Shown: positions 1-64,000 of the stretch, one piece after another
Position numbering within the stretch: position 1 is the stretch's first letter
Layout: each line of letters starts with the position of its first letter
Virus record (IMG/VR): IMGVR_UViG_3300025018_002598
Location: 1-64,000 of that record
Strand: one strand, 5' to 3'
Origin: a virus
Taxonomy: Duplodnaviria; Caudoviricetes
DNA: 64,000 bases
The notes under the pieces: generated by a model
Databases searched by the model: none
What the model saw: the letters and a program-made list of their open reading frames with translations, nothing else
What the model was told of the DNA's origin: nothing
Translations under genes and position numbers: made by a program

Positions 1-222
1 ATTTATTAATATTATTTGCTATCTTGATGAAGCAGAAAGTGAACAGAGAATCTTTTGTAGATTTTTGTAAGTTTCACAGAACGGTAATCTATAACTTGAC
101 AATCCCAGAATGAAATAGAAAGTGGCCTCATTCCATTGATTTATCTTTTGAGTGGGGCTATTTTTTTATCTAACAACTTGGACAATAAAATGGTTTTTAG
201 AGAAAAGTTTGACTAGAAAAAA

Positions 223-738
223 ATAACAGATAAAATAATATCTAAAGATGAAGTTTTACTTTCATCTAAAATAAAGAGTGTCAAAAAAGAAAATAGACTG
301 ATAATCACAACAAATGGTTGTTATGATATTTTGCATTTTGGACATATATTCACTTTAGAAACTGCTCTAAATTACAAAAAAGAAATGACATATTCTCTTG
401 AGAGACCCCCTTTCCTTTTAGTCGGAATTAATTCCAATTTATCTGTAAAAAAATACAAAGGCGAAAACAGACCAATTATAGATGAGATAAATAGATCTAA
501 ATCTATTGTTTGTTTGTCTTTTGTAGATGCTGTTTATATTTATGATGAAGAAACAAGTGAGAAGTTTGTAGAGATTGTAAAGCCTGACTTTCATGTTAAT
601 TCGTCTTCTTACGGAGAAGATTGTGTGGAAAGAAAAATCCTAGACTCTTATGGAGGTCATCTTGTTATAGTAGAAGAAATAGAAAATTCACCGTCAACAA
701 CAAATATTTTAAATTCGGTCTTAAACCTTGGCCATTGA
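223..738 (+). CDS. Cytidylyltransferase-family nucleotidyltransferase (RfaE domain II / ADP-heptose synthase-like); start codon uncertain
   Basis: The frame is open from 217 (after TAG 214-216) and reads ITDKIISKDEVL...IITTNGCYDILHFGH (HIGH-type motif), then VGINSNLSVKKYKGENRPI, FDEET-like YDEET, VKPDFHV and STTNI. The ORF-track start at 331 (TTG) cuts off the first Rossmann strand. Confidence 0.8.
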   Translation: MTDKIISKDEVLLSSKIKSVKKENRLIITTNGCYDILHFGHIFTLETALNYKKEMTYSLERPPFLLVGINSNLSVKKYKGENRPIIDEINRSKSIVCLSFVDAVYIYDEETSEKFVEIVKPDFHVNSSSYGEDCVERKILDSYGGHLVIVEEIENSPSTTNILNSVLNLGH

Positions 739-781
739 CAAAAAAATCGTATTAGAAAAAAAACAAAGGGAGATATCCTAA

Positions 782-1309
782 TTGGACTCTAAAGTAATTA
801 CACGTAAGAAAAACCTATTAGAACAAAAAAATTGTGATGTTGTAATTTTGATAGGTGAAGATGGAAGTAAGTTTGGCGAAATGAATACAGAAGCCGCTTT
901 TACTATTTCTGAAGAAAGAAATTTAGACTTAGTGATTGTGAACGAAGAAAACGATCCTCCCATTTTGAAGCTAATGAATTATGGAAAGTATTCCTATAAT
1001 CAAAAAATAAAATCTCGTGAAAATAATAAAAAACAAAAAGTGATCAAGAACAAAGAGATACGGTTTACCGTAAGTATTGATCCTCATGATCTTCAGACTA
1101 AATCTCGTCAAATTGACAAGTTTTTATCTAAGGGGCATCGTGTTAGAATATCTATTCTTTTTCCAAAGAGACAGAAAGATACCATAAAGCCAGCGATTGA
1201 ATCTCTTGTGGAAGATATGAAAAATACAATGGAGGAAAAATTCCGGGAAGAAAACAAACCAACTATGTCAGAGAGAATGTACATTTTGGATATTGTTCCG
1301 GTTAAATAA
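782..1309 (+). CDS. infC: Translation initiation factor IF-3 homolog
   Basis: Matches both IF-3 domains: VILIGEDGSKFG, NLDLVIV, PPILKLMNYGKY, KEIRF, IDPHDLQTK, FLSKGHRVRISI. TTG start 9 nt after GGGAG. Confidence 0.92.
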   Translation: MDSKVITRKKNLLEQKNCDVVILIGEDGSKFGEMNTEAAFTISEERNLDLVIVNEENDPPILKLMNYGKYSYNQKIKSRENNKKQKVIKNKEIRFTVSIDPHDLQTKSRQIDKFLSKGHRVRISILFPKRQKDTIKPAIESLVEDMKNTMEEKFREENKPTMSERMYILDIVPVK

Positions 1310-1314
1310 TGTAA

Positions 1315-1992
1315 ATGAAAAAACAAGATCCTATTTGGATCTTGGACAAGAGAAGTAAAAGAATTGAATCGCATTATTATCTCGTAAGAAAGATAGTCTC
1401 ACAATATAATTTTGTAGAAAAATCTCTTTACCAAGATCTCCTTCAAGAAGGTAACATTGGTTTAATCAAGGCTGTAGATAGGTATGATGAATCATATAAG
1501 GTTCGTTTTTCCACATACGCCTGTTTCCAAATAAAGTATCATGTTCAAGATTTTCTGAGAAAGAATTCTAGTGTACTCTATATCCCTCACAATAAACTTT
1601 GCGATGCTTTCAAGTTAAAAAGATTTATTGAAAAAAAACTAAAAGAAAATGGCACCCCTCCTCTGGAATCACAGATGAGGGGCTTTCTTTTATGTACTCA
1701 AAAAAGACTTATAGAGATAATATCTATAATATCTCTAATTAACAGTCCTGATAATGATATTGATACCATCTCTAACGTTCCCTGTCCAAACTCTAATAAT
1801 GAAATAAAAAGAGAAGAGGTCATGGACATGTTGAAAAATCTGGAAATAGATGATCAGCGTCTAATTCTAGATCATTATTATTCAAATAAATCTTTAAGAA
1901 AGATTTCTCGTGAAAGAAATGTCTCACATGAGACCATAAGGAGGCAACATAATCGTATATTGTCTCAATTGAAAGATTCTTTCATTTACTAA
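1315..1992 (+). CDS. Sigma70-family RNA polymerase sigma factor
   Basis: Region 2 DLLQEGNIGLIKAVDRYD...RFSTYA; region 4 HTH KSLRKISRERNVSHETIRRQ. Confidence 0.92.
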   Translation: MKKQDPIWILDKRSKRIESHYYLVRKIVSQYNFVEKSLYQDLLQEGNIGLIKAVDRYDESYKVRFSTYACFQIKYHVQDFLRKNSSVLYIPHNKLCDAFKLKRFIEKKLKENGTPPLESQMRGFLLCTQKRLIEIISIISLINSPDNDIDTISNVPCPNSNNEIKREEVMDMLKNLEIDDQRLILDHYYSNKSLRKISRERNVSHETIRRQHNRILSQLKDSFIY

Positions 1993-2039
1993 AGGGAAAA
2001 TCTCTTATAAATTGGAAACATATAAAGAAGAATTTTATT

Positions 2040-5000
2040 TTGTCGGGGAGTCGTTATAATATGCCAGCGCCCATAAAAAAGCAATCTAATCATGGATTTA
2101 GTATATTCAGTGCATTAGACAATTATATGAAAATAGCCATTAGACCTTCTGATTCTTTTGGCACTCAGAATGATTTTGGACAAACAAGCTCTATTGAGGG
2201 GCTTGCTTCCAAATACTTCTCTGATGAGTTTTATGGTAAATTACCACAAGATTTCGTTCAGCAAGTGAAGCCTATTGTTGATGGTTTCATTCAGGGACTT
2301 CCTGAATATTCTCAAAAACTCAATGAACTTGCACCTAAGATATCTGAGCTTTCTCAAAGAGTTAGAAATACAACTCAAACTACAAATATCTATGAACAGA
2401 AAGTTAAAAAACAATTAAGAAAAAAGAAGAAAGATCTCACAAATCAAATGAATCGTGGTTTGATTTCTAGAGAAGATTATTCTAGTCAATTACAATCAAT
2501 ACAGTTAGAAGAAGGCGAATTAGAAAAAAATATAAATACTTTAGACTTTTATGAAAATAAAGGTATGAAGGGTGGCCCTCTATCTGACTACAGAAGAGAT
2601 GAAGGCAAAAAAGGCCAATACTTCTTTTTCGATGAAGAAACTCTAGCACTGATGGACGATTTAGGTTCAGATTTGTTTGGAGAGCATTCAGATTCACAAT
2701 TGACATTTGGTGATACTTTTTTAATTGATGCTGAGAATAAAATTCGTGAAATTTCTAATTCTCTTTCCAAAAATACGAATAAAGCACAAACTGCGAATTC
2801 TCCGCAAGAGATTAAATCGACAATAAGTGAATTAGAAGATGACATTCTTTATTTCAAAAATAATACTCAACAGGCAGTTCAAGATTACGGTATGTCTGAA
2901 GAGGAAATTCTAAATCTTATTTCCCAAAAAGAAAAAGAACGTGAATATCTCATGTTGGACTTTTATGATAATGAAAGTTCAGGACAAGAGAAATCCGGCA
3001 ATGTTTATCTTCTTGCTGGAAGTCAAACTATCGATCAACTAAAAAGACTTTCTGTATCTGTCTTAGGTGTCGAACCTGATGACATTCAGATATTAGATCA
3101 TTATTTTGAAAAGCCTTATGTTGAAACTAAGCATGAAAAGGATCTTTTTGCCGATGGGTTGAGTGATATTGTAAATGGACCAGTAAAAATAAATAATCCT
3201 AAAAATGCAGATGAGGCTTACGAAGCGCAAGAACCTGATCTTTCTCAAATGGATATGAATCCAGAAGATTATCCTTTAGACAAACAGAAGAATCTTGAAA
3301 GACAGAGAAAAAATACAATGAGTTGGACAGATTTGTTTAATTTGTCTGATTCGGGATCTATTCAAACTCTTTTGAGTTCATATGGTCTTTCCGTTGACGA
3401 TTTACTTCATCCTAGTATTCCTGGATTTGAAGATATTGTTTCTGAAATTCCAGATGATGCATCTCCCGAAGCAGTAAGAATTAATAATAGAAAAAGAATG
3501 AATACAATTCTATCTTTTATTAATCATTTCAAGAAAACTCAAACTGGGGAAATCGACAACTTTGAATTTTTGAAATCTTTCGAATCCTTTACAGAAAATG
3601 TTGATGAGAATTTTTATGATATGATTGTAGCCTTTGCTGGTGGAATGGCCGAGGTTGATAGAGTTGGTGTCGAATCTGTCGATTTCAATTCTTTCAGTAA
3701 TGTCTCATCCCTTTATGAAACATCACCTCTTATTAAGCAGTTGGTTGATTTCTTTGGAAGAAGAGGAGAGGTTTATTCAAAATTCTCAATAACAGATCCT
3801 AAAGTTTATATTTCAGAAGGCTCTTCTAAGGGATTCGAAGAGGTTAAAAGAAGACAAGAGGTTCTTAGCAATATAGATTCATGCGTTTCAATATCTTCTC
3901 AATTAAAAGAATTTGAAAGTGGTAAGTCTGGAGAAATCATAGTCGATGGAACTTCTTATTCACCTAAAGAAGCTGGGTATTTACTTTCTAGTATATCCTC
4001 TGATCTATTTAAGTCTGTTAAAAATACAACTTTAGAAAACAGTGCTTCAATTAAGAAGGTGACTTTAAAAACTCCTTCTAATGCCCAGAGACAATTAGAA
4101 AAAGACTCATCTGCTCCACTTATTAAAGAATTTATAGATCTTAGAAAATCTATTTCTGGATTAGAATCACTTTACAGACAGGCAGAGAATAGAAGAGACG
4201 AACAAGAAGTTCGTGGAAGTGTTGGTAAATTGGCAGAAGAAATTTCAAATCTTAAATCTATTGTTTCATCACCATGGCCTGACTATGCAGCACTTCAAGC
4301 CAGTGTGGAAATCATAGGTTCTCTTTGGAATAATCAGACTGGTGTATCTTCTTTTGTGGAGTCTGAGTTTTCTAATAGTCCAATGAGTGATGTTTATCAG
4401 AATTCTAAATCTAAGATAATGCAATTGATTAAAACTTCATATAAAAATCCAGAGTCTGCTGTAAAACTAGATACAAAAAAAGATCTTACGGTCATGTCTA
4501 ATCTGTTGAAGACTTTAACTAACAAGAAAACAGGTATTGATACTTACGCCGTTGAAAGTGGACAACATTTAATTGTAATTGAACAGATAGATAATATTAA
4601 AAATGAATTAGATTCTATCATTTCATCTGGAAACGGAAATAAAAAACAATTTAATTATTTTAGTACCGCTTTGAAAGACTTAATATCTGTTGCTGACGAA
4701 ACATTGACGGCTTATACATCCTCTGACGGAAGAATGTTTTTAGAAAACGTTCAAATGGCGTCTTCTGTTTTTGAAAAAGCAAATACAGAGTACTCTCAGT
4801 TTTTGATTGATAGAAATAGAGAGAGTATAGAGAAGGCAGAAAATAGCCTTAATTCATCTAACTCAGAACCATCTGATTTAAAAGGAGTTAAAGGAACTTT
4901 AACTGGACTTAATGTTGATTTCAACAACGAGTCCGACAAGTTCACGTTTGAATTTACAAGAGCTTCCAACGAAAAACAATTTCCTTCCTTAGAAAGAGTG

Positions 5001-6254
5001 AAGAATAGATCTGACCTAGAGCCTGTAAGTAATTCTATCTTACTTAACCTTGATTTTGGTATTGAAAATTCAGTAAGAGGTCTTTTCTCTCAAAAATACA
5101 AAGACCCTTATACTGGCGCAAGATATGGAAAGATTTCAAGACAGGAAGGCTTTGGCGTTTATGTCGAAGATATAACAGAAGAAGTACAACAAAAGACATC
5201 TATCATTAAAGCTGAATATTTTGAATATATAAGTCCTTCTGAAGTTCAATCTTTGATTTTTGATATGAAGAAAACCATGCAAGAAACTGGAGATTCAAAC
5301 ACACAATCTTTACTTCGTCAAAGTGCTGAGTCTAATCCTAAATTGCAGGTATTGGCAAATGCAATCCTTGGTGCTTCTACAAATCAACCTCTTTCTTTTA
5401 TTGAAAATGCAATAAGGGATGAAAATAGTCCTTTAAATGTATCTGAAGAAGAAATGAAGAATCGAGAAATTAAAAGAAAAGATAGATTAAAGAAAAAGAA
5501 TCTAGATAAGTTAAAAGAACTTATGGAAGAAAGGAATTCATCAAAAGATGACGATTATATAGATAATCCATATCGTGATGAAAGATATTCACGTCCTACG
5601 TCGGAACCGGAAGATGAAGAGTCTTTTGATGAAGGTTACTTGGAGAATAAAGAAAGAATGAATTCTCAAGGTTTTGATGGTGATCGTGAGGAAGAATTCG
5701 AAGAGCCAGATATAGAAAATAACGACGACGAAGATTCTTCTCTTTATCAAGAAGAAGGGACTGTTGTTTCTGGAAAAATTAAAGATATAGATCGCTCAAG
5801 AAACCAATTAATTCTTGATAGTGGAGTGAAAGTAGATTTAATTTCTGGACAAGGCTATGATATATCTCAATATAGACCTGGCGAAATAGTTACTGTCAAA
5901 GGTAACTTTGACGAGAAAAGTAACGTCCTTCAAATGAAGCAACAGGTTTCAACAAAACCAGTAAAAGGCGAAGTTGTTAGCGTAGAAGGTAATTTTTATA
6001 CACTAAAAAATAACTCAATAATAGCTATTGATGAAAACTTCAAAGGGTCTGACTTTTCAAACCGTGACGACATCTTCAAAGGAGATACTGTTACATTCTA
6101 CGTAGAAGATGACGAAGAAGGTGGCGGTGGTGTTTATAATGCCTTTGACTATAAAATAGATAAAAAATCTCCAAGACCTAAGATGGGAAGTGTATTTAAT
6201 CTTAAAAAAGTAAGCAAAGATAATAAATTTAATTTAAAAAAATGGAGTAAGTAA
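2040..6254 (+). CDS. Large acidic hypothetical protein, probable virion/internal head protein (likely start ATG 2061)
   Basis: 1404-aa open frame with an acidic tract, two C-terminal beta-rich OB-like repeats and a terminal FNLKKVSK/FNLKKWSK tag. GGGGAG precedes ATG 2061. Confidence 0.75.
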   Translation: MSGSRYNMPAPIKKQSNHGFSIFSALDNYMKIAIRPSDSFGTQNDFGQTSSIEGLASKYFSDEFYGKLPQDFVQQVKPIVDGFIQGLPEYSQKLNELAPKISELSQRVRNTTQTTNIYEQKVKKQLRKKKKDLTNQMNRGLISREDYSSQLQSIQLEEGELEKNINTLDFYENKGMKGGPLSDYRRDEGKKGQYFFFDEETLALMDDLGSDLFGEHSDSQLTFGDTFLIDAENKIREISNSLSKNTNKAQTANSPQEIKSTISELEDDILYFKNNTQQAVQDYGMSEEEILNLISQKEKEREYLMLDFYDNESSGQEKSGNVYLLAGSQTIDQLKRLSVSVLGVEPDDIQILDHYFEKPYVETKHEKDLFADGLSDIVNGPVKINNPKNADEAYEAQEPDLSQMDMNPEDYPLDKQKNLERQRKNTMSWTDLFNLSDSGSIQTLLSSYGLSVDDLLHPSIPGFEDIVSEIPDDASPEAVRINNRKRMNTILSFINHFKKTQTGEIDNFEFLKSFESFTENVDENFYDMIVAFAGGMAEVDRVGVESVDFNSFSNVSSLYETSPLIKQLVDFFGRRGEVYSKFSITDPKVYISEGSSKGFEEVKRRQEVLSNIDSCVSISSQLKEFESGKSGEIIVDGTSYSPKEAGYLLSSISSDLFKSVKNTTLENSASIKKVTLKTPSNAQRQLEKDSSAPLIKEFIDLRKSISGLESLYRQAENRRDEQEVRGSVGKLAEEISNLKSIVSSPWPDYAALQASVEIIGSLWNNQTGVSSFVESEFSNSPMSDVYQNSKSKIMQLIKTSYKNPESAVKLDTKKDLTVMSNLLKTLTNKKTGIDTYAVESGQHLIVIEQIDNIKNELDSIISSGNGNKKQFNYFSTALKDLISVADETLTAYTSSDGRMFLENVQMASSVFEKANTEYSQFLIDRNRESIEKAENSLNSSNSEPSDLKGVKGTLTGLNVDFNNESDKFTFEFTRASNEKQFPSLERVKNRSDLEPVSNSILLNLDFGIENSVRGLFSQKYKDPYTGARYGKISRQEGFGVYVEDITEEVQQKTSIIKAEYFEYISPSEVQSLIFDMKKTMQETGDSNTQSLLRQSAESNPKLQVLANAILGASTNQPLSFIENAIRDENSPLNVSEEEMKNREIKRKDRLKKKNLDKLKELMEERNSSKDDDYIDNPYRDERYSRPTSEPEDEESFDEGYLENKERMNSQGFDGDREEEFEEPDIENNDDEDSSLYQEEGTVVSGKIKDIDRSRNQLILDSGVKVDLISGQGYDISQYRPGEIVTVKGNFDEKSNVLQMKQQVSTKPVKGEVVSVEGNFYTLKNNSIIAIDENFKGSDFSNRDDIFKGDTVTFYVEDDEEGGGGVYNAFDYKIDKKSPRPKMGSVFNLKKVSKDNKFNLKKWSK

Positions 6255-6255
6255 A

Positions 6256-6744
6256 ATGCCTCTTTCTAACAAAGGGACTCCAAACACTGTTACTCCAGGT
6301 CAAATATGCTATGGATGTATTAATTTACAGGCAGGAACTTGTCCCTATGGAAATAAGTTTGGTGATAGCACTTTAAATTTCAAAGGACATCCAGGGAGTG
6401 GAACTTGTGAATTCTTCACACCCTATCCAGAACAATACGCTGAGGGGAATAAAATGAAAAAAGTATCAGCCAAAGATCTTAAAGAAGCTCAACTAAACAT
6501 GTCTTTGTATAAAAAAGTAATGGCTTTATCTGAATCAAATAGGAATCGTTTATTTGATTATTGGAAGAAAATATACGATGACGATCCAAGGTATGCTTCA
6601 GAACTGGTAACAGACTATGTAGAAACTGCACCTTTCGACACAGAGGATAAAAAAACTCCCAATAAAGGTGAATTTAAACAAAAGAAAGAATATAAATCTT
6701 ATGGACCTTCAAGCGAAAAAAGAAAAGGTCAATTCATTGATTAA
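6256..6744 (+). CDS. Hypothetical protein with Cys motif and LSxxxRxxxxxYW module
   Basis: Tight operon spacing; CYGC...CPYG...C motif; module shared with ORF 19790-19996. Confidence 0.75.
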   Translation: MPLSNKGTPNTVTPGQICYGCINLQAGTCPYGNKFGDSTLNFKGHPGSGTCEFFTPYPEQYAEGNKMKKVSAKDLKEAQLNMSLYKKVMALSESNRNRLFDYWKKIYDDDPRYASELVTDYVETAPFDTEDKKTPNKGEFKQKKEYKSYGPSSEKRKGQFID

Positions 6745-6755
6745 AGGAAAGTACC

Positions 6756-7712
6756 ATGAATAAAAAAACAACACTTCAAACAGGTAACATGCTTTTACAG
6801 GGTTCTAGCAAGAAAACCCCTGATGCAAAAATGCTTGATAAGATTAGTAACATTTTCTCTCCTTCAAAGAATTCGGAACCTGTCGATGAACGCTCTGAAA
6901 GGAAAGATCAAAAAGAAAGAGAACTTTCTGAAATTAGAGATAAAAGCTGGGAGACTGTTGAAAAGATAGAAAAAGACAGAACGATAATGGACAGTAAAGC
7001 AATTAGAAATAATAGTGGAATGGAAAATACAGAAAGATATGACTCTTTCAGTAGTGTTCCTTCTGGCAAGTCCAGTATTTTAGATCCTGAAGCTTTTAAT
7101 AAGTTACAAAATGACGAATATAGTCAGCATATAATTGATGCTGGAAAAGAAAGAAGGAGAAAAGAGGCTGAAAGAGGTCGTAGAGATCGTGACTTTGAAC
7201 CTTCTCGTGCGACAACAACGGCCGATACTAATCCATTCTTTATGGGCTTTACTCCTATGCGTTCAGCATTAAAACAAGACCCACTTGTAGGATCTCAAGA
7301 TCCTATCAAAGAGGTTGAAGAAGTCAAGGCTAAGGCCATGAATGCTAAGATTGCTGGCGAAAAGGCTGCTAAATTGAAAACAAAACTTGATAATGTTTTT
7401 GCGAATAAATTTAGAGAAGAAGCTAATGACGATAGAGCATGGCAAGATAGAATGGGTGACGAAATAGAAAATCGCCTTAAAAATGTAAAAGCACAGAAAA
7501 ACAAAACACCTAGAGTTGCCGATGACTTTACGAAAGTTCCAGATAAATCTAGCATGGATCTATCAGGTGTCTTCAAAAACCCTTATGCTCAATTTGAAAA
7601 CGAAGAAAAAGATATCAAAAGAGATTCTTCTTCAATCAAATCGAAAAGAGCAAAAAGAGAAGACGATAGAACTTGGGAAACTTTAGAAAATCTAAAAAGT
7701 AGAAAGTACTAA
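6756..7712 (+). CDS. Hypothetical charged protein
   Basis: 318-aa ORF with AAGGA upstream, co-directional in operon; three D(K/R)xW(E/Q) motifs. Confidence 0.75.
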   Translation: MNKKTTLQTGNMLLQGSSKKTPDAKMLDKISNIFSPSKNSEPVDERSERKDQKERELSEIRDKSWETVEKIEKDRTIMDSKAIRNNSGMENTERYDSFSSVPSGKSSILDPEAFNKLQNDEYSQHIIDAGKERRRKEAERGRRDRDFEPSRATTTADTNPFFMGFTPMRSALKQDPLVGSQDPIKEVEEVKAKAMNAKIAGEKAAKLKTKLDNVFANKFREEANDDRAWQDRMGDEIENRLKNVKAQKNKTPRVADDFTKVPDKSSMDLSGVFKNPYAQFENEEKDIKRDSSSIKSKRAKREDDRTWETLENLKSRKY

Positions 7713-7724
7713 TGGGGTATAAAA

Positions 7725-10700
7725 ATGCGAGATTTGATTCTTGATCAAATTAAAAAATTGTCTCGTGCAGATAAAGAGATAATTCATGACAACTTTAATA
7801 AAGTCTGTAAAATTATAGGCATTAAAAAAGAAAGTTCTATCTATGTTCCCGAACAAGAATTGCAAAGGGTTCTACAAAATGTAGATTTGCAAGAATTGGC
7901 TCAGAGAATAAAGGGGATTCTTGCTTATTATAACGAAGAAAATCCAGACTATAAAGTTTTTGAGGATATGAATGGTGATCCAATAGACGATATTGGTGAA
8001 CAGGTCGCTTCATTGTTACCTGGCTTATCTAAACCTGTTCAAAATAGTATTTTAAACTTTGAAGATGAGTCAGAATTAGGTGATTATTTACAAAATTTAC
8101 TAAAATATATCCCAGATGCAATAGAGCTTCCTGGGCAGAACGTAGAAAATCCAACTCCTAATGTTCAACAAAAAACATTTGATGAAATGTTAGTTGAGAT
8201 TGCCTCTTCAAATGCCATTCCTCCGAATATGATTCAAGGATACTTTAATCTTGAAAGAGAATCTGCTACAAACAATACCTTGATCAATTCTTTAAATGAA
8301 AAATTAGAACAAATAACATCATTACTTTCAAATGTTTTCAACGGTTATCAAAATAACCCTGAATATGAAAATGCATATCAAGAATCTATGCAAGTTATGG
8401 GTGATAGAAAAAGAATTAGAGAAGTCATTAAGAAGATTGCAAACATTCAATCTCCTAAAGACACAAAAGCTGTAAATCCCTCTAATATTCAAACTAAAGA
8501 AAATGAATATTCTTTTGAATCTACATCTTTCAAGAAAAATGCTAATGGAAATGGTATTTTAGTTTATGAAAATGTATGGGAAGTCCCTGCTATCGGAGAA
8601 AATGAAGAAGATGCTATTGCCGCTATAAATATAGAGCCTTTAAAAAAAATACATTCTCTCATGAGAGAAAATGCTAACTATTTGTCTGAAAATGAAGAGT
8701 TTGATCCTAGCCTTTCTGAAAATATATTTTCTGTTTTTAGAAGTAATTTTGATTCAAAATCAGTTCGAAACAAAAGAGATAAGTTGAGAAGAGAGATTTA
8801 TCAAGGTGTTTCTCAGACGGAATTTGCAAATGATCCGAAGGGTGCTATTCCTTGGGAAAAGGCTCGTGTAGAAGATAGGATTTCAGTATTAAAACACCCT
8901 TCTATTACTTCGGAAAAGGTAGAAGAGATTATTTCTAATAATTCAGAAATAAGAAGGGACTTGCAGGAAATTTCTTTCTACAAAGAAATACTCAAAGATC
9001 TTGATGGATACTCATTGAGAGTCGCCATTAACGATGAAAACATTCTTCCTAAAAAATATCAAGAAATATTTAAAAGACTTTATTATACAGCTTTTGGTCA
9101 AAATCTAGAAAGAATGGACGGTTCATTGTCTTTGTCGGATGTGTATCTTGGATACCAGTCAGGACAGCCCCTTTTTGAAGAAGAGGAAGTCAATCGTAAA
9201 GGAAGTACTATTGTTTGGGAAATTCAGCAAGAGGCTTTTCAGGACGGAATTGACGAAGAAGACATAATAGCTAGATTGGATACATTTTATTCAGATACAA
9301 ATATTCGCTATTTTCATGATGTAGATCAAAAGTCCACTTCAAGAGCTTATCAGATTGATATGGCTCAGTTGTATCAAGAGAATTCTTTTAATAGATCTCT
9401 TTTTTGTAATTATTGTGGTAGATTCAGGACTGAATGTGGACCATCTGGTGCAGATAGTGTCTATGATACTCAAAGAGTAATTAATGGTAAGAAATCTACT
9501 TGTGTCAATGTAAAAGAAATAGACCAAGAAGTTATCCTCACTCAGGAAGAAATATCTTCATTGAGTAAAGATACACTTGAAAAATTCTTTGAAGATTCTG
9601 GTGGAGGATTCAAGCAGAAGGAATGTAATCGAAATCCAGAGCAACCTAATTGTGAATTGGGCGACAGTTTAATTTTTCCTGAAAGAAAATCTAATACTTT
9701 AAATTCTTCTTTCCTTGGAAGGGACTTGAATTTGAAAGTTGCCGGACTTGAAATGACTACTGAAAAGACTGACAAAGAAGGTAACACTCAGATAGTTCCT
9801 ATGATGGTTGATGAAGATACTCAGAATTTAATTTCAAAAATTGAAGGTAGGATACTTGATCGTTTGGATGAAATAAATCAAACGATGCCTCAAAGAAGAG
9901 ATGAAGTGTCTTCTCTGTTAGATGGGGAAAATCAAAAGAGATCAGAACTTCTAAATGCAAGAAAAGACATTCTCGATGCTATGAACTCAATTGATACCGA
10001 ATCAGAAGATAAGATGGAGAACTTTAAAAATAAAAAAAGAAAAAAAGATCTTCAGTTACAGTTAAATGAAATAAACTTAGAATCTAAACAAAGAGAAAAG
10101 AATATAAATACTCTTTCCAAGTCTTATGATCTTATGTCAAGTCCTTTAGAATTTGATGACTTAAAGTCTTCTATAAGAAGTTATATAGAGTCCACTGTCA
10201 AGCTTCATCCATCTGGAATGTTTCCAAATGATAGTGATGAAATAAGAGCAAAAGGTTCTTTGTCTGAAGAACATGAAGAAATCGCTGGTCAGGCGGCTAT
10301 TAAACTATTTTCTGCCTTAATGTCTCAGTATCACATGGAAACTGGAGACCTTAATAAGGCAAGAAGATTAGCTGGAGAAGACATTTATCTTCTTTTTGCA
10401 GGTGGAACTCATCAAGGAAGTAAAAAGAATTTTTATCCTCCTAAATTCATAATGCCTGAAGTGCCAGAAGGATGGACTCCAGAAAAGAATTTACCAAATA
10501 AAAACTTCTTCACTCCTCCTGGACAAGAAGGTAAGACTAGAGATCAGAGAATTAAAGACTTACATGAAAATATTCGTGTTCGTTTAGATGATGGTGTGGT
10601 TTCGACTGGATTAGAATTTCTTGGTGGAATGTCTAGTTTACCATTTTTAAATGCGGAATTAGAAGGTGAAGATGTTGCTGGCTTTCCCTTTTTATTTGCT

Positions 10701-12905
10701 ACCGATCATTACATTCAAGAAACTGAACCTGCTCAAAAACTAATCACTGAGTTGTTTAAGAAATCCAATGCCGCTAAAGCTTGGAGTATTGTCAATCAAA
10801 CAGACGACGAAGAGAATCCTATTTCCTATGAAGAAGCATTCCAACGCTTAATGACGGAAGCTGGATTTAAAGAAGTCTTAGTTCCTTCCAATAAGCCAAT
10901 TCCAGTGGATCAGTATCTTGAAGATATTCCAGAGTTACCTTTGGAAAGTTTAGATGAAGATTTACAGAACTCAGTTTCTTCAAATTCTATGACTATTGAA
11001 GAAGCAAGATTTGAAATGAGAAAAAGAGAATTGGGTGACATCCTTAAATCAAGATATCAAGAAGGAAACACTCCAATAGATAAAAAGAACATTCCTTTCT
11101 TTTCCGCAGATGACGAATCTGCTAGGGCTTCAATTGTAGATATTATTAAAGAGTATTTTTATTCATTTGATATTGATAGTTCTTTGCAGAGCGGTTCTTT
11201 GTCCAGTACTATTAGCGATAACTTTTCTGCATTCATGAGAGATCCAAAAAAAGACATACCAGATGTACAAAAAGCCGATTTCGCAGTATCTTTTGTAGCG
11301 AATATACTTAGAAAAGAAATGATATATGCTGGCAATTTAGAAGATTCTAAGAAAATAGCAAAATACAATTTAGCTTTAAGTTTTGTTGATTCTAGAACTG
11401 GCAATTTGATGGGAAATAAAAGAATCAAAGATGCTTTAGGACATGATTTACCTGATGATTTTATTGATGGATTAAGAAAAGATTTTAATGATTTAAAATT
11501 CTTCAACGATCACTATACTCTCTATAGTTTTAGAGAGGCATTGAATTCTTCAGGTGGAAACGAAGAACAATCTCTTGAGTCTTTATTCAATTCTCTTAAG
11601 AGTAAGTATCATTCTGAGTATAGGGAATCTCCATCTGGCTCTAACTACGAAGATGTTGGTTTAGAGAGAATGAAAAAGACCAGAACTAAACAGAAAGATT
11701 TTTACGGTAGAAGCGATGAAGACAATAGAGAATTAATTGTTCATAAACTATACAATGATATAATTTGGTTTACAATGAAGTCAGGGACAAGTACAAAAGA
11801 AGCTTTGTCTAATATTGGAATTTCAGTAAGTGATTCCTTTTTAGATGAAATAAAAAATTACAAACCCAATAGTAATGTATATGGCTCTTTACCATGCGCT
11901 TATTTGCCCAATTTCATGCCGAGACAGCACCCAGAAAACGTAGGTCATGTTTTTGATGGTATGATAAAAGCTTCTTATGGACAAAGAGATTATAACGATA
12001 TTGTTCAAAATGTAGGATATGGACAATATGATCCGAAAGCTGGTTCTAACGCAGAAAGAGAACTTTCTCGTTATAGAGCATATAGAACTTCTAGCGAGAA
12101 GATGATAAAAAATAGTATGTATGAAAGACCTGTAGCTGATTCTTTGTATGATTATTATGAAGAATATTACAATAATGGTTATTACATACCTGGTCCTACT
12201 AATAGAATGAATCAGTTGATGTCTACTCTCAGTATGAACATGTCTCAAAACAAGAAAAGAGTCGAAGATAACCCCAGACCTGCAACGATGTCTAGTATGA
12301 ATATACTTAATGCCAATGCTAGAACTGGTACATTACCTTCTTCTGATTATTATCTATTGCCAACAGGTAAGTATGTAAATAAGTCGGACTTACCAGCCGC
12401 TGGAACAACAGATGAAGAATATGCCGCAATAAAAAATAAAGCAAAATCTCCTTTTGAAAGAGTAAGTAAGTATATTGATCCTCTTTGGAGTATGCAGGGT
12501 ATTTCCTTTACCGACTCTATGTCTTTCCTTCAAGATGTTGCGTGGAGAGGCGGACAACAGAGAAAGAAAAAGGATACAAGAAGAAAGAAAGCCTCTTATG
12601 ATTCTTGGTATAAGTTTAGTCAGAAAGTCAACGAAGGCAATTCTGGTTCATCGGACTATGTTTTAGTTCTTCCATTCATGGGAATTCAAAATATGTATTC
12701 TAACTCTTTCCATAAAACTGGAAGTAGAAACAAATACATATTAAGTAAACCTAAGATTGTTCCACTTTCAAAGTTTGGATCATTGAAGAAAGTTTCTGAC
12801 TTTTCGAAAAAAACTGGTAGAAAGGTCATGGTATTAACTAATGGAGAGTTTTCTCTTCTTAATAATTTAGGTTTAATTTCCGAGGAGATGTTTAAGAATG
12901 GATAA
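7725..12905 (+). CDS. Very large hypothetical protein, probable virion/ejection protein
   Basis: 1726-aa open frame with internal Cys cluster (CNYCGRFRTEC) and C-terminal SWYKFSQ / LKKVS motifs. Confidence 0.75.
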   Translation: MRDLILDQIKKLSRADKEIIHDNFNKVCKIIGIKKESSIYVPEQELQRVLQNVDLQELAQRIKGILAYYNEENPDYKVFEDMNGDPIDDIGEQVASLLPGLSKPVQNSILNFEDESELGDYLQNLLKYIPDAIELPGQNVENPTPNVQQKTFDEMLVEIASSNAIPPNMIQGYFNLERESATNNTLINSLNEKLEQITSLLSNVFNGYQNNPEYENAYQESMQVMGDRKRIREVIKKIANIQSPKDTKAVNPSNIQTKENEYSFESTSFKKNANGNGILVYENVWEVPAIGENEEDAIAAINIEPLKKIHSLMRENANYLSENEEFDPSLSENIFSVFRSNFDSKSVRNKRDKLRREIYQGVSQTEFANDPKGAIPWEKARVEDRISVLKHPSITSEKVEEIISNNSEIRRDLQEISFYKEILKDLDGYSLRVAINDENILPKKYQEIFKRLYYTAFGQNLERMDGSLSLSDVYLGYQSGQPLFEEEEVNRKGSTIVWEIQQEAFQDGIDEEDIIARLDTFYSDTNIRYFHDVDQKSTSRAYQIDMAQLYQENSFNRSLFCNYCGRFRTECGPSGADSVYDTQRVINGKKSTCVNVKEIDQEVILTQEEISSLSKDTLEKFFEDSGGGFKQKECNRNPEQPNCELGDSLIFPERKSNTLNSSFLGRDLNLKVAGLEMTTEKTDKEGNTQIVPMMVDEDTQNLISKIEGRILDRLDEINQTMPQRRDEVSSLLDGENQKRSELLNARKDILDAMNSIDTESEDKMENFKNKKRKKDLQLQLNEINLESKQREKNINTLSKSYDLMSSPLEFDDLKSSIRSYIESTVKLHPSGMFPNDSDEIRAKGSLSEEHEEIAGQAAIKLFSALMSQYHMETGDLNKARRLAGEDIYLLFAGGTHQGSKKNFYPPKFIMPEVPEGWTPEKNLPNKNFFTPPGQEGKTRDQRIKDLHENIRVRLDDGVVSTGLEFLGGMSSLPFLNAELEGEDVAGFPFLFATDHYIQETEPAQKLITELFKKSNAAKAWSIVNQTDDEENPISYEEAFQRLMTEAGFKEVLVPSNKPIPVDQYLEDIPELPLESLDEDLQNSVSSNSMTIEEARFEMRKRELGDILKSRYQEGNTPIDKKNIPFFSADDESARASIVDIIKEYFYSFDIDSSLQSGSLSSTISDNFSAFMRDPKKDIPDVQKADFAVSFVANILRKEMIYAGNLEDSKKIAKYNLALSFVDSRTGNLMGNKRIKDALGHDLPDDFIDGLRKDFNDLKFFNDHYTLYSFREALNSSGGNEEQSLESLFNSLKSKYHSEYRESPSGSNYEDVGLERMKKTRTKQKDFYGRSDEDNRELIVHKLYNDIIWFTMKSGTSTKEALSNIGISVSDSFLDEIKNYKPNSNVYGSLPCAYLPNFMPRQHPENVGHVFDGMIKASYGQRDYNDIVQNVGYGQYDPKAGSNAERELSRYRAYRTSSEKMIKNSMYERPVADSLYDYYEEYYNNGYYIPGPTNRMNQLMSTLSMNMSQNKKRVEDNPRPATMSSMNILNANARTGTLPSSDYYLLPTGKYVNKSDLPAAGTTDEEYAAIKNKAKSPFERVSKYIDPLWSMQGISFTDSMSFLQDVAWRGGQQRKKKDTRRKKASYDSWYKFSQKVNEGNSGSSDYVLVLPFMGIQNMYSNSFHKTGSRNKYILSKPKIVPLSKFGSLKKVSDFSKKTGRKVMVLTNGEFSLLNNLGLISEEMFKNG

Positions 12906-14187
12906 GAAATTAAAATGTCCAAAATGTGGTCAGTCTAATTATTCAGAGAATAATAAGGGTGGAGAACAAACAACTTTTCTTCAGTGTAAGGGGTGTGGTT
13001 TTAAAGGCGCCGAGAAAGCCTGGAAAAAACAACAGAAAGACTTGAGTATTCTATCGTCAAACAATCCATTCTATAAAGTCTCTGAGGGCTTAGCTCCTGA
13101 CCAGAAACCTGCTAGTTCTTATCCTTCAGGAACAGAGAAAGATCCTTATCCAGAAAAACCTGCAAGGAATCGGACGAAAAAGAAAAGAACAGAATTACTT
13201 GAATCTTACGATGAATCACAAAGCACGGAAGAAGTTCGTCGTGTTTCTAACAGGAGTAAAGATATGAACCCTTTTTATGTGCAATCTAAATGCAAAGAAA
13301 AAGATGAAAAATACAGAAATAAAGATGAAAAAGAAAAAGATGAAAAATACAGAAATAAAGATGAAAAAGAGTACCTAGAAAAAGGTCTTCCTTCTGCTAT
13401 TGATAAGAAGAATAAAGACGAGAAGAAAGTCTCTAGTTCTAACCCTTTCTACAGAAAGGCAGAAGGGGAAGTGAGTGAATGCCCTAATTGCCATCACAAA
13501 TGCAAGGGCGACAAATGCTCTAAGTGTGGTAAAGACAAGTTACCTACAGACAAAGATATTGAAGACGCTTTTGACAGCATTTTTGCCAGTTCTAGAAAAA
13601 ACCCTTTCTACAAAAAAGCTCGTGAGTTTGGTGATCGTTCTGAACATGGCAAGAAGATGAAGGAATTGTCTGATGATAACATGACTTTTCCAGAAGATCC
13701 CAATCATTCTCAGAAAAAACATCATGATGGAGAAACTTCCAAGAAGAAAGATCCTAGCGGTGAGTCTTCACCGAATGACGAGTTAAATCCATCTTATGAT
13801 TACAATACAGTTGATAGAAAAGAGCAACGTTCTTCTCCTAAGCCTTGGGATTTAGAGCCTGGTTATAAAGATTGGTATGAGCGTGAAGTCGATCAATATT
13901 ATGATGGTTGGCTTGATGATCATATTGAAAATAGTGGCGGTTCTGTTCCTGGTTCAAATACTGAAAAGACAATGAATTTAGATGATGACGAGAGGGCACA
14001 TGCTCCAGCATATCCTACAGAAGCTATATATGAAAAACTATTAGAAAATCGTCATCAATTCACCGATGACTATACAACTGTTGTGGCAAACGGCATTCAA
14101 TATACAATCAAAACTAGCGATGCTATTGCCATTCTTTCTGCTGGGGGAATTGAAGATGTAAAAAAAAAGCTAAGAAAGGGACAGTAA
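12898..14187 (+). CDS. Zn-ribbon-containing low-complexity protein with four NPFY repeats; may have a -1 frameshifted extension
   Basis: CPKC...CKGC at the N terminus, CPNC...CSKC internally, NPFY x4; start overlaps the previous stop. Confidence 0.8.
   Translation: MDKKLKCPKCGQSNYSENNKGGEQTTFLQCKGCGFKGAEKAWKKQQKDLSILSSNNPFYKVSEGLAPDQKPASSYPSGTEKDPYPEKPARNRTKKKRTELLESYDESQSTEEVRRVSNRSKDMNPFYVQSKCKEKDEKYRNKDEKEKDEKYRNKDEKEYLEKGLPSAIDKKNKDEKKVSSSNPFYRKAEGEVSECPNCHHKCKGDKCSKCGKDKLPTDKDIEDAFDSIFASSRKNPFYKKAREFGDRSEHGKKMKELSDDNMTFPEDPNHSQKKHHDGETSKKKDPSGESSPNDELNPSYDYNTVDRKEQRSSPKPWDLEPGYKDWYEREVDQYYDGWLDDHIENSGGSVPGSNTEKTMNLDDDERAHAPAYPTEAIYEKLLENRHQFTDDYTTVVANGIQYTIKTSDAIAILSAGGIEDVKKKLRKGQ
13294..13370 (+). 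repeat. Perfect 36-bp in-frame tandem duplication (KEKDEKYRNKDE x2)
   Basis: aaagaaaaagatgaaaaatacagaaataaagatgaa occurs at 13294 and 13330. Confidence 0.9.
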
Positions 14188-14195
14188 GTGTCCCT
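14160..14195 (+). other. Candidate programmed -1 ribosomal frameshift signal
   Basis: In-frame A AAA AAG (14163-14169), 7-nt spacer, then perfect 7-bp stem AGGGACA/TGTCCCT (14177-14195) with the zero-frame TAA in its loop. GGGGGA lies upstream at 14143-14148. Confidence 0.6.
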
Positions 14196-14360
14196 CATGC
14201 CCCTGAGACTGAAAAGGGAGAATCTGGACCTCTTGTTGGAAATGAAGGAAATAGTTTGTATTACGATCCTAAAACTGGAAAAGTATATCACGTTAATGGA
14301 AACAAATTTAACGAATTACAGCCCGAATGGAAAAAAGAAAAAGTTAAGGTTCAGGAATAA
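14169..14360 (+). CDS. -1-frame extension (63 aa) of ORF 12898, with no start codon of its own
   Basis: Reads AKKGTVSVPHAPETEKGESGPLVGNEGNSLYYDPKTGKVYHVNGNKFNELQPEWKKEKVKVQE*, filling the gap up to the portal gene. Confidence 0.55.
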   Translation, partial: AKKGTVSVPHAPETEKGESGPLVGNEGNSLYYDPKTGKVYHVNGNKFNELQPEWKKEKVKVQE

Positions 14361-14387
14361 ATGAAAACGAAAGGTAGAATATAAGAA

Positions 14388-17300
14388 ATGAGCTTATTTA
14401 GAGACTCCAAAGGCATTAGATTGTTTGATAAAGATTCTTATGTTTTTCATGACGGAAGGACCGCTTCTCAAATTATGGATAAAACAGAACAGACTTATGG
14501 AAATGAAAGTACTTCAAATATAAAAATTTCCAATTTACAAAAATCTGGTGCAATAAATAAAAACAATGGGAATTTCGATGTAAGAAATCCTGTTATGGCG
14601 AATTTCGCATCACCTTCTACTTTTGGATCTTTTGGATCTGGAGCAGGAAGTGGATTACTATATACATCTCCACAATTTTATTCCCCAATTCACACTGCCA
14701 CTAACTGGCAAATACCCACTAAACGCCGTGAAGTTTATCAATGGCAAATCACTGAAAACAGTGGACTTATGCTAGATGACTTAACTTTTATTCTAGTTAA
14801 AGATTTGGATTTTATACCAAAAGAAATTACAAAAGACACCCTTACAGATGGCGTAGTTTTTGAAAATATTAAATCACAAAAAGTATTTGGCGGTGAAGGC
14901 CGTCTAAGAAATCCAGTAAACTTTTTTGAATGTCCGAATACAGATCAAGAATATGTTAAATTTAAAGTTCATGGATCTTGGAGAAAACTAGAAGCCCATA
15001 AAGAACACAACATTTATGTGGTGAAGGGGAAACCTCTTAGAAATGAAACTAAAAAATACGGCGATAAACTTTATAGAAATGGACATAAAGGTAAATTTGG
15101 CAAAAAAGATTATATGGAAAATAAATCTTGGCCAATAGAAAGAATCCCTGCCGATGAAGTTGAGAAAGGGGATTTTCTTTTATTTCCAGTTCCAAATTCT
15201 AAACCCTTAACGGATGAAGATATTAAGGAAGTCCAGTATCAACTAAGTATTACTTCTAACAATACAAATCTTACTTTAAAACCATACAATTATGAAGAAG
15301 ATATGGATTTCCATTGGCTTGTAGGACTTTGCATAGCGGATGGATCTTTAAATGAATCTGGTTTTTTTGGTTATACCAAATATAACTGTTCAATTTCAGA
15401 ACCATCCATAATTGATAATTTAAAAAGAATTTTAAAACAAAAATATGATGAACTCTTATTGGTAGACATTCCCCATACCAACTCCGATAAATGCAGAAGG
15501 ATTTATTGTGAAAATAAAAAATCCTATGAAGATATGTCTAGATATATTACAGGAAAATTAGCCAATAAAAAGTTCAATTCTATAATTCTATCTCTTTCAA
15601 AAGAACAATTGCTTTCTATTCTTGGTGGTTACTTTGATGGTGATGGTTCTTTTACATCTCAAAATAAGTTGGTTGCCAATAATGTTTCTTGTGACATGGC
15701 GGATCAGATTTACCACATGTGTATTATGTGTGGTATTCATGCTTCTATTGGAGAGTGCAAGAGAACTGACGATCATTATGATACTCCTAATGACGAATAT
15801 TATAGAATATTTGTTCCTGCTAGTGATTTACACATATTAAAACCTTATATGAAATCCAATAAAATTCCTGAGAATTTTGAATTCGATGGGAACGATAGAA
15901 CTCTTAAATTCTTTTTTACTGGTGAAGATGGTGTTAGGTATTATGCTCAACAGGTTGCTGGTGTTGAAGAGTATTTTTATACTGGCATTGGTTACGACAT
16001 TCAGATTGATCCAGAGAGAAGTTATGTAGCGAGCGGTTACAAGGTTAGTAATTGTAGATTCTTTTCTCAAAACGATCCTACAATTGCTTCTTCCTTGAGG
16101 TTTTATTCAAGGTTTCCTTTTAATGGATTTGAATTACAAATGTCAGATCCGGTAAGAAAAGAACATTTTGAAAATCTATGTAAAAGACTTAAAGTTAAAC
16201 ATTGGTTGCCTTTGATGGCATTTGATTACTTTAGCATGGGAGATTGTTTCGCTTTTGTTAGTATTCAAACTCCTAATAGTGGTAGTGGCTTTCACAATGG
16301 AGCCGATCCAATTGATTATACTAATGCTAAAATAACTGGTATTTCAATTCTTAACCCAGATACTGTTGAAGTTATTTTTAATCCAATGAATCCAATAAAT
16401 AACTTCATGAATTTAACGATTGATGACAATTTAAAAAAGATTGTTTGGGAGAAAAAACCCATTCAGGTTTATCAAAGTCTTCCTGAATGGTTGAAATTTT
16501 ATGTTCAAAAGAATTTACCTATACCGCTTCACCCTGACAACATCACTCACTTAAAACACGATGAACGTGCTGTCGCTCCTTATGGCGTAAGCATTTTAGT
16601 TCCTTTATTTCCAACTTTAGCTTACCAAGACAAACTTCGTCAAGCACAGTGGATTGTTGCGGAAAGACATATTTTACCAATTAAGATTTGTAAAATAGGT
16701 AACGATCAACGTCCTGCTGGTCCACAAGATATTGCTGATACACAATCACAACTTGGCGCTACTGCAAATGATCCAAATTTAACTTTAGTTGTCCACCACG
16801 CATTTGATTTCCAATGGGTTGGTGCTGCTGGAAAAGTATTACAATTAACAAAAGAATATGAATTGATTGAAAAGGCTTTAATTAAAGGCTTGGGTGTCAA
16901 CGAAGCGCTTTTAAGTGGTTGTGTTCCTGAGTATTCTAGAATCCTTACAAACGATGGCTTTAAAACACTTGACGAATTTGATCAGGAAAAACATTTAGTC
17001 GCTTCTCTTAATCCAGAAACGCATGAGTTTGAGTGGTCAAAACCAACATATACTCATGTTGTTGATTACAATTCTGAAGATGGAATTGATCCTCCACTTG
17101 TTCATTTTAAGGACAAAAAGAGATTAGATAATCTTTTTACAACTGGTCATGAAATGTATGTTAAAAAAAGAAATAAAAAAACATACGAAAAAATAAGAGC
17201 AGATCAAGTTGGGCATCATGACAAATTTATACTAAAAACAAACGGATGGAATGGAATTGTCCCAGAAGATATAGAAGAAAAAACTCTTGGTATTCAATTG

Positions 17301-19253
17301 GATGAATTTATAGAGTTAAGTTCATACTTCTTGTCAGAAGGTTCATTTATTAAAGAATACAATAGAAAAGAAAAGACTGGAGAAACATATATTTGTTCAA
17401 TTACAGGTAAAAATAGAAGCACAAGACAAAAGATAGGGATTTCTTTTGTTCAATCTGTTAATTCCGATATAATCGATAATATGTTTAGTTTAGATGAAAG
17501 AATTAAAGAATCTAAGTTTCACATACATAATTGGGTAACATCTCATGATAATAAATCAGATATAGTTTGCTTTAGATTAAATTCTGTTAAATTGGCGGAT
17601 AGATTTTTTGAATATTTTGGTGAATATTCTTATGGTAAAAAAATACCAAATTGGATTAAAGATTTACCAAAAGAAAACTTAGAAAAATTAGTATATAATT
17701 TAGCAAAATGTGATGGGACAGAACGAGAAGCAAATAGAAAAGATCCCAATGGTAAAAAGTATTATACATACACATCTTGTTCAGAAAAACTAATACACGA
17801 CATTTCTGAAGTATTATTGAAAATAGGATTTACACCTGTAATGAAATGTGTAGATCCAAATAAATATTCTTCCTCTAAAAAATTTAAAAATCCGGTTCAA
17901 CTTCAATATACTGTCGCATGGAGTGAGGCCGACAAACATGGTCAATATCCTTGTGTAAGGCAATCTACTGAAAGAAGAAATATACATGAAAAGAAATGGA
18001 AAGGAAGAGTTTGGTGTGTTACTGCCCCTCCAAACCATTTGGTGCTTTTCGAAAATAATGGCAAGATGATTTGGACTGGTAATACTGGACCTTCTTATTC
18101 ACAGGCTGCTATTGGTATTGAAGCGACTATTGATAGACTTGAAGGTGTAAGGAATATATTTTCTGAATGGCTTGAAGAGAAAGTATTTAAAATAGAAGCG
18201 TTAATACAAGGATTCTATAAGACTGATTTGTCTGGCAATAAAGTTTTAGATTATCCTACAGTCAAATGGAAAGATTTGAGTCTTCGAGATGAAACTCAGA
18301 AAAAGAATCAAATGCTTCAATTGTGGGACAAGAAGATTGTTTCCACTCAATATGTTTGTGAAGAATTTGGAATTGATTACGACATAGAAACTGAAAGAAT
18401 TAGACTCGAAACCGAATACCAACAGCAGCTTGGCATTATGCCAGATGATGATGGTGGAGGTAAAGGTAAAGGCGGACTTGGTGGTGGTCTCGGTGGTGGC
18501 TTTGGTGGCGGCGGCGGCAAAGGTGGACTTGGTGGAGACCCAATGAAAGGTAATTTGCCAGGTGGTCAAAGTGGACCTGGATTGCCAGGTGATTCCAATG
18601 CTCCTTCGATGTCTGGTGGTGATGTTGAAGCCTCTCATGATTTTAGGCTTAGGGCGCATGAAGATGCTTTGAAGACTAAGCCGAAAGTATATAGACCTGG
18701 AAAATATGATTTAAAAAAACCAAAGCCTCCTGTTATTCAAAAGCAAAAAGAAGAAATGGAACAGGGTATTGTGTTGGATGGAAGAACTGGTCAATTTAGA
18801 CTAACTTCTATCGAAGCAGCTTTGTATAAGTCTGTTAAGAGTGGTATTGAACAAGGCAACCTTCCTCCTGATTTTATCATTCAACAAAAACCTGAGCCTG
18901 TAGAGATGTCTAGAGTTATTGTTGATGGTTTTTGGCCTTCGTTGAAATTGATTATCGAAGCTGATGGAAAAATGTGGCACGACAATCCAGAAAAAATAAA
19001 CACTGACACAGAACGAGATGATCGCTTTAGAGCGTTGGGGTGGACTGTCCTTAGATTTACAGAGGATGAGATTGAACATCAAATAGAAAACGTACTTGCC
19101 AAGATTATAGATTCTGCAAAAGGTATTATTGAATATAAACAACCTAAAACAGCTAGTGCAATAAAGGAAATTGTAGAGGCAAGTGAAGAAATAGAAATAG
19201 AACAAGTTTACGAAGAGTCATTCTTAACTGGAGAATGGTTTGAAATTGAATAA
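14388..19253 (+). CDS. Portal protein with two inteins, Gly-rich linker and C-terminal DUF559/Vsr-like domain
   Basis: Lies directly before protease-scaffold-MCP. Extein motifs include DYFSMGDCF, ISILNPD, ITHLKH...PYGVSIL and LVVHHAFDFQWVGAAGKVL. About 797 aa after removing both inteins. Confidence 0.88.
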   Translation: MSLFRDSKGIRLFDKDSYVFHDGRTASQIMDKTEQTYGNESTSNIKISNLQKSGAINKNNGNFDVRNPVMANFASPSTFGSFGSGAGSGLLYTSPQFYSPIHTATNWQIPTKRREVYQWQITENSGLMLDDLTFILVKDLDFIPKEITKDTLTDGVVFENIKSQKVFGGEGRLRNPVNFFECPNTDQEYVKFKVHGSWRKLEAHKEHNIYVVKGKPLRNETKKYGDKLYRNGHKGKFGKKDYMENKSWPIERIPADEVEKGDFLLFPVPNSKPLTDEDIKEVQYQLSITSNNTNLTLKPYNYEEDMDFHWLVGLCIADGSLNESGFFGYTKYNCSISEPSIIDNLKRILKQKYDELLLVDIPHTNSDKCRRIYCENKKSYEDMSRYITGKLANKKFNSIILSLSKEQLLSILGGYFDGDGSFTSQNKLVANNVSCDMADQIYHMCIMCGIHASIGECKRTDDHYDTPNDEYYRIFVPASDLHILKPYMKSNKIPENFEFDGNDRTLKFFFTGEDGVRYYAQQVAGVEEYFYTGIGYDIQIDPERSYVASGYKVSNCRFFSQNDPTIASSLRFYSRFPFNGFELQMSDPVRKEHFENLCKRLKVKHWLPLMAFDYFSMGDCFAFVSIQTPNSGSGFHNGADPIDYTNAKITGISILNPDTVEVIFNPMNPINNFMNLTIDDNLKKIVWEKKPIQVYQSLPEWLKFYVQKNLPIPLHPDNITHLKHDERAVAPYGVSILVPLFPTLAYQDKLRQAQWIVAERHILPIKICKIGNDQRPAGPQDIADTQSQLGATANDPNLTLVVHHAFDFQWVGAAGKVLQLTKEYELIEKALIKGLGVNEALLSGCVPEYSRILTNDGFKTLDEFDQEKHLVASLNPETHEFEWSKPTYTHVVDYNSEDGIDPPLVHFKDKKRLDNLFTTGHEMYVKKRNKKTYEKIRADQVGHHDKFILKTNGWNGIVPEDIEEKTLGIQLDEFIELSSYFLSEGSFIKEYNRKEKTGETYICSITGKNRSTRQKIGISFVQSVNSDIIDNMFSLDERIKESKFHIHNWVTSHDNKSDIVCFRLNSVKLADRFFEYFGEYSYGKKIPNWIKDLPKENLEKLVYNLAKCDGTEREANRKDPNGKKYYTYTSCSEKLIHDISEVLLKIGFTPVMKCVDPNKYSSSKKFKNPVQLQYTVAWSEADKHGQYPCVRQSTERRNIHEKKWKGRVWCVTAPPNHLVLFENNGKMIWTGNTGPSYSQAAIGIEATIDRLEGVRNIFSEWLEEKVFKIEALIQGFYKTDLSGNKVLDYPTVKWKDLSLRDETQKKNQMLQLWDKKIVSTQYVCEEFGIDYDIETERIRLETEYQQQLGIMPDDDGGGKGKGGLGGGLGGGFGGGGGKGGLGGDPMKGNLPGGQSGPGLPGDSNAPSMSGGDVEASHDFRLRAHEDALKTKPKVYRPGKYDLKKPKPPVIQKQKEEMEQGIVLDGRTGQFRLTSIEAALYKSVKSGIEQGNLPPDFIIQQKPEPVEMSRVIVDGFWPSLKLIIEADGKMWHDNPEKINTDTERDDRFRALGWTVLRFTEDEIEHQIENVLAKIIDSAKGIIEYKQPKTASAIKEIVEASEEIEIEQVYEESFLTGEWFEIE
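14745..16052 (+). mobile_element. Intein 1 in portal (436 aa, LAGLIDADG), non-canonical Gln1
   Basis: Begins QITENSGLMLDD and ends YDIQIDPERSYVASGYKVSN|C. LAGLIDADG boxes LVGLCIADG and LGGYFDGDG. The junction is supported by the intein-free paralog at 29792 (WQLPTKRRETYTY-CRYY). Confidence 0.85.
16920..18083 (+). mobile_element. Intein 2 in portal (388 aa, LAGLIDADG)
   Basis: G|CVPEYSRILTNDG start; block B TTGH; SYFLSEG and NLAKCDG boxes; ends VWCVT...WTGN|T (penultimate Gly, Thr+1). Confidence 0.88.
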
Positions 19254-19282
19254 TATAAAAAGTAATTTAAGGGGAAAATAAA

Positions 19283-19681
19283 ATGCCTTCAAATCTTCCA
19301 AGAACTAATCATGGTGGTGGTAGAACACCCGATAATAGATGGAGTGAATTTCCAGCCGATACCGATTTGCTGAGAAAACAAACAAATCCTGAAACTGTTG
19401 TTTTTGAAAATTCAACAGATACAGGTGGAAGTAGACCTTACCCTGTTGCGGCCTGTGAGTATTGGTCAATATATGTGTTTGGGGATGGATCTACAGATGT
19501 TGATGTTCAAGTATGTATGAATCCCAAATATGAAACTTGGGTAACTCTAAACAGTTCGGCTTTGGGTAATGCTTCGGTTTATGAGGGAAGTGGTGGTCAA
19601 CATCCTTGGGTAAGAGTTTTAATTAACAATGCGGGTGCAGGTACTTCTGTACACTTATTTAGAAAATATTCAACATATTAA
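19283..19681 (+). CDS. Hypothetical beta-rich protein in head module
   Basis: AAGGGG SD; 132-aa ORF between portal and protease. Confidence 0.75.
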   Translation: MPSNLPRTNHGGGRTPDNRWSEFPADTDLLRKQTNPETVVFENSTDTGGSRPYPVAACEYWSIYVFGDGSTDVDVQVCMNPKYETWVTLNSSALGNASVYEGSGGQHPWVRVLINNAGAGTSVHLFRKYSTY

Positions 19682-19789
19682 TAAAAATCTAAAAAAAAAG
19701 AAGGAATAAGTTTCAGGTATCTTTAATCGATTAATGAATTATCTATAATTTACAAGTACTTATTCCTAATATTATGGGAGGCTTCCACA

Positions 19790-19996
19790 ATGAGCACATT
19801 TAAAAAACTTTCTGAGCTTTCTCCAGAAGACAGACGTAAAGTAAAAAATTATTGGTCTGATCTTTGGGGATCAGAATTTTCCAGCGCAGCAGTTGAAGAT
19901 TATGATACAGACGCCAAGACAAAACCTGTTAAGGCTAAATCTGATTCTAAATCCGTAACTGCGAAAAAGGAAAAAATTGAAGAGATTAAATTTTAA
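19790..19996 (+). CDS. Small hypothetical protein (LSPEDRRKVKNYW module)
   Basis: GGGAGG SD; module shared with ORF 6256. Confidence 0.8.
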   Translation: MSTFKKLSELSPEDRRKVKNYWSDLWGSEFSSAAVEDYDTDAKTKPVKAKSDSKSVTAKKEKIEEIKF

Positions 19997-20013
19997 CGGG
20001 ATAGGCAGACATA

Positions 20014-23000
20014 ATGTTTCTTAAGTATGCCAAATTACAAATTCTAAATGTAGCATCTTTTAATAAAGATTTTGAAAAAAAGTCTTCTATGGAAGATGTA
20101 GTCCTTTATAGCCCAAAGACAGCATTTATTAAACATGATATTTCAGAAAATCTTATCATGGCTAAAAATGCTTTGGACATCGTTTCGGAATTAGAACAAA
20201 GAGATCCTGAAGAATGGATCGTTTTCAGGTCTAGGGCCATTGACGCTGGTGGTTCTGAAGAGACTGGTGAAATATGGCATGGAGCCAATGATAACGGTGA
20301 TTTCTTCTCAGAAGAAGAATTACTTAAATCTTACAGCTCCACTGAAGACGGTAAAGAAATTAAATCATTTGAAACTTTCATTAATTGTCCTATTTTTACT
20401 AACCATCAAAATACTGATATAGAAAAAGCTCGTGGAAAAGTAATTAATGCTTTTTACGACAAAGACAATCATTGCGTTTATACTGACGCCTTGGTTGATG
20501 CCAAAGCTTATCCAGAATTAGCTCGTGGAATTAGAGAAGGATATATATCCGACGTTTCTATGGGTGCTTCTGTTAAATTTAGCGATTGTTCAATTTGTAA
20601 TCACAGAGCAACAAATGAAAAAGAATATTGTGTTGTTCCTGGTACCTATATTGAAACGGAAAACCATACAATTAAACCAATTGAAGATATTGAAATTGGT
20701 GACAAAGTATTAACGCAAGATGGCACTTATCAATCGGTTTTAGATATACATGAAAGAGAAATAGAAGATGAAATATTTGAAATTTATGCTTCTGGAAATA
20801 ATGTTCCATTAGAAATAACTGGAAATCATGAAGTTTTAACTATACCAAAAATGTCATATAGAATGACTTTTGAACAATATATTCAAAGAAATGATTTAAA
20901 GCCTGTATATAAAAGAACTGATGAGTTAAATATTGGTGATTTTGTTCTTTATCCAAAAGAGAATCTTCGAAAATCTGAAAATCCTTTAAAATCTTTAAGA
21001 TTTGCTAGGCTTCTAGGCTTATTTATTTCAGAAGGTAATCTTTTTAGAAATAAAAAAGGAGAGATTAACGCTTTAGAATTTCATTTATCTTTAGAAGAGA
21101 AAGATCTTCTTGAAGATTTATTGAATCTAATAAAAGAATTTGCGGTAAGAGAAGCTAAAGTTTATAAAAAAACTTCAACTTATCACATAAGAATATGGGA
21201 TAAAGATCTAGCCGAAAAGGTTGTTTCGTTATGTGGACATGGGGCAAGGACCAAATCTCTTTCAAAAGAAATAATTAATGCTTCTGGTGAATTTAAAATA
21301 AATTTATTAGGCGGAATAATAGATGGTGATGGCTGGGTAGATCCAAAAGACTATAGAAGCGTAATTGTCACGTCTTCCGACAATTTGTCTTATCAAATTA
21401 AAAAAATATCACAAGATCTTGGCTTTTCATGCTCTATTTACAAGACTTTAAATACTCAAAATGAAACTGTAAAATACTCCAGTGGAGAACCAAACACAAT
21501 AAATCATGTAAGATTTGGGTCTCATGCAACGTCAATAATAAAACAAGGAAAATGTAAAAAACTTGAGAAATTAAATTGTCAAGAATTTGAAAAGGCAACA
21601 TCGAGTTGGATTTTTGACAATTATCATGTTTCAAAAATTAGAAAAATATCTAAAAAATATTATTCTGGAACTGTTATGAATTTAGCCGTAGAAAACAATG
21701 AAAATTATATAGCGAATGGAATGATTGTTCATAACTGTTCACATGTAAAAAATCACAAAGGCAAGAAGTTGGGCGGAAAAGAAGTCTATGAAATAAATCA
21801 TGGAATTAAATTCATAGAATTGTCTGCTGTTACAGATGGTGCTTGTGATAATTGTACTATTCAAAATTCATACACTGGTATGGAATTCTTAGATAAATTA
21901 AAAAATATGATTTCGGCAAGTCATTCAAATGCAGTCGCCTTGAAAAAAGTTGCAATGTTCAAGGGTTCTGCTGGTGATGATATTGATAAGTTGAATAAGT
22001 CCTTAGATTTGCTCAAGGGAGTTGCCGAGACAATCCTCAATTCAAAAGATGTTGATTTTGAATTCTTGGAAGATATTGGTCAACTCTTAGCTGAACTCCA
22101 AAGTTTGATTGTTGATTTAGTTGAAGCGGGATTTGCGAATCAAAACCCTGCTGGCGAAACACAAGGGGAAGGCACTCAACAACAAGCTGCTGATGCACTC
22201 ACTGGTGGAGAAGAAGTTCCTGCCAATCAAGGTGCTCCACCTACCGGAGACAATCAGTCTCAGGGATTGATGAGTCCTACCTCCCCTGTTTCATTAGGTG
22301 GGAAGGAACAAAATATAAAAACTGCGAATTTATTAGAAGGTTTAAAAACCCAAGTTCCAGAAATAAAGAAAATACTTGCTTCAATTAACAACTTAAAAAA
22401 CCAAATAACTTTTGACGGAGATGAAGAAATGGCAACCAGCAAGAACATTAAAAGAAAACTAGCTTCTAACAGAATTAGTGAGAAGTTCTCTGAAATCTTA
22501 GAGAGTCAGGTTTCAAATAATGAACCTGCAATTATTAGTGACGGCCCCTATTCTGTTAAAATTGATTTTAACAAAGGAATTCAGGGGTTTGTTGGCAATA
22601 ATAGAGTGATCGCTATGACTGTTGAAGAAGTTGGCGATGATCTTCTTGGTTTAGCCAAAGTAAATCCTTCCGTAATTGGTGGAAGATTGATTGAAAAGCT
22701 TGCTTCCAAATACGATGAAAATGGAGAGGTAAAAATGAGCAAACAAGCAAAAGATTTAAATATTAAGGAGGCTTTTATTGAGAATCCTCCTCCAGTTGAG
22801 CAAGTTCAGGAAGGTCAGTTAGAAGATCTATCTGGTAATTTCGACAGAAAGAACCATCCTGAATTAGCCGAAGGACAAATCGGTGCTACAACTCAAAAGC
22901 AATTAGAAAATGTTCCAAAGTCTAAAGAGACTGGAAAGGGTGACTGGAATAGAGTTCGTCCTGAAGGAACAAAAGAAGATCGTTATGTTCAAGAAATTGA

Positions 23001-26000
23001 ACTAGATCGTCAACGTCCTACTGATTATGGTTCCGAAAGAGCTTCTTCTGGAGCGGCTAAGGCAGAAGGACAGCACTCAGGTACTCAAGAGAGTCAGTTA
23101 CAAATGTCTCTCAACTATGGTTCTGAGAGATGGATTGACGACGCAGCTCCTTGTGATTATTTACCTACTACTGAAGGTCAGTTTTCTGGTAAGGACCGCA
23201 AAGGAAAGGCTGTTGATGAAGTTTACGAAGGTCAACTTACTGGACATAGACAAGGAAATGATTCTGAAGTTTCTTCAGAATCATTTCCTCACACAGCAAG
23301 TGTAGAAGATTATATTGCTGGTAAAGTTGTTACAGCAATTAAGAATGGTCTTACTAACCTTGTAATGGAACATGGTATATCTCCAAAAACAATTGTGAAT
23401 TCAAAAATTGATTCCAAGAAAATTGCTTCTGGAAATAGAAATAAAATTTTAAAGAAAGCACAACTTGCACAGGTTGATGTTCAGAATCTTGCAGAAAATG
23501 AAATTATAGACCAAATTGGTCCTAACATGGATTTGGCAGAAGATTATTTAGATGATGCAATTGTTGTATTGTTTGAAGATCCTGCCGAACTTGAAGCGGA
23601 ACTTAGAAATTATACAAAAGAAAGACTTGCTAAGATTCAAGAAGTTTCTGATAAAGAAGATTCTGATGAAACTGTAGAGTCTAAGAGAAGAAAAGCTCTT
23701 AAAGAAAAGGCTTTCAAGAGAAACGCAAATCGTGTCTCTATGCCTGTTGATGCTCAGAAATTAACAGAACTTTTCCCAGGAGTAAGTGACTTCACTGGTC
23801 TTGATGCTAAATTAGTTAAGCAGAAATTCCTTCAGTCTCAACCTGGTGCAAAACTTCTTGATTTCCGTAAAGTTGACGGTGGATTTGTTGCTGAAGTAGA
23901 ACTTCCAGAACAGTCTGGTGAAGAAAGTGGAAATTCCATTAATTCAAATGGTGTTCCATCTCCTTCAATTCCTTCCAACAATGCTCCTTCTCACGATTCT
24001 CAATCTGCTCAGTCTGCTCAGTCCGATCAGTCTGTAGAATCAACAGTCGAAGTTGCTGCCGAAACAGTTGATAAACTTAAAGCTTTTGCAAAGCAGAAGA
24101 AAGAAGCACAGTCTCCTGCTGGAACAACAATGCCTCCTCCTCAAGGTGGTGCCGCTGGTGGTGGCGCTGCTGGAGACCCAATGGGTGGCGGTGGTGCTCA
24201 AGATTTATTTGGGAACACTCCTGAAGGCGCTGGCGATGTCATTGATGAAACAGAGGATGATATGGAAGATGAAGTTGGAGAAGCTAAACCATTTGGTTCT
24301 TTCAACCCATTTACCGGAAATGAAAACGTAGATGTTGTAGATGGACACTATAGAGATTCTGATACAGGTCTTGAATGGGAAGTTCAGATGAACATCAATG
24401 TTCTTAATCCAGAAAAAATTGATGATATTCAGTTTAAAGAAAATACAGATGCCGACTCAGAACTTACTGAAGGCGAAGATATTAATGAAGAAATTGCTGG
24501 TCAGCCTAACGCTGCTCCAATGGGAGCACCTGCTGGTGGTGGCGCTGCTGCCGATCCAATGGGAATGGGTGCAGGTCCAATGGCGTCATATCCTGGCTGG
24601 GTAAAAGATGCTCCATTGAAACTTGCAATGAAAGCTTCTCCAGAATATTTCTTGAATGAAAAAATGAAAAGTGATCTTAATATCAAGACAGCCTCTAAGC
24701 CAGTCGGTTCTATCTGTCCTCAGTGTGCTTCACACAAAGTGGCTTTCAGAAACTCCGAAGGTAATTGTGCTTCTTGCGGATGTAAGACATATGTTACTGC
24801 TAAAAAGAATAAGGCTGGAAGTCTTGATGTAGATCTTTATATGCTTCCAAACCTTAAGAGAGCGGAAAAAGAAAACCGTTTTGGTGGACACGCAGTTACT
24901 GCGAATGTTGAAAACAAAGAAGTTGTAGAAAAAGCAATTCATCAGATTTTATCTGATAGAAGAGCTTTAGTAAAAGCAGCTTCTATATTAGAAAAAGATC
25001 CAATGCTTGCATGTATCAGCGAACAGTCTGTTCGTGGATTCGACTCAGAAGATTCGATTCAGATTTGTGCTTCCATTAAATCATATCTCACAAAACAAGC
25101 TCAATTTGAAGAAGAGGATGACGAAGAAGATGATAATTCAGAAGAAACTTCATCTCCAACAGTACATGATTCTGACTCAGAAGTAACTGATAGTGTTGAG
25201 TTTGAAGATGAAATTGATGAAAGTGGAGATTCCGAAGGTCTTGAAGAAGTTGAAGAAGAGTCAGATACAGTTGAAGATACTGACGATTCCGATCTTGAAG
25301 AAGTATTTGAAGATGAGTCTGGTGAAGAAGGTGACGACTTTAGTTTAAATCTTCAGTTCACTGATTCTGATGGTAAGTCTGGCAGCATTAACATTACAGA
25401 AGATGGTGTTGATGTAAACGGAGATGTTTTTGAAGGTGCGGAATCTACTGATGATTTCGGTTCAGACATCGCAGAAGACGGCGAAGAAATGTTTGAAGAC
25501 GAAATGGGTGAAGAAGCTCCTGAAGAAATTGAAATTACAGAAATCGTTGAAACAGAAGATGACGATCCATCTTCCTTGGACGGACTATTCTCTTCCTCTG
25601 TAGATAAACTCGATAGAGAAACAGAAGAATCCGAAGGTCCAAGTGAAGAATCTGAAGATGAATTTGACGTAATGGCAAATTCACTTAACACTTCTGAACT
25701 TCTTAGAGGTTCAAGAGTAGCTTCTTCAAATAGAAGCGGTGGTTCTTCTCTAGACCTTGGCTTCTTGAAAGCAGCTCTTCAGTCAGTTCCAACTGATACT
25801 GGAGCGGACGTTCCTAGAAGTGAAGAGCATGGTGTTCGTGACGAAGGTGGAAATGTTCATACAACTAAAAATGAAAATTCCGCAAAAAAAAGAAATTCTA
25901 TTGCCGACACTTCTTTTAATGAAAAGGGAGTAGCTAATGGATCAGACAGAGGAGTTGAACAAATCAAACCTCAAACTGGAAAACATGCTGGATCTGCTGA

Positions 26001-26697
26001 CGATTTTATTGTGACAGCGGGTGAAGACAATAAAGAAAAAGGCAAAAGAAAAGATGTTTGCCCAGACGACTTCGCTGATAAGCAATGTCCAGGAAAGGGT
26101 AAAGATAAATCAAACAAGCCTTACAAGGGTGGTGAGAAAGTAGAATCTTGTAATGCTGGTTCAGAAAAGAAGAAGGTTCAAGCTCAAACAGCACCTACTC
26201 AGCAATTAGAGCCAGTTGACGCAATTGAAGAAGGAAAAGAAGAGTCTAATGGAGAGAAGTTTGACATTCCAAGAGATAAATCTAAATCAAATCCTGAAAT
26301 CAATGTAAAGCGTAAAGATGTTACTAGCCCTACAAAGGTAAGAAATAGTGATTATGGCTTTGGTCAGAAAGCTAAAGATCTTCATACAGAAGTAGTTCCT
26401 AGAGACTCCTCTGGTGATGGACTTGGCGGACCTTCTACTACATTTGAAGATGAAGTAGCAGAGAATAGAACTTCTGGAAGTCCTGATACATATGTTCAGG
26501 AATATCAAAAGCAGAATCAGATCAAGCCAACTCCAGCAGGTAATGCAGAAAATCACGCCACAGCATCTAAAGAAGTTTGTATTAAGATAGCAAAAGCAAA
26601 TGACTTAAATGCTAATAGATTAGAAGCAATTAACTTTGGTTCATTCTATGTTGTTCGTGACCTAGATTCTGGAAGAACATTTAAATATTCAGAATAA
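20014..26697 (+). CDS. Giant prohead (maturation) protease with intein and long acidic scaffold-like tail
   Basis: Protease-like motifs ANDNGDFF, FTNHQN (His), RGKVINA, DVSMGA (Ser), FIELSAV; split Zn motif CSIC...C-H; located between portal and MCP. Confidence 0.85.
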   Translation: MFLKYAKLQILNVASFNKDFEKKSSMEDVVLYSPKTAFIKHDISENLIMAKNALDIVSELEQRDPEEWIVFRSRAIDAGGSEETGEIWHGANDNGDFFSEEELLKSYSSTEDGKEIKSFETFINCPIFTNHQNTDIEKARGKVINAFYDKDNHCVYTDALVDAKAYPELARGIREGYISDVSMGASVKFSDCSICNHRATNEKEYCVVPGTYIETENHTIKPIEDIEIGDKVLTQDGTYQSVLDIHEREIEDEIFEIYASGNNVPLEITGNHEVLTIPKMSYRMTFEQYIQRNDLKPVYKRTDELNIGDFVLYPKENLRKSENPLKSLRFARLLGLFISEGNLFRNKKGEINALEFHLSLEEKDLLEDLLNLIKEFAVREAKVYKKTSTYHIRIWDKDLAEKVVSLCGHGARTKSLSKEIINASGEFKINLLGGIIDGDGWVDPKDYRSVIVTSSDNLSYQIKKISQDLGFSCSIYKTLNTQNETVKYSSGEPNTINHVRFGSHATSIIKQGKCKKLEKLNCQEFEKATSSWIFDNYHVSKIRKISKKYYSGTVMNLAVENNENYIANGMIVHNCSHVKNHKGKKLGGKEVYEINHGIKFIELSAVTDGACDNCTIQNSYTGMEFLDKLKNMISASHSNAVALKKVAMFKGSAGDDIDKLNKSLDLLKGVAETILNSKDVDFEFLEDIGQLLAELQSLIVDLVEAGFANQNPAGETQGEGTQQQAADALTGGEEVPANQGAPPTGDNQSQGLMSPTSPVSLGGKEQNIKTANLLEGLKTQVPEIKKILASINNLKNQITFDGDEEMATSKNIKRKLASNRISEKFSEILESQVSNNEPAIISDGPYSVKIDFNKGIQGFVGNNRVIAMTVEEVGDDLLGLAKVNPSVIGGRLIEKLASKYDENGEVKMSKQAKDLNIKEAFIENPPPVEQVQEGQLEDLSGNFDRKNHPELAEGQIGATTQKQLENVPKSKETGKGDWNRVRPEGTKEDRYVQEIELDRQRPTDYGSERASSGAAKAEGQHSGTQESQLQMSLNYGSERWIDDAAPCDYLPTTEGQFSGKDRKGKAVDEVYEGQLTGHRQGNDSEVSSESFPHTASVEDYIAGKVVTAIKNGLTNLVMEHGISPKTIVNSKIDSKKIASGNRNKILKKAQLAQVDVQNLAENEIIDQIGPNMDLAEDYLDDAIVVLFEDPAELEAELRNYTKERLAKIQEVSDKEDSDETVESKRRKALKEKAFKRNANRVSMPVDAQKLTELFPGVSDFTGLDAKLVKQKFLQSQPGAKLLDFRKVDGGFVAEVELPEQSGEESGNSINSNGVPSPSIPSNNAPSHDSQSAQSAQSDQSVESTVEVAAETVDKLKAFAKQKKEAQSPAGTTMPPPQGGAAGGGAAGDPMGGGGAQDLFGNTPEGAGDVIDETEDDMEDEVGEAKPFGSFNPFTGNENVDVVDGHYRDSDTGLEWEVQMNINVLNPEKIDDIQFKENTDADSELTEGEDINEEIAGQPNAAPMGAPAGGGAAADPMGMGAGPMASYPGWVKDAPLKLAMKASPEYFLNEKMKSDLNIKTASKPVGSICPQCASHKVAFRNSEGNCASCGCKTYVTAKKNKAGSLDVDLYMLPNLKRAEKENRFGGHAVTANVENKEVVEKAIHQILSDRRALVKAASILEKDPMLACISEQSVRGFDSEDSIQICASIKSYLTKQAQFEEEDDEEDDNSEETSSPTVHDSDSEVTDSVEFEDEIDESGDSEGLEEVEEESDTVEDTDDSDLEEVFEDESGEEGDDFSLNLQFTDSDGKSGSINITEDGVDVNGDVFEGAESTDDFGSDIAEDGEEMFEDEMGEEAPEEIEITEIVETEDDDPSSLDGLFSSSVDKLDRETEESEGPSEESEDEFDVMANSLNTSELLRGSRVASSNRSGGSSLDLGFLKAALQSVPTDTGADVPRSEEHGVRDEGGNVHTTKNENSAKKRNSIADTSFNEKGVANGSDRGVEQIKPQTGKHAGSADDFIVTAGEDNKEKGKRKDVCPDDFADKQCPGKGKDKSNKPYKGGEKVESCNAGSEKKKVQAQTAPTQQLEPVDAIEEGKEESNGEKFDIPRDKSKSNPEINVKRKDVTSPTKVRNSDYGFGQKAKDLHTEVVPRDSSGDGLGGPSTTFEDEVAENRTSGSPDTYVQEYQKQNQIKPTPAGNAENHATASKEVCIKIAKANDLNANRLEAINFGSFYVVRDLDSGRTFKYSE
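20629..21735 (+). mobile_element. Intein 3 in prohead protease (369 aa, canonical, LAGLIDADG)
   Basis: Y|CVVPGTYIET start; ITGNH block B; LLGLFISEG and LGGIIDGDG boxes; ends NYIANGMIVHN|C. Confidence 0.92.
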
Positions 26698-26706
26698 TTT
26701 AACCGG

Positions 26707-26742
26707 AGAGAGTGGGAATTAATTTTTCCACTCTCTTTCTTA
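26707..26742 (+). terminator. Intrinsic terminator after protease gene
   Basis: AGAGAGTGGGA / TTCCACTCTCT 11-bp stem followed by TTCTTA, 10 nt after the stop. Confidence 0.7.
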
Positions 26743-26764
26743 TGAAAAAAAAGTAAAAAAAAAG

Positions 26765-26804
26765 AAGGAAAAAAAATTCAAAGCTTTGAATAGAACAATA
26801 TAAT
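26765..26804 (+). promoter_or_regulatory. Candidate phage late promoter (AAGGA ... TGAATAGAACAATATAAT)
   Basis: A similar bipartite pattern lies upstream of ORFs 2040, 38163 and 38922 and, on the - strand, upstream of the genes starting at 55425 and 38022. Confidence 0.4.
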
Positions 26805-26852
26805 GATTATTCGTGCTTTAATTTACAGTAAATATCAGGTCGCTCAAGGCAA

Positions 26853-28172
26853 ATGAGGAGTATAGGAATGAATAAAACACAATTATTTTCAGATGGAACC
26901 TTTATCACAGCTTCCGATTCTGGTGAAATAAAAAAGGCTACAAAGAATGAAGTCGTAGCATTTTTATCTTCACAGTTTCCGGCATCAAAAAGTGGTGCTG
27001 AGTTAGAGGGTGTGAGATTCGACAGTGAGTCTGGTTATGCATATGCAAGATATGCAAATCAAAAAGTTTTCAAGAAGAGAATAGCTCAATCGGCTCCAGT
27101 AAATCAAAGTGAGCCTGTTGATTCTTGCGACAGAACTCAGGAACATGGTGGAAAGAGTGAAAAATTCGACACACCAAGAAATGAGTCTAAATCAAAGCCA
27201 GAAAAGTCTGACAGAAAGGATGTTGATAATCCTACAAAAATTAGAAATAAGAATTATGAACCTGGAAAAGATAATGTTCATACTGATGAGGTTCCTTGCA
27301 GTAAGAGCAATTCGGGTCTAAAGGGCAGTAAGGGAACTACTTTTGATGAAGAGAAGTCTCATACTCAAAAAAGTGGAAACCCAGATTCATATGTTCAAGA
27401 TTTTTCCTCTTCAGAAAAGCCAACTCCAGCAGGTAAAGAAGGAAACCACGCAGTAGCTAATACAGAAGGTGTTCAAATTAAAAGTTCGTCAGATATGTAT
27501 GGTTATGAATCTGTAATGGGTGGCAAAGACGAAGATAAAGAAGGCAAAGGCTTTCCTTTCTTCGGAAAAGGGGACGATGAAGATAAAGAAGACAAAGAAG
27601 ATAAAGAAGACAAAGAAGATAAAACAGAAAAAGGCGCAGACAAAACCGAGAAATCTTCCAAAGATGATAAAAAGGAAGAAGGCGAGAAAAAAGAAAGTAA
27701 GGCGGAAAGCCAACTTAGTATAAAGGTATCTGAACTTCAAGGCAACCTATCTAAGTTAAGTAAAGAACTAGACAAAGGACGTATTCGTGAAGCCCGTCGC
27801 AATGCAGCCGTCAAGCTAGTCTTGGCAAAGCGAGACAGAAATCCAGAGAAGTTCCTTGATGGGGAAGTTTTCTTGGAAGAAGTTAACAAGATCGCAAAGA
27901 AAATGAGTGTAGAAGCAATCGAAACAGCAATTGAAGAAATCGGTATTATTAGATTACAAGAAGTAGAAAATTCGAAAGCGATCAAAGAAGCTGCTGCTGA
28001 ACTAAAAGCAGAACCAAACAGAGCAGGCTTAATGCAAAGCCTTGTTGTCCCACAGGACAATTATAAATTTGCAAGCAAGTCAAATGAATCAAATCTATCA
28101 GAAGTTCTGATGGCACATACCAAATTTGGTAAAGATGTAGAAAAAATGAGAAAGTACCATGAGGAAAATTAA
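26853..28172 (+). CDS. Capsid scaffolding-like protein
   Basis: Between protease and MCP; EDK repeats, C-terminal coiled coil, terminal LSEVLMAHTKF; N-terminal module paralogous to the protease tail. Confidence 0.65.
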   Translation: MRSIGMNKTQLFSDGTFITASDSGEIKKATKNEVVAFLSSQFPASKSGAELEGVRFDSESGYAYARYANQKVFKKRIAQSAPVNQSEPVDSCDRTQEHGGKSEKFDTPRNESKSKPEKSDRKDVDNPTKIRNKNYEPGKDNVHTDEVPCSKSNSGLKGSKGTTFDEEKSHTQKSGNPDSYVQDFSSSEKPTPAGKEGNHAVANTEGVQIKSSSDMYGYESVMGGKDEDKEGKGFPFFGKGDDEDKEDKEDKEDKEDKTEKGADKTEKSSKDDKKEEGEKKESKAESQLSIKVSELQGNLSKLSKELDKGRIREARRNAAVKLVLAKRDRNPEKFLDGEVFLEEVNKIAKKMSVEAIETAIEEIGIIRLQEVENSKAIKEAAAELKAEPNRAGLMQSLVVPQDNYKFASKSNESNLSEVLMAHTKFGKDVEKMRKYHEEN

Positions 28173-28205
28173 AATGTTTCTCGCTAAATTCGGAGGAAAA
28201 AAATT

Positions 28206-28823
28206 ATGTTAATTCCTATTTTTCGTGTAATAGCATCTCAGTTCCCAGTAGATACACTTACTGGCAATGTTGAGATGGGAATGGCTGTGGGTCTAGTAGA
28301 AAATTCTGCTGGAAACGTAGTTATTCGTAAGTCCGACGACAACGCTGCTGCGAATACAGCTCAAAACGTCGTTGGAATCGCAGGTGACAGAAAGCGTGCT
28401 TCTGAAGCCTATGAGTGGACCAATCGTGTCTCTGACATGGGTGATGATACTTCTGCCAGCGGTCTTATGACTGTTTATCATGGCGGTGGTGAATTCTGGT
28501 TCGACGTTGATGATGGTAACATCACAACTCCACTAAATGAGTCTACAATTCGTGGACCTATTTCCAGTGCGGCAACAATTACAGTTGGTGGATATCTTTA
28601 TGTAGCTGACTCTTCTCAATCAAATGAGGAATCTGGTCAGTTCCATAACTCTGAAAGTACAGCAATCGTTCGCTCCGGCGAAGGTGTTCCTGTCCTTCAG
28701 GTTGTTTCTAAGGCATCCAGCATTGAATCCGGTATTCCAGGTGAATACGAACCAGGTTCTAGCGTGAACTACCCTGATCCATCCGTTCCTAGAACATGGG
28801 TTAGAGCAAGAGTTCTAGTCTAA
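28206..28823 (+). CDS. Head decoration / minor capsid protein (putative)
   Basis: GGAGG SD; immediately upstream of MCP; beta-rich (MGMAVGL, VVGIAGD, GLMTVY). Confidence 0.55.
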   Translation: MLIPIFRVIASQFPVDTLTGNVEMGMAVGLVENSAGNVVIRKSDDNAAANTAQNVVGIAGDRKRASEAYEWTNRVSDMGDDTSASGLMTVYHGGGEFWFDVDDGNITTPLNESTIRGPISSAATITVGGYLYVADSSQSNEESGQFHNSESTAIVRSGEGVPVLQVVSKASSIESGIPGEYEPGSSVNYPDPSVPRTWVRARVLV

Positions 28824-28864
28824 TAGCTTGTGTATAGCAAATTCTTATATAGGGAGACACTAAA

Positions 28865-29731
28865 ATGAGTTTAATCAAGAATACAGCTAATGATGCAGAA
28901 AAAGAGTTGCTTATCGCACAGGCTCTTGAAACACCAGAAGGTCGTGTGGCTTTGGCCCAGGCTATGGTGGAGCCTATCAAGCGAGCACTTGAGTATCAAG
29001 CAATCGGTAGAAAGCTTCTAATGGTGGATGAACTTCCACAGGGAGCGTTGGCAAGATACGAGAAGGACGTAGCGTCTACAGCTTATGTTGTTTCAAGACG
29101 TGGTGGCGTCCGTGACCGTATCGTTGAAGGCGAAGAAGTGTTGGTTCCAACATTTGAAATCGCAACAAATCCTCAGATTCGTTTGAGTGAAATTAAAGCA
29201 CGTAGATTTTATATCGTTGACCGTGCGCAGATGAAAGCTAAAGAAGCTATTCAGAAGCAAGAAGATACCGAAATTCTCGGTGATATTAATGCTGCTGTTC
29301 GTTCTGACCAGACTGTAACTCAGTCCGGTGACTTGAGCATCGCTTCTCTTAACTATGCTTTCTCTACAATTGAGTCTCACGACTTAACTGTAGCTAAGAT
29401 CGTTATGCACCCACAGCAGTATGCTGACATCCGTTTGTTCGGACGTGACGTGTTTGACGAAGCAACAAGACGTGACGTACTTATGTCTGGTCTCTTCGGA
29501 CACCTTTGGACATCCGACATTCACGTTTCACACAGAGTACCACCAGGTTCCGTTTACTTACTAGCTCCGGCTGAGTATGTAGGTGCTATTCCAGTAAGAC
29601 AGGACATTACTGTTCTTCCTGCTGACGATCCTAAGAACTTGAGACTTGGATGGGTTATCTTTGAAGAAATCGGTATTGTTGTTATCAACGACTACGCAAT
29701 CGCAAAGATTAATCTCACAGCAACTAGCTAA
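28865..29731 (+). CDS. Major capsid protein (HK97-fold type)
   Basis: Last gene of the portal-protease-scaffold run; codon usage visibly shifted toward C-ending codons; followed by a strong terminator; motifs VPTFEI, IQKQED, GLFGHLW, GAIPVRQD. Confidence 0.88.
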   Translation: MSLIKNTANDAEKELLIAQALETPEGRVALAQAMVEPIKRALEYQAIGRKLLMVDELPQGALARYEKDVASTAYVVSRRGGVRDRIVEGEEVLVPTFEIATNPQIRLSEIKARRFYIVDRAQMKAKEAIQKQEDTEILGDINAAVRSDQTVTQSGDLSIASLNYAFSTIESHDLTVAKIVMHPQQYADIRLFGRDVFDEATRRDVLMSGLFGHLWTSDIHVSHRVPPGSVYLLAPAEYVGAIPVRQDITVLPADDPKNLRLGWVIFEEIGIVVINDYAIAKINLTATS

Positions 29732-29759
29732 TCAGTAGTTGACAACCACAAACCCAATG

Positions 29760-29790
29760 GGGGCGGGCCGAAAGGCTCGCCCCTTTCTTT
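29760..29790 (+). terminator. Intrinsic terminator after MCP
   Basis: GGGGCGGGCC-GAAA-GGCTCGCCCC hairpin followed by TTTCTTT. Confidence 0.9.
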
Positions 29791-29791
29791 A

Positions 29792-30769
29792 TTAGTAATA
29801 TCTGTCAATAAAATTAATGACTTCATTGTCCGTCATTTCAAAACTAAAATCAATAGATCCATCTCTTACAAATCTTTCAATCTCACGTATCATTCTAGAT
29901 CTTAAAGATAGTATTTCTGAAATGTATCTATCTTTAGACAACAAAGAAGTCTCTTGAGAGAATAGATCGTATATATATTCATTAATTTTAATATAATCTA
30001 TTTCTTCATTTCCCTTTACTTTTTCTTGAAAATTTTCTAATTCACGATCTAAAAAGTCTGACTGTCCAGAAAGTACAGATTCTTTTATTGAATAATTAAG
30101 AAAATAAGGTCTCAAAATAGAAGTCCCCCATGAAATATCTCTAAAGCCATATGATGTAAGATATTCACCTCGACTTATATGAATTACCCTATCTTCTTTC
30201 AATGTATTTTTATTAGAAATTACATCTCCAGTCCCATAGATATATTCTTTTCTTCCATTTTCCATCTTTTGTTCAACATTGTCTGGAATAAGATTTGAAA
30301 TAGATAAATATGTTCCTGAACTTAAATATTTATTCATATTTGAAGATACAAAATTATCTCCAAATAAAAAATAGTTTCTAGCGAGTTCGACGACTATTTG
30401 ATTCATCTCAAGCAAGACTTCTTTTTGTCTGTCTGAACCTTCCATTTTAAACTTGTAGAATTGAAAAGACGACAATCTCTGTATTGTTTCAGAAACTTCA
30501 GAGTAGTTTGTATTGTAATATCTACAATAAGTATAGGTCTCCCTTCGTTTTGTAGGTAATTGCCACTTCATCGCAGCGAGATGCTGAATAAAATGATCTT
30601 CCGGCTCTAGATTGGCCGCTTCTTTCTGAGTCCTACTTAATCCGTATTCTTTCAATTTATATCTAACGTATCTTGACGTATAATTCAAGATTTCTGATAT
30701 CTCGTAACTGGATTTCCTCTGTTTGATGTATAGGTCGTAAAGAATATCTCTATTTATTTGCTTTTTCAT
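29792..30769 (-). CDS. HTH domain fused to a truncated portal paralog
   Basis: N-terminal HTH (LYDLYIKQRKSSYEISEILN...YKLKEYGL). It then aligns with the portal extein: WQLPTKRRE/WQIPTKRRE, CRYY/CRFF, NYFLFGDNF/DYFSMGDCF, ISNLIPDNVE/ISILNPDTVE, VIHISR...WGTSILRP/ITHLKH...YGVSILVP. Confidence 0.8.
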   Translation of the reverse strand: MKKQINRDILYDLYIKQRKSSYEISEILNYTSRYVRYKLKEYGLSRTQKEAANLEPEDHFIQHLAAMKWQLPTKRRETYTYCRYYNTNYSEVSETIQRLSSFQFYKFKMEGSDRQKEVLLEMNQIVVELARNYFLFGDNFVSSNMNKYLSSGTYLSISNLIPDNVEQKMENGRKEYIYGTGDVISNKNTLKEDRVIHISRGEYLTSYGFRDISWGTSILRPYFLNYSIKESVLSGQSDFLDRELENFQEKVKGNEEIDYIKINEYIYDLFSQETSLLSKDRYISEILSLRSRMIREIERFVRDGSIDFSFEMTDNEVINFIDRYY

Positions 30770-30790
30770 GATGACTACCTCCGTCGAAGT

Positions 30791-30814
30791 CTAGGAAATG
30801 ATACAATTTCCTAG
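30791..30814. promoter_or_regulatory. 9-bp inverted repeat centred on an extended -10 (TGnTACAAT) in a divergent intergenic region
   Basis: CTAGGAAAT-GATACA-ATTTCCTAG; TG at 30799-30800 and TACAAT at 30802-30807; followed by a T tract. Confidence 0.45.
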
Positions 30815-30872
30815 TTTGTTTTTTATGGCCATTTGTTGTCTCGTATCAATTTGAAAAAATAGGAAGATTAAA

Positions 30873-31052
30873 ATGGAAAGAAAAGAAAAAATAAAACTTA
30901 CGTATGAAATGAGGAACAGAACGGGGCTTTCAATGATTATTTGCTATAGAGAGTTAGAGGCGAATGATTGGGATATAGAAAAGGCCAGTAAATGTTATAG
31001 GGATCGCACTCTCCGTGAAAAGAGTAAAAGAGGAGATTTCATCACATGGTAA
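30873..31052 (+). CDS. Stand-alone EF-Ts N-terminal (UBA-like) domain protein, 59 aa, not in ORF track
   Basis: EMRNRTGLSMIICYRELEANDWDIEKA resembles EF-Ts ELRERTGAGMMDCKKAL..ANGDIEKA; AGGA upstream. Confidence 0.7.
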   Translation: MERKEKIKLTYEMRNRTGLSMIICYRELEANDWDIEKASKCYRDRTLREKSKRGDFITW

Positions 31053-31348
31053 CAAAGGATGTTCTTCTGCTAAGTTTATTACAATGGGGAAATCGTCAAC
31101 TAAGTAGAGTAAACAATCCTCATAGATTTTTAGTCGTAATACCTAACGATTTCAATAAAAATGAAATTTTAGAATTTACCAATTCTTACATTCAAGAAAC
31201 AAGTCAAAAATATTTTATATTAATAAAAGAAAATGAAATAAAAGGTAAATATGATATTCATGGACATTCTTGCAATGTTGTATTTTATAAGACTTCTAAA
31301 TTTGAAGACTTAGAATATGCTAAAAATATTTTTATTCCAATGAACTAG
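31046..31348 (+). CDS. Hypothetical protein
   Basis: GAGGAG SD; start overlaps previous stop. Confidence 0.65.
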   Translation: MVTKDVLLLSLLQWGNRQLSRVNNPHRFLVVIPNDFNKNEILEFTNSYIQETSQKYFILIKENEIKGKYDIHGHSCNVVFYKTSKFEDLEYAKNIFIPMN

Positions 31349-31383
31349 GCATGAAGATCTTAATTTTGTAGAGGTACTTTAAA

Positions 31384-31830
31384 GTGGACAAAAAGAAAAG
31401 CGTTTGTTGGAATATAGATCTTACTCAAAAACCAATTGAGCCTAATGAGAAAAGATTAAAAATCAATAAGGCAAAATTTGAATACGAAGGAAAACAATAT
31501 GAATTCGAAGTTTTAGATGTCGTTCATCTTGGAACTTTACCAGAGTGGCAGTTTTCAGATAGAATGTTAGAAACTTGTGGTTTGACTCTATGTATTGTTT
31601 TTGATTCGTATTCAAACAACTTTAACGATACGAATTTAGGTTTGTCAAAAAAGACTTTTACTCTTTGGTTGAGCGGCGATGGAATTTCTTTTCCCGTAGA
31701 AGTTCATGGAGGGAATTATAATCGAAAAGATAATCCAGTTGCAGGTCCAGGAAAATCCTATGATTATGGATATGAAGTAGATACTGATTGTTTTTTTGCA
31801 TGTTCTTCTCCATGCTATTTCAAGAAATAA
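31384..31830 (+). CDS. Hypothetical protein
   Basis: GAGG SD before GTG start; 148 aa. Confidence 0.7.
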   Translation: MDKKKSVCWNIDLTQKPIEPNEKRLKINKAKFEYEGKQYEFEVLDVVHLGTLPEWQFSDRMLETCGLTLCIVFDSYSNNFNDTNLGLSKKTFTLWLSGDGISFPVEVHGGNYNRKDNPVAGPGKSYDYGYEVDTDCFFACSSPCYFKK

Positions 31831-31842
31831 AAAGGATTATAA

Positions 31843-32169
31843 ATGGACAAATTAGATCAAATAAAAAAAGAATTAAAATATTTAGAATTTGCAAAACATT
31901 GTTCTAATGAAAATTTTCCAGCCTATGATCTTTTTGTTAATTATTTCTGCGACAGAGATCCTTATAATTCAGATAATGCAAGAAAAGAGATTAGAGATTT
32001 AATTCATGAAAAACAAACTTTGATATTAGAAGAGGCCTTGAAGACCCCAGAGGGAAAAGAAGCCTTATCTAAATATTTTAAAGATGAAGAAGATAAGCGC
32101 CTAAAAGATGAAGAAAAAAAAGAAAGTAGTAGATTTTATGCTCAGAGAAAAGGAATTGACCTACAATGA
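31843..32169 (+). CDS. Hypothetical protein containing an MCP N-terminal-like segment
   Basis: EKQTLILEEALKTPEGKEAL vs MCP EKELLIAQ-ALETPEGRVAL. Confidence 0.7.
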   Translation: MDKLDQIKKELKYLEFAKHCSNENFPAYDLFVNYFCDRDPYNSDNARKEIRDLIHEKQTLILEEALKTPEGKEALSKYFKDEEDKRLKDEEKKESSRFYAQRKGIDLQ

Positions 32170-32327
32170 TTGATGAAAATGTATTAGATGTTTTTCTAAA
32201 AGAAAGAGAAATAAAATCTAAAGAAATGTCCGAAAGAAGAAAAAAAGAAAGAGTGGTATCCAGCCCATCTCCCATTGCTAATGATAGAGTTAAGGGAAGA
32301 TTTCCCACTTCAAAAGATGTTGAATAA
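32166..32327 (+). CDS. Small hypothetical protein (53 aa), not in ORF track
   Basis: ATGA overlap with the previous stop; AAGGA upstream; MIDENVLDVFLKEREIK... Confidence 0.5.
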   Translation: MIDENVLDVFLKEREIKSKEMSERRKKERVVSSPSPIANDRVKGRFPTSKDVE

Positions 32328-32544
32328 AAAATATTCAGATTTAACTTCAAGATATTACTGTCCAAATTGTGGCAATAAATTAAAGTATGAAAATTCAGAA
32401 GAGGCATTAAGGGAATATAAAGAAGTTGAAGTAAAGTTAAATGAATACCTTAAACTTCATCATCCTCTTAAAATACGCAGTGATCAAGAATCCTATGAAA
32501 CGCCAAGGGGCGACGACTCCTTTGCTATATCTTTTGTAGATTAA
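32275..32544 (+). CDS. Small CPxCG Zn-ribbon protein (likely start ATG 32317)
   Basis: YYCPNCGNKL motif; AAGGGAAG upstream of ATG 32317. Confidence 0.6.
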   Translation: MLMIELREDFPLQKMLNKKYSDLTSRYYCPNCGNKLKYENSEEALREYKEVEVKLNEYLKLHHPLKIRSDQESYETPRGDDSFAISFVD

Positions 32545-32556
32545 GGAAATGTATAA

Positions 32557-33054
32557 ATGGAAGTTATAAAAAAAACAGTTTATAAAACTTCTGACGGAAG
32601 AGTTTTTCTAGATATAAATAAGGCAAATTCTCATGAAGAAACAATAAAACTAATGAAAAGGGATGCGAAAGTCAAAGACTTAGAAAAAAAAGTTAAAGAT
32701 CTCTTTCCCATTTCGAAAAAAGTCAACTGTGAACAAGACAAAGAACTTATGGAATTAACAAAGAAGATTCCTAGTTATTTAGAATATCGAATAGATTTGT
32801 ATTGTGAATTCACTGGAATTCCTCTAAGGGTATACTCTACTAAATTCCATGACAGTGGACATCAGTATGAAAAAAGCTATTCAGAAGATATAGATAGAAT
32901 TTTAGATAGACCGCATACAATCTTAAGGTTGGGTAACGTGGTTAGGACATATTCTAAAGAATCTTATAAAAAAGACATTGTTCCTATTTTAGAGAAAAAC
33001 CATCTAGTCATAAAGAAATATTTGTTTGAGTTCTATACTGGAGTGTTGAAATGA
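32557..33054 (+). CDS. Hypothetical phage protein
   Basis: AAGGA SD; N-terminal YKTSDGRVF motif common in small phage proteins. Confidence 0.7.
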   Translation: MEVIKKTVYKTSDGRVFLDINKANSHEETIKLMKRDAKVKDLEKKVKDLFPISKKVNCEQDKELMELTKKIPSYLEYRIDLYCEFTGIPLRVYSTKFHDSGHQYEKSYSEDIDRILDRPHTILRLGNVVRTYSKESYKKDIVPILEKNHLVIKKYLFEFYTGVLK

Positions 33055-33245
33055 AAAAAGAAGATAAATACGTAGGCGCCATTCCAGTAAGACAGGACAT
33101 TACTGTGCTTCCAGCAGATAAAGAAGAAGGATTGAAGTTAGGATGGATAATTTATGAAGAACTTGGCCCAATCCATTTTGCTGAAGTTTTCTGGAAAGAT
33201 TTTTCTGATGAAGACAAGATAAAGAAAATCAACGAATATAGATGA
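33051..33245 (+). CDS. Small protein built from an MCP C-terminal fragment
   Basis: YVGAIPVRQDITVLPAD is identical to MCP residues 238-254, followed by LKLGWIIYEELG vs LRLGWVIFEEIG. GGAG SD and ATGA overlap. Confidence 0.8.
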   Translation: MKKEDKYVGAIPVRQDITVLPADKEEGLKLGWIIYEELGPIHFAEVFWKDFSDEDKIKKINEYR

Positions 33246-33251
33246 GACGAA

Positions 33252-33494
33252 ATGAAGCATATAATCAGAAAAGAATTATATGAAACGAAAGAATATACTA
33301 TTGAAGAAATTCACGAAGAATTATATGAAACGAAAGAATATACTATTGAAGAAATTCACGAAGAATTAAATCGAAGATTAGAGGCGACAAAAGAAAAGGA
33401 CTTGCCGAGATATTTATCTTACAATAAAGATAAGTTTGAGTATGATGAAGATGGAAAAATAATAAAAGTAATTAGTTTGAGAGAAGAGGTTTGA
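33252..33494 (+). CDS. Hypothetical protein with internal tandem duplication
   Basis: ELYETKEYTIEEIHE x2. Confidence 0.7.
   Translation: MKHIIRKELYETKEYTIEEIHEELYETKEYTIEEIHEELNRRLEATKEKDLPRYLSYNKDKFEYDEDGKIIKVISLREEV
33271..33368 (+). repeat. Perfect 45-bp in-frame tandem duplication
   Basis: The unit starting aagaattatatgaaacgaaag recurs at 33271 and 33316, with a partial copy at 33361. Confidence 0.92.
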
Positions 33495-33940
33495 TTGTGC
33501 CAACTTATCCTATAGAATTAGATAGAGGAATTTTTGAAATTGCCGTCTCTGATTATGTCGAAAAAAAGATGGATAAAATTGATTTTATTCGCAATTATGT
33601 GGTGAGAAGTTTAGAGAATGAAGTGAAAGGAAAAATAGTAAGAATCTTGTCTGCTCATTTCCACCAAGATCCTATGATGCGTCAAAACATATATAGAATA
33701 GAAGTAGATTACATCCATGAAGAAAGATATGGAGATCATCTTGGTTCTGTATTTTCTCAGTTATTAGAGAATGGAAGTTATAGAAATCCAGAATATGATG
33801 AGCTTAGATTTGAACAACAATATTTTGTGGACTTTCTACCTACGACTCCCGTACTAAAGCCTTCGAAAGAAAAAGTAAAAAAAGAAATTACATATACCAA
33901 AATAGATTTAGATGATTTTAAATTCATGGAAGTTGAATAG
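33491..33940 (+). CDS. Hypothetical protein, weak similarity to MCP central region
   Basis: IVPTYPI vs MCP LVPTFEI, with a compatible downstream hydrophobic pattern; GAGG SD fits GTG 33497 best. Confidence 0.6.
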   Translation: MIVPTYPIELDRGIFEIAVSDYVEKKMDKIDFIRNYVVRSLENEVKGKIVRILSAHFHQDPMMRQNIYRIEVDYIHEERYGDHLGSVFSQLLENGSYRNPEYDELRFEQQYFVDFLPTTPVLKPSKEKVKKEITYTKIDLDDFKFMEVE

Positions 33941-33954
33941 GAAAGGAAAAAATA

Positions 33955-34587
33955 ATGGGAATGTATACTGTTGTAATTCACCCTGAAACAAAAGAAGAGA
34001 TTCAGATAAAGTGTGGTGGAGATTGGTGTGATAAATATGAAGTGGGAGATGAAGTCCCATTCAAAATACATCCTGATTGTTCTATGATGGCAGATTTTGC
34101 TGATGGGATCTATGTTGGGCTTGGCGAAAGAAATGATTTCAAAAGTTTCAACAGTTACTATGTTGTAATTTGTGAAGGGAAGATTGCAGAGGTTTCCGAA
34201 AAATATCACTCTATGGATTCTAGGGCTGGTTATGAAAGAGAAGAACTTTACAATAAATATAAAGATCGTTTTATAGAACTTGAAAAGTCTTGGTGGAGTG
34301 ATGAGGCTTGGAAAAAAGACGAAGAACTAAAGAAAGAACTTGAGATTAAAAGGAAAGAATATTTAGATAGACATCATCCTAATTATGAAAAATATAGTGA
34401 TGAAGAGAAATTTACAGCCAATGTAGTACATGCAATGTCTGCTTCTAGGCTCAATTACCAAGAGATTGGTAAAAAACTTATGTCCATACAAGAACTACCT
34501 CAAGGTGCTTTGGCTAGATATGAAAAAGACGTTGCCAGTGTTCATCATGTTGTAGGGAAGAGGGAAGAAAATGAAAATAAGAATTGA
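33955..34587 (+). CDS. Chimeric protein: small phage domain plus C-terminal MCP fragment
   Basis: C terminus YQEIGKKLMSIQELPQGALARYEKDVAS vs MCP YQAIGRKLLMVDELPQGALARYEKDVAS. Confidence 0.82.
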   Translation: MGMYTVVIHPETKEEIQIKCGGDWCDKYEVGDEVPFKIHPDCSMMADFADGIYVGLGERNDFKSFNSYYVVICEGKIAEVSEKYHSMDSRAGYEREELYNKYKDRFIELEKSWWSDEAWKKDEELKKELEIKRKEYLDRHHPNYEKYSDEEKFTANVVHAMSASRLNYQEIGKKLMSIQELPQGALARYEKDVASVHHVVGKREENENKN

Positions 34588-34768
34588 AATGTGGGAAGAT
34601 TTTGCATATTCCCTTGGAGAATTGAAAAACGAAACTACATCCTTTTGTGCGATTGCTGAAGTCACTGAAGAAGAACATAAAGAGATGCAAAGAATAATGA
34701 AAGATTACTATAGTTTACAGGAAAGATTAACAGATCTTTATTCAAAATACGAAAAGGAAAAAAAATGA
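34571..34768 (+). CDS. Hypothetical protein
   Basis: 65 aa, overlapping both neighbours in operon style. Confidence 0.6.
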   Translation: MKIRIEMWEDFAYSLGELKNETTSFCAIAEVTEEEHKEMQRIMKDYYSLQERLTDLYSKYEKEKK

Positions 34769-35220
34769 GTTTAGAATCAGATAAAAAAAACGAAGAGTTA
34801 ATTCAATTGGCATTAGAGACAGGAGCGGGAAAGCGAGCAATACAAGAGGCTCTTGGCGGATATGAAATGTTTAAAAGAAACTTAGATGATAAGAATAAAA
34901 ACCTTGTCGAAAGATTAAATGAATCATATTCTAAAATAGAAAATCAATATGAAGAAATGGGCGACAAAGAGTATATAATTCCATTCGGAGTGAAATGTCT
35001 GGTGGAAGCGAGAGACTTTCTATTAAAACATCAGGCTTGGGAAGCGAAAATGTTGGAAACAGATGAATGCTGGGAAGACTCATTACCAAAATTAAATCAA
35101 GAACTATATGATGAATCTTTAGATATTCAGGGAAATAGAAACCACCTATTAAGTCGTATTGAAATGCAATTAAATATTATAATTAAAAAGAATGAGGAGA
35201 AACAAAATGCCAAGTCTTGA
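34765..35220 (+). CDS. Hypothetical protein with MCP N-terminus-like start
   Basis: MSL...EELIQLALETGAGKRAIQEAL...KRNL vs MCP MSL...ELLIAQALETPEGRVALAQAM...KRAL. Confidence 0.7.
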   Translation: MSLESDKKNEELIQLALETGAGKRAIQEALGGYEMFKRNLDDKNKNLVERLNESYSKIENQYEEMGDKEYIIPFGVKCLVEARDFLLKHQAWEAKMLETDECWEDSLPKLNQELYDESLDIQGNRNHLLSRIEMQLNIIIKKNEEKQNAKS

Positions 35221-35323
35221 TCAACATATAGCAGACTGTATAGAAGAGATGGGTAAGGGGCACAGAGAAGTTCATATTTGGTTGGATGAATACTTTAATA
35301 CTATGGGTCCAAAGCATATCTGA
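35207..35323 (+). pseudogene. Apparently truncated small gene (38 aa)
   Basis: GAGGAG SD + ATG; MPSLDQHIADC...REVHIWLDE...GPKHI* stops where the convergent - strand unit meets it. Confidence 0.4.
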
Positions 35324-35394
35324 TTCATTCTCAAGCAGATCGATGGCCTCCTCAAGGGATATTGCCTTTTTGATAAAATACGACCAATTTGACA

Positions 35395-35700
35395 TCACAC
35401 TATATCCGAAACGGGCGTATCCGACCACATCTTACAAGACCAGTATTTTGCTTTCCATTTAGGTCCAGGATTGTCACATCCATGACGTGCCCTAAAGTTC
35501 TTCTTAGCTTCTGGGTTGTCTCTTCTTATTTCCATATTTGGATCGCCAAAGTTAACTTTGACAACATTTCCCTTATCGTTTTTCACGAAGACTTTATATT
35601 TTTTAACGTCACCCTTTGTGGGTTTGTTTAGTGTAACTTTTTTACCCTGATATTCAGATTTAGATTCTGAAAACTTCATTAAATTAAATTTCGACATCAA
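35395..35700 (-). CDS. Conserved phage hypothetical protein (FRARHxC...YWSCxxW motif) with FNLMKFS leader
   Basis: EYQGKKVTLNKP...VNFGDPNMEIRRD...FRARHGCDNPGPKWKAKYWSCKMW is a pattern I recognise from large myophages. Confidence 0.75.
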   Translation of the reverse strand: MMSKFNLMKFSESKSEYQGKKVTLNKPTKGDVKKYKVFVKNDKGNVVKVNFGDPNMEIRRDNPEAKKNFRARHGCDNPGPKWKAKYWSCKMWSDTPVSDIV

Positions 35701-35708
35701 ATTTCACC

Positions 35709-36911
35709 TCAACCTTGAATTGTTTTTTTTAAGTATTCTAAATACTTTTTACTAATATTATCCCAACTGTTATCATTACAGAATTTCTTCTGTTTTTCAA
35801 TTACTTCATTGTAAAATTTTTCATCAGAAAAATACCTATCTATAATCTTAGCAATTCCCTCTGGATTATCAGAAGAAGGAACTCCTATTGATTTTAAGTC
35901 GTCAAATAGGTGACACTCTCCAACAACAAGGGGAAGTCCAAAAGACATTGCTATCTTAGAGGCTCCAGAAGATCCTCTAACATCATGATCGGGATGTGTT
36001 TTGTAAGGAAGAACACAAACCTTATTTGTCTTAAGAGACTCTGCCAAACCTTCGTCACTAATGAAACCTCTTACAATCCCTACATTATCATCGATCTCCA
36101 ACTCTTCGACTATTTTCTTTAGTTTGTTATAGTATTCATCATGGATATTTATATTGTTTTTATTCTCAGAAAAGAAACATGTAAGGTATATTTCTGGATA
36201 CTTTTCAATCAGTATTTTTATAGATCTTATTGTTGATTCGAAATTCTTATAGGGAAAACCAAAACCATATTGAATGACAGTATGTTCTGTTTGATATAGA
36301 TTCCAGTTCTTATCTAAATTCATTTCTGGACAACCATGATGAATGACTTCGATAGAATTTGTATATCCCTTTTTTATCAAAAGTTCTTTTGCTTCTTCTG
36401 TATGCACAATTACATTTCTCAAAGGGCTTTCACAAAGAAACTTATCTTTATGTTCATATACTGAATGCAATGCAACAACATATGGATAGTCTTGAATGAA
36501 TGTCAATAAGTTATACCAATGAACAACGGTTGGAAATATACCGTATTCATGTTGAACTAATATGGCATCAGGATTAAACTGTTTAATCTCTTTCTTTAGA
36601 TTTTTGATGGATTCTCTTCTTCTCCAGCAATAAACTACTTCTATGTCTTTGTAATTTTCTTTAGATGTTTCTGAATCGTTTTTTGTTTTATACTCTGAAA
36701 AAATCCTGATATTCTTATTTGTCTTTAGCATAGAGTCAACTAGGAATTTAGAATACGTGCTAATTCCACATGACTGGTCCCAATTTGTAATCAAGGCAAC
36801 TTTGAAATCCTTAAGAGATTTCATTTCTGATGAGTTTTGAAAGTTCATTGTATTCTCCTGTTCTTTCGAGAAACTGATTAACCTTTTCAGAACGTTCATA
36901 TTGGACCTCAT
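35709..36911 (-). CDS. GT4 (GT-B) glycosyltransferase (likely start ATG 36824)
   Basis: WDQSCGISTYS, VQHEYG, VIHHG, GFGFPYKNF, VLPY...SSGA...AMSFGLPLVV. Confidence 0.88.
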   Translation of the reverse strand: MRSNMNVLKRLISFSKEQENTMNFQNSSEMKSLKDFKVALITNWDQSCGISTYSKFLVDSMLKTNKNIRIFSEYKTKNDSETSKENYKDIEVVYCWRRRESIKNLKKEIKQFNPDAILVQHEYGIFPTVVHWYNLLTFIQDYPYVVALHSVYEHKDKFLCESPLRNVIVHTEEAKELLIKKGYTNSIEVIHHGCPEMNLDKNWNLYQTEHTVIQYGFGFPYKNFESTIRSIKILIEKYPEIYLTCFFSENKNNINIHDEYYNKLKKIVEELEIDDNVGIVRGFISDEGLAESLKTNKVCVLPYKTHPDHDVRGSSGASKIAMSFGLPLVVGECHLFDDLKSIGVPSSDNPEGIAKIIDRYFSDEKFYNEVIEKQKKFCNDNSWDNISKKYLEYLKKTIQG

Positions 36912-37746
36912 TTAAGGATGTCAATATTTTATTTTTACTAAATTCATAATAATCAATATATGGAATTTCAAAATCTTTGCAAAATCTTTTTAGTTTTGAA
37001 TGAAATCCTATACATATCGTTGGAATGTTATAGATTATACCTAAGACCATTCCATGATATCTCATTGAAATCAAATATTTTGAGTTTTCAATTCTATTGA
37101 TTATTTCATCTTCATTAGTAACTTCATCGAATTTTCTATTTAAAGAATAACTGTTAATATTATGGTAAACATGAGAGTCATTGTGTTGACGTGTTCTTTG
37201 TAAAGGGTAAAAGCTTGTAGGTTTTTTGTATTCATCTAAGAATCTTGAGGTCTCTACACAAAATCTTTGATATTCTTGAAATTTAGATATACTAGAATTA
37301 TTTCTAGGGACTACATTGGAGTTTGGAATGAAAATAAGATCGGTTGGATTTCTTTTTCCATTCAAAACATAAGGTGGATTGAGAAAATTGATGTCTGGTA
37401 AAAGAATTACATTATCATGTTCTTCCTTTACAATATCATAACTTTCAGAATCTCTTAATATTACTCTTTTTGAATTTGCTAAGAATTTTTTTTCATTAGC
37501 ATGTGACAATGAGATAGACCAGAATTCAAATGGTCTATCTACATGCTTTAATACATCTGCCAATTCTCGGTGAAGAATATTTCCTCCACCAACAATAAGG
37601 TATTTGTATTTTTGTTCGCTTACTTTTTTTAAATCGAAACTAAATTCTAATCTAAGACCATAGAAAAGTTTTTGAAAGGTTTGTTTAAACCATTCATCAC
37701 CATAATTTCCCTGATTATACCAGCCATAAAAAAGAATGTCTGTCAT
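36811..37746 (-). CDS. Polysaccharide pyruvyl transferase family protein
   Basis: GWYNQGNYGDE, IVGGGNIL, VILRDSES, LLPD, ISMRYHGMVLG, YHSKL-like FHSKL. Confidence 0.88.
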   Translation of the reverse strand: MTDILFYGWYNQGNYGDEWFKQTFQKLFYGLRLEFSFDLKKVSEQKYKYLIVGGGNILHRELADVLKHVDRPFEFWSISLSHANEKKFLANSKRVILRDSESYDIVKEEHDNVILLPDINFLNPPYVLNGKRNPTDLIFIPNSNVVPRNNSSISKFQEYQRFCVETSRFLDEYKKPTSFYPLQRTRQHNDSHVYHNINSYSLNRKFDEVTNEDEIINRIENSKYLISMRYHGMVLGIIYNIPTICIGFHSKLKRFCKDFEIPYIDYYEFSKNKILTSLNEVQYERSEKVNQFLERTGEYNELSKLIRNEIS

Positions 37747-37758
37747 TATTCAAATCCT

Positions 37759-38022
37759 TTACCATCTAGATGTAATGAAAGAAACCTTGATTGGAAGCAA
37801 AGATTTTGTTGTAAGAGTAACTCTCTTGTAAGAAATTGAATATGATAAAGAAAAATCATTATCAACACAAGAGGTTCCTTCTACATCAACTGACACATAC
37901 ACCTTTGATGGAGTAAATGGAAGTTTTATACTACTCTGTTGTTCTTCAGAAGAACCTTCTATTCTCACACTACCTAAATAGAAACCTAAAAAATAAGCGA
38001 AAAAATTAAATAAACATCTCAT
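37759..38022 (-). CDS. Small beta-rich hypothetical (possible virion) protein
   Basis: AGGGGG SD; IKLPFTPSKVYVSV. Confidence 0.55.
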   Translation of the reverse strand: MRCLFNFFAYFLGFYLGSVRIEGSSEEQQSSIKLPFTPSKVYVSVDVEGTSCVDNDFSLSYSISYKRVTLTTKSLLPIKVSFITSRW

Positions 38023-38162
38023 GGAAATATCCCCCTATGTAAATGACTCTTCTTCTACTTTCGCAAAATAAAATTACAATTCCTTTTAGAGTTGTCGCTT
38101 TCTCGCAAGGAACATCGTATTTTTTTTTAGAAAACAATATAAGTTGAAGGTGGAGAAAAGAA

Positions 38163-38738
38163 ATGGCTCAATTGCTTAAAAGAATAGTAGTTTCACAGAG
38201 AAGTAATGTCTTAATAGAGGACTTAGGAGTTTTCTTTAGAAATAGAGGAGACTCCAGAGATTTATTGGGAAACACTCTTCCTGGAAAAAACTATACAAAA
38301 TTTAGCTTAGAAAAAATATGCTCTTCTCGATCTTTAGATAGTTTGGTCAAGTCTGGTCATCTAAAGATATTTGACGAAAACGGAACGGAACTAAGTAGTG
38401 TCTCTGGAGGTTCTGGAGAACGTTCTACAAATTTAGCAACGCTAAAAGACTTAGACGATTTACCTACGGGAAATGATCTTGGATATACAAATTATAGTTT
38501 CGTTGGTGATGGAGGGACGACATATTCAGTAAGGGACATATCTGGAATTTCGTCTATAAGATTCAAATCTAACTCTACTATTATCTATTTAAATGGACTT
38601 CCAATTTCAAGAGGCGTAGATTATGAAGAAGATGGAAATCTTTATGAATTTTCACTCATAGACATTGGTTCCTCTGGACTTCCTGCCATACCTAACTCTC
38701 AGGACCAGTTTACGATAATCTTCAACAGAATACAATAG
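38163..38738 (+). CDS. Putative virion structural protein
   Basis: GGAG SD; C-terminal IYLNGL...GVDY motif typical of phage structural beta-domains; preceded by late-promoter-like motif. Confidence 0.6.
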   Translation: MAQLLKRIVVSQRSNVLIEDLGVFFRNRGDSRDLLGNTLPGKNYTKFSLEKICSSRSLDSLVKSGHLKIFDENGTELSSVSGGSGERSTNLATLKDLDDLPTGNDLGYTNYSFVGDGGTTYSVRDISGISSIRFKSNSTIIYLNGLPISRGVDYEEDGNLYEFSLIDIGSSGLPAIPNSQDQFTIIFNRIQ

Positions 38739-38921
38739 AAATGCCTCAAGAAATCAAATAGAAAGGATCTCAGAGGTTTTAAATTAACGACTAATACATT
38801 GTGTCGTTATTTACCACAAGTCTCTTAAAAGACTTTATTTGACTTTCAATTTCATCAAGGTATTTTTGTATTCGATGTAGTATTTATAAGTGTAATTCTT
38901 TTTTATATTAGAGGAAAATTA

Positions 38922-39722
38922 ATGAAAAGATTAAGTCAAAACAACACTGGAACTAATTCCACCGTTTTTTTACCCAGAGATAAAAAGCCTAACTATATGA
39001 GTCCTTCTTTCGACAGAAGTCCTTCTGGTGTTGGTTCCACTTCAGATCCAGAAACTACACCCTCAAAGGTTGAATTGCATAACTACAACCCAAATAGAAG
39101 AAAAGATAATTCTAGAATGAGCGTTATAAGTGACCTTCAGTTTATAGAAGATGTTAGGATAGGAATGCAAAGTTTTTTTCAAAATGCAATAAGTTCTCTT
39201 TACGGATTGCCTTCAACTAAATCTGTAATAGAAGAAATGCAAGAAATATTTTTTGGTTTCTTGGAGAACATGAAAGACAAATCTCAACCGATACCTAATC
39301 AGCCGGAAAAATCAGACGGTGATTCTCCTACCAAAATAATAAATGCTCAAGTAGGATTGCCAGCACCTATCGTAGAACTTTTTAATCATTTCGAATATGT
39401 CTTAAATAACTTTATGCCAAAAGATACGGCCAGTAGATGGTTTGATGGTTTTTATATGAAAGTAATCAATACTTTTTCGGAAGAAATAAATAAAATAAAA
39501 GAGAGAGAGAATGAAAGTGAAGGTCAGTATCAAGATGCTGCCGATTCTAAATTCGCACTTCAAGAAGCATATGCTTTAAGTTTGGCAAAGAAGGTTTTAT
39601 CTGGACTTGAAGGAAAAAAAGATATAGAATATAAAACTGTAATGGCAAGAATATCTAATGAATTACAAACTAATGGATTTCGGGCACCTTTTCAAATAAC
39701 TTCATATAAGAAAAAGAGTTGA
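38922..39722 (+). CDS. Hypothetical protein
   Basis: GAGGA SD; 266 aa; preceded by late-promoter-like motif. Confidence 0.75.
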   Translation: MKRLSQNNTGTNSTVFLPRDKKPNYMSPSFDRSPSGVGSTSDPETTPSKVELHNYNPNRRKDNSRMSVISDLQFIEDVRIGMQSFFQNAISSLYGLPSTKSVIEEMQEIFFGFLENMKDKSQPIPNQPEKSDGDSPTKIINAQVGLPAPIVELFNHFEYVLNNFMPKDTASRWFDGFYMKVINTFSEEINKIKERENESEGQYQDAADSKFALQEAYALSLAKKVLSGLEGKKDIEYKTVMARISNELQTNGFRAPFQITSYKKKS

Positions 39723-39727
39723 CTCAT

Positions 39728-39763
39728 GAAAATCCCCCGCCTTCAAGTGGGAGATTCTTCTTT
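39728..39763. terminator. Hairpin between convergent genes (possible bidirectional terminator)
   Basis: AATCCCCCGC-CTTCAA-GTGGGAGATT imperfect stem at the convergence of ORFs 38922 and 39743. Confidence 0.45.
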
Positions 39764-40075
39764 ATTGATGTAACTAGAAGCGATTTCATTGGCACTTTCT
39801 AGCAATTCATTTGTATCGGGTAGAAATCCATTCCTCAGATAATAAATATATTCGAGAATTGTAAGGATGGTATCTAAGTCATCTAGGTGAACAAGTTTAT
39901 GATGTTTTTTACACAAAAAAACTATATTAGAACAGGAGTCGTTTCCGCCAAGAGAAACTGCGACAAAGTGGTGATATTCTTTTCCTCGTTCAATACAACA
40001 AGCGCATCTTCCTTTTTGTCGAAACCAAACTTGATCTTTCACTGCTTTAGGCAATTTCTTTCTTTTCATAAACAC
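39743..40075 (-). CDS. HNH endonuclease
   Basis: RCACC...EYHH...SLGGNDSCSNIVFLCKKHH. Confidence 0.88.
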   Translation of the reverse strand: MFMKRKKLPKAVKDQVWFRQKGRCACCIERGKEYHHFVAVSLGGNDSCSNIVFLCKKHHKLVHLDDLDTILTILEYIYYLRNGFLPDTNELLESANEIASSYINKEESPT

Positions 40076-40168
40076 ACCGTAATAAAGATAGATTATGGCT
40101 TTTGGCCATTATCACCTAGATACGATTCTAATCGTATTGTAAAATAGCAAGGTGAGAAATGAAAGACT

Positions 40169-40687
40169 ATGAATAACTCAATGAATATTAGACAAAATTC
40201 AATCTTGTTACTAAATAGAAATTTTCAGTTTCTAAACATAATAAGTCTAAAAACATTTTTAAGACTTTGGTCAGTCAATAAAATTGAAGTCGTGAAATTT
40301 ACTGACAAAGAATGGGTTCTTCATCCTAGAATTAAGATGAAATACCCTTCTGTTGCCGTAATGAAATATATGGTAAAGGCTCCTTATCGTGATATAAAAT
40401 TATCACGTGAATCAATAATAAGGAGAGATGGTTGTGTGTGTCAATACACTGGTAAGAAACTAAAAAGGTCTGAGGTTGAAATCGATCACGTCATTCCGAG
40501 ATCTCGTGGCGGAATGAACACTTGGGAAAACCTTGTTGTATCAAGTAGAAAGTCTAACAATACAAAAGGTAATAGAACGCCTGAAGAAGCGGGAATGAAA
40601 TTGATAAGGAAGCCACGTAAGCCCCATTTACATGAGATCCTTCAGGATTTTGATCGTGATGATTGGAGAGAATTTCTAGGATATTAA
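40169..40687 (+). CDS. HNH endonuclease (McrA-like)
   Basis: LSRESIIRRDGCVCQYTG...IDHVIPRSRGGMNTWENLV...NNTKGNRTPEEAGM. Confidence 0.92.
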   Translation: MNNSMNIRQNSILLLNRNFQFLNIISLKTFLRLWSVNKIEVVKFTDKEWVLHPRIKMKYPSVAVMKYMVKAPYRDIKLSRESIIRRDGCVCQYTGKKLKRSEVEIDHVIPRSRGGMNTWENLVVSSRKSNNTKGNRTPEEAGMKLIRKPRKPHLHEILQDFDRDDWREFLGY

Positions 40688-41496
40688 ATTTTGATGTATT
40701 TGTCATCAGAAAATAAAATGTCTAAAACTTTCTCTCCATACTTTAAATATTCAAGCCATTGATCTTTTTGGTATTTTGATATAAATTCTTCATAAAGAGA
40801 TAGGTTGCATTTAAGTGGGTTGGATTTCATTTTATTCAACCGACTCTTTAAATCTTTGTATGATACTGCATTGTTTCTTTTAAATCTCAAATAAACTTCT
40901 AATTCCCCAAGGTGGGCTTTTTTTTCAATGGGATGGTTGTAGTAGTAACTGTAATATTCCTTGCCCCTAAGTTCCGAACAAGTGCGGTCATATATATTTA
41001 TTTCTTTTTTGTTGAGAAAAAGATCATCATATCCATGTACGAGTTCATGAGAAAATGTTCTAATCAAAGAAAGGATGTTTTCTTCACTTCTTTCTGAAAT
41101 TATTTTTTTTACATTTTTTTTATTCAAAACCTTATTTAGACCAGTTGATCCAAATATGGCAGGTAAAAAGAGATTGATATATATATTTTTGCTTCCTGAG
41201 AATTCAGTTTCCCCAAAACAATCTTTTGTATTTTGAAAAAATATTCTTACTGTTATTTTATTTCTTTTTGAAGATTTGTGATAATTTTTCCCCTTGCATT
41301 CAAAAGCAAAATCTTTAATCTCTCTTTTGCCAGCCGCTATTCTCTCTAGATTGTACCATATATAACTACAGGCATCTTTTGTTAGAATCCACATGTAGTT
41401 TTTTATTATTAGATTCTCCATTTTAATCACCCAATAGAAAACCATCTTGCCATAGCTCAACGTCAAGACAAGTAGATCTGAACATTGTATTTGCAA
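40684..41496 (-). CDS. HExxH (zincin-like) protein
   Basis: SHELVH plus downstream YYNHPIEKKAH. Confidence 0.55.
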   Translation of the reverse strand: MQIQCSDLLVLTLSYGKMVFYWVIKMENLIIKNYMWILTKDACSYIWYNLERIAAGKREIKDFAFECKGKNYHKSSKRNKITVRIFFQNTKDCFGETEFSGSKNIYINLFLPAIFGSTGLNKVLNKKNVKKIISERSEENILSLIRTFSHELVHGYDDLFLNKKEINIYDRTCSELRGKEYYSYYYNHPIEKKAHLGELEVYLRFKRNNAVSYKDLKSRLNKMKSNPLKCNLSLYEEFISKYQKDQWLEYLKYGEKVLDILFSDDKYIKI

Positions 41497-41896
41497 AGGA
41501 GACTGCTATTTCCTCTTCAAAAAAAGGAATAACTAAGACATTTAGATTTTTTCTATTTTTATTATATAGATGTGAAAGTTTTACATCATACTCTTTCATG
41601 ATATAAAATTCTTGTTCTTTTTTCTTACAGGAGGAAATTAAGTCAAAGGCGTCATGTATCACTATACATGGCAATGATTTAAAATTCTCTTTTGTATAAG
41701 TCTCTATCAGATCTCTAAGAAAGAACTTATCTTCTTTATTTTTTTCAAACTCTTTTTTGAAAGATTCGTAATCCAACTCCTTGTGGTGACTAACATGAAA
41801 AGAAAATAAATCATAAGATGACGCTGATAGAGCAAGACTTTTGTCGTTACTCATTGTATTCCTCCTACTCAAAGGAGGCGGTTGATATTTTTCCAT
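41423..41896 (-). CDS. Hypothetical protein
   Basis: In a co-directional run; probable start at MSNDK. Confidence 0.6.
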   Translation of the reverse strand: MEKYQPPPLSRRNTMSNDKSLALSASSYDLFSFHVSHHKELDYESFKKEFEKNKEDKFFLRDLIETYTKENFKSLPCIVIHDAFDLISSCKKKEQEFYIMKEYDVKLSHLYNKNRKNLNVLVIPFFEEEIAVSFANTMFRSTCLDVELWQDGFLLGD

Positions 41897-42450
41897 TCTT
41901 CTTTGATTAGAAAATCAATGGTATCTTTATCCAGATCATTTCTTTGCTCTAATTCTTTTTTGAATTTTTCCAAATAATCAAGCCGTCCTCTGACCGTTTT
42001 TTGAAGTCGCTCTAAACGTAAAGACAAATTAAAATCAATGAGTTCGTTTAAATGAGATACAATTTCTCTTATGAGGATAATTGCGTCCTCATTGATATTA
42101 CTTGTATTCTCATTAAAGTTATCAGAATCCTCCGATGATTTTCCTTCATCTGAGAAATCATCTCTTTCTTTACTTTTAGAGAAGTTCATGAAGTCACTCA
42201 AAAATGTATCAATTCCACTTCTTGCTTGATCATATTCAAAAACGCCTTTAAATATGTCGTTGGCAAGATATTCATTGAACATTGATATTTCTTTATAGAC
42301 CCGATTAATCTTAGAATGAGACAATCTACTAAGGATTTCTTTTTTGACAACAAAAATTTCTTCTGTTCCAAAAGAATCCCATGTACTCTCTAGTAGAGAG
42401 TAGTCCTTATTTTCAAGTTGTTGTTGAAATTCTTCAATCTTGTGAAGCAT
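41869..42450 (-). CDS. Hypothetical protein (faint sigma region 2-like segment)
   Basis: GAGG SD; DIFKGVFEYDQARSGIDTFL only weakly resembles sigma region 2. Confidence 0.55.
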   Translation of the reverse strand: MLHKIEEFQQQLENKDYSLLESTWDSFGTEEIFVVKKEILSRLSHSKINRVYKEISMFNEYLANDIFKGVFEYDQARSGIDTFLSDFMNFSKSKERDDFSDEGKSSEDSDNFNENTSNINEDAIILIREIVSHLNELIDFNLSLRLERLQKTVRGRLDYLEKFKKELEQRNDLDKDTIDFLIKEEWKNINRLL

Positions 42451-42640
42451 CTTCTAGCGAGTCCTCTAAGTGAAGGACTTCCTTGCCTCTAGGAGTAATT
42501 CTATAAAAAATAGAATTACCCTTTTCTATCTTTCTGACATATGCTTGTTTTTCAAGATAATTTGTTATTGAATCACTAGAGCGGTTTTCTTCTGGTTTTT
42601 CTTTGATTTCTCTAAGTCTTTCAAAAGGTGAATCTGCCAT
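42434..42640 (-). CDS. Small winged-helix-like protein
   Basis: LEKQAYVRKIEKGNSIFYRITPRGKEVL wing motif. Confidence 0.55.
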   Translation of the reverse strand: MADSPFERLREIKEKPEENRSSDSITNYLEKQAYVRKIEKGNSIFYRITPRGKEVLHLEDSLEDASQD

Positions 42641-43239
42641 TTTTCTTTACCTAATCTTTCTATGATTTTTTCAATGTTTCTTAAGTCTTCATGACTTGCC
42701 CTATAACATAGGTCATGATCTACTAGGCTTTCAAGGTTCCAAGGCCAACTTGGGACAATACAAACTACATCGTTTTTTTCTCGGAGAACTTCATTTACGG
42801 CAATAGAACTGTCATCAAAAAATATAGAATTGTCTTCGATTGCGTATTTTTTATTCTCTGTATTTGCTGTTATCACTGGAATGCTATATCTAAAAGCACT
42901 TTTTGTGATTGCTTCAGCGCCACGTCTTGATTCTCTTGCAGTTATGGCTAGAACCTCATGACCATTCTCTACCATTCCTTTCAGGAATTCAACCAAATGG
43001 CCAGAAAATGAACAGGGGTGCCATTCTTTGTATGTATTAGCCAAATATACTGCTTCCCATATCTGATCGGTCGTCAGCCCATACTCTTTCTCATACAGAG
43101 AGAGATGTGAATCTGTGACTACTTTATCTTGTAACATATCTATTTGTTTGAATTCACGATTATGAATACTCTTCAATGCTCTTAAAAAAGAAATCTCATA
43201 ATCATGCATTACATAATCTATGTCTGTGTAAATCTTCAT
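42565..43239 (-). CDS. HAD-superfamily 5'(3')-nucleotidase-like phosphatase
   Basis: Motif I YTDIDYV, motif II ITAR, motif IV FFDDS. Confidence 0.75.
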   Translation of the reverse strand: MKIYTDIDYVMHDYEISFLRALKSIHNREFKQIDMLQDKVVTDSHLSLYEKEYGLTTDQIWEAVYLANTYKEWHPCSFSGHLVEFLKGMVENGHEVLAITARESRRGAEAITKSAFRYSIPVITANTENKKYAIEDNSIFFDDSSIAVNEVLREKNDVVCIVPSWPWNLESLVDHDLCYRASHEDLRNIEKIIERLGKEKWQIHLLKDLEKSKKNQKKTALVIQ

Positions 43240-43685
43240 GAATCAACATCCACCATATTCGTCATTTTGATTGCATAGAAGTAAAGAACGTGATACTCTA
43301 CCCAATCCCTTTCTAATCCTTTTCTCACGATAGAGAATCCCACTTTTGTCAAACTGGAACTTGTATCGTCAAAGCAGTTTAAAGTAGGTGGTTCAGGATT
43401 GAAAGCATTAAGGCCAATTTCTCTCACTTCTTCCCTGTTGTAATTTTCTTCTATTATTTTTGACAAAGGGGTTAGAATGCCTTTTTCATTTTCTGTTTGA
43501 ATCTTATTGGCAACCTTGGTGATTACTTTCCCAAGATCGCTTTCTTTTGAATAAAAAAATCCATCGCCTCTCAAAACCTCATAGGATGAGCTTTCATTGG
43601 GTGGAACGAAGTCTTCAACGATGAATTCATCTTCGTTGTAAAAATGATTTGAAACTTCTTCTATAATGTGAACAATGTAGGCCAT
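43236..43685 (-). CDS. Hypothetical protein
   Basis: AAGG SD; ATGA overlap with the next gene. Confidence 0.7.
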   Translation of the reverse strand: MAYIVHIIEEVSNHFYNEDEFIVEDFVPPNESSSYEVLRGDGFFYSKESDLGKVITKVANKIQTENEKGILTPLSKIIEENYNREEVREIGLNAFNPEPPTLNCFDDTSSSLTKVGFSIVRKGLERDWVEYHVLYFYAIKMTNMVDVDS

Positions 43686-43715
43686 TTGGTATTACCTTTC
43701 TTTAATAGATACGAC

Positions 43716-46355
43716 TCATTTCCCTGATTGACTGGAGAACTCATTTAAAGTCTGGCCAACTTTCAACTCATAACCCCAATCTCCCATTCCTTTTTCATTC
43801 AGAATCTCTTGGAAGATCTCAAATGTTCTATTCATTAAAAAAGACTGGTCTGGAGAGTCTGATGAGTTTATCTCATCAATTAAATTATTTAGTTTTGGAA
43901 ATAAAGAATTCTTAACGTCAGTTATTACGGACTGGACATCACTTATTTCGTCAAGGTTATTTATTCTGAATGTTTTTACTCTATCGATCTTACAACTTTG
44001 GATTTCTTCTTCGTTCTCTACTTCTTGAGAACACTCTTCGTGCAATCCTTGATGGTTGTCTACTAACCATTTATCTAGGAATGCATCGTCTAAGCACCAA
44101 ATTAAAGAACTTCCTATTTTTAGAAATTGGTCAAAGAGATTGTCTGGTAACTGAAAGATATTTACTGACATCACAAAGTCAAGTTCACCAGGAGTAATTT
44201 TTTCGTCAGTTCTATATACTACTGAATATCTAAACATCCCATCATGATTTGCCTTTTTATTTTTCCATCTTTTTTTAGCTCTTTCACTTTGAAGACGACT
44301 AAAGGCTTTTTCCCCAATTTCCTTTCTTTCTTTCTCTACTTTGGCCTTTCCTGTGTTACTTTGATACTCAGAATATCCGTCTTTACCCTTTTCTTTTTTT
44401 AGGGATTGATGACGATCCTTACCCCCATACTCGTAAGAGCCTTCTTCTTGAGTTTTTTTCTTATGCTTTTTTTTAGGAATCCACTCAAGATTATCTTTTG
44501 TATCAGTCCCTCCTTTCCAGCGAGGTTTTTTGTGATCGAGTTCGTATTCACCCTTACCCTTTGGTTTTTCTGGGATTTCTTTCGACTTAATTCTAGGTCT
44601 TTTTGCAGTTTTATATGATGTGTGTTCTTTCGAAAAAATCTTATACCAATCATTACTATTGCTTTCTTTCTTGAAGTAGAAATAATGAATATCTTCTTCG
44701 TCATCATAGAATATATCTATTCCATTTTTTTTTAGTCTTTCAAAGTCATTTTCCTCATCTTGTGCGAAGTCAGTAACATCGCCATAAGGTAAGGAATCAT
44801 TTATACAATATCCATCCTCATCAAAAGAGTTGACACAATCTCCAATAATATTTTCTCTTTCAAATTTATTAGACTTTACTATCCTATAATTTAAATCAGA
44901 CTCTTTTACGAACTCATAAATACTCCCTTGTCTTTCAATGAAATCAATATCTTCATGTCTTCCAGTAAATGCTAAATGATTAATGTATGAATCGAAGTCT
45001 TTTTCTTCAACCTCTTCTTCTTCGTCGTCATTATATTTTATTTTTATTTTATCTGGAGTTGTAACATCAACATCTGCATGTTGAAGGACTTCTACAAGAT
45101 TACTCTCTTTATCATCAACCAATAGAACTCTTTCATTCTGTGGCATAAACATACTCTTTGGAAGGTCTTTGGCTACAACTACCATTTTATTAAAATACTG
45201 TAAAAGACCAAAAGAACGGAGTAAGTGAACAACAGGTTGATCCTGCATCTCTACACCTTCCTTTTCAGATCTAGAAACAACCCCCAAATTCTTATCTTGT
45301 TCTGAAAGCGAACGAATTATATATTTTATATCTTTTCTCAATACAATCTCTGTACCCTTAGCATCGAAAGCACGATTACCTTCTACGGTAAAGGGTATGT
45401 CCATCTCATATGCTTTATCTCCTTCCCATATTGTAAAATCTGCATCAAATATGATTGTGTCATAATCATCTATTGATATTTTCTTTTCACTATGGAAGGC
45501 TGCTCCAAAAGTTCCCAAGTATTCCATGTCTTCAAAAGACTTGATTAAATTAGAAGACTTAATGAACCTACCTCTAATCAAAGGAGAGATTTGAGCGCAA
45601 ATCATTCGCTTTAATTGTGATACTTCATAGTCATCATCAAACCTCGGCAACAATGAATGAACATTGTTTCTTAAAAGATCTAAATCTAAAGATTTCGATC
45701 CAATTAAATCAAGCATAGAGGATGCAAGTATTTTTAAGTTTTGAAATTCTCTTATTTTACTTTTATTATAGGAGTTTAAGCTAGAAAGAGAATCAACACT
45801 ACCCTTTTTATTTTTAGAAGCTTTTCTTACAATACCGTAATGCCCTGGAAAATGCTCAGGATCATAAAAGGTCATGCCAGAAGGCTTTGCACCTTGACTT
45901 TGACTGAAGTCTATCTGGTATCGGTATTGTAAATCTTTCGATTCGGGTTGTTCTACAATGCTGGATTTCTTTTCTAAATCTTCCATATATTTCCATATCT
46001 CAGAGATAAGTGTTGTTGAATGTTTTCTATTCAACTCAGCCTCTTTTTTGAAATCTTCTAATTTGGAGGATATTTTACTAAGTAGATCTTCAGCATCTTT
46101 TTCACTTTTTACAGTGATATAGTTTCTTTGGAGAACTTGTCCAAGCAAATCGTTTTTAAGTACAAAAGAAACTCTATAGAGACTATCTCCCCATCTACTT
46201 GTATTCAAGTTGGCTAAAAGCGGTGATGAGTATTTATCCACCGCATTAAGATAGATTGATGCTTCCTTCTTACCTACATTAGAGTCAGAAGAGTTGTAAA
46301 TATTAAAAACACCACCTGATTCTACTTTTTCTATATTAATTTTCTGCTCAGGCAT
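43716..46355 (-). CDS. Multidomain protein: MDP-1-like HAD phosphatase + HNH domain + unknown domains
   Basis: IIFDADFTIW, GVVSRS and LLVDD (HAD motifs); YELDHKKPRWKGGTDTKDNLEWI...H (HNH). Confidence 0.8.
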   Translation of the reverse strand: MPEQKINIEKVESGGVFNIYNSSDSNVGKKEASIYLNAVDKYSSPLLANLNTSRWGDSLYRVSFVLKNDLLGQVLQRNYITVKSEKDAEDLLSKISSKLEDFKKEAELNRKHSTTLISEIWKYMEDLEKKSSIVEQPESKDLQYRYQIDFSQSQGAKPSGMTFYDPEHFPGHYGIVRKASKNKKGSVDSLSSLNSYNKSKIREFQNLKILASSMLDLIGSKSLDLDLLRNNVHSLLPRFDDDYEVSQLKRMICAQISPLIRGRFIKSSNLIKSFEDMEYLGTFGAAFHSEKKISIDDYDTIIFDADFTIWEGDKAYEMDIPFTVEGNRAFDAKGTEIVLRKDIKYIIRSLSEQDKNLGVVSRSEKEGVEMQDQPVVHLLRSFGLLQYFNKMVVVAKDLPKSMFMPQNERVLLVDDKESNLVEVLQHADVDVTTPDKIKIKYNDDEEEEVEEKDFDSYINHLAFTGRHEDIDFIERQGSIYEFVKESDLNYRIVKSNKFERENIIGDCVNSFDEDGYCINDSLPYGDVTDFAQDEENDFERLKKNGIDIFYDDEEDIHYFYFKKESNSNDWYKIFSKEHTSYKTAKRPRIKSKEIPEKPKGKGEYELDHKKPRWKGGTDTKDNLEWIPKKKHKKKTQEEGSYEYGGKDRHQSLKKEKGKDGYSEYQSNTGKAKVEKERKEIGEKAFSRLQSERAKKRWKNKKANHDGMFRYSVVYRTDEKITPGELDFVMSVNIFQLPDNLFDQFLKIGSSLIWCLDDAFLDKWLVDNHQGLHEECSQEVENEEEIQSCKIDRVKTFRINNLDEISDVQSVITDVKNSLFPKLNNLIDEINSSDSPDQSFLMNRTFEIFQEILNEKGMGDWGYELKVGQTLNEFSSQSGK

Positions 46356-46369
46356 TTGTGTACTCCAAA

Positions 46370-46415
46370 TAAAAAATCCCCTTCAGATATTTATTCTGTA
46401 AATCTGAAAGGGATT
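46370..46415 (-). terminator. Intrinsic terminator after tail-fibre cluster
   Basis: 14-bp stem (46375-46388 with 46402-46415; one G-U pair on the - strand) followed by a U tract. Confidence 0.7.
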
Positions 46416-46439
46416 CCTGTATCAATTGAGCATTTAGTT

Positions 46440-46817
46440 TTATTGGAAATCTACAATTCTTTCTAGTTTGGCAAGATCTGTTGTAGACAACTTGACTTCG
46501 TTACCTAAATCGGAAATCTTAATAGGTATTTTTGTAATGTTAATTTCTACTTTTTCTTCAACTAAAGATTTGAATTCTTCATTGAATATTTCTATGTTTT
46601 CTTCATTAACCTTTAGTGTCTGGGGGTTTTTCTCATCAGCCTCACCATACTTCTGAAAAAGAGAAAATCTAGCCTCTTCAAATCTTTTAATTTCATCCAT
46701 CAAAGGCTCTAGATTTTTTTTCAATCTAAAACTAATAGCAATAGGAAAGGGCTGTTCAACCAGTCTAACTACCGATTCTTTAATTATGGCGATTTCACCT
46801 AAAGTAATTTCAATCAT
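46440..46817 (-). CDS. DUF1617-like phage protein (tail-fibre-associated)
   Basis: ITLGEI...FPIAISFRLKKNL...RFSLFQKYGE...EEFKSLVEEKVEI pattern. Confidence 0.6.
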   Translation of the reverse strand: MIEITLGEIAIIKESVVRLVEQPFPIAISFRLKKNLEPLMDEIKRFEEARFSLFQKYGEADEKNPQTLKVNEENIEIFNEEFKSLVEEKVEINITKIPIKISDLGNEVKLSTTDLAKLERIVDFQ

Positions 46818-46872
46818 TTTTTTTCTCCAGTCTAATTTTTTTAATTCGATACGACTTTCTATTGTTGGCCTT

Positions 46873-47850
46873 TTACATCAATACTTCGAAATAATTAAGA
46901 CCCAAAGCAAATTCAAAATTATAATCATATCCATATCCGTATGTTGTACTATAGCCGTAACCATAACCGAAATTAATTCCATATGATTGAAGACTAAAGG
47001 TTTGAGCTAAAACTATTTTAACCAAAACAGGTAATTGAGTTTTTGCATATTCCAACATTTGAGATTCTTCTGGAGTTAAAGTGATGTTAGTGTCCAATTC
47101 AAAATAAGAAGAATATGGAGCTAAAGTTCCCTCTGTCAAAGAATCTGATACTAGATTTAGTGAAATCTTTATAAATTCTGTAGTGAAAATACTCATTGTT
47201 TGAAGCAACAAAGCTCTAACAAAAGGGCTAGGGGGTCCACCTGCAATTTCATCATCGGCCCCAACATCAGACCAAGAACCTACTTTTAAGGCATTTATCA
47301 AATCAATTACAGAATCTTGCTGACTTCGAATGTTTGTTAAATTGTTTACCTGAGAAGTTAAAACAGTCACCATAGCCATTTTAATTGCATCGGTAATATA
47401 TGGATCGAAAGAAAGATTCTTGATTAATATAATCGCCTTTTTCCAATATTCTGATCCCTTACTGACTAATTCTATTTTATCCATTGAATCTTTTGCGAAG
47501 AAAGGTGTTGGAGATTCTGGTTCGATAGGTCTAATTGGTGGAGTTGGTTGCTCTCCTCTAGTCTCTACATCGGCGTCAATCCAAATACTTAATTCGTTGA
47601 CATAAATATCTAATTCTGCATTATAAATCGCAAGATCGATTTCGTAATTACTAAAATCTTCTTGATATTGTGCCATTCGACTATTAAAGTCATTAACCAA
47701 AAAAGATCTTTCAATTAGAGAGAGCTTATGTTGTGCCAAAACTCCAAGAGAAATCGCATAAGTAACTCTATCTGAAAGTTCAGTGAGATTGCCTTCGAAA
47801 ACGGGTTGTCCATAATAACGTTCTATATTCATTTTTTTGACCTCAATCAA
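46873..47850 (-). CDS. Putative virion/tail-associated protein with Pro-rich linker and C-terminal GY repeats
   Basis: PTPPIRPIEPESPTP; GYGYGYSTTYGYGYDY. Confidence 0.55.
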   Translation of the reverse strand: MIEVKKMNIERYYGQPVFEGNLTELSDRVTYAISLGVLAQHKLSLIERSFLVNDFNSRMAQYQEDFSNYEIDLAIYNAELDIYVNELSIWIDADVETRGEQPTPPIRPIEPESPTPFFAKDSMDKIELVSKGSEYWKKAIILIKNLSFDPYITDAIKMAMVTVLTSQVNNLTNIRSQQDSVIDLINALKVGSWSDVGADDEIAGGPPSPFVRALLLQTMSIFTTEFIKISLNLVSDSLTEGTLAPYSSYFELDTNITLTPEESQMLEYAKTQLPVLVKIVLAQTFSLQSYGINFGYGYGYSTTYGYGYDYNFEFALGLNYFEVLM

Positions 47851-48250
47851 TATTTATTCTTTCGTAAGATTCTGGTTTAACTTCATTCCTATTAGGAACA
47901 AGAACTTGTTCATAATAACCCTTTGCTATAATTTCAACAGAAGAGTAATCTTCAGGCATTTGTGAAATATCGAACTCCACAAGAATTTCTTGGCCTTTGT
48001 AGATCTTTATATACGACGCATCTGATTGTCTTAATCTTTTTGCTATTGGTTCAATTCTGACTTTATCACCATTTATTCTTTCTATTTCTAAATATACATA
48101 TCTAAGAACTGTAATTTCATCCTTCTCTTCTCTAATCAAATACTGACCTAGAGGAGATCGGTTCACTGACAATCTATCTTCTTTGTCTAAACTTGAATCT
48201 TTCTGGTTCTTAAGTATTTCACCTTCCAACACGTTTGAAAGAATAAGCAC
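47843..48250 (-). CDS. Hypothetical protein in tail-fibre cluster
   Basis: Co-directional, overlapping both neighbours. Confidence 0.6.
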   Translation of the reverse strand: MLILSNVLEGEILKNQKDSSLDKEDRLSVNRSPLGQYLIREEKDEITVLRYVYLEIERINGDKVRIEPIAKRLRQSDASYIKIYKGQEILVEFDISQMPEDYSSVEIIAKGYYEQVLVPNRNEVKPESYERINID

Positions 48251-50033
48251 AAAGATAACAATTTACTCCATTTATATTTATTTTCAACATTCTATAAAAT
48301 GCCCATCCACCGCCACTATTGTCGCCAAAGGGACCAACTACGACTGAATTACTTCCCTGGAATGTAGAAACATTCCAAGTTCCACCAACAGTACCATCGG
48401 TTGCTGATGTATACCCATCAAACCTCGTAAAGGCAAAGTCTAAATCATTTTGATCTAAAGTTAAACAATAGTCGGCTGAAGTGTTGTTTATTATTGCCAT
48501 GTCTCCTGTTAATGTAAGTTTGTAACTAAGAGTAGGTGTAGCGGATGTATTTCCAAAAGCCCAATTGCCAAAATAGCTAACAAAGTCAAAATCTGAAGAT
48601 GAGGAGCCAAAGTATGTATTTCCATTTGCAGGATTCAAATACAATGTATTTGCACTCGCATACATCATCTGATTATTTCCAGTATACATATCTATTCTAT
48701 TTGTTTGAAATCTAAAATAAGTATCTGTATCTCCTAAGTGATATAAATATTCAGAGAAAAAGGAAGTTGATGAAAACGTGGCAGAAGATTGCACTGTTAA
48801 TGTAGTGCTCATCAAGACTGAACTTTTAAAATTTACCGTTCCTGTAAATTCATGATTGTAATTTGCCGTATTATTGCCTCCATAACCAATATAGGTAGTT
48901 AGACTTTTTATGGTCATTACATTATTTGCACCGCCATAAACATAACACCCATCAGTAACGTTATAACCCAGAAGAACACCTTCTCCGCTGGACGTATAAT
49001 CACCAGCCTCAATTTCATTTCCTTTTATTCTCAAATTAGAAGTAAAGTTGTCAGGAGTATAAAGTGTATTGGCTGCACTTCTATAAAGTTCAACATCGGC
49101 ACCAAAGTTCAAAGGATAACTTGCAGATGAATCAGTTAAAGTTACTTCTCCACGTATTGTAGCAGTATCAGTATTGGCATTTCCTAAAGTGGAGTTTCCT
49201 AAAACTTGAAGATAACCATCAGTTCTAAGTGCAGTGCTTGCATAAAATTCTCCAGTGAAAGATCCTAAACCTACTTGTAAATAAAGAACATTGGTGGAAT
49301 CTACTGATATGTAACCAACAGAACTTAAATCGAATTTCGTAGCAGTCACTATTCCTGAAAATACTGCTGAAGTTACATCCATAGTCAATGCATCTATTGA
49401 ATTTCTTTTGACTACAAATTGATTTCCTATATTAGAAAGTGTAATAATCCCAGCAGAAGGGGAGGCGTCAGTTAGAGTTATTGTTGGATCGTCTTTCGAT
49501 ATAGTTAAATCTCCAGAAAGAGATCCACCAGTAAGTGGTAAATAACTTCCAAGATCACTAATTTGAGATTCAGTAATAATTAATGCTGCTTGATGTTGAG
49601 TAACATTTGATTGTGCTATTCTAGCATCAGCAAATGTACCTGAAGTGATATCTGTAGTAGCATGAGTATGGGTAGCGTCAGCAATTCCCGCTTCTGCCAA
49701 TGTATTATTTTCCCAAGCAGCGCCAGTCCATTTTAATATTTCACCTGTGGCAATATCGGTAATGGTAGTGTCGGTCAGGGCATCTAGAGTCGAAGATCCA
49801 GCAGCAACAGTATCATTTACCCATGCACTACCATTATAAACTAAAGACTGTCCAGTTGTTGCTCCGGTAATCGTTACATCGTCAAGCGAATCTAATATTG
49901 AAGCATTTGTTGGATCTACCCAAGTGCCATTACCATCAGCATCTGATGTCAAAACATATCCAGAAGAAGGAAAACCGCCTTCAATCTTAATAGTTCCAGG
50001 AACATAAAGTTTACCATCTACATATTTAATCAT
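48219..50033 (-). CDS. Tail fibre / fibre-like structural protein
   Basis: GYVLTSDADGNGTW; LDSLDDV...GQSLVYNGSAWVN and LDALTDT...GEILKWTGAAWEN repeats; YLPLTGGSLSGDL; Thr/Ser/Gly-rich beta repeats. Confidence 0.75.
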   Translation of the reverse strand: MIKYVDGKLYVPGTIKIEGGFPSSGYVLTSDADGNGTWVDPTNASILDSLDDVTITGATTGQSLVYNGSAWVNDTVAAGSSTLDALTDTTITDIATGEILKWTGAAWENNTLAEAGIADATHTHATTDITSGTFADARIAQSNVTQHQAALIITESQISDLGSYLPLTGGSLSGDLTISKDDPTITLTDASPSAGIITLSNIGNQFVVKRNSIDALTMDVTSAVFSGIVTATKFDLSSVGYISVDSTNVLYLQVGLGSFTGEFYASTALRTDGYLQVLGNSTLGNANTDTATIRGEVTLTDSSASYPLNFGADVELYRSAANTLYTPDNFTSNLRIKGNEIEAGDYTSSGEGVLLGYNVTDGCYVYGGANNVMTIKSLTTYIGYGGNNTANYNHEFTGTVNFKSSVLMSTTLTVQSSATFSSTSFFSEYLYHLGDTDTYFRFQTNRIDMYTGNNQMMYASANTLYLNPANGNTYFGSSSSDFDFVSYFGNWAFGNTSATPTLSYKLTLTGDMAIINNTSADYCLTLDQNDLDFAFTRFDGYTSATDGTVGGTWNVSTFQGSNSVVVGPFGDNSGGGWAFYRMLKININGVNCYLCAYSFKRVGR

Positions 50034-50090
50034 TTTTGATTTCCCTGTTCATTGTTCTTCTGTTAATGTTTACGATATTTACACTTGACA

Positions 50091-50627
50091 TTATCTCTTG
50101 TCCATAAGTTTTTTAAATTCTTTTAGATTGAAAATTCTTTTCCCTTGAAACTTTTTCTTTATCAAAAATTGGTGAGCCTTCATGTTCCACTTAGCATCTT
50201 CCAAGGCATTATGTTCGCCGCTTTTCTGTTGAGGTATTTCAGGGTCTCCCAAGTCATAAGCCATTTGTTTTATATCGTAGGTGAACATTGGGAAGTTATC
50301 TGGAAGATCAACCATCCTTCCAAAAAGTTGGCAAAAGACCACATGGTCATAAGCGCCATAATAAGTAACAAAAATAGGTTTGGGATCATCTCCAATAAAC
50401 TTAACAATTTCTTGTGCTATTTGACCATTACTTTTTCTTTTAGATTCTTCTATGTCTAATTTACTTAACACATTTTCTTTAACCCAGTCATCTGCTAAAG
50501 ATTCATCATATTCATTAGAAACAGCATAGTATTGATCGCCTTCTTCTGAAATGATTCCGATAGATACAAAATGTATAGGATTCTCAGGACCGCTTTCTAT
50601 AAATTCTAAATCCATATAATATTTCAT
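50091..50627 (-). CDS. DEDDh 3'-5' exoribonuclease, Rv2179c/RNase AS-like
   Basis: MDLEFIE (DxE), SIGII, WVKENVL, YYGAYDHVVFCQLFG, HNALEDA (H, D). Confidence 0.88.
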   Translation of the reverse strand: MKYYMDLEFIESGPENPIHFVSIGIISEEGDQYYAVSNEYDESLADDWVKENVLSKLDIEESKRKSNGQIAQEIVKFIGDDPKPIFVTYYGAYDHVVFCQLFGRMVDLPDNFPMFTYDIKQMAYDLGDPEIPQQKSGEHNALEDAKWNMKAHQFLIKKKFQGKRIFNLKEFKKLMDKR

Positions 50628-51880
50628 ATTTTATATCCCCACTTTCTTGAGGACGCTGTCTCTATTGATTGTGATATCTGTGAGCCTTCTGAGGATTCTT
50701 TTCCTTCTCTCGTAATCAAACCTCTCAATGGAGCGTATTTATCATTACCTTCCAACATCATATCTAAGAATTTAGCTTCAGCAGTTTCTGCATCACCTTC
50801 TCCAGAAGGGTCTCCTTGCTCTACTGTCATATTAAGTGCATGTTGACCTTCATGTGCAATCACTGATGCGACGGCAAGAGTTAAAGTTAATTTTTCAATT
50901 TGACTTTCACTTACATTCTCAGGAACGTCTGCTCCATTATTTATGTTTTCACGAACTTCTGAAATTAAAGATTGAACTTCTTGCATTATTCTTTCAGGGT
51001 TAACTCTAAAGGCAACTAAGTTTTTCCCTTTATCAACTTCCCAAATGCTATTCTTTATTTCTTCTGCTATTTGTTGAGATATTGTTCCGTCTGGATTTTT
51101 ACTATTTTCTATTTGATCCAACATTCTTCTTTTTATTATTTTTCTAGTTAAATCTGTTTCAGCGACACCAAGAGGTCCACCTTCCATTGTAAGTATTTCT
51201 TTATCGTCAACCTTAACTACTTGATTTGCATCGGCAATTGCTTCACTTACTATGTCTGAAGGTAAGTGATTTTGAAGATAAGCACTTTCATCAATAGGTC
51301 CATACTGAGTACTATTTAAATCTTCCCCGCCTTGAATCTCTTGTTTCAATCTTTCAACGTCCACAACTTGCTCTTGTGAAGTTCTAATCATTCCGCTAGA
51401 AAATGCCGCTATTTCATTTGTCATTTCATCATCAAAAACTTCTCGAACTAGTTCTTTAAAGTATTCTGGATTCTCTCTAACCATTTCGATAAATTCAATG
51501 TCTTCAGGATCATTTCCTAAATGCTCTAAAACTTCATCCCAATCAATCTCTTCTTTTTGTGTCATAAGCAATAAAAGAATATCCCAATCTTCTTCATCTA
51601 AATCATCCGATGGAACAAAAGTGGAATATGAATTATGTTCTGACAATTTTAAATTAAAGTCAGTTGAGCTAGTTTTGAGATAGATATCTTTCATTAAATC
51701 ATCTTTATTGTCTTCCCATATAGCCAAAAGTCTCTCTCCAGTCAAAGGTTCTCCGTTTGGATCAACTGTCCAAGGAGAATCTGAATCGACATATTTTTGC
51801 AAAAGATATCTTAATAAAACTACATTAGGATATCCATTTTGATCTAAAACTGGTTGAGAGATTTCTTCGTATTGATTCAT
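50624..51880 (-). CDS. Acidic protein with C-terminal HExxH motif
   Basis: VIAHEGQHA followed by EGDAETAE. Confidence 0.65.
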   Translation of the reverse strand: MNQYEEISQPVLDQNGYPNVVLLRYLLQKYVDSDSPWTVDPNGEPLTGERLLAIWEDNKDDLMKDIYLKTSSTDFNLKLSEHNSYSTFVPSDDLDEEDWDILLLLMTQKEEIDWDEVLEHLGNDPEDIEFIEMVRENPEYFKELVREVFDDEMTNEIAAFSSGMIRTSQEQVVDVERLKQEIQGGEDLNSTQYGPIDESAYLQNHLPSDIVSEAIADANQVVKVDDKEILTMEGGPLGVAETDLTRKIIKRRMLDQIENSKNPDGTISQQIAEEIKNSIWEVDKGKNLVAFRVNPERIMQEVQSLISEVRENINNGADVPENVSESQIEKLTLTLAVASVIAHEGQHALNMTVEQGDPSGEGDAETAEAKFLDMMLEGNDKYAPLRGLITREGKESSEGSQISQSIETASSRKWGYKI

Positions 51881-52179
51881 GAAATCAATCCTTCCTCCAT
51901 TAGCATAGAGGCTGTAGACATATGAGATTGAGTCATCTGACTAAATAAGCCGCTACTTAGCATATTGCTTAACATCTCATATGATTCTGTTACAATCTGT
52001 GGATCTATACCTTTTGTATTTGCAAATTCAGCAAGAGCATTTTGAACATTTCTCTCTAAATCTGATTCATCAATAGAGTCAATCTCTTGAGCCTTTTTTT
52101 CAAAAGGATTTACGGAACTTATTGATCCGAAATTAGATGACATCATGATGCCTTTACCTTGGGTGTTTGACGAACTCAT
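51877..52179 (-). CDS. Hypothetical protein
   Basis: Contains KKAQ motif; true start uncertain. Confidence 0.6.
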   Translation of the reverse strand: MSSSNTQGKGIMMSSNFGSISSVNPFEKKAQEIDSIDESDLERNVQNALAEFANTKGIDPQIVTESYEMLSNMLSSGLFSQMTQSHMSTASMLMEEGLIS

Positions 52180-53194
52180 AGCCAGGTGCCCTCCTAAGTT
52201 TTTTATTTCTTCTATTAACCCATCTTTCTTCTGGGTTATCTAAATAATATCCAGTCTTTGCTTTATCTAAAATTTCCCATCTTTTAGCTCTCTGTTGTTG
52301 ATTCTCTCTTTTTTTTCTTCTTAGATAAGCCTTATGGTTCTCACGCTCATTCAATAGTCTCTGAATCATTTTTGTTTGGGCGGTTTTTACAGAGGCATCT
52401 TTAGTTATGTTCAATCCAAGATAATGATTTTTGATAAATTTTTCTATTTCAGTTTCTTTGGGAATGTAAGGTAACAATCCTAATTTAGAAAACTCTTGAT
52501 AGGCTAACTCTGCATTAAACTGAAAAGCCTTCTGAACAGTTTTCTTTATCATATTGCTATTAGGATGTTTTTGCATAAAATCTAAAATCATAGGTATATA
52601 CTTTTGAACGGCTGCTTCATACTCATCTGTGGATTGTAGATCGAATTGACACTTAAAACGAATGCCACGTAAAACTCTTTTAGGATCTATAGATGTTGTT
52701 TTCATTGGATCTAAAGGAGTTCTTAATATCTTGTTTTTAATATCATCTTGAGCAAGCCCAGTGATATCAAGAATTTCTTTTGTCTCAGAATCAAGCAATA
52801 ATGTATTTATTGTAAAGTCACGAGAATATACATCTTTATTCATAGGAGTTGGTTTTACTCCTAATTTATACAACTCATCTATAATGTGAGGTACGTTGTA
52901 AAATGCATTATGGAATTCAACTTCACGTCCACTTGGCATAACTACCAAAGCGGTTCCAGAAGATTCATAGATCTGAGGTTCAGGTAATCCATATTTGGCA
53001 GCAACAAAAAAAGCCAAATCAAAAGCATTACCGTTTTGTTCGGTAACATCCAAATCTGTATCATCATCAACAGGATAGCCAGCCACCATATCACGAGGGA
53101 GACCACCTACAACATAAAGTTTCATCTGTAAATCTTTACAGACTACATTTATCTTTTCTAAATCCTGTTGTATTTCTTTAGGTATTCCTGTCAT
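52154..53194 (-). CDS. Class II nucleotidyltransferase (CCA-adding / poly(A) polymerase family), no HD domain
   Basis: LYVVGGLPRD, DLDV, SRDFTIN, DPKRVLRGIRF. Confidence 0.9.
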   Translation of the reverse strand: MTGIPKEIQQDLEKINVVCKDLQMKLYVVGGLPRDMVAGYPVDDDTDLDVTEQNGNAFDLAFFVAAKYGLPEPQIYESSGTALVVMPSGREVEFHNAFYNVPHIIDELYKLGVKPTPMNKDVYSRDFTINTLLLDSETKEILDITGLAQDDIKNKILRTPLDPMKTTSIDPKRVLRGIRFKCQFDLQSTDEYEAAVQKYIPMILDFMQKHPNSNMIKKTVQKAFQFNAELAYQEFSKLGLLPYIPKETEIEKFIKNHYLGLNITKDASVKTAQTKMIQRLLNERENHKAYLRRKKRENQQQRAKRWEILDKAKTGYYLDNPEERWVNRRNKKLRRAPGYEFVKHPR

Positions 53195-53538
53195 GAAAAT
53201 ACGACCTCTCCATCCTTTATTTCTATCTTCTTACCTTCTTTTAAATCGATCTTACTTGGCAAATCTTTATGTGCTTCTATTACATATCGAATACCATGTC
53301 CACTTGATACTGGATTTAATTGATTTTCGTTAAGATATCCTACCTTTTTAACATTAAATTCACTGTCACAAAAGATTAAGCTGATTGGAAAAGGTACGTT
53401 CTTATTCCAAAAAGAATAACTACCTACTTTTTCAAAGTCAAAGAATGCACATTCTGTCATTTTGAGTGGTTTTCTCCACATCAATCCAACTTCTCTAACA
53501 ATATCTGTATCAGCATAAACTAATATTTCAACTTTCAT
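53191..53538 (-). CDS. DUF192 family protein
   Basis: ADT...GLMWR, SFWNKNVPFPISLIF, RYVIE. Confidence 0.85.
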   Translation of the reverse strand: MKVEILVYADTDIVREVGLMWRKPLKMTECAFFDFEKVGSYSFWNKNVPFPISLIFCDSEFNVKKVGYLNENQLNPVSSGHGIRYVIEAHKDLPSKIDLKEGKKIEIKDGEVVFS

Positions 53539-54260
53539 TTTCTAGTATTTAACTCATGAAGAATTTTTTCTGCAAAAGCACTTATTTTATGTACAGGAAT
53601 TGAAGATAATGTATCACTAGCAAATCTCAAAGAATGAGAATTGTCCAAGACTCTTTTAGATAGATGAAGTATTTCGATCAACTCTTCATCACTGTAATCA
53701 TCCAATTTCTTAAATGAACCATCTTCGTTTCTAGTTGTCAAATCATAGTTCTCTATCTTGATTGGTCTAATATCTTTTTGAGCTAATTTATTCTTATCTA
53801 CAGCCAAGTATTTGGTTCCGAAAACATCTTTATTATGAACTTTGACTAAAACTCTATCTCCAAAATCATAACTATTTTTTGCTATAAGTTTTTTGGAAGC
53901 TTCTTTTCTAAAGGAACATTCTTCATCATTTAAAATAGAGTCCTTCAAAAGTTTACTTCCTTTTTGAGTCAAGGTAAATACCTTCCCTCTTCCTTCAAGG
54001 AAGCCTTTGGATGTAAGCCTACTCAATTCGTCTTGGTTGACATTAGAGGTTATTTCTATTTGATTTTTACCGATGGTCTTTGAAGTGACCCATACGTTTT
54101 TCAAAGCAGTCTTTTCCTCTTTATTTGCTGGCTGTAAACCGTACAGTTGCTCTAAGAAGGGAAATAGGCTCTGAAACATATCTTGTCCTATTTTGAAATC
54201 CTCTTTATTTCCATCGCTAAATGGCGCATCTGTAACTTTTGTAATTGGTAATGGACTCAT
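53535..54260 (-). CDS. Hypothetical protein with winged-helix-like segment
   Basis: LTSKGFLEGRGKVFTLTQKGSKLL; GGAG SD. Confidence 0.65.
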   Translation of the reverse strand: MSPLPITKVTDAPFSDGNKEDFKIGQDMFQSLFPFLEQLYGLQPANKEEKTALKNVWVTSKTIGKNQIEITSNVNQDELSRLTSKGFLEGRGKVFTLTQKGSKLLKDSILNDEECSFRKEASKKLIAKNSYDFGDRVLVKVHNKDVFGTKYLAVDKNKLAQKDIRPIKIENYDLTTRNEDGSFKKLDDYSDEELIEILHLSKRVLDNSHSLRFASDTLSSIPVHKISAFAEKILHELNTRK

Positions 54261-54273
54261 TTCATATACTCCT

Positions 54274-54567
54274 TTATTTTAATGGTGAGATAAACTCGTC
54301 TCCATATCCTTTTGGTTTTGCAAAAAATTCGTCAAAAGTAGAATGCAACCTAGTCAATACTTTTGACAATAATCTTCTTCCTGCATCAGGAAGCAACTCT
54401 CCCGTAGTCGGGTCTATTATATCTTTTAGATAATCTGTATTTGCCATATCTTCTAAAACCCTTTGATGGAATCTAAGATCTATATTTTCCAATACATATT
54501 CTTGAATTTCATTTATTTGATCTTCAGAAACAGGTGAGTTTTTATTTTCAGATATCTTGTACCACAT
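54274..54567 (-). CDS. Hypothetical protein with MWYKIS tag
   Basis: GGGGA SD; 97 aa. Confidence 0.7.
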   Translation of the reverse strand: MWYKISENKNSPVSEDQINEIQEYVLENIDLRFHQRVLEDMANTDYLKDIIDPTTGELLPDAGRRLLSKVLTRLHSTFDEFFAKPKGYGDEFISPLK

Positions 54568-54582
54568 TTTATTTCATTCCCC

Positions 54583-55425
54583 TTACCACGGTTTTGATAT
54601 ACTTAACATATGGTTGAATTGATCTCCCACATGATTTTGCCAACTATTTTGACGATACCTCATATCCGCATCTTGATTGTCAGTAGAGTATTGTTGGTAA
54701 TATCCCTCCGTTCCAGGGTTTCTATTGTGTGGCCATGAACCGTCTGACTTATGTTTATTCTTACTTTCTTGAGGATTATACCTTGGTTGTTTTTTCAATC
54801 GTCCTCTTTCTGTAAATGTATTCGAAGGTTGAATGGGTTCTTTTTTATTGATAACTTTGATATGTTTTAACTTACCATTCTTATCTCTAACCCTTATTAT
54901 TTTGAAATCTTTTCTATTCTTTTGCTTTTGTTGATCATACTCTTCTTCAAAACTATCTTTAATCCTATCCCAAGGAATTACTCTTTCATCTTGCGACAAA
55001 TCCAACCTACCTGAAGGTTGGTTTGCTGTATTGTTATATCCTGTCTGACCAGGATTTGTTGCAGGAGATGAAACTTTCATTAAGTTTAAATCTAAATTAG
55101 ATTTTCTTCTATGACGAATTCTAGATTTGTTTTTTGTAACTCTTCTCTTGTAAGGATCGTTTGTGTATCCACAGTTTTTACATTTATAGACCTCACTACC
55201 ATCTTCAAGGTGTCTGCCTTGAAACTCGAACGGATGGAGCTTAGACTTGCACGTAGGACATGCGTCCGGTTTACCTCCAGTAGGAGGAATGTTTTGATTC
55301 TGAGGACCACCGATTGAGGATGGTAGAAATGTACTTTCTATATTTCTAGTCTTTGTATCCTGGATATAGCCAGAAGAAACGCCATCGGCACCTATGAATT
55401 CATTAGCAATTTTATAATTCCACAT
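54583..55425 (-). CDS. Zn-ribbon, low-complexity basic protein with MWNYKIA tag
   Basis: CPTC...CKNCG; GAGG SD; preceded by late-promoter-like motif. Confidence 0.7.
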   Translation of the reverse strand: MWNYKIANEFIGADGVSSGYIQDTKTRNIESTFLPSSIGGPQNQNIPPTGGKPDACPTCKSKLHPFEFQGRHLEDGSEVYKCKNCGYTNDPYKRRVTKNKSRIRHRRKSNLDLNLMKVSSPATNPGQTGYNNTANQPSGRLDLSQDERVIPWDRIKDSFEEEYDQQKQKNRKDFKIIRVRDKNGKLKHIKVINKKEPIQPSNTFTERGRLKKQPRYNPQESKNKHKSDGSWPHNRNPGTEGYYQQYSTDNQDADMRYRQNSWQNHVGDQFNHMLSISKPW

Positions 55426-55491
55426 ATCTTTATACCTCTTCGAATCTACATTAATATTCTACTTTCAAAGATAATAAACCTCTAATAAAAC

Positions 55492-55522
55492 AAAAAATCC
55501 TCCCCAAAATATGGAGAGGATT
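55492..55522 (-). terminator. Intrinsic terminator after helicase
   Basis: AATCCTCCCC...GGAGAGGATT stem with a U tract on the - strand. Confidence 0.65.
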
Positions 55523-55545
55523 GATTTTTTTCATTTTTTCTTGAA

Positions 55546-57684
55546 TTAAGAGAGTATCATTTTATCATAGCGTTTTTGACCCAGAATACCCAATACTTCT
55601 TTTTTGTTTGTTGGATTTTTTAGATCTGAAATGTCTTTTATTCCAGCTCCGTATAGTTTTTGGGCAAATTTCTTACCAATCCCATCAACTTTTACTAAAT
55701 CGAGCATTTCATGACTAACGCCATATTTGATTCGTGACAACAGAAGATCCCACTCTTCTCCCCATCCAAACCCGTTGCATTTTTGTTGTGCATTGGCAAA
55801 TTTACCTAAATTATCATCAGCCAATCTCATTGTTTGGATTATTCTTTCAATATCTTTAGTTATTCCAAAAGAATAAGAATTTAATGCAGGATCTACATCT
55901 TCGCCATTAAGAAGTCGATTGAAAACTGCTGCGTATTTTATGTGAGGTTGCGTGGTTATGTCATTCACGCCTAAAAGTCTTGCTATTTCTTGAACAGCAG
56001 AACATTCTTGTTCTCTTTTGCTAATATAAACCTTTTTGTTTATAATTTTTATATCTTTACCGTCAAAAGTTTTGGCCCAAGTTCTTCCAAATTGGAAACA
56101 CTCAGCAAAAGCCAAGGAGACCAGTAGATTTATTCTTCTAGATTTTGCAGTTTCAGACTCTCCTTTAGGAGGATTTAGAAATTTTATTTTAGCAAAGTTT
56201 CTAAACCAGTCAGAAACGTCTAATGGTGACATATACATTTTGGCAGTAATTAAGCCCAGTTTAGTCGCTTCGTATTCGTCGTTTTCATTTTTCTTTATCA
56301 TAGATCGACCAGCTAAGTTATCCAAAACTTTCTTAGCGTTAGTTTCATCTATTTGATCCTTTTGGACACTAGATAACGTCAAATGATACCACTCTAAAAG
56401 ATCTTCTTTTGTTTTAATTTCACCAGTAACAATGTAAGACAAGATATGAAAACAGAGAATATTAATATCATTAAGAGTAGAACGTACTTTGTAGTTGCTA
56501 TTTATTCTAGTCATTTCCTCTCTTTTCTTTTTTCGAGGAACTAGAATCAAAGCATCGCCTTCAGGGTGATATCCGGCACGACCTGCTCTACCCATTGACT
56601 GGATTATATTGGCAGGGTCCATTGGAGTAATTCCAAAGGCAGTATGAGAAATAATTACATATCTAGCAGGTAAGTTTACACCCCAAGCGTTTGTTGTTGT
56701 TGAAATCAATACATTGTAGTCTAAATCTCTGAAGCCCTTTTCTACTTTTTTTCTTTTTTCTCTATCTAGATCGGCATTGTGAAAGTGAGCTTCGATTCCA
56801 ATTGATTTTAAAGATCTTACTATTTTATTTCCAAAATCTTTATTTCCAACAAACACTAGAATTGGATCTTTTTTGTACTTGGTAATCAATTTAATGGTGG
56901 TTTCCATTCGATTACCTTCAATGTCATAGTAACTAGCCGCTCTACCGTAAGCGCCTCTATCTTCCACTTCGACAAATGATTGATTTAATTTACATGGACG
57001 ATAATTAGACTTAATAACAACAGTTGAACGACCTGTCATATGTTCCAGCCATAATTTGAAATCATCAACATTTGGGATCGTGGCACTAATGAACAACGCT
57101 CTTGCCTTTGAGTCATGTTCGAAATATCTAATCAAACCTGCTTCTAGGGCATCTCCACGGTCCTTCATTCCTATCAAATGTATTTCATCGCCAATGAAAC
57201 AGGAATTATGAAGCCAAGTGTGATTTTCATAGAATCTACACTTAGAATTAAACATTTCTGGAGTCAAAACAATAATGTTTGCTTCTTCTAGAAGTTTCTT
57301 TCTAGACTCTGTTATTTCAAAATCGCCCGTAAGGATCGCAGTTTTGTATTTAGAAAATGTATGATTTGGACTTGTCCACTCTTCGTACTTTTCGTCAGCC
57401 AAAGCCTTCATTGGCGCAATGTAGAGGACTTTCTCGTTGCGTTCCTCTATTGCTTCTGCCGCAAATAATTCGGCACATAAAGTTTTACCACTTGAAGTAG
57501 GAGCTGCTAAAACGATATTGGTTTCATAGTCTTTAAGATAAGGAACAAAAATAGACTGACACGGATTTAAATGGTCATATTTTATATCCAAATAGTCTTT
57601 GAAATGTTCTGATCTTACACAAGGGAACTCAGGATTGTGTTCCCCCATTGGTTGAATTAAATCTGTAGGATATTCTGTAGGCAT
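55546..57684 (-). CDS. Ski2/Hel308-like SF2 DExH helicase with C-terminal HhH
   Basis: Q motif LNPCQ, APTSSGKT, APMKALADEK, DEIH, SAT, FHNADL, GVNLPA, QSMGRAGR; HhH VDGIGKKFAQKL. Confidence 0.92.
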   Translation of the reverse strand: MPTEYPTDLIQPMGEHNPEFPCVRSEHFKDYLDIKYDHLNPCQSIFVPYLKDYETNIVLAAPTSSGKTLCAELFAAEAIEERNEKVLYIAPMKALADEKYEEWTSPNHTFSKYKTAILTGDFEITESRKKLLEEANIIVLTPEMFNSKCRFYENHTWLHNSCFIGDEIHLIGMKDRGDALEAGLIRYFEHDSKARALFISATIPNVDDFKLWLEHMTGRSTVVIKSNYRPCKLNQSFVEVEDRGAYGRAASYYDIEGNRMETTIKLITKYKKDPILVFVGNKDFGNKIVRSLKSIGIEAHFHNADLDREKRKKVEKGFRDLDYNVLISTTTNAWGVNLPARYVIISHTAFGITPMDPANIIQSMGRAGRAGYHPEGDALILVPRKKKREEMTRINSNYKVRSTLNDINILCFHILSYIVTGEIKTKEDLLEWYHLTLSSVQKDQIDETNAKKVLDNLAGRSMIKKNENDEYEATKLGLITAKMYMSPLDVSDWFRNFAKIKFLNPPKGESETAKSRRINLLVSLAFAECFQFGRTWAKTFDGKDIKIINKKVYISKREQECSAVQEIARLLGVNDITTQPHIKYAAVFNRLLNGEDVDPALNSYSFGITKDIERIIQTMRLADDNLGKFANAQQKCNGFGWGEEWDLLLSRIKYGVSHEMLDLVKVDGIGKKFAQKLYGAGIKDISDLKNPTNKKEVLGILGQKRYDKMILS

Positions 57685-57716
57685 ATATTTTCCAAATCAT
57701 TTTGAGTGTAAATAAA

Positions 57717-58004
57717 TTAACCACAAAAAGATGTATAATCTTTATTGCCGTCAATATCTTCGGGCTTAGAATCGAAGAACTCTTCAAAAGAAGAGTCCTC
57801 CAATCCTATTTCTTTTGAAAGCTTGACTAGATCTTGATGATCTCTTGTCAAGTTCATTTCGCCAGTTTTTTTGTTTATTCGGATAACCGTGGTTATTACA
57901 CGTTTATCTTTATCCGTTGATGAGTTTTTGCTGTTCTGCTTCAAGTTCGGTCTCCGTGACTTCCTGAAGTCTTTCAGGTTTGTCTTCAATAGAACCTTTT
58001 TCAA
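57717..58004 (-). CDS. DUF2997-like paralog (start uncertain)
   Basis: IRINKKTGE/SKEIGLE/SKPE parallels IRFNKKTGN/CEELGLE/DKPE in the upstream gene. The ATG at 58004 implies a 95-nt overlap. Confidence 0.5.
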   Translation of the reverse strand: MKKVLLKTNLKDFRKSRRPNLKQNSKNSSTDKDKRVITTVIRINKKTGEMNLTRDHQDLVKLSKEIGLEDSSFEEFFDSKPEDIDGNKDYTSFCG

Positions 58005-58128
58005 GTCCTAGTTCTTCACAGATTTGATCGAGAAACTTGTCGCAAGATTCTCCGACAAAACCACTTGTTTCGAATTCAATGTTTCCGGTTTTTTTATTAA
58101 ACCGGATTTGGACTTCTTTAGCTTGCAT
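57910..58128 (-). CDS. DUF2997 family protein
   Basis: IEFETSGFVGESC...ELG...EDKPE, next to DUF1257. Confidence 0.8.
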   Translation of the reverse strand: MQAKEVQIRFNKKTGNIEFETSGFVGESCDKFLDQICEELGLEKGSIEDKPERLQEVTETELEAEQQKLING

Positions 58129-58139
58129 TTGGATTCTCC

Positions 58140-58511
58140 TTAGACATACTTTCTTAGGGTTATAAGAATTTCTTCTTCATCTTCTTCGGTATCTACGCTG
58201 GACCAGCCCCAACCTTCCATCTTATCTTCTGCTTTTATTTTGTTATACTGGCACTGGAATTCGTTTTTGAATTTATCAAATTCAGGTCCGTCGTTACCAG
58301 AGCGAAGATCGACCCAGAATTCAGCATTGCCGTTCTTGTCGGGTCTAAGTTCGATTGGACGATTGTTCCATACAGGAACTTTGCTGCCAGTAATTTTGAT
58401 TGAGTTCTTTGTTCCAGCAGTAACACCAAGACCCATTGCATCACAAGCTTTGCGAGCAATTTCTGTATTGATGTCTTTGATCTTAACTCTTGTTGTTCTG
58501 ATTTGAGACAT
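58140..58511 (-). CDS. DUF1257 (Ycf35-like) protein
   Basis: MSQIRTTRVKIKD...ARKACDAMG...FQCQYNKIK...GW pattern, next to DUF2997. Confidence 0.65.
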   Translation of the reverse strand: MSQIRTTRVKIKDINTEIARKACDAMGLGVTAGTKNSIKITGSKVPVWNNRPIELRPDKNGNAEFWVDLRSGNDGPEFDKFKNEFQCQYNKIKAEDKMEGWGWSSVDTEEDEEEILITLRKYV

Positions 58512-58530
58512 TTTGATTCTCCTATTTTTT

Positions 58531-59346
58531 TTAGTCTATTTCAATGTCATCCCATATTGTCTTTGTCTGTTCAATACGGGTTTCTTCATGGGCCTGAACA
58601 CTTTCTCCACGTTCTATATCGAATGATTTGATAATGTCCCAACAGATTTCTCTTCCACGCTTCTCTAACTCTTCGTCTAAGATTTCAGGATCTTGTTCGT
58701 TCGCTACCATCATACCGTAAGGAAGGATTACAAAATCTATAATTTCATGATCTTCCATTCCTTCTTTTCTACAGTATGAAATCATACTCCTATATGCGTA
58801 TTGCTCTTGAAGCATAACGTCACGAGTCATTGTATCTAGGTCAAAAGTGTAATGATACAATTCGTGAGCAACTGCTGAACGAATTAGTTTTTTTCTCCAC
58901 GTCTCTTTGTCGAATCGAGAAGGTAAGGGCTTCTTTTTTCGTTGTTCTTTGATTTCCTTTCTATCTTCGATGTCTGTGATGTAAAATATCTCACGAGTAT
59001 CAAGTGTATAGAAAGCCCTAGCGGCTCGCAACCCTTTGGCCATACTGACATAAAGGTTACGTTCTGTGTTTGTTTTTTTTGTAAGTGCGATTTTTTTAGC
59101 CTCTTCTTCCAAGGCATCTAAACCAGAGTTAGTTATCGAATAAATCTTACAGTTTCTAATTCTCTCATCACCAACATCTTCGACAACAAAATCAATCACG
59201 TCTCTAAATTTGTCTGTCATCAATCTTGTTTTCATGTGATTTTTTAAGATCAGATACAACTCTTTATTGATTGATAGAGATAACTCTTCATGCTCACGCA
59301 ACATTTCAATGTGCGCCGCAAATTCACTATATTCTGAGAAAGACAT
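58531..59346 (-). CDS. HExxH (zincin-like) protein
   Basis: AVAHELYH plus downstream EQYAY. Confidence 0.55.
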   Translation of the reverse strand: MSFSEYSEFAAHIEMLREHEELSLSINKELYLILKNHMKTRLMTDKFRDVIDFVVEDVGDERIRNCKIYSITNSGLDALEEEAKKIALTKKTNTERNLYVSMAKGLRAARAFYTLDTREIFYITDIEDRKEIKEQRKKKPLPSRFDKETWRKKLIRSAVAHELYHYTFDLDTMTRDVMLQEQYAYRSMISYCRKEGMEDHEIIDFVILPYGMMVANEQDPEILDEELEKRGREICWDIIKSFDIERGESVQAHEETRIEQTKTIWDDIEID

Positions 59347-60087
59347 TTAGAAAGTCCGTTCTATAATTTCTCTTTTGATCTCTGAGTCAAAATCTGGATC
59401 AGAATCAAATTGTATATTTTCCAAGAAATTCTCAGCAGTTCTAACATCAGAGAACTCTGATAAGATCTTAGTATATTCAATCATAATTTCTTCCAAGGTT
59501 TTGTCAATGATTTGGCCACCACTACTGGCTATTTTAGGTCTTTTTATTTTTATCTTTATACTATTTTCAAGATCTTCATTTTCAGAAAAATCAGCAGGAC
59601 TCGAAGCGGGCTTCTTTTTGACGGAGAATTCACTGTCAAGACTTCGTAACCTTTTTTTTACTTCTTTTATGTTACTTCCGAACTCTTTTCTCTTTAGTCT
59701 CAATTCGGGAGTCATACTCTTACTCTTTTGATATCCAGATTCAAACTCTTTGGCCAACCTTTGAATTTGCTCGATTATGCTCACGACTCTATATGGTCTG
59801 ATATGATATTTTCTACTAGCCCTTAATAGAGTCTGAATGAATATGGAAATATTACAATAACAAATATCATCGTCAATATTTGTTAACTTTTCTAAGACTT
59901 CGATTAATTTAATTATATCTTCAGGAGTTTCTGGATCGTGAGTACTCGCACTTTTCCTCAAACTATCCTTTGTCTCCAAACTAGACATTGTATTGATAAT
60001 ATCTTCCCAATTGTCAAAAAGATTTTCTTTATATTTACGAGGAAGGGTATAGATGTTTTTCATCACTTCATAAGTGTTATTGTCCAT
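59347..60087 (-). CDS. Hypothetical helical protein
   Basis: GGAGGG SD; KSAS and KIASS motifs. Confidence 0.7.
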   Translation of the reverse strand: MDNNTYEVMKNIYTLPRKYKENLFDNWEDIINTMSSLETKDSLRKSASTHDPETPEDIIKLIEVLEKLTNIDDDICYCNISIFIQTLLRASRKYHIRPYRVVSIIEQIQRLAKEFESGYQKSKSMTPELRLKRKEFGSNIKEVKKRLRSLDSEFSVKKKPASSPADFSENEDLENSIKIKIKRPKIASSGGQIIDKTLEEIMIEYTKILSEFSDVRTAENFLENIQFDSDPDFDSEIKREIIERTF

Positions 60088-61117
60088 TTTTTCCCTCCGT
60101 AAATTTTATACTATTTGCATTTAGGAAATCTTTAACTCTATCTATTGGAATGGCGGCATTCAATCCAGAAGATGACGATTGATCTGTTACGATGGCAGCA
60201 GCAACTCCAATTGCTAAGTTGTCATTCTTACTAATTACAGGACCGCCACTATTACCTGGAGCCAAATTAGCACTAATGAACATATACGTTGAACTTTGAC
60301 CCTCTTCTTGGTATTCAGTCTCTTTTGCTGAAAGAATCCCTTCTCCAACAATATTTTCAAAGCCCAAGGGTGTTCCCACTAATATAATTGGATCTCCTTG
60401 ATTTATATTCTCTGAAGATCCTAATTCAAAAAATTCACCTTTTACAGATGGGTCATCAAGCGATATTATAGCTATATCTAAAACAGAATCATAAACCATC
60501 AATCTTGCATTATATTGTTTCTCTTGATACTTTACTGATATTTTCAAACTATCAGTTTTTCCACTAGGAGAAATAACATGAAAACAAGTAAGTATCATGT
60601 TTGAATTGATAAAAAATCCACTACCGATTTCTGTTTCGTTTCCGTCTGATGAACGAATACTTACACTTTTGCTTAAGGCGTTTTGATACTGATTGTTTTC
60701 CGATTGTTTCTTACTAGGTTCTTCTTGTTGATCTGGAATCTCTAAGTTCTTTATTTCCCTATATGTATCAAGAACCCAATTCTCGTTTTCCCAAACAGGA
60801 AGTTTAGGTCCGCCAGAACCCCATTGTGCTTTTTTGTTTAATTCTTTATTTTCTAAATTTTTCTTCTTTTCTATTTTTTTTAACTTTTCAATTCTTTGTT
60901 TTTTTCGTATTTCTTCCATTCTTTTTTCAGCAGAATCGCCCTTATTTGATTCACTGAAATAATCATTAGGATGGCCTGCGCTACCGTCACTCCCTTCGAA
61001 GAGACCGTAACGGGAATCCCCTCCGAGATTCCCATAAGGCTGTGTCTGTGTTTTGTCGGAAAGTCCATTAGAAAATGGATCTCTACCAACAACTGCTATT
61101 TTATACCAGGTTTTCAT
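60077..61117 (-). CDS. Trypsin-like (S1/DegP-type, no PDZ) serine protease with N-terminal tagged leader
   Basis: GSGFFI, TCFHV (His), LDIAII (Asp), PGNSGGP (Ser); leader MKTWYKIA...KKAQ. Confidence 0.9.
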   Translation of the reverse strand: MKTWYKIAVVGRDPFSNGLSDKTQTQPYGNLGGDSRYGLFEGSDGSAGHPNDYFSESNKGDSAEKRMEEIRKKQRIEKLKKIEKKKNLENKELNKKAQWGSGGPKLPVWENENWVLDTYREIKNLEIPDQQEEPSKKQSENNQYQNALSKSVSIRSSDGNETEIGSGFFINSNMILTCFHVISPSGKTDSLKISVKYQEKQYNARLMVYDSVLDIAIISLDDPSVKGEFFELGSSENINQGDPIILVGTPLGFENIVGEGILSAKETEYQEEGQSSTYMFISANLAPGNSGGPVISKNDNLAIGVAAAIVTDQSSSSGLNAAIPIDRVKDFLNANSIKFTEGKNGQ

Positions 61118-61823
61118 TTTCCATGTCTTCTAGTTTATCTAGCATTTCTCCAATGATTTTATCTCTTACTATATGTTCTTTTCCAAACTTATAATATCCA
61201 ATAAAGCTTAATGGGGAGAGACCTTTAGCTACTCTGTCAAAGCAACAACTTGAACGAAGGTCACTTTGTTTGGAGTCTCCAGTTAATACGATTTTACTTC
61301 CCTCTCCAATTCTTGATAAAAGCATTTTTATCTGATCAAAGTTTGCGTTCTGCATTTCATCGGCAATAACAAAACTATCAATCAATGTTCTACCTCTCAT
61401 GAAAGCAAGAGGGCATATTTCAATAGTTTTTTGTGCTAAATGTGCTTGAATTTCTCTTTCACTTAGAGCATTTCCAATGAAATCGAAAAGAGGGGTCATG
61501 TAGGGACTTATTTTTTCTTCTAAAGTTCCTGGCAAGAATCCCATCTTTTCACCAGCGGCTTCGACCATTGGGCGTGTCAGGATTATTTTACCAACATTCC
61601 CTTTGTAAAGTTCATCTAGTCCTTGATTTACAGCCAAAAATGATTTTGCTGTTCCTGCTGGACCACACATGAAAGAAATTCTGTGATCTCTTATGATATC
61701 ATAGGCTTCTTTTTGTGCTTCGTTTTTAAACTTTAATTGTTTTCTTATATTGTAATGTCCCGTTTTGCTATCAGGCTCTTCGTTTCTTTTAGTTCTAGTT
61801 TGTGTTTGCTTTTTACGTGTCAT
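61101..61823 (-). CDS. phoH: PhoH-like ATPase
   Basis: GPAGTAKS, IILTRP, GFLPGTLEEK, PLAFMRGRTL, DEMQN, LTGDSKQSDL. Confidence 0.93.
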   Translation of the reverse strand: MTRKKQTQTRTKRNEEPDSKTGHYNIRKQLKFKNEAQKEAYDIIRDHRISFMCGPAGTAKSFLAVNQGLDELYKGNVGKIILTRPMVEAAGEKMGFLPGTLEEKISPYMTPLFDFIGNALSEREIQAHLAQKTIEICPLAFMRGRTLIDSFVIADEMQNANFDQIKMLLSRIGEGSKIVLTGDSKQSDLRSSCCFDRVAKGLSPLSFIGYYKFGKEHIVRDKIIGEMLDKLEDMENENLV

Positions 61824-62041
61824 TAATTATCTTCAACCTCCGAAAAGTTGTAATCAAGTAGTAAATTATACGCTTTTTCCCTTAAAGACTTCATTTCTTG
61901 AGAATCAATCTTACCATCTCGAATAGCATCAATAAGTTCTTTTACCAGGTTATACAACTCCCTCTCGGTTTCAGAAGTTTCTTTTTCTTGTCCAGATATT
62001 CGGATAAGAAAATTACCTAGATTATAGAGTATTTTTTTCAT
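61823..62041 (-). CDS. Small hypothetical protein
   Basis: GGAG SD; adjacent to both neighbours. Confidence 0.65.
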   Translation of the reverse strand: MKKILYNLGNFLIRISGQEKETSETERELYNLVKELIDAIRDGKIDSQEMKSLREKAYNLLLDYNFSEVEDN

Positions 62042-62052
62042 ACTCGATACTC

Positions 62053-62769
62053 CTATTTGGTTAATTTTTTAGACAGCTTACCGTCATCCTTTCTATCGTC
62101 TTCCGCTTTATAGACTCTGTGCCAAAAAGACCATCCATCTATTTCTTTTCTATCTTTCTCTAACAATCTTTTACAAATGGTTCTTCTATTTACTTTTGTT
62201 ATCTTAGACGCTTCTAATTGATTTTGAAAGCATAAAGTAGTATTCCCATTTGATGCTAAAAATTCAGTAGGATGATTTTCATTTTTGTTATACGTAAGAA
62301 ACCAACCTTTTATAGTTTTTTTATTTTTATTTAAAATTGATGATATCACTTTTCTAGATACATTCAATGTGTTTGCTGTTTCTGATTGAGTTTCAAATTC
62401 AATTGTTTTTCCATCTTTTTTAGCATATACTTTGTTTGCTCCTTTTGATCTACTTATCTTTATTTTTGTAGAAATATTATGTTTTCCATTACTTCCACCT
62501 TCCTTTATATTATATCCCAAAGATGGATCGGTAGAATTGTACTTTTTAATAAAGTATTTTTCAAGCATATCTAGGTCTTTCTGTGTTTCTGCCTGAGACA
62601 ATACAATCCATTCGAATGAATCTTTTCCGTATTTCTGTATTGATCTACTAAAATACATACAATCCCTAGACCTATGATGATATCCTCTTCTGCTGTTTAG
62701 GGTTTTCCAAGTTTGACCTATGTAAACTTTACTGTTTATTTTATTTTTTGCCCTATAGATTATAGCCAT
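62053..62769 (-). CDS. GIY-YIG homing endonuclease with NUMOD1-like repeats
   Basis: IIYRAKNKINSKVYIGQT...R...E...GYNI; repeated FETQSETANTLNVSRKVI / FQNQLEASKITKVNRRTI HTH-like units. Confidence 0.88.
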   Translation of the reverse strand: MAIIYRAKNKINSKVYIGQTWKTLNSRRGYHHRSRDCMYFSRSIQKYGKDSFEWIVLSQAETQKDLDMLEKYFIKKYNSTDPSLGYNIKEGGSNGKHNISTKIKISRSKGANKVYAKKDGKTIEFETQSETANTLNVSRKVISSILNKNKKTIKGWFLTYNKNENHPTEFLASNGNTTLCFQNQLEASKITKVNRRTICKRLLEKDRKEIDGWSFWHRVYKAEDDRKDDGKLSKKLTK

Positions 62770-62770
62770 T

Positions 62771-63202
62771 TTATTTATTTAATTTCTTCTCCATAGGAAT
62801 GTTTTTTCTTTGGTCTTCTATTCGATAAACCTCATGCCATATGGGTTGGATGTTTTTATGTCCTCTAATCTTTTCATCGTCTAGATTCCAAGATTCTTCT
62901 CTGTGTGTATTGATGGATTCTTTAGAGTCATCGAACCTTCTTTCCAAAAGATCTTCTTCAGTATTTTTTCGGGCTTCTTCCATTTGTTTTTCATACAATT
63001 CTGTTTGTTCGCCACGATGCTCTTTGCTTTTATAGTGTTTGCTGTTATCGAACTGGTTTTCAGTAATTTCAGCAATTTCCTCATTCCAACGAGAAGGTAT
63101 CTTCTTGTTCAATTCAAGAAGCTCTTCAATGGTTTTGGAAATTTCTTCTTCACTTCCTGCAATTTTTAGTTTTGAAATGTCAACTCTAAATTCAGACATC
63201 AT
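62771..63202 (-). CDS. Hypothetical protein
   Basis: GGAGAT SD; directly downstream of terminase; KLKIAG motif. Confidence 0.7.
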   Translation of the reverse strand: MMSEFRVDISKLKIAGSEEEISKTIEELLELNKKIPSRWNEEIAEITENQFDNSKHYKSKEHRGEQTELYEKQMEEARKNTEEDLLERRFDDSKESINTHREESWNLDDEKIRGHKNIQPIWHEVYRIEDQRKNIPMEKKLNK

Positions 63203-64000
63203 TATCTCCTTCCAGTCCTTGTTATACCTATTCTTGGTAATCTGGTTTCTCCGTCAGAACCTTTATTGGCGGCATAAATTGCGCCGCATAGACAGTCTAC
63301 CAAATCATCATATGGAAATTTAGATTCAGCATCTTTGTCGATCTTGGGAGGTGTTTTTCCGTGGTCTATCTTTACACACCTTAATTCACCAGCAAGTTCA
63401 ACATCATCCATACACAATTCTATTCTTCCAGACATCATTTTATTCCTTGTATTATCATAAATATTGTTCTTCTGTCTTCCGGCGAATCGAATCTCTTTCA
63501 TAAGTGGACATTTCATAGCTATTTTCTTTCTTTGCTCTCTAGACAAGACTCCATCGAAAGAAACGCACATGATATTGAATTTCTTGAAAAGGGGAAGAAT
63601 GTAGGTATCAACAATATGGTCTGGATCTATTGCGACTCCCTTATTCTTTTTCATGCACATGAAGTAAGAATAATCTTCTACCCAATACTCTACAATCTCT
63701 CTAATTTCGGGATCATATCTTCTCTCTACGTGTATTACCATAAAAGCATATCTGTCAGAAGTATCAGCAGCATCAATATGGAGATAGTATTCATACCCAG
63801 GAGTTCCATTTTGATGCATAATCCAGTCCGGTCTTTGATACATCGCTTGCTCTATTTTATCATGAGGAAAGTAAGTTAAGCTCTTTTTCTTCTTAAATTG
63901 TGCTCCATATTCGACAGAAGCATATTCTGGGTCCATCTCAAACTCATGTTGCAATTCTGACTTAGGAACTCTAGGGTTGGCATTCCATGTTGGGATTTGA
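63202..64000 (-). CDS. terL: Terminase large subunit, C-terminal nuclease domain (5' partial, runs off window)
   Basis: The frame is open to the window edge (QIPTWNANP...DPEYASVEYGAQF); RNase H-like acidic motifs LHIDAA, SFDG, DDLVD. Confidence 0.85.
   Translation of the reverse strand, partial: QIPTWNANPRVPKSELQHEFEMDPEYASVEYGAQFKKKKSLTYFPHDKIEQAMYQRPDWIMHQNGTPGYEYYLHIDAADTSDRYAFMVIHVERRYDPEIREIVEYWVEDYSYFMCMKKNKGVAIDPDHIVDTYILPLFKKFNIMCVSFDGVLSREQRKKIAMKCPLMKEIRFAGRQKNNIYDNTRNKMMSGRIELCMDDVELAGELRCVKIDHGKTPPKIDKDAESKFPYDDLVDCLCGAIYAANKGSDGETRLPRIGITRTGRR

Follow-up and report, generated by a model that had tools for sequence, protein, structure and literature searches.

In the window, the 64,000-nucleotide stretch of phage DNA analysed here, a group of small ORFs lies downstream of the major capsid protein (MCP) gene. 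Do these ORFs carry pieces of the phage's own capsid protein, and are such pieces kept by selection or left over from recombination? The original prediction was that at least four and possibly five separate ORFs each hold a different piece of the MCP. Two pieces, in ORF 33051 and ORF 33955, are clear (E ~1e-11 to 1e-15, shuffle z 20–33), two others are weak, and the one proposed for ORF 33491 was not found. The relevant features are listed below.

28865–29731, + strand: MCP gene, HK97 fold, phage-G type (288 aa), from which the pieces were copied or on which they are modelled
29759–29784, + strand: strong intrinsic terminator 3' of the MCP gene (11-bp stem, 9 GC pairs)
29792–30769, − strand: ORF in which an HTH of homing-endonuclease type is fused to a portal-protein piece reaching across the insertion site of the portal intein
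31843–32169, + strand: 108-aa ORF with a weak motif like the MCP N-arm helix (MCP 12–32) at 32011–32073
33051–33245, + strand: 64-aa mini-protein with a complete MCP P-domain β-hairpin and a rewritten turn; residues 7–39 (33069–33167) correspond to MCP 238–270
33491–33940, + strand: 149-aa ORF once claimed to hold MCP 93–145, without MCP similarity
33955–34449, + strand: ORF 33955 residues 1–165, the conserved domain shared by an unnamed family of phage proteins (family profile)
34450–34563, + strand: C-terminal tail of ORF 33955, residues 166–203, matching MCP 42–79 (tblastn, half scores, codons)
34765–35220, + strand: 151-aa ORF whose N-terminus (34777–34887) is weakly like MCP 9–43

The capsid gene and its surroundings

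The MCP was identified by a full-length family-profile match (phrog_2522, E 3e-70 over residues 8–283) together with a match to a solved structure (PDB 6WKK, E 2e-96), and is 53.5% identical to gp27 of Bacillus phage G. The secondary structure of its AF2 model places the N-arm helices at residues 10–51, followed by a strand (53–56), the E-loop (72–87), the spine helix (115–144) and the P hairpin (240–252/260–269). The window also has a scaffold-like ORF at 26853–28172 and a decoration-protein homologue at 28206–28823.

Synteny with the relatives L001–L004 (tblastx) breaks off at the MCP stop codon. This spot is hypervariable, and in 20 of 80 relatives a LAGLIDADG endonuclease occupies it, directly 3' of the MCP gene. 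In one of them, L004, an ORF that begins with a piece like MCP 40–72 comes immediately after the endonuclease (LAGLIDADG_2, E 1e-20); weak MCP bits 3' of the MCP gene are present in L004, L007, L039 and L062. A search of related genomes for the chimeras of the window had been proposed. None was found near the MCP in the 80 relatives, nor was any other homologue of a cassette ORF, and among these genomes the cassette is unique to the window contig.

Residues 8–61 of ORF 29792–30769 match a homing endonuclease (HEG) family profile (E 0.002). In a BLASTP comparison with the portal ORF (14385–19250; E 3e-4), residues 65–81 correspond to 104–120 and residues 82–166 to 557–662; this portal piece is detectable by pairwise comparison only. 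The insert in the portal ORF carries LAGLIDADG_3 at 408–476, and an intein with a LAGLIDADG domain is also present in a 2227-aa ORF. No nuclease domain was found in 30873–35220, the HEG-type HTH being confined to ORF 29792–30769. A nuclease hidden in the cassette was rejected because domain searches were empty, and insertion of a homing endonuclease with target duplication because the adjacent nuclease gene it requires is absent. The cassette region includes a perfect 45-nt tandem duplication at 33271–33360. ORF 30873 resembles EF-Ts at a level under the Pfam cut-offs (E 0.025).

Two clear copies and three doubtful ones

The piece in ORF 33051 covers MCP 238–270, as proposed, and was recovered by tblastn (E 1e-12), by the MCP-family profile (E 1.8e-15) and by phrog_2522 (E 1.4e-5), with a shuffle z of 26–33 and an identical run of 17 residues. 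It corresponds exactly to the hairpin at residues 240–269 of the MCP model. Positions 29576–29625 and 33069–33118 form a 50-nt direct repeat with 88% identity, and the piece has rare codons in common with the phage's own MCP gene. The core shows a dN of 0 at a dS of 0.90 (dN/dS 0.13 for the entire piece), and at least four synonymous changes can be assigned to the fragment lineage. The start of the ORF overlaps the stop of the upstream ORF. A word-based search found no small homologue. Judged by its sequence, ORF 33051 represents the P hairpin, copied from the phage's own MCP gene as a free-standing unit; since it spans MCP 238–270 alone, not the complete HK97 fold, it is a part mimic and not a capsid protein.

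ORF 33955 (33955–34587) consists of a confidently modelled domain (residues 1–165, AF2 pLDDT 90), for which Pfam, PHROG, PDB and BFVD gave no match, and a C-terminal tail. The tail had been described as MCP ~33–79; the match holds for MCP 42–79 (residues 166–203; tblastn E 2e-11, profile E 4.6e-14, shuffle z 20–23). In the MCP model this segment runs from the end of the N-arm through the first E-loop strand, whereas the tail in the AF2 model of ORF 33955 forms low-confidence helices, not strands. It shares with the MCP an identical run of 16 residues in which 11 of the 16 codons differ, all synonymously; dS is saturated, core dN is 0.056, and there are no replacements over the 16 residues. Of the 14 residues flanking this core, 7 have changed, 6 to residues absent from all 81 MCPs. 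The first half of the tail scores 50 against family member P0004 and 40 against the MCP, while the second half scores 94 against the MCP and at most 42 against any family member. By these scores the tail is chimeric, its first half family-like and its second half like the phage's own MCP. A recent transfer from another sampled MCP was rejected, the best nucleotide identity among 81 MCP genes being 65%. ORF 33955, too, is a part mimic and not a capsid protein, as it spans MCP 42–79 alone.

Both pieces lie in intact, tightly packed ORFs, each with a ribosome site upstream, and both align with the MCP clearly better than shuffled controls. An all-against-all comparison on the contig returned them as the only two small-ORF copies of a virion protein; MCP pieces are not a contig-wide feature. 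Their substitution patterns indicate purifying selection at the protein level. It had also been claimed that the pieces are in frame, out of MCP order and fused to unrelated sequence, and this was confirmed (order 12–32, 238–270, 42–79, 9–43). Nor are they one decayed MCP duplicate: the order is non-collinear, the separate frames are intact, and substitution is non-neutral, with dN/dS in the cores at or below 0.13. A further idea, that the pieces are what is left of a second MCP paralogue such as that of L060 (16021–16812), was rejected on inspection of that paralogue's alignment: it shows no special likeness to the fragments, which are 64–68% identical to the primary MCP.

The remaining three ORFs are less convincing. 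The segments proposed as MCP ~12–30 in ORF 31843 and ~1–42 in ORF 34765 reduce to weak matches to MCP 12–32 (tblastn E 0.19, profile E 0.38, z 4.6–5.5) and 9–43 (tblastn E 0.34, profile E 0.07, z 3.8–4.5), respectively. These are the next two best MCP-profile matches among the 683 contig ORFs, and both fall on the same N-arm helices; three other ORFs among 396 attain similar z values. We regard both as weak, unproven matches at the top of the noise. A word-based search found no homologue of ORF 34765. ORF 33491, said to hold MCP ~93–145, gave a shuffle z of 0.2 and no match in an MCP-family profile search.

The ORF 33955 family

ORF 33955 is one member of a widespread family with 125 cluster representatives (E ≤ 1e-3; median 178 aa), and a family profile from which the window protein was left out recovers it at E 2e-47 over positions 1–169. 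Members share an N-terminal β domain and a helical middle (~165 residues together), followed at the C-terminus by a tail whose counterpart by homology in the MCP is the N-arm, residues about 16–68. Several comparisons support this homology. In hhalign, family columns 139–181 align with MCP 28–67 (95.4%, E 1.7e-8). Sixteen further members are matched at their C-termini by the MCP profile (E 1e-11 to 1e-3), in every case within MCP positions 4–77, and the family profile without the window protein recovers the window MCP (E 5e-5 among 683 ORFs) and all 81 MCPs. For 4 of 10 members tested, phrog_2522 is the sole PHROG match, and for a fifth it is one of two. A tblastn search of 50,697 phage genomes with member P0085 returned MCP genes only. 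A strict tail-motif pattern is present in 30 of 112 full-length members. Different family tails fit different MCP subtypes best, phage G gp27 in 9 of the top 25; the cognate tail–MCP comparison comprises one pair, that of the window itself, which makes the evidence for co-variation indirect.

Because the family tail is ancestrally MCP-N-arm-like, the piece in ORF 33955 is a family trait rather than a local shuffle. Only two stretches seem to have been copied from the MCP lineage of the window phage: ORF 33051 and, in the tail of ORF 33955, the second half.

Family members in L086, L088 and L091 sit in replication/recombination modules and are probably early genes; the 134-kb record of L091 has no G-type MCP. 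None of five near-complete to complete phage-G-like megaphages carries the family, nor was it found in the records of the closest relatives (L001–L005). Phage G itself apparently lacks a member: P0062 and P0085 found none there, the genome-wide search of that phage having used the MCP profile only. IMG/VR searches with ORF 33955, alignment A3 and P0064, and a search of cultured phages with P0062, likewise gave no member. These absences indicate that the family is dispensable for assembly. A fold search of the family model against PDB and BFVD found nothing at E ≤ 0.001, and an Atlas search returned only unnamed viral clusters. The ORF 33955 family is a so far undescribed phage protein family, accessory and patchy in distribution.

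Possible roles of the capsid mimics

The tail is conserved across a family and the copies are under purifying selection; the mimics therefore look selected, not like gene debris. Our preferred reading, advanced tentatively, is that the cassette may encode two or more proteins selected as molecular mimics of interface elements in the HK97-fold MCP of this phage. A literature search found nothing relevant on MCP-arm mimics or capsid decoys. The tail and the hairpin keep the residues that the MCP keeps, and we infer from this that their binding partner would be one that normally touches those elements. The favoured candidate is the assembling shell itself, i.e. neighbouring MCP subunits or the scaffold, with docking predicted to be homotypic or by strand addition. 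The ORF 33955 and ORF 33051 proteins could then be carried into the procapsid, or could modulate it. The copies may have arisen by ectopic gene conversion with the MCP gene, 3–5 kb upstream, as the donor; homing endonucleases and inteins presumably make the region a recombination hotspot. In ORF 33955 it would be the distal half of the tail that was re-matched to an MCP from its own subclade, with an extension into the base of the E-loop (to MCP 79).

Short peptides that target proteins to capsids include the C-terminal tail of the HK97 protease, the targeting sequence of T4 internal proteins and the cargo-loading peptides of encapsulins. Like the tail of ORF 33955, those of the HK97 protease and of encapsulin cargo are C-terminal, and a short terminal peptide suffices for entry into an HK97-fold shell. 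None of the three kinds of targeting peptide is a copy of a shell protein, however; the features seen in ORF 33955 are the terminal position and the likeness to the MCP. In SaPI1, the C-terminal tail of CpmB reportedly resembles the capsid-binding end of the 80alpha scaffolding protein and docks on the MCP. CpmB thus parallels ORF 33955 as an accessory protein with a C-terminal tail mimicking an assembly component, but the component copied is the scaffold and not the MCP, and CpmB is satellite-encoded and redirects capsid size.

The early-module location of the family speaks more for a pre-emptive role than for capsid loading. Capsid proteins are building blocks of the virion and also frequent triggers of bacterial immunity, and MCPs set off several bacterial defences. 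Copies of MCP epitopes made early could occupy or blunt capsid sensors (Lit/Gol, CapRel or others) before the real MCP appears. The replication/early modules in which the family members of L086, L088 and L091 lie, the primase-cluster location of T4 gp61.1 (see below), the selection on the copied peptides, and the accessory, patchy distribution usual for anti-defence genes are all in line with such decoys. With the T4 Gol peptide and Lit, and in CapRel-type sensing, a partner recognises a short MCP segment, as would hold for the window mimics; Lit and CapRel, however, are host sensors of the real MCP. Unless it bound unproductively, a faithful copy of an epitope should trigger a sensor rather than block it. 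PADLOC, Pfam and PHROG searches gave no match to a defence or anti-defence family, and a possible Lit/EF-Tu link through the EF-Ts-like ORF 30873 falls under the Pfam cut-offs. On balance, a decoy function seems rather unlikely.

It is less probable still that breaks made by endonucleases or inteins near the MCP gene scattered pieces into neighbouring ORFs that now have no function. Points in its favour are the LAGLIDADG endonuclease behind the MCP gene of a quarter of the relatives (20/80), the inteins in the portal ORF and the 2227-aa ORF, the join of HTH and portal piece, the weak MCP bits in four relatives, the tandem duplication and the uniqueness of the cassette. T4 offers a parallel in segD, a free-standing endonuclease between genes 23 and 24, although the corresponding spot in the window lacks a nuclease domain and the cassette itself has no nuclease gene. 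Endonuclease activity accounts for a possible origin of the copies, not for their conservation: the tail is a trait of a family of 125 representatives, and both pieces are in frame with no replacements across 16–17 residues, despite dS of 0.9 to saturation and heavily changed flanks.

That the mimics are dominant-negative caps which poison the capsid assembly of co-infecting related phages is very improbable. No part of the MCP is more conserved in the clade than the segments copied, which would therefore fit many relatives, and assembly hijack by tail mimicry has a precedent in SaPI CpmB, but the copies fit the phage's own MCP best and would therefore poison the phage itself, and no immunity partner is evident.

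Returning to selected mimics of capsid interfaces, a protein family with a capsid-arm tail and a free-standing P hairpin point to an unstudied way in which phages may address, regulate or disguise such interfaces. Should they turn out to be loading signals, the tails would also make useful tags for packing cargo into HK97-fold shells. A broader proposal, which we consider unlikely as it stands, is that large phages of several lineages, with phage-G-type and T4-type capsids, have a general, so far undescribed class of early or accessory proteins displaying copies of the N-arm or P-domain of their own MCP, co-evolving with the cognate MCP and serving as a head-loading address code or as immunity decoys.

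T4 gp61.1 resembles the window mimics in being a small accessory protein of the replication region (54 aa, beside primase gene 61) that copies an N-terminal segment of its own phage's MCP. It differs from ORF 33955 in that the MCP is of gp23 type and there is no conserved N-terminal domain, and its copied stretch, unlike those of the window, spans the gp23 maturation cleavage site. Since gp61.1 shows the same kind of copy, the question is directly testable in a model phage: its residues 2–38 align with gp23 57–93 with a Smith-Waterman (SW) score of 82 (z 12.7), which none of 500 shuffles reached.

Capsid protein pieces in the downstream ORFs

The window covers the opening 64 kb of a virus contig of 83,339 bases. 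Its major capsid protein (MCP) has an HK97 fold of the phage G type, with 53.5% identity to gp27 of Bacillus phage G and a match to PDB entry 6WKK (E 2e-96). Upstream lie a scaffold-like ORF (26853–28172) and an ORF homologous to the decoration protein of phage G. The record of the closest relative is 96.8 kb and rated complete, so a jumbo genome need not be assumed for the window phage.

28865–29731, + strand, MCP, matching the PHROG capsid profile phrog_2522 (E 3e-70)
29759–29784, strong terminator after the MCP gene

The scaffold-like ORF shares a 148-residue domain (45% identity) with the adjacent 2227-aa ORF (20014–26697). Contig bases 1–109 are the exact reverse complement of 81099–81207, and a 107-nt repeat (81123–81229 and 83233–83339, the contig end) is 92.5% identical; these may represent a terminal structure or an assembly artefact.

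The whole contig was searched for MCP likeness by tblastn and with a profile built from 81 related MCPs, and shuffled sequences served as controls. Two matches are clear. Residues 7–39 of ORF 33051–33245 match MCP 238–270 (tblastn E 1e-12, profile E 1.8e-15), the span first noted, and residues 166–203 of ORF 33955–34587 match MCP 42–79 (tblastn E 2e-11, profile E 4.6e-14), which narrows a piece first placed at about 33–79. Both outscore shuffled controls (z 20–33), and both ORFs are matched by the independent profile phrog_2522. Next in the profile ranking of 683 ORFs come the pieces proposed in ORF 31843 and ORF 34765, which fall on the same MCP N-arm helices, but their E-values are 0.38 and 0.07, respectively, and three other ORFs of 396 have a similar z; these matches are unproven. 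ORF 33491, noted as a weak case for MCP 93–145, has no MCP likeness (shuffle z 0.2). In an all-against-all comparison within the contig, no small ORFs other than 33051 and 33955 were detected as copying a virion protein.

The pieces were placed using an AF2 model of the MCP (pLDDT 67) and homology to 6WKK. In this placement, the P-domain hairpin corresponds to MCP 240–252 and 260–269, so ORF 33051 holds that element whole. MCP 42–79 comprises the last N-arm helix, a strand (53–56) and the first E-loop strand, and MCP 9–34 the pair of N-arm helices.

The 17-residue core of ORF 33051 has rare codons in common with the phage's own MCP gene, used by 2, 3 and 7 of the 81 genes and absent from the closest relatives; the copy therefore stems from this gene lineage. 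The two genes share a 50-nt repeat (88% identical), and apart from repeats near the contig ends no other internal direct repeat is significant. In this core, dN is 0 and dS 0.90, and comparison with close relatives places at least four of the synonymous changes on the fragment lineage. At sites that hardly vary among the 81 MCPs, the hairpin turn and part of the second strand have been rewritten. A word-based search, which is blind to distant relatives, found none for ORF 33051.

The protein family of ORF 33955

An exhaustive HMMER search with residues 1–165 of ORF 33955 alone returned 125 cluster representatives, 15 of them at E ≤ 1e-10. Members are typically about 178 aa, and neither Pfam, PHROG nor PADLOC provides a name for the family. 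The AF2 model (pLDDT 90) predicts a beta domain (residues 1–82) followed by helices; a fold search with it matched no known fold.

Sixteen other members are matched by the MCP profile at their C-termini (E 1e-11 to 1e-3), and every match falls within MCP positions 4–77. Conversely, a family profile built without the window protein matches all 81 MCPs and ranks the window MCP second among contig ORFs (E 5e-5). Alignment of family columns 139–181 with MCP 28–67 by hhalign gave 95.4% (E 1.7e-8), of 10 tested members, 4 have phrog_2522 as their sole PHROG match and a fifth has it alongside one other, and tblastn with the member P0085 against 50,697 phage genomes found MCP genes only. Together, these comparisons show that the MCP-N-arm-like tail is an ancestral family trait and not a local accident. 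The best-matching MCP subtype differs between tails (phage G gp27 is best for 9 of the top 25), which hints that family tails track their cognate capsids.

The tail of ORF 33955 is chimeric. Its first half (MCP 42–55) resembles family members more than it does the MCP (score 50 vs 40), and where it had seemed to replace invariant MCP residues it carries those usual in the family. The second half (MCP 56–79) scores 94 to the phage's own MCP vs at most 42 to any family member, and the tail extends past the end point of most others. It shows window-subclade states at clade-variable MCP positions, and its 16-residue core has 73–79% nucleotide identity to subclade MCP genes, about their mutual divergence; no recent donor was found among the sampled MCP genes. 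Eleven of the 16 core codons differ with zero replacements and dS is saturated, whereas the 14 preceding residues carry seven changes. In our reading, the second half was patched in long ago from an MCP of the subclade and has since been kept by selection on the peptide.

Recombination around the capsid gene

Eighty related loci were compared (MCPs 62–93% identical). Synteny with the four closest relatives ends at the MCP stop, and the search for the cassette (ORFs 30873–35220) in relatives came back empty: over the 10 kb around the MCP, no homologue of any cassette ORF occurs in the 80 loci. A LAGLIDADG homing endonuclease gene (Pfam PF03161; E 1e-20 in locus L004) comes first after the MCP in 20 of these loci; the window has no nuclease at this spot. 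In L004, an MCP 40–72-like piece opens the ORF directly after the endonuclease gene, and an MCP 84–117-like piece closes a second ORF; weaker MCP bits occur downstream of the MCP in L007, L039 and L062.

29792–30769, − strand, endonuclease-type HTH (E 0.002) fused to a portal piece

Residues 65–81 of this ORF match portal 104–120 and residues 82–166 match portal 557–662, spanning the intein site without the intein. The portal ORF (14385–19250) has LAGLIDADG_3 at residues 408–476 within an intein insert of about 436 aa, and residues 206–574 of the 2227-aa ORF form an intein splicing domain with LAGLIDADG. A perfect 45-nt tandem duplication (33271–33360) inside ORF 33252–33494 doubles a 15-residue peptide, indicating that the cassette was rearranged very recently. 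Endonucleases, inteins, portal fusion, MCP bits and duplication thus mark the region as a recombination hotspot, a plausible source of the copied MCP pieces. That the pieces are nothing but debris of this activity would be consistent with such surroundings, yet it is at odds with their conservation, and we consider it improbable.

Several other features were observed. The endonuclease gene after the MCP stop has an N-terminal HTH (about 10970–12300 in L001–L056, e.g. L004:11007–11894); in L001 it lies within a 732-aa ORF (11066–13264) that, judged only by eye, fuses it to zinc-finger and methyltransferase-like segments. A 17-residue copy of the MCP C-terminus (L007:11523–11573, 82% identical), about 700 nt past the MCP stop, looks like an insertion scar duplicating the gene end. 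One relative has a second, full-length MCP paralogue (L060:16021–16812, about 29% identical) 5 kb downstream of the main one. The portal ORF ends in a DUF559 nuclease-like domain, and the 59-aa first cassette ORF (30873–31052) has weak UBA and EF-Ts N-terminal-like Pfam matches (E 0.001–0.025), all below curated cut-offs.

Possible roles and parallels elsewhere

The sequence data establish the homology, the family-wide MCP-like tail, its re-matching in this phage to the local MCP and the origin of the hairpin in that same MCP; both peptides are under purifying selection. In HK97-fold shells, N-arm, E-loop and P-hairpin elements contact other subunits, scaffold and decoration proteins. The mimics would bind partners of the MCP N-arm and P hairpin. 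We tentatively favor docking on the assembling shell or scaffold, where they could act as a handle or assembly modulator.

In three other contigs, the family occurs within replication/recombination modules:

L086, 8797–9306 and 9310–9801, two tandem family paralogues right after SbcD/SbcC-like genes
L088, family member after a sliding clamp gene
L091, family member after a helicase gene

No member was found in five near-complete to complete phage-G-like megaphages or in the records of related loci L001–L005, and searches with members P0062 and P0085 found none in phage G or other cultured phages; over phage G, the MCP profile matches gp27 only. The early-module position and patchy distribution fit a decoy for capsid-sensing immunity, which we hold to be rather unlikely. 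A poison for rival phages would also hit the phage itself and is very improbable.

A parallel occurs in phage T4. T4 gp61.1 (54 aa, beside the primase gene), like ORFs 33051 and 33955, is a small protein copying an MCP segment: its residues 2–38 match gp23 57–93 (SW 82, z 12.7, 0 of 500 shuffles), a segment that crosses the gp23 maturation cleavage site.

L098, 4967–5131, T4 gene 61.1
L099, 6946–8511, T4 gene 23, with which it was compared

The literature searched contains no description of an ORF-33955-type family or of MCP-arm mimics. The tail of the second L086 paralogue has diverged further from the MCP-like motif. In L088, a 75-aa ORF (3566–3793) located between a UvsX-like recombinase and an SbcC-like gene, much as the head-assembly gene 40 of T4 adjoins uvsX, has an N-terminal MCP N-arm-like motif (profile positions 1–35, E 0.008).

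Follow-up and report, generated by a model that had tools for sequence, protein, structure and literature searches.

A family of uncultured-phage proteins with a C-terminal module homologous to the N-arm of phage-G-type capsid proteins, and its possible role as a docking mimic

ORF 33955 in the window, by which we mean the whole 64,000-nucleotide stretch of viral DNA analysed, is a real gene, belonging to a widespread and unannotated protein family from uncultured phages. Profile comparisons indicate that the C-terminal module of this family is homologous to the N-arm of HK97-fold major capsid proteins (MCPs) of the phage G type, at MCP aa about 20-70; a 16-residue peptide shared between ORF 33955 and the MCP of its own phage is the distal end of this module and not a stray fragment. 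It may be that in this phage a related MCP gene has renewed the distal tail, or that the two have stayed in step, and that the tail serves as a docking mimic; to this reading, taken with the capsid-arm module as a whole, we give an even chance. The features concerned are the following, in window coordinates.

28865-29731, plus strand: MCP (P0001, 288 aa), HK97 fold, phage G gp27 type (phrog_2522, E 2.7e-70)
28949-29101, plus strand: end of the MCP N-arm and first E-loop strand, aa 29-79, the copied segment (core at 29030-29077)
31843-32169, plus strand: ORF 31843 (108 aa), aa 53-77 marginally resembling MCP aa 13-37 (E 0.04)
33051-33245, plus strand: ORF 33051 (64 aa), second MCP piece (MCP profile, E 1e-16)
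33955-34587, plus strand: ORF 33955 (P0002, 210 aa), member of an unnamed family from uncultured phages (phmmer, alignment A1, AF2)
33955-34200, plus strand: its N-terminal beta domain, aa 1-82 (AF2 strands, pLDDT above 90)
34231-34374, plus strand: its helical linker and hairpin, aa 93-140, including WWSDEAW (AF2 helices; motif conserved in the family)
34399-34563, plus strand: its C-terminal MCP N-arm-like module, aa 149-203 (BLASTP, hhalign, family profile to 6WKK)
34492-34539, plus strand: the 16-residue core ELPQGALARYEKDVAS, identical to MCP (codon table)
34765-35220, plus strand: ORF 34765 (151 aa), aa 5-30 marginally resembling helix 1 of the MCP N-arm, about aa 14-39 (E 0.01)

The window lies within an 83-kb IMG/VR virus record rated 95% complete, and short contigs of the same phage are present in several aquifer and groundwater metagenome runs; four aquifer runs that were compared show zero differences, the tail of ORF 33955 being covered in three of them. 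The MCP is 53.5% identical to gp27 of Bacillus phage G, and the MCP profile of the clade matches the solved gp27 chain (PDB 6WKK) with an E-value of 7e-117. Across 30 MCPs of 63-93% identity, most columns of aa 26-68 are invariant. The AF2 model of the MCP is poor (pLDDT 58.5, and below 50 for aa 35-121 and 243-270). Collinearity with the nearest relatives extends through the MCP gene and stops there, and the stretch from 29.8 to 38.2 kb has no counterpart in L004-L008. This island has a G+C content of about 30%, versus 45% in the MCP gene, and its small plus-strand ORFs are densely packed. An origin by way of an intron or homing endonuclease was considered and rejected, as Rfam models returned nothing over positions 28000-37000 and no endonuclease gene was found in the island. 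PADLOC, whose models describe defence proteins and not anti-defence proteins, matched none of ten island proteins. Directly after the MCP terminator there is a 325-aa minus-strand ORF (29792-30769) with no Pfam match. The 2227-aa ORF farther upstream (20014-26697) contains about 1.1 kb (20631-21736) that is inserted with respect to L004-L008, and the protein sequence encoded there appears intein-like by eye.

The ATG of ORF 33955 is preceded by a purine-rich stretch (GGAAAGGA), its 3' end overlaps the next ORF, and its frame is intact in AT-rich DNA. Built with the family alignment, the AF2 model of P0002 has a mean pLDDT of 88.1 and a pTM of 0.72; it predicts beta-domain strands at residues 5-8, 15-18, 27-29, 51-59, 65-73 and 76-82, helices at 93-105, 116-140, 149-163 and 168-175, and an unstructured C-terminal end (pLDDT about 47 over aa 191-210). 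The protein has no match in Pfam, PHROG or PADLOC. A Foldseek search of the whole model against the PDB gave no match at E<=0.001, and a wide VIA-align search with the same model stayed below Z 5, covering the helical hairpin only. MCP profiles align only to aa 164-204, equivalent to MCP positions about 40-85. ORF 33955 carries the MCP N-arm motif P-I-K/R-x-x-L-x-Y-Q-x-I/V-G-R-K-L-L-x-V-D-x-L-P-Q-G-A; the other 160 residues bear no likeness to MCPs, and the full HK97 fold of ~280 aa (phrog_2522 / PF25209) is absent.

Word-based searches with ORF 33955 returned MCPs only, as expected of an orphan, but a full HMMER search overturned that reading. With P0002 as the phmmer query over 1.84 billion representatives there were 179 matches at E<=0.001, about 120 of which are relatives aligned from residue 1 (best E 6.6e-25, over residues 1-190). 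Members of this family are 165-210 aa long, come from metagenomes, start with MGMFT, and share an architecture of N-terminal beta domain, WxEEAW-type linker, helical hairpin and C-terminal tail. The W-x-E-E-A-W linker and the hairpin are both present in P0002, with WWSDEAW at aa 113-119. In alignment A1 (67 sequences) Q17 and D23 are invariant and M1, T5, G21, G31, D50, Y53 and V70 nearly so, and P0002 conforms at these positions. The family tail reads P-(L/I)-x-R-x-L-N-Y-x-S-I-(G/A)-R-K-(L/I)-F-x-V-E-(P/E)-L-P, continuing in many relatives with x-G....Y-x-K-(D/E); P0002 has this motif as SRLNYQEIGKKLMSIQELP. Counted over 66 relatives, the tail columns hold Y in 41, R in 46, I/L/V in 58 and V/I in 49.

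The family was not found at full length in GenBank phages (queries including P0177 and P0172), is covered by no Pfam, PHROG or PADLOC model, is absent from 50 IMG/VR records carrying this MCP type (six of them near complete), and was sought without success in 401 Patescibacteria genomes. A scan with a narrower family alignment found one locus in IMG/VR and five in metagenomes, all of them lacking an MCP within reach, and locus scans with the members P0193 and P0172 gave nothing usable. On three other contigs (L128, L129 and L131) the family gene stands among RecA-like, Mre11/Rad50-like, kinase and glycosyltransferase genes and not among head genes; with recombination, replication and glycosyltransferase neighbours such as these, a structural role is not favoured. 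L129 also holds two tandem paralogues of the ORF 33955 family, after the Mre11/Rad50-like genes (8797-9798, Ga0265297_10009975), the first with a well-kept arm-like tail and the second with a decayed one. In a 255-kb relative (the L053 record, G032:C1:25074-25250), a 127-aa frame far from that record's MCP matches the family profile in the tail part only (E 3.7e-5), and may be another stand-alone arm-like ORF.

Homology of the tail to the capsid arm is apparent when P0002 itself is left aside. A family profile made without P0002, aligned by hhalign to the 30 MCPs, places 41 tail columns on MCP aa 29-69 (96.6%, E 5.4e-10), and the sole real PDB match of the family profile is phage G gp27 (6WKK, residues 12-57, E 0.003). 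The MCP profile in turn matches 28 of 122 other members, in the tail only and always in register, with some of these 28 tails extending back to MCP position 7-20. By tblastn, the tail of P0172, a member 29% identical to P0002, finds the MCPs of the uncultured phage LR745208, of Tunturiibacter phage Tunturi_5 and of phage G. The best-kept tail columns (P, Y, I, G/A, R, K, V, L, P) correspond to the invariant MCP residues P37, Y44, G48, R49, K50, V54, L57 and P58, and to I47, which is strongly conserved in MCPs while lying outside their invariant or nearly invariant columns. Since the N-arm-like module is common to the whole family, the similarity is old and has been kept at the family level, which supports selection on the protein.

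The original prediction that ELPQGALARYEKDVAS is encoded twice, at 29030-29077 in the MCP gene and at 34492-34539 in ORF 33955, was confirmed from the sequence, together with its codon table: four of the 16 codons are the same (E, the second L, R and D) and 12 differ silently, including TCT versus AGT for Ser. In the wider segment, MCP aa 42-79 against ORF 33955 aa 166-203, 26 of 38 residues are identical (BLASTP E 5e-15) and 69 of 114 nucleotides, in a comparison of tail and own MCP that amounts to one pair from a single genome. The MCP profile matches the tail of ORF 33955 at an E-value of about 1e-14, and the likeness is therefore far above chance. With 10-12 differences in 38 positions, an identical run of at least 16 has a chance of 0.003-0.015. 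The suggestion that this region would fall near the E-loop is likewise consistent with how the segment aligns to phage G gp27 and with the helices predicted for it, by which it would lie at the end of the N-arm and lead into the first E-loop strand.

The codon differences have to be read against their background. Among the five subclade MCP genes for which DNA was available (the window and L004-L007), pS is 0.68-0.84 and pN 0.06-0.13 over the whole gene, at 84-93% protein identity, and silent divergence within the 38-codon segment is at the same level. Subclade MCP orthologues are thus saturated at silent sites, so that codon differences alone do not prove selection after copying: any two capsid genes of the subclade would give the same peptide in different codons, a recent capture from an unsampled donor would look alike, and the age of the copy is not datable from silent differences. 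Third positions of the core are G or C in three of 16 codons in ORF 33955 versus eight of 16 in the MCP copy, in agreement with the AT-rich usage of the surrounding island.

The proximal half of the P0002 tail (LNYQEIGKKLMSIQ) has family-type residues at positions that are invariant or nearly invariant in MCPs (N for E43, E for A46, K for R49, I for V54 and Q for D55). In the distal half, the 16 residues from ELP onwards are identical to MCP and the likeness runs on to aa 79, further into the first E-loop strand than the tails of most relatives go. Conservation within the family falls mainly on the part matching MCP 37-58, and the core lies mostly beyond it; its Tyr is reached by 19 of 66 relatives and its last three residues by 5-8, with LP.G....Y.K(D/E) kept in about a third. 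Among MCPs, the exact core is confined to the subclade to which the window belongs; elsewhere in the clade the sequence is YERDVA. or GAYARYEKDVR. The fragment shows more likeness to other MCPs of the subclade (74%) than to that of its own phage (68%), and after the core ORF 33955 reads VHHVVGKR, versus VAHVIGRR in the other subclade MCPs and TAYVVSRR in the resident MCP; the MCPs nearest to it are P0003-P0012, of the VASVAHVIGRR type. Compared codon by codon, none of 80 related MCP genes is the DNA donor (best 74/114 overall and 41/48 in the core). Two 24-mer scans of IMG/VR gave one exact match only, in the MCP of L032, which was rejected as a donor because shared preferred codons explain the 24-nt match and the protein differs just downstream.

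We infer that the distal tail either was replaced by sequence from a related MCP gene or has evolved in step with such a gene. Renewal could have come about through recombination within the V-(D/E)-E-L-P stretch that the tail shares with a related MCP gene, the other possibility being tight co-evolution; the distal tail would since have been held by protein-level selection, its silent sites drifting to the AT-rich usage of their surroundings. Selection in the new context and capture from a related phage's MCP were originally put forward as alternatives, and each now seems to be part of the story and neither the whole of it. Selection is supported by the long-kept, family-wide tail, but the silent differences are no more than background and the core is mostly distal to what the family conserves; capture agrees with a core that matches the subclade MCP variant and is nearer to other members than to the resident gene, but its DNA donor was not found.

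More of the capsid gene is present in the island. Residues 6-41 of ORF 33051 correspond to MCP aa 237-272, the P-domain hairpin, with a core (YVGAIPVRQDITVLPAD) that is identical at 17 of 17 residues; this core has no amino-acid and seven silent changes, and at 44 of 51 nucleotides identical to the resident MCP gene it is less diverged in DNA than the core of ORF 33955. A word-based search found no relative of ORF 33051 as a whole. The likenesses of ORF 34765 and ORF 31843, both to the first helix of the MCP arm, are marginal, with E-values that refer to the MCP profile among 118 island frames, and a resemblance of 'LIVPTYPIE' in ORF 33491 to MCP 92-100, noticed by eye, was dropped for want of profile support (E 8).

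Pieces of MCP also occur elsewhere. In L007 (IMGVR_UViG_3300042261_001794, 11007-13011) a LAGLIDADG_2 endonuclease gene (E 1.3e-20) lies just after the intact MCP gene, and immediately behind it are ORFs that hold decayed pieces of the MCP, aa 40-73 and 72-118. A contig of a Saccharibacteria-labelled MAG (L092, CAYYLG010000001.1, 9667-10288) has adjoining ORFs with MCP aa 236-287 and then 13-81, the same C-piece-then-N-piece order as in the window; a full MCP was not found in that 0.7-Mb bin. Six short metagenome proteins (P0016, P0156, P0152, P0118, P0143 and P0119) have a twin-arginine (Tat)-like leader fused to MCP aa about 14-86 and then stop, with the MCP pieces in permuted order in P0119. 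The record L063 (IMGVR_UViG_3300025030_000053) contains, 5 kb after its MCP gene, a divergent 358-aa MCP paralogue (15745-16818) matching MCP positions 47-143 and 218-284. MCP-family fragments P0040-P0158 break repeatedly at about 126/127 and 217/218, with several pairs on one long contig; these recurrent breakpoints hint at introns, inteins or frameshifts in the MCP genes of relatives.

Two readings would leave the peptide without a function in ORF 33955. By the first, the distal tail is a recent and selectively neutral capture from the MCP gene of a related, unsampled phage; the identical peptide and the silent differences would then both be inherited from the donor's capsid-gene history. 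The silent-site saturation of subclade MCP orthologues, the fragment's closeness to MCPs other than the resident one, the position of the core largely outside the conserved part of the family tail, and the sampling of DNA from only five subclade MCP genes all lean this way. We nonetheless think such a capture unlikely, given that neither the 80 MCP genes nor the IMG/VR scans yielded a donor, that the family conserves the tail as a whole and about one relative in three retains LP.G....Y.K(D/E), and that the reading frame has stayed open in AT-rich DNA and shows no difference in three further runs covering the tail. By the second reading, the MCP-like stretches of the island are decaying remains of a duplicated or imported capsid gene in chance open frames. 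The scrambled order of the pieces in the window recalls such a history, as do the decayed pieces behind the endonuclease gene of L007. For ORF 33955 this is very improbable and already close to refuted: its relatives number about 120, its fold is predicted with confidence and its tail runs through the family, the 16- and 17-residue cores show zero amino-acid changes beside diverged flanks, and an identical run as long as the observed one is seldom due to chance.

We hypothesize instead that the C-terminal tail probably mimics the capsid arm at the molecular level, most likely docking the protein onto whatever binds that arm, and would thereby bring the N-terminal domain to the arm's normal binder. 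Disordered by itself and placed at the end of the protein, the tail is a copy of the MCP's most conserved segment, and such is the anatomy of a docking peptide. Because the arm helix of the 80alpha capsid protein is where scaffold binds, a copy of the arm could bind scaffold or replace the arm in the lattice. As the partner we tentatively favour a head-assembly component, either the capsid protein itself or a scaffold, at somewhat less than an even chance, over a host sensor of capsid protein, which would be a rather unlikely partner. Complex prediction for the MCP and the tail (aa 140-210) gave a score of 0.01, which weighs neither for nor against such a contact. Upstream of the MCP gene, a 439-aa candidate scaffold (26853-28172) and a 205-aa protein (28206-28823) are encoded. 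A sensor would be the target if the protein were an immune decoy or addressed inhibitor, its tail displaying the capsid-arm epitope and its N-terminal domain blocking or trapping the host protein. The non-structural neighbourhoods of family genes in L128, L129 and L131 and the further small ORFs with MCP pieces in the same island are compatible with a decoy; there is precedent for a virion-protein mimic that traps its sensor (DSAD1, PMC10973363), and capsid proteins are reported to trigger bacterial immunity directly (CapRel, PMC9712102). We regard a decoy as doubtful, however, in that copying a trigger faithfully might just as well activate the defence, and for a tail kept across relatives of ~30% identity a phage partner that is itself conserved is an easier explanation than a sensor common to their hosts. 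Quite improbable is an inter-phage weapon, in which the arm copy would cap or poison the shells of co-infecting relatives in a dominant-negative-like manner: a gene in a variable island without counterpart in the nearest relatives, copying the MCP segment most conserved across the clade and so suited to many competitors, would be well placed for this, but the identical core of the resident MCP means that self-poisoning must be avoided.

Should the tail truly work as a copy of the capsid arm, the family would give access to one of the basic contacts by which HK97-type heads assemble, in a clade whose heads, holding genomes of about 40 kb up to more than 500 kb, are made from the same shell protein; if the partner is a host sensor of capsid protein, the family would be equally informative. 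As it is common in metagenomes and absent from cultured phages, Pfam and PHROGs, naming the family and its arm module would annotate many 'hypothetical' proteins. A more general lesson is that the same peptide in different codons is by itself no evidence of selection where the parent genes are saturated at silent sites. It is tempting to speculate, at a strength well short of probable, that capsid-arm mimics are a general and undescribed class of phage accessory proteins in which the most conserved arm of the phage's own capsid protein is copied and serves as the address of an effector domain unrelated to it. The island here would then comprise at least four small capsid-piece genes, whose products either block the host's sensors of virion proteins or control how heads are assembled, and the distal tail of ORF 33955 would keep step with the capsid gene through repeated recombination between the two homologous segments.

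Among known systems, the nearest is phage G gp27 itself (6WKK; phrog_2522), whose arm, aa about 12-70, is homologous by sequence to the tails of ORF 33955 and its family. ORF 33955 has the arm and the start of the E-loop, without the second E-loop strand, spine helix, A domain and P domain, and carries the module at the C-terminus of an unrelated beta domain; with most of the gp27 fold missing and the module so placed, its product cannot build a shell. Other second capsid-derived genes keep the whole fold: the vertex protein gp24 of T4 is a full-length MCP paralogue and, like the 358-aa ORF of L063, differs in this from ORF 33955, which keeps about 50 residues. The internal proteins of T4 bear N-terminal capsid targeting sequences that bind the scaffolding core and are removed by the head protease. 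These resemble the ORF 33955 tail as a short terminal peptide on an otherwise unrelated protein, in their case addressing the assembling head, but they are N-terminal and not derived from capsid protein.

A parallel in principle may be drawn with 80alpha, whose scaffold binds the N-arm helix of the capsid protein through a C-terminal helix-and-hook (RIIK), and with the satellite SaPI1, whose CpmB carries a copy of that scaffold tail and competes with it (PMC5644958). There too a short C-terminal tail is common to two proteins, and it engages the capsid assembly interface (PMC5644958). The copied tail in that system is the scaffold's, however, and the mimic is the satellite's, whereas ORF 33955 copies the capsid protein and its docking is predicted; P0002 has no RIIK or similar motif, so that the likeness to CpmB is one of principle only. 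DSAD1 of SPbeta-like phages imitates the tail tube protein and traps DSR2 (PMC10973363). It is an accessory phage protein, as ORF 33955 would be, and by imitating a virion protein it takes up the site at which that protein binds a partner (PMC10973363); unlike ORF 33955, it imitates the tail tube, and its partner is a known host defence protein.
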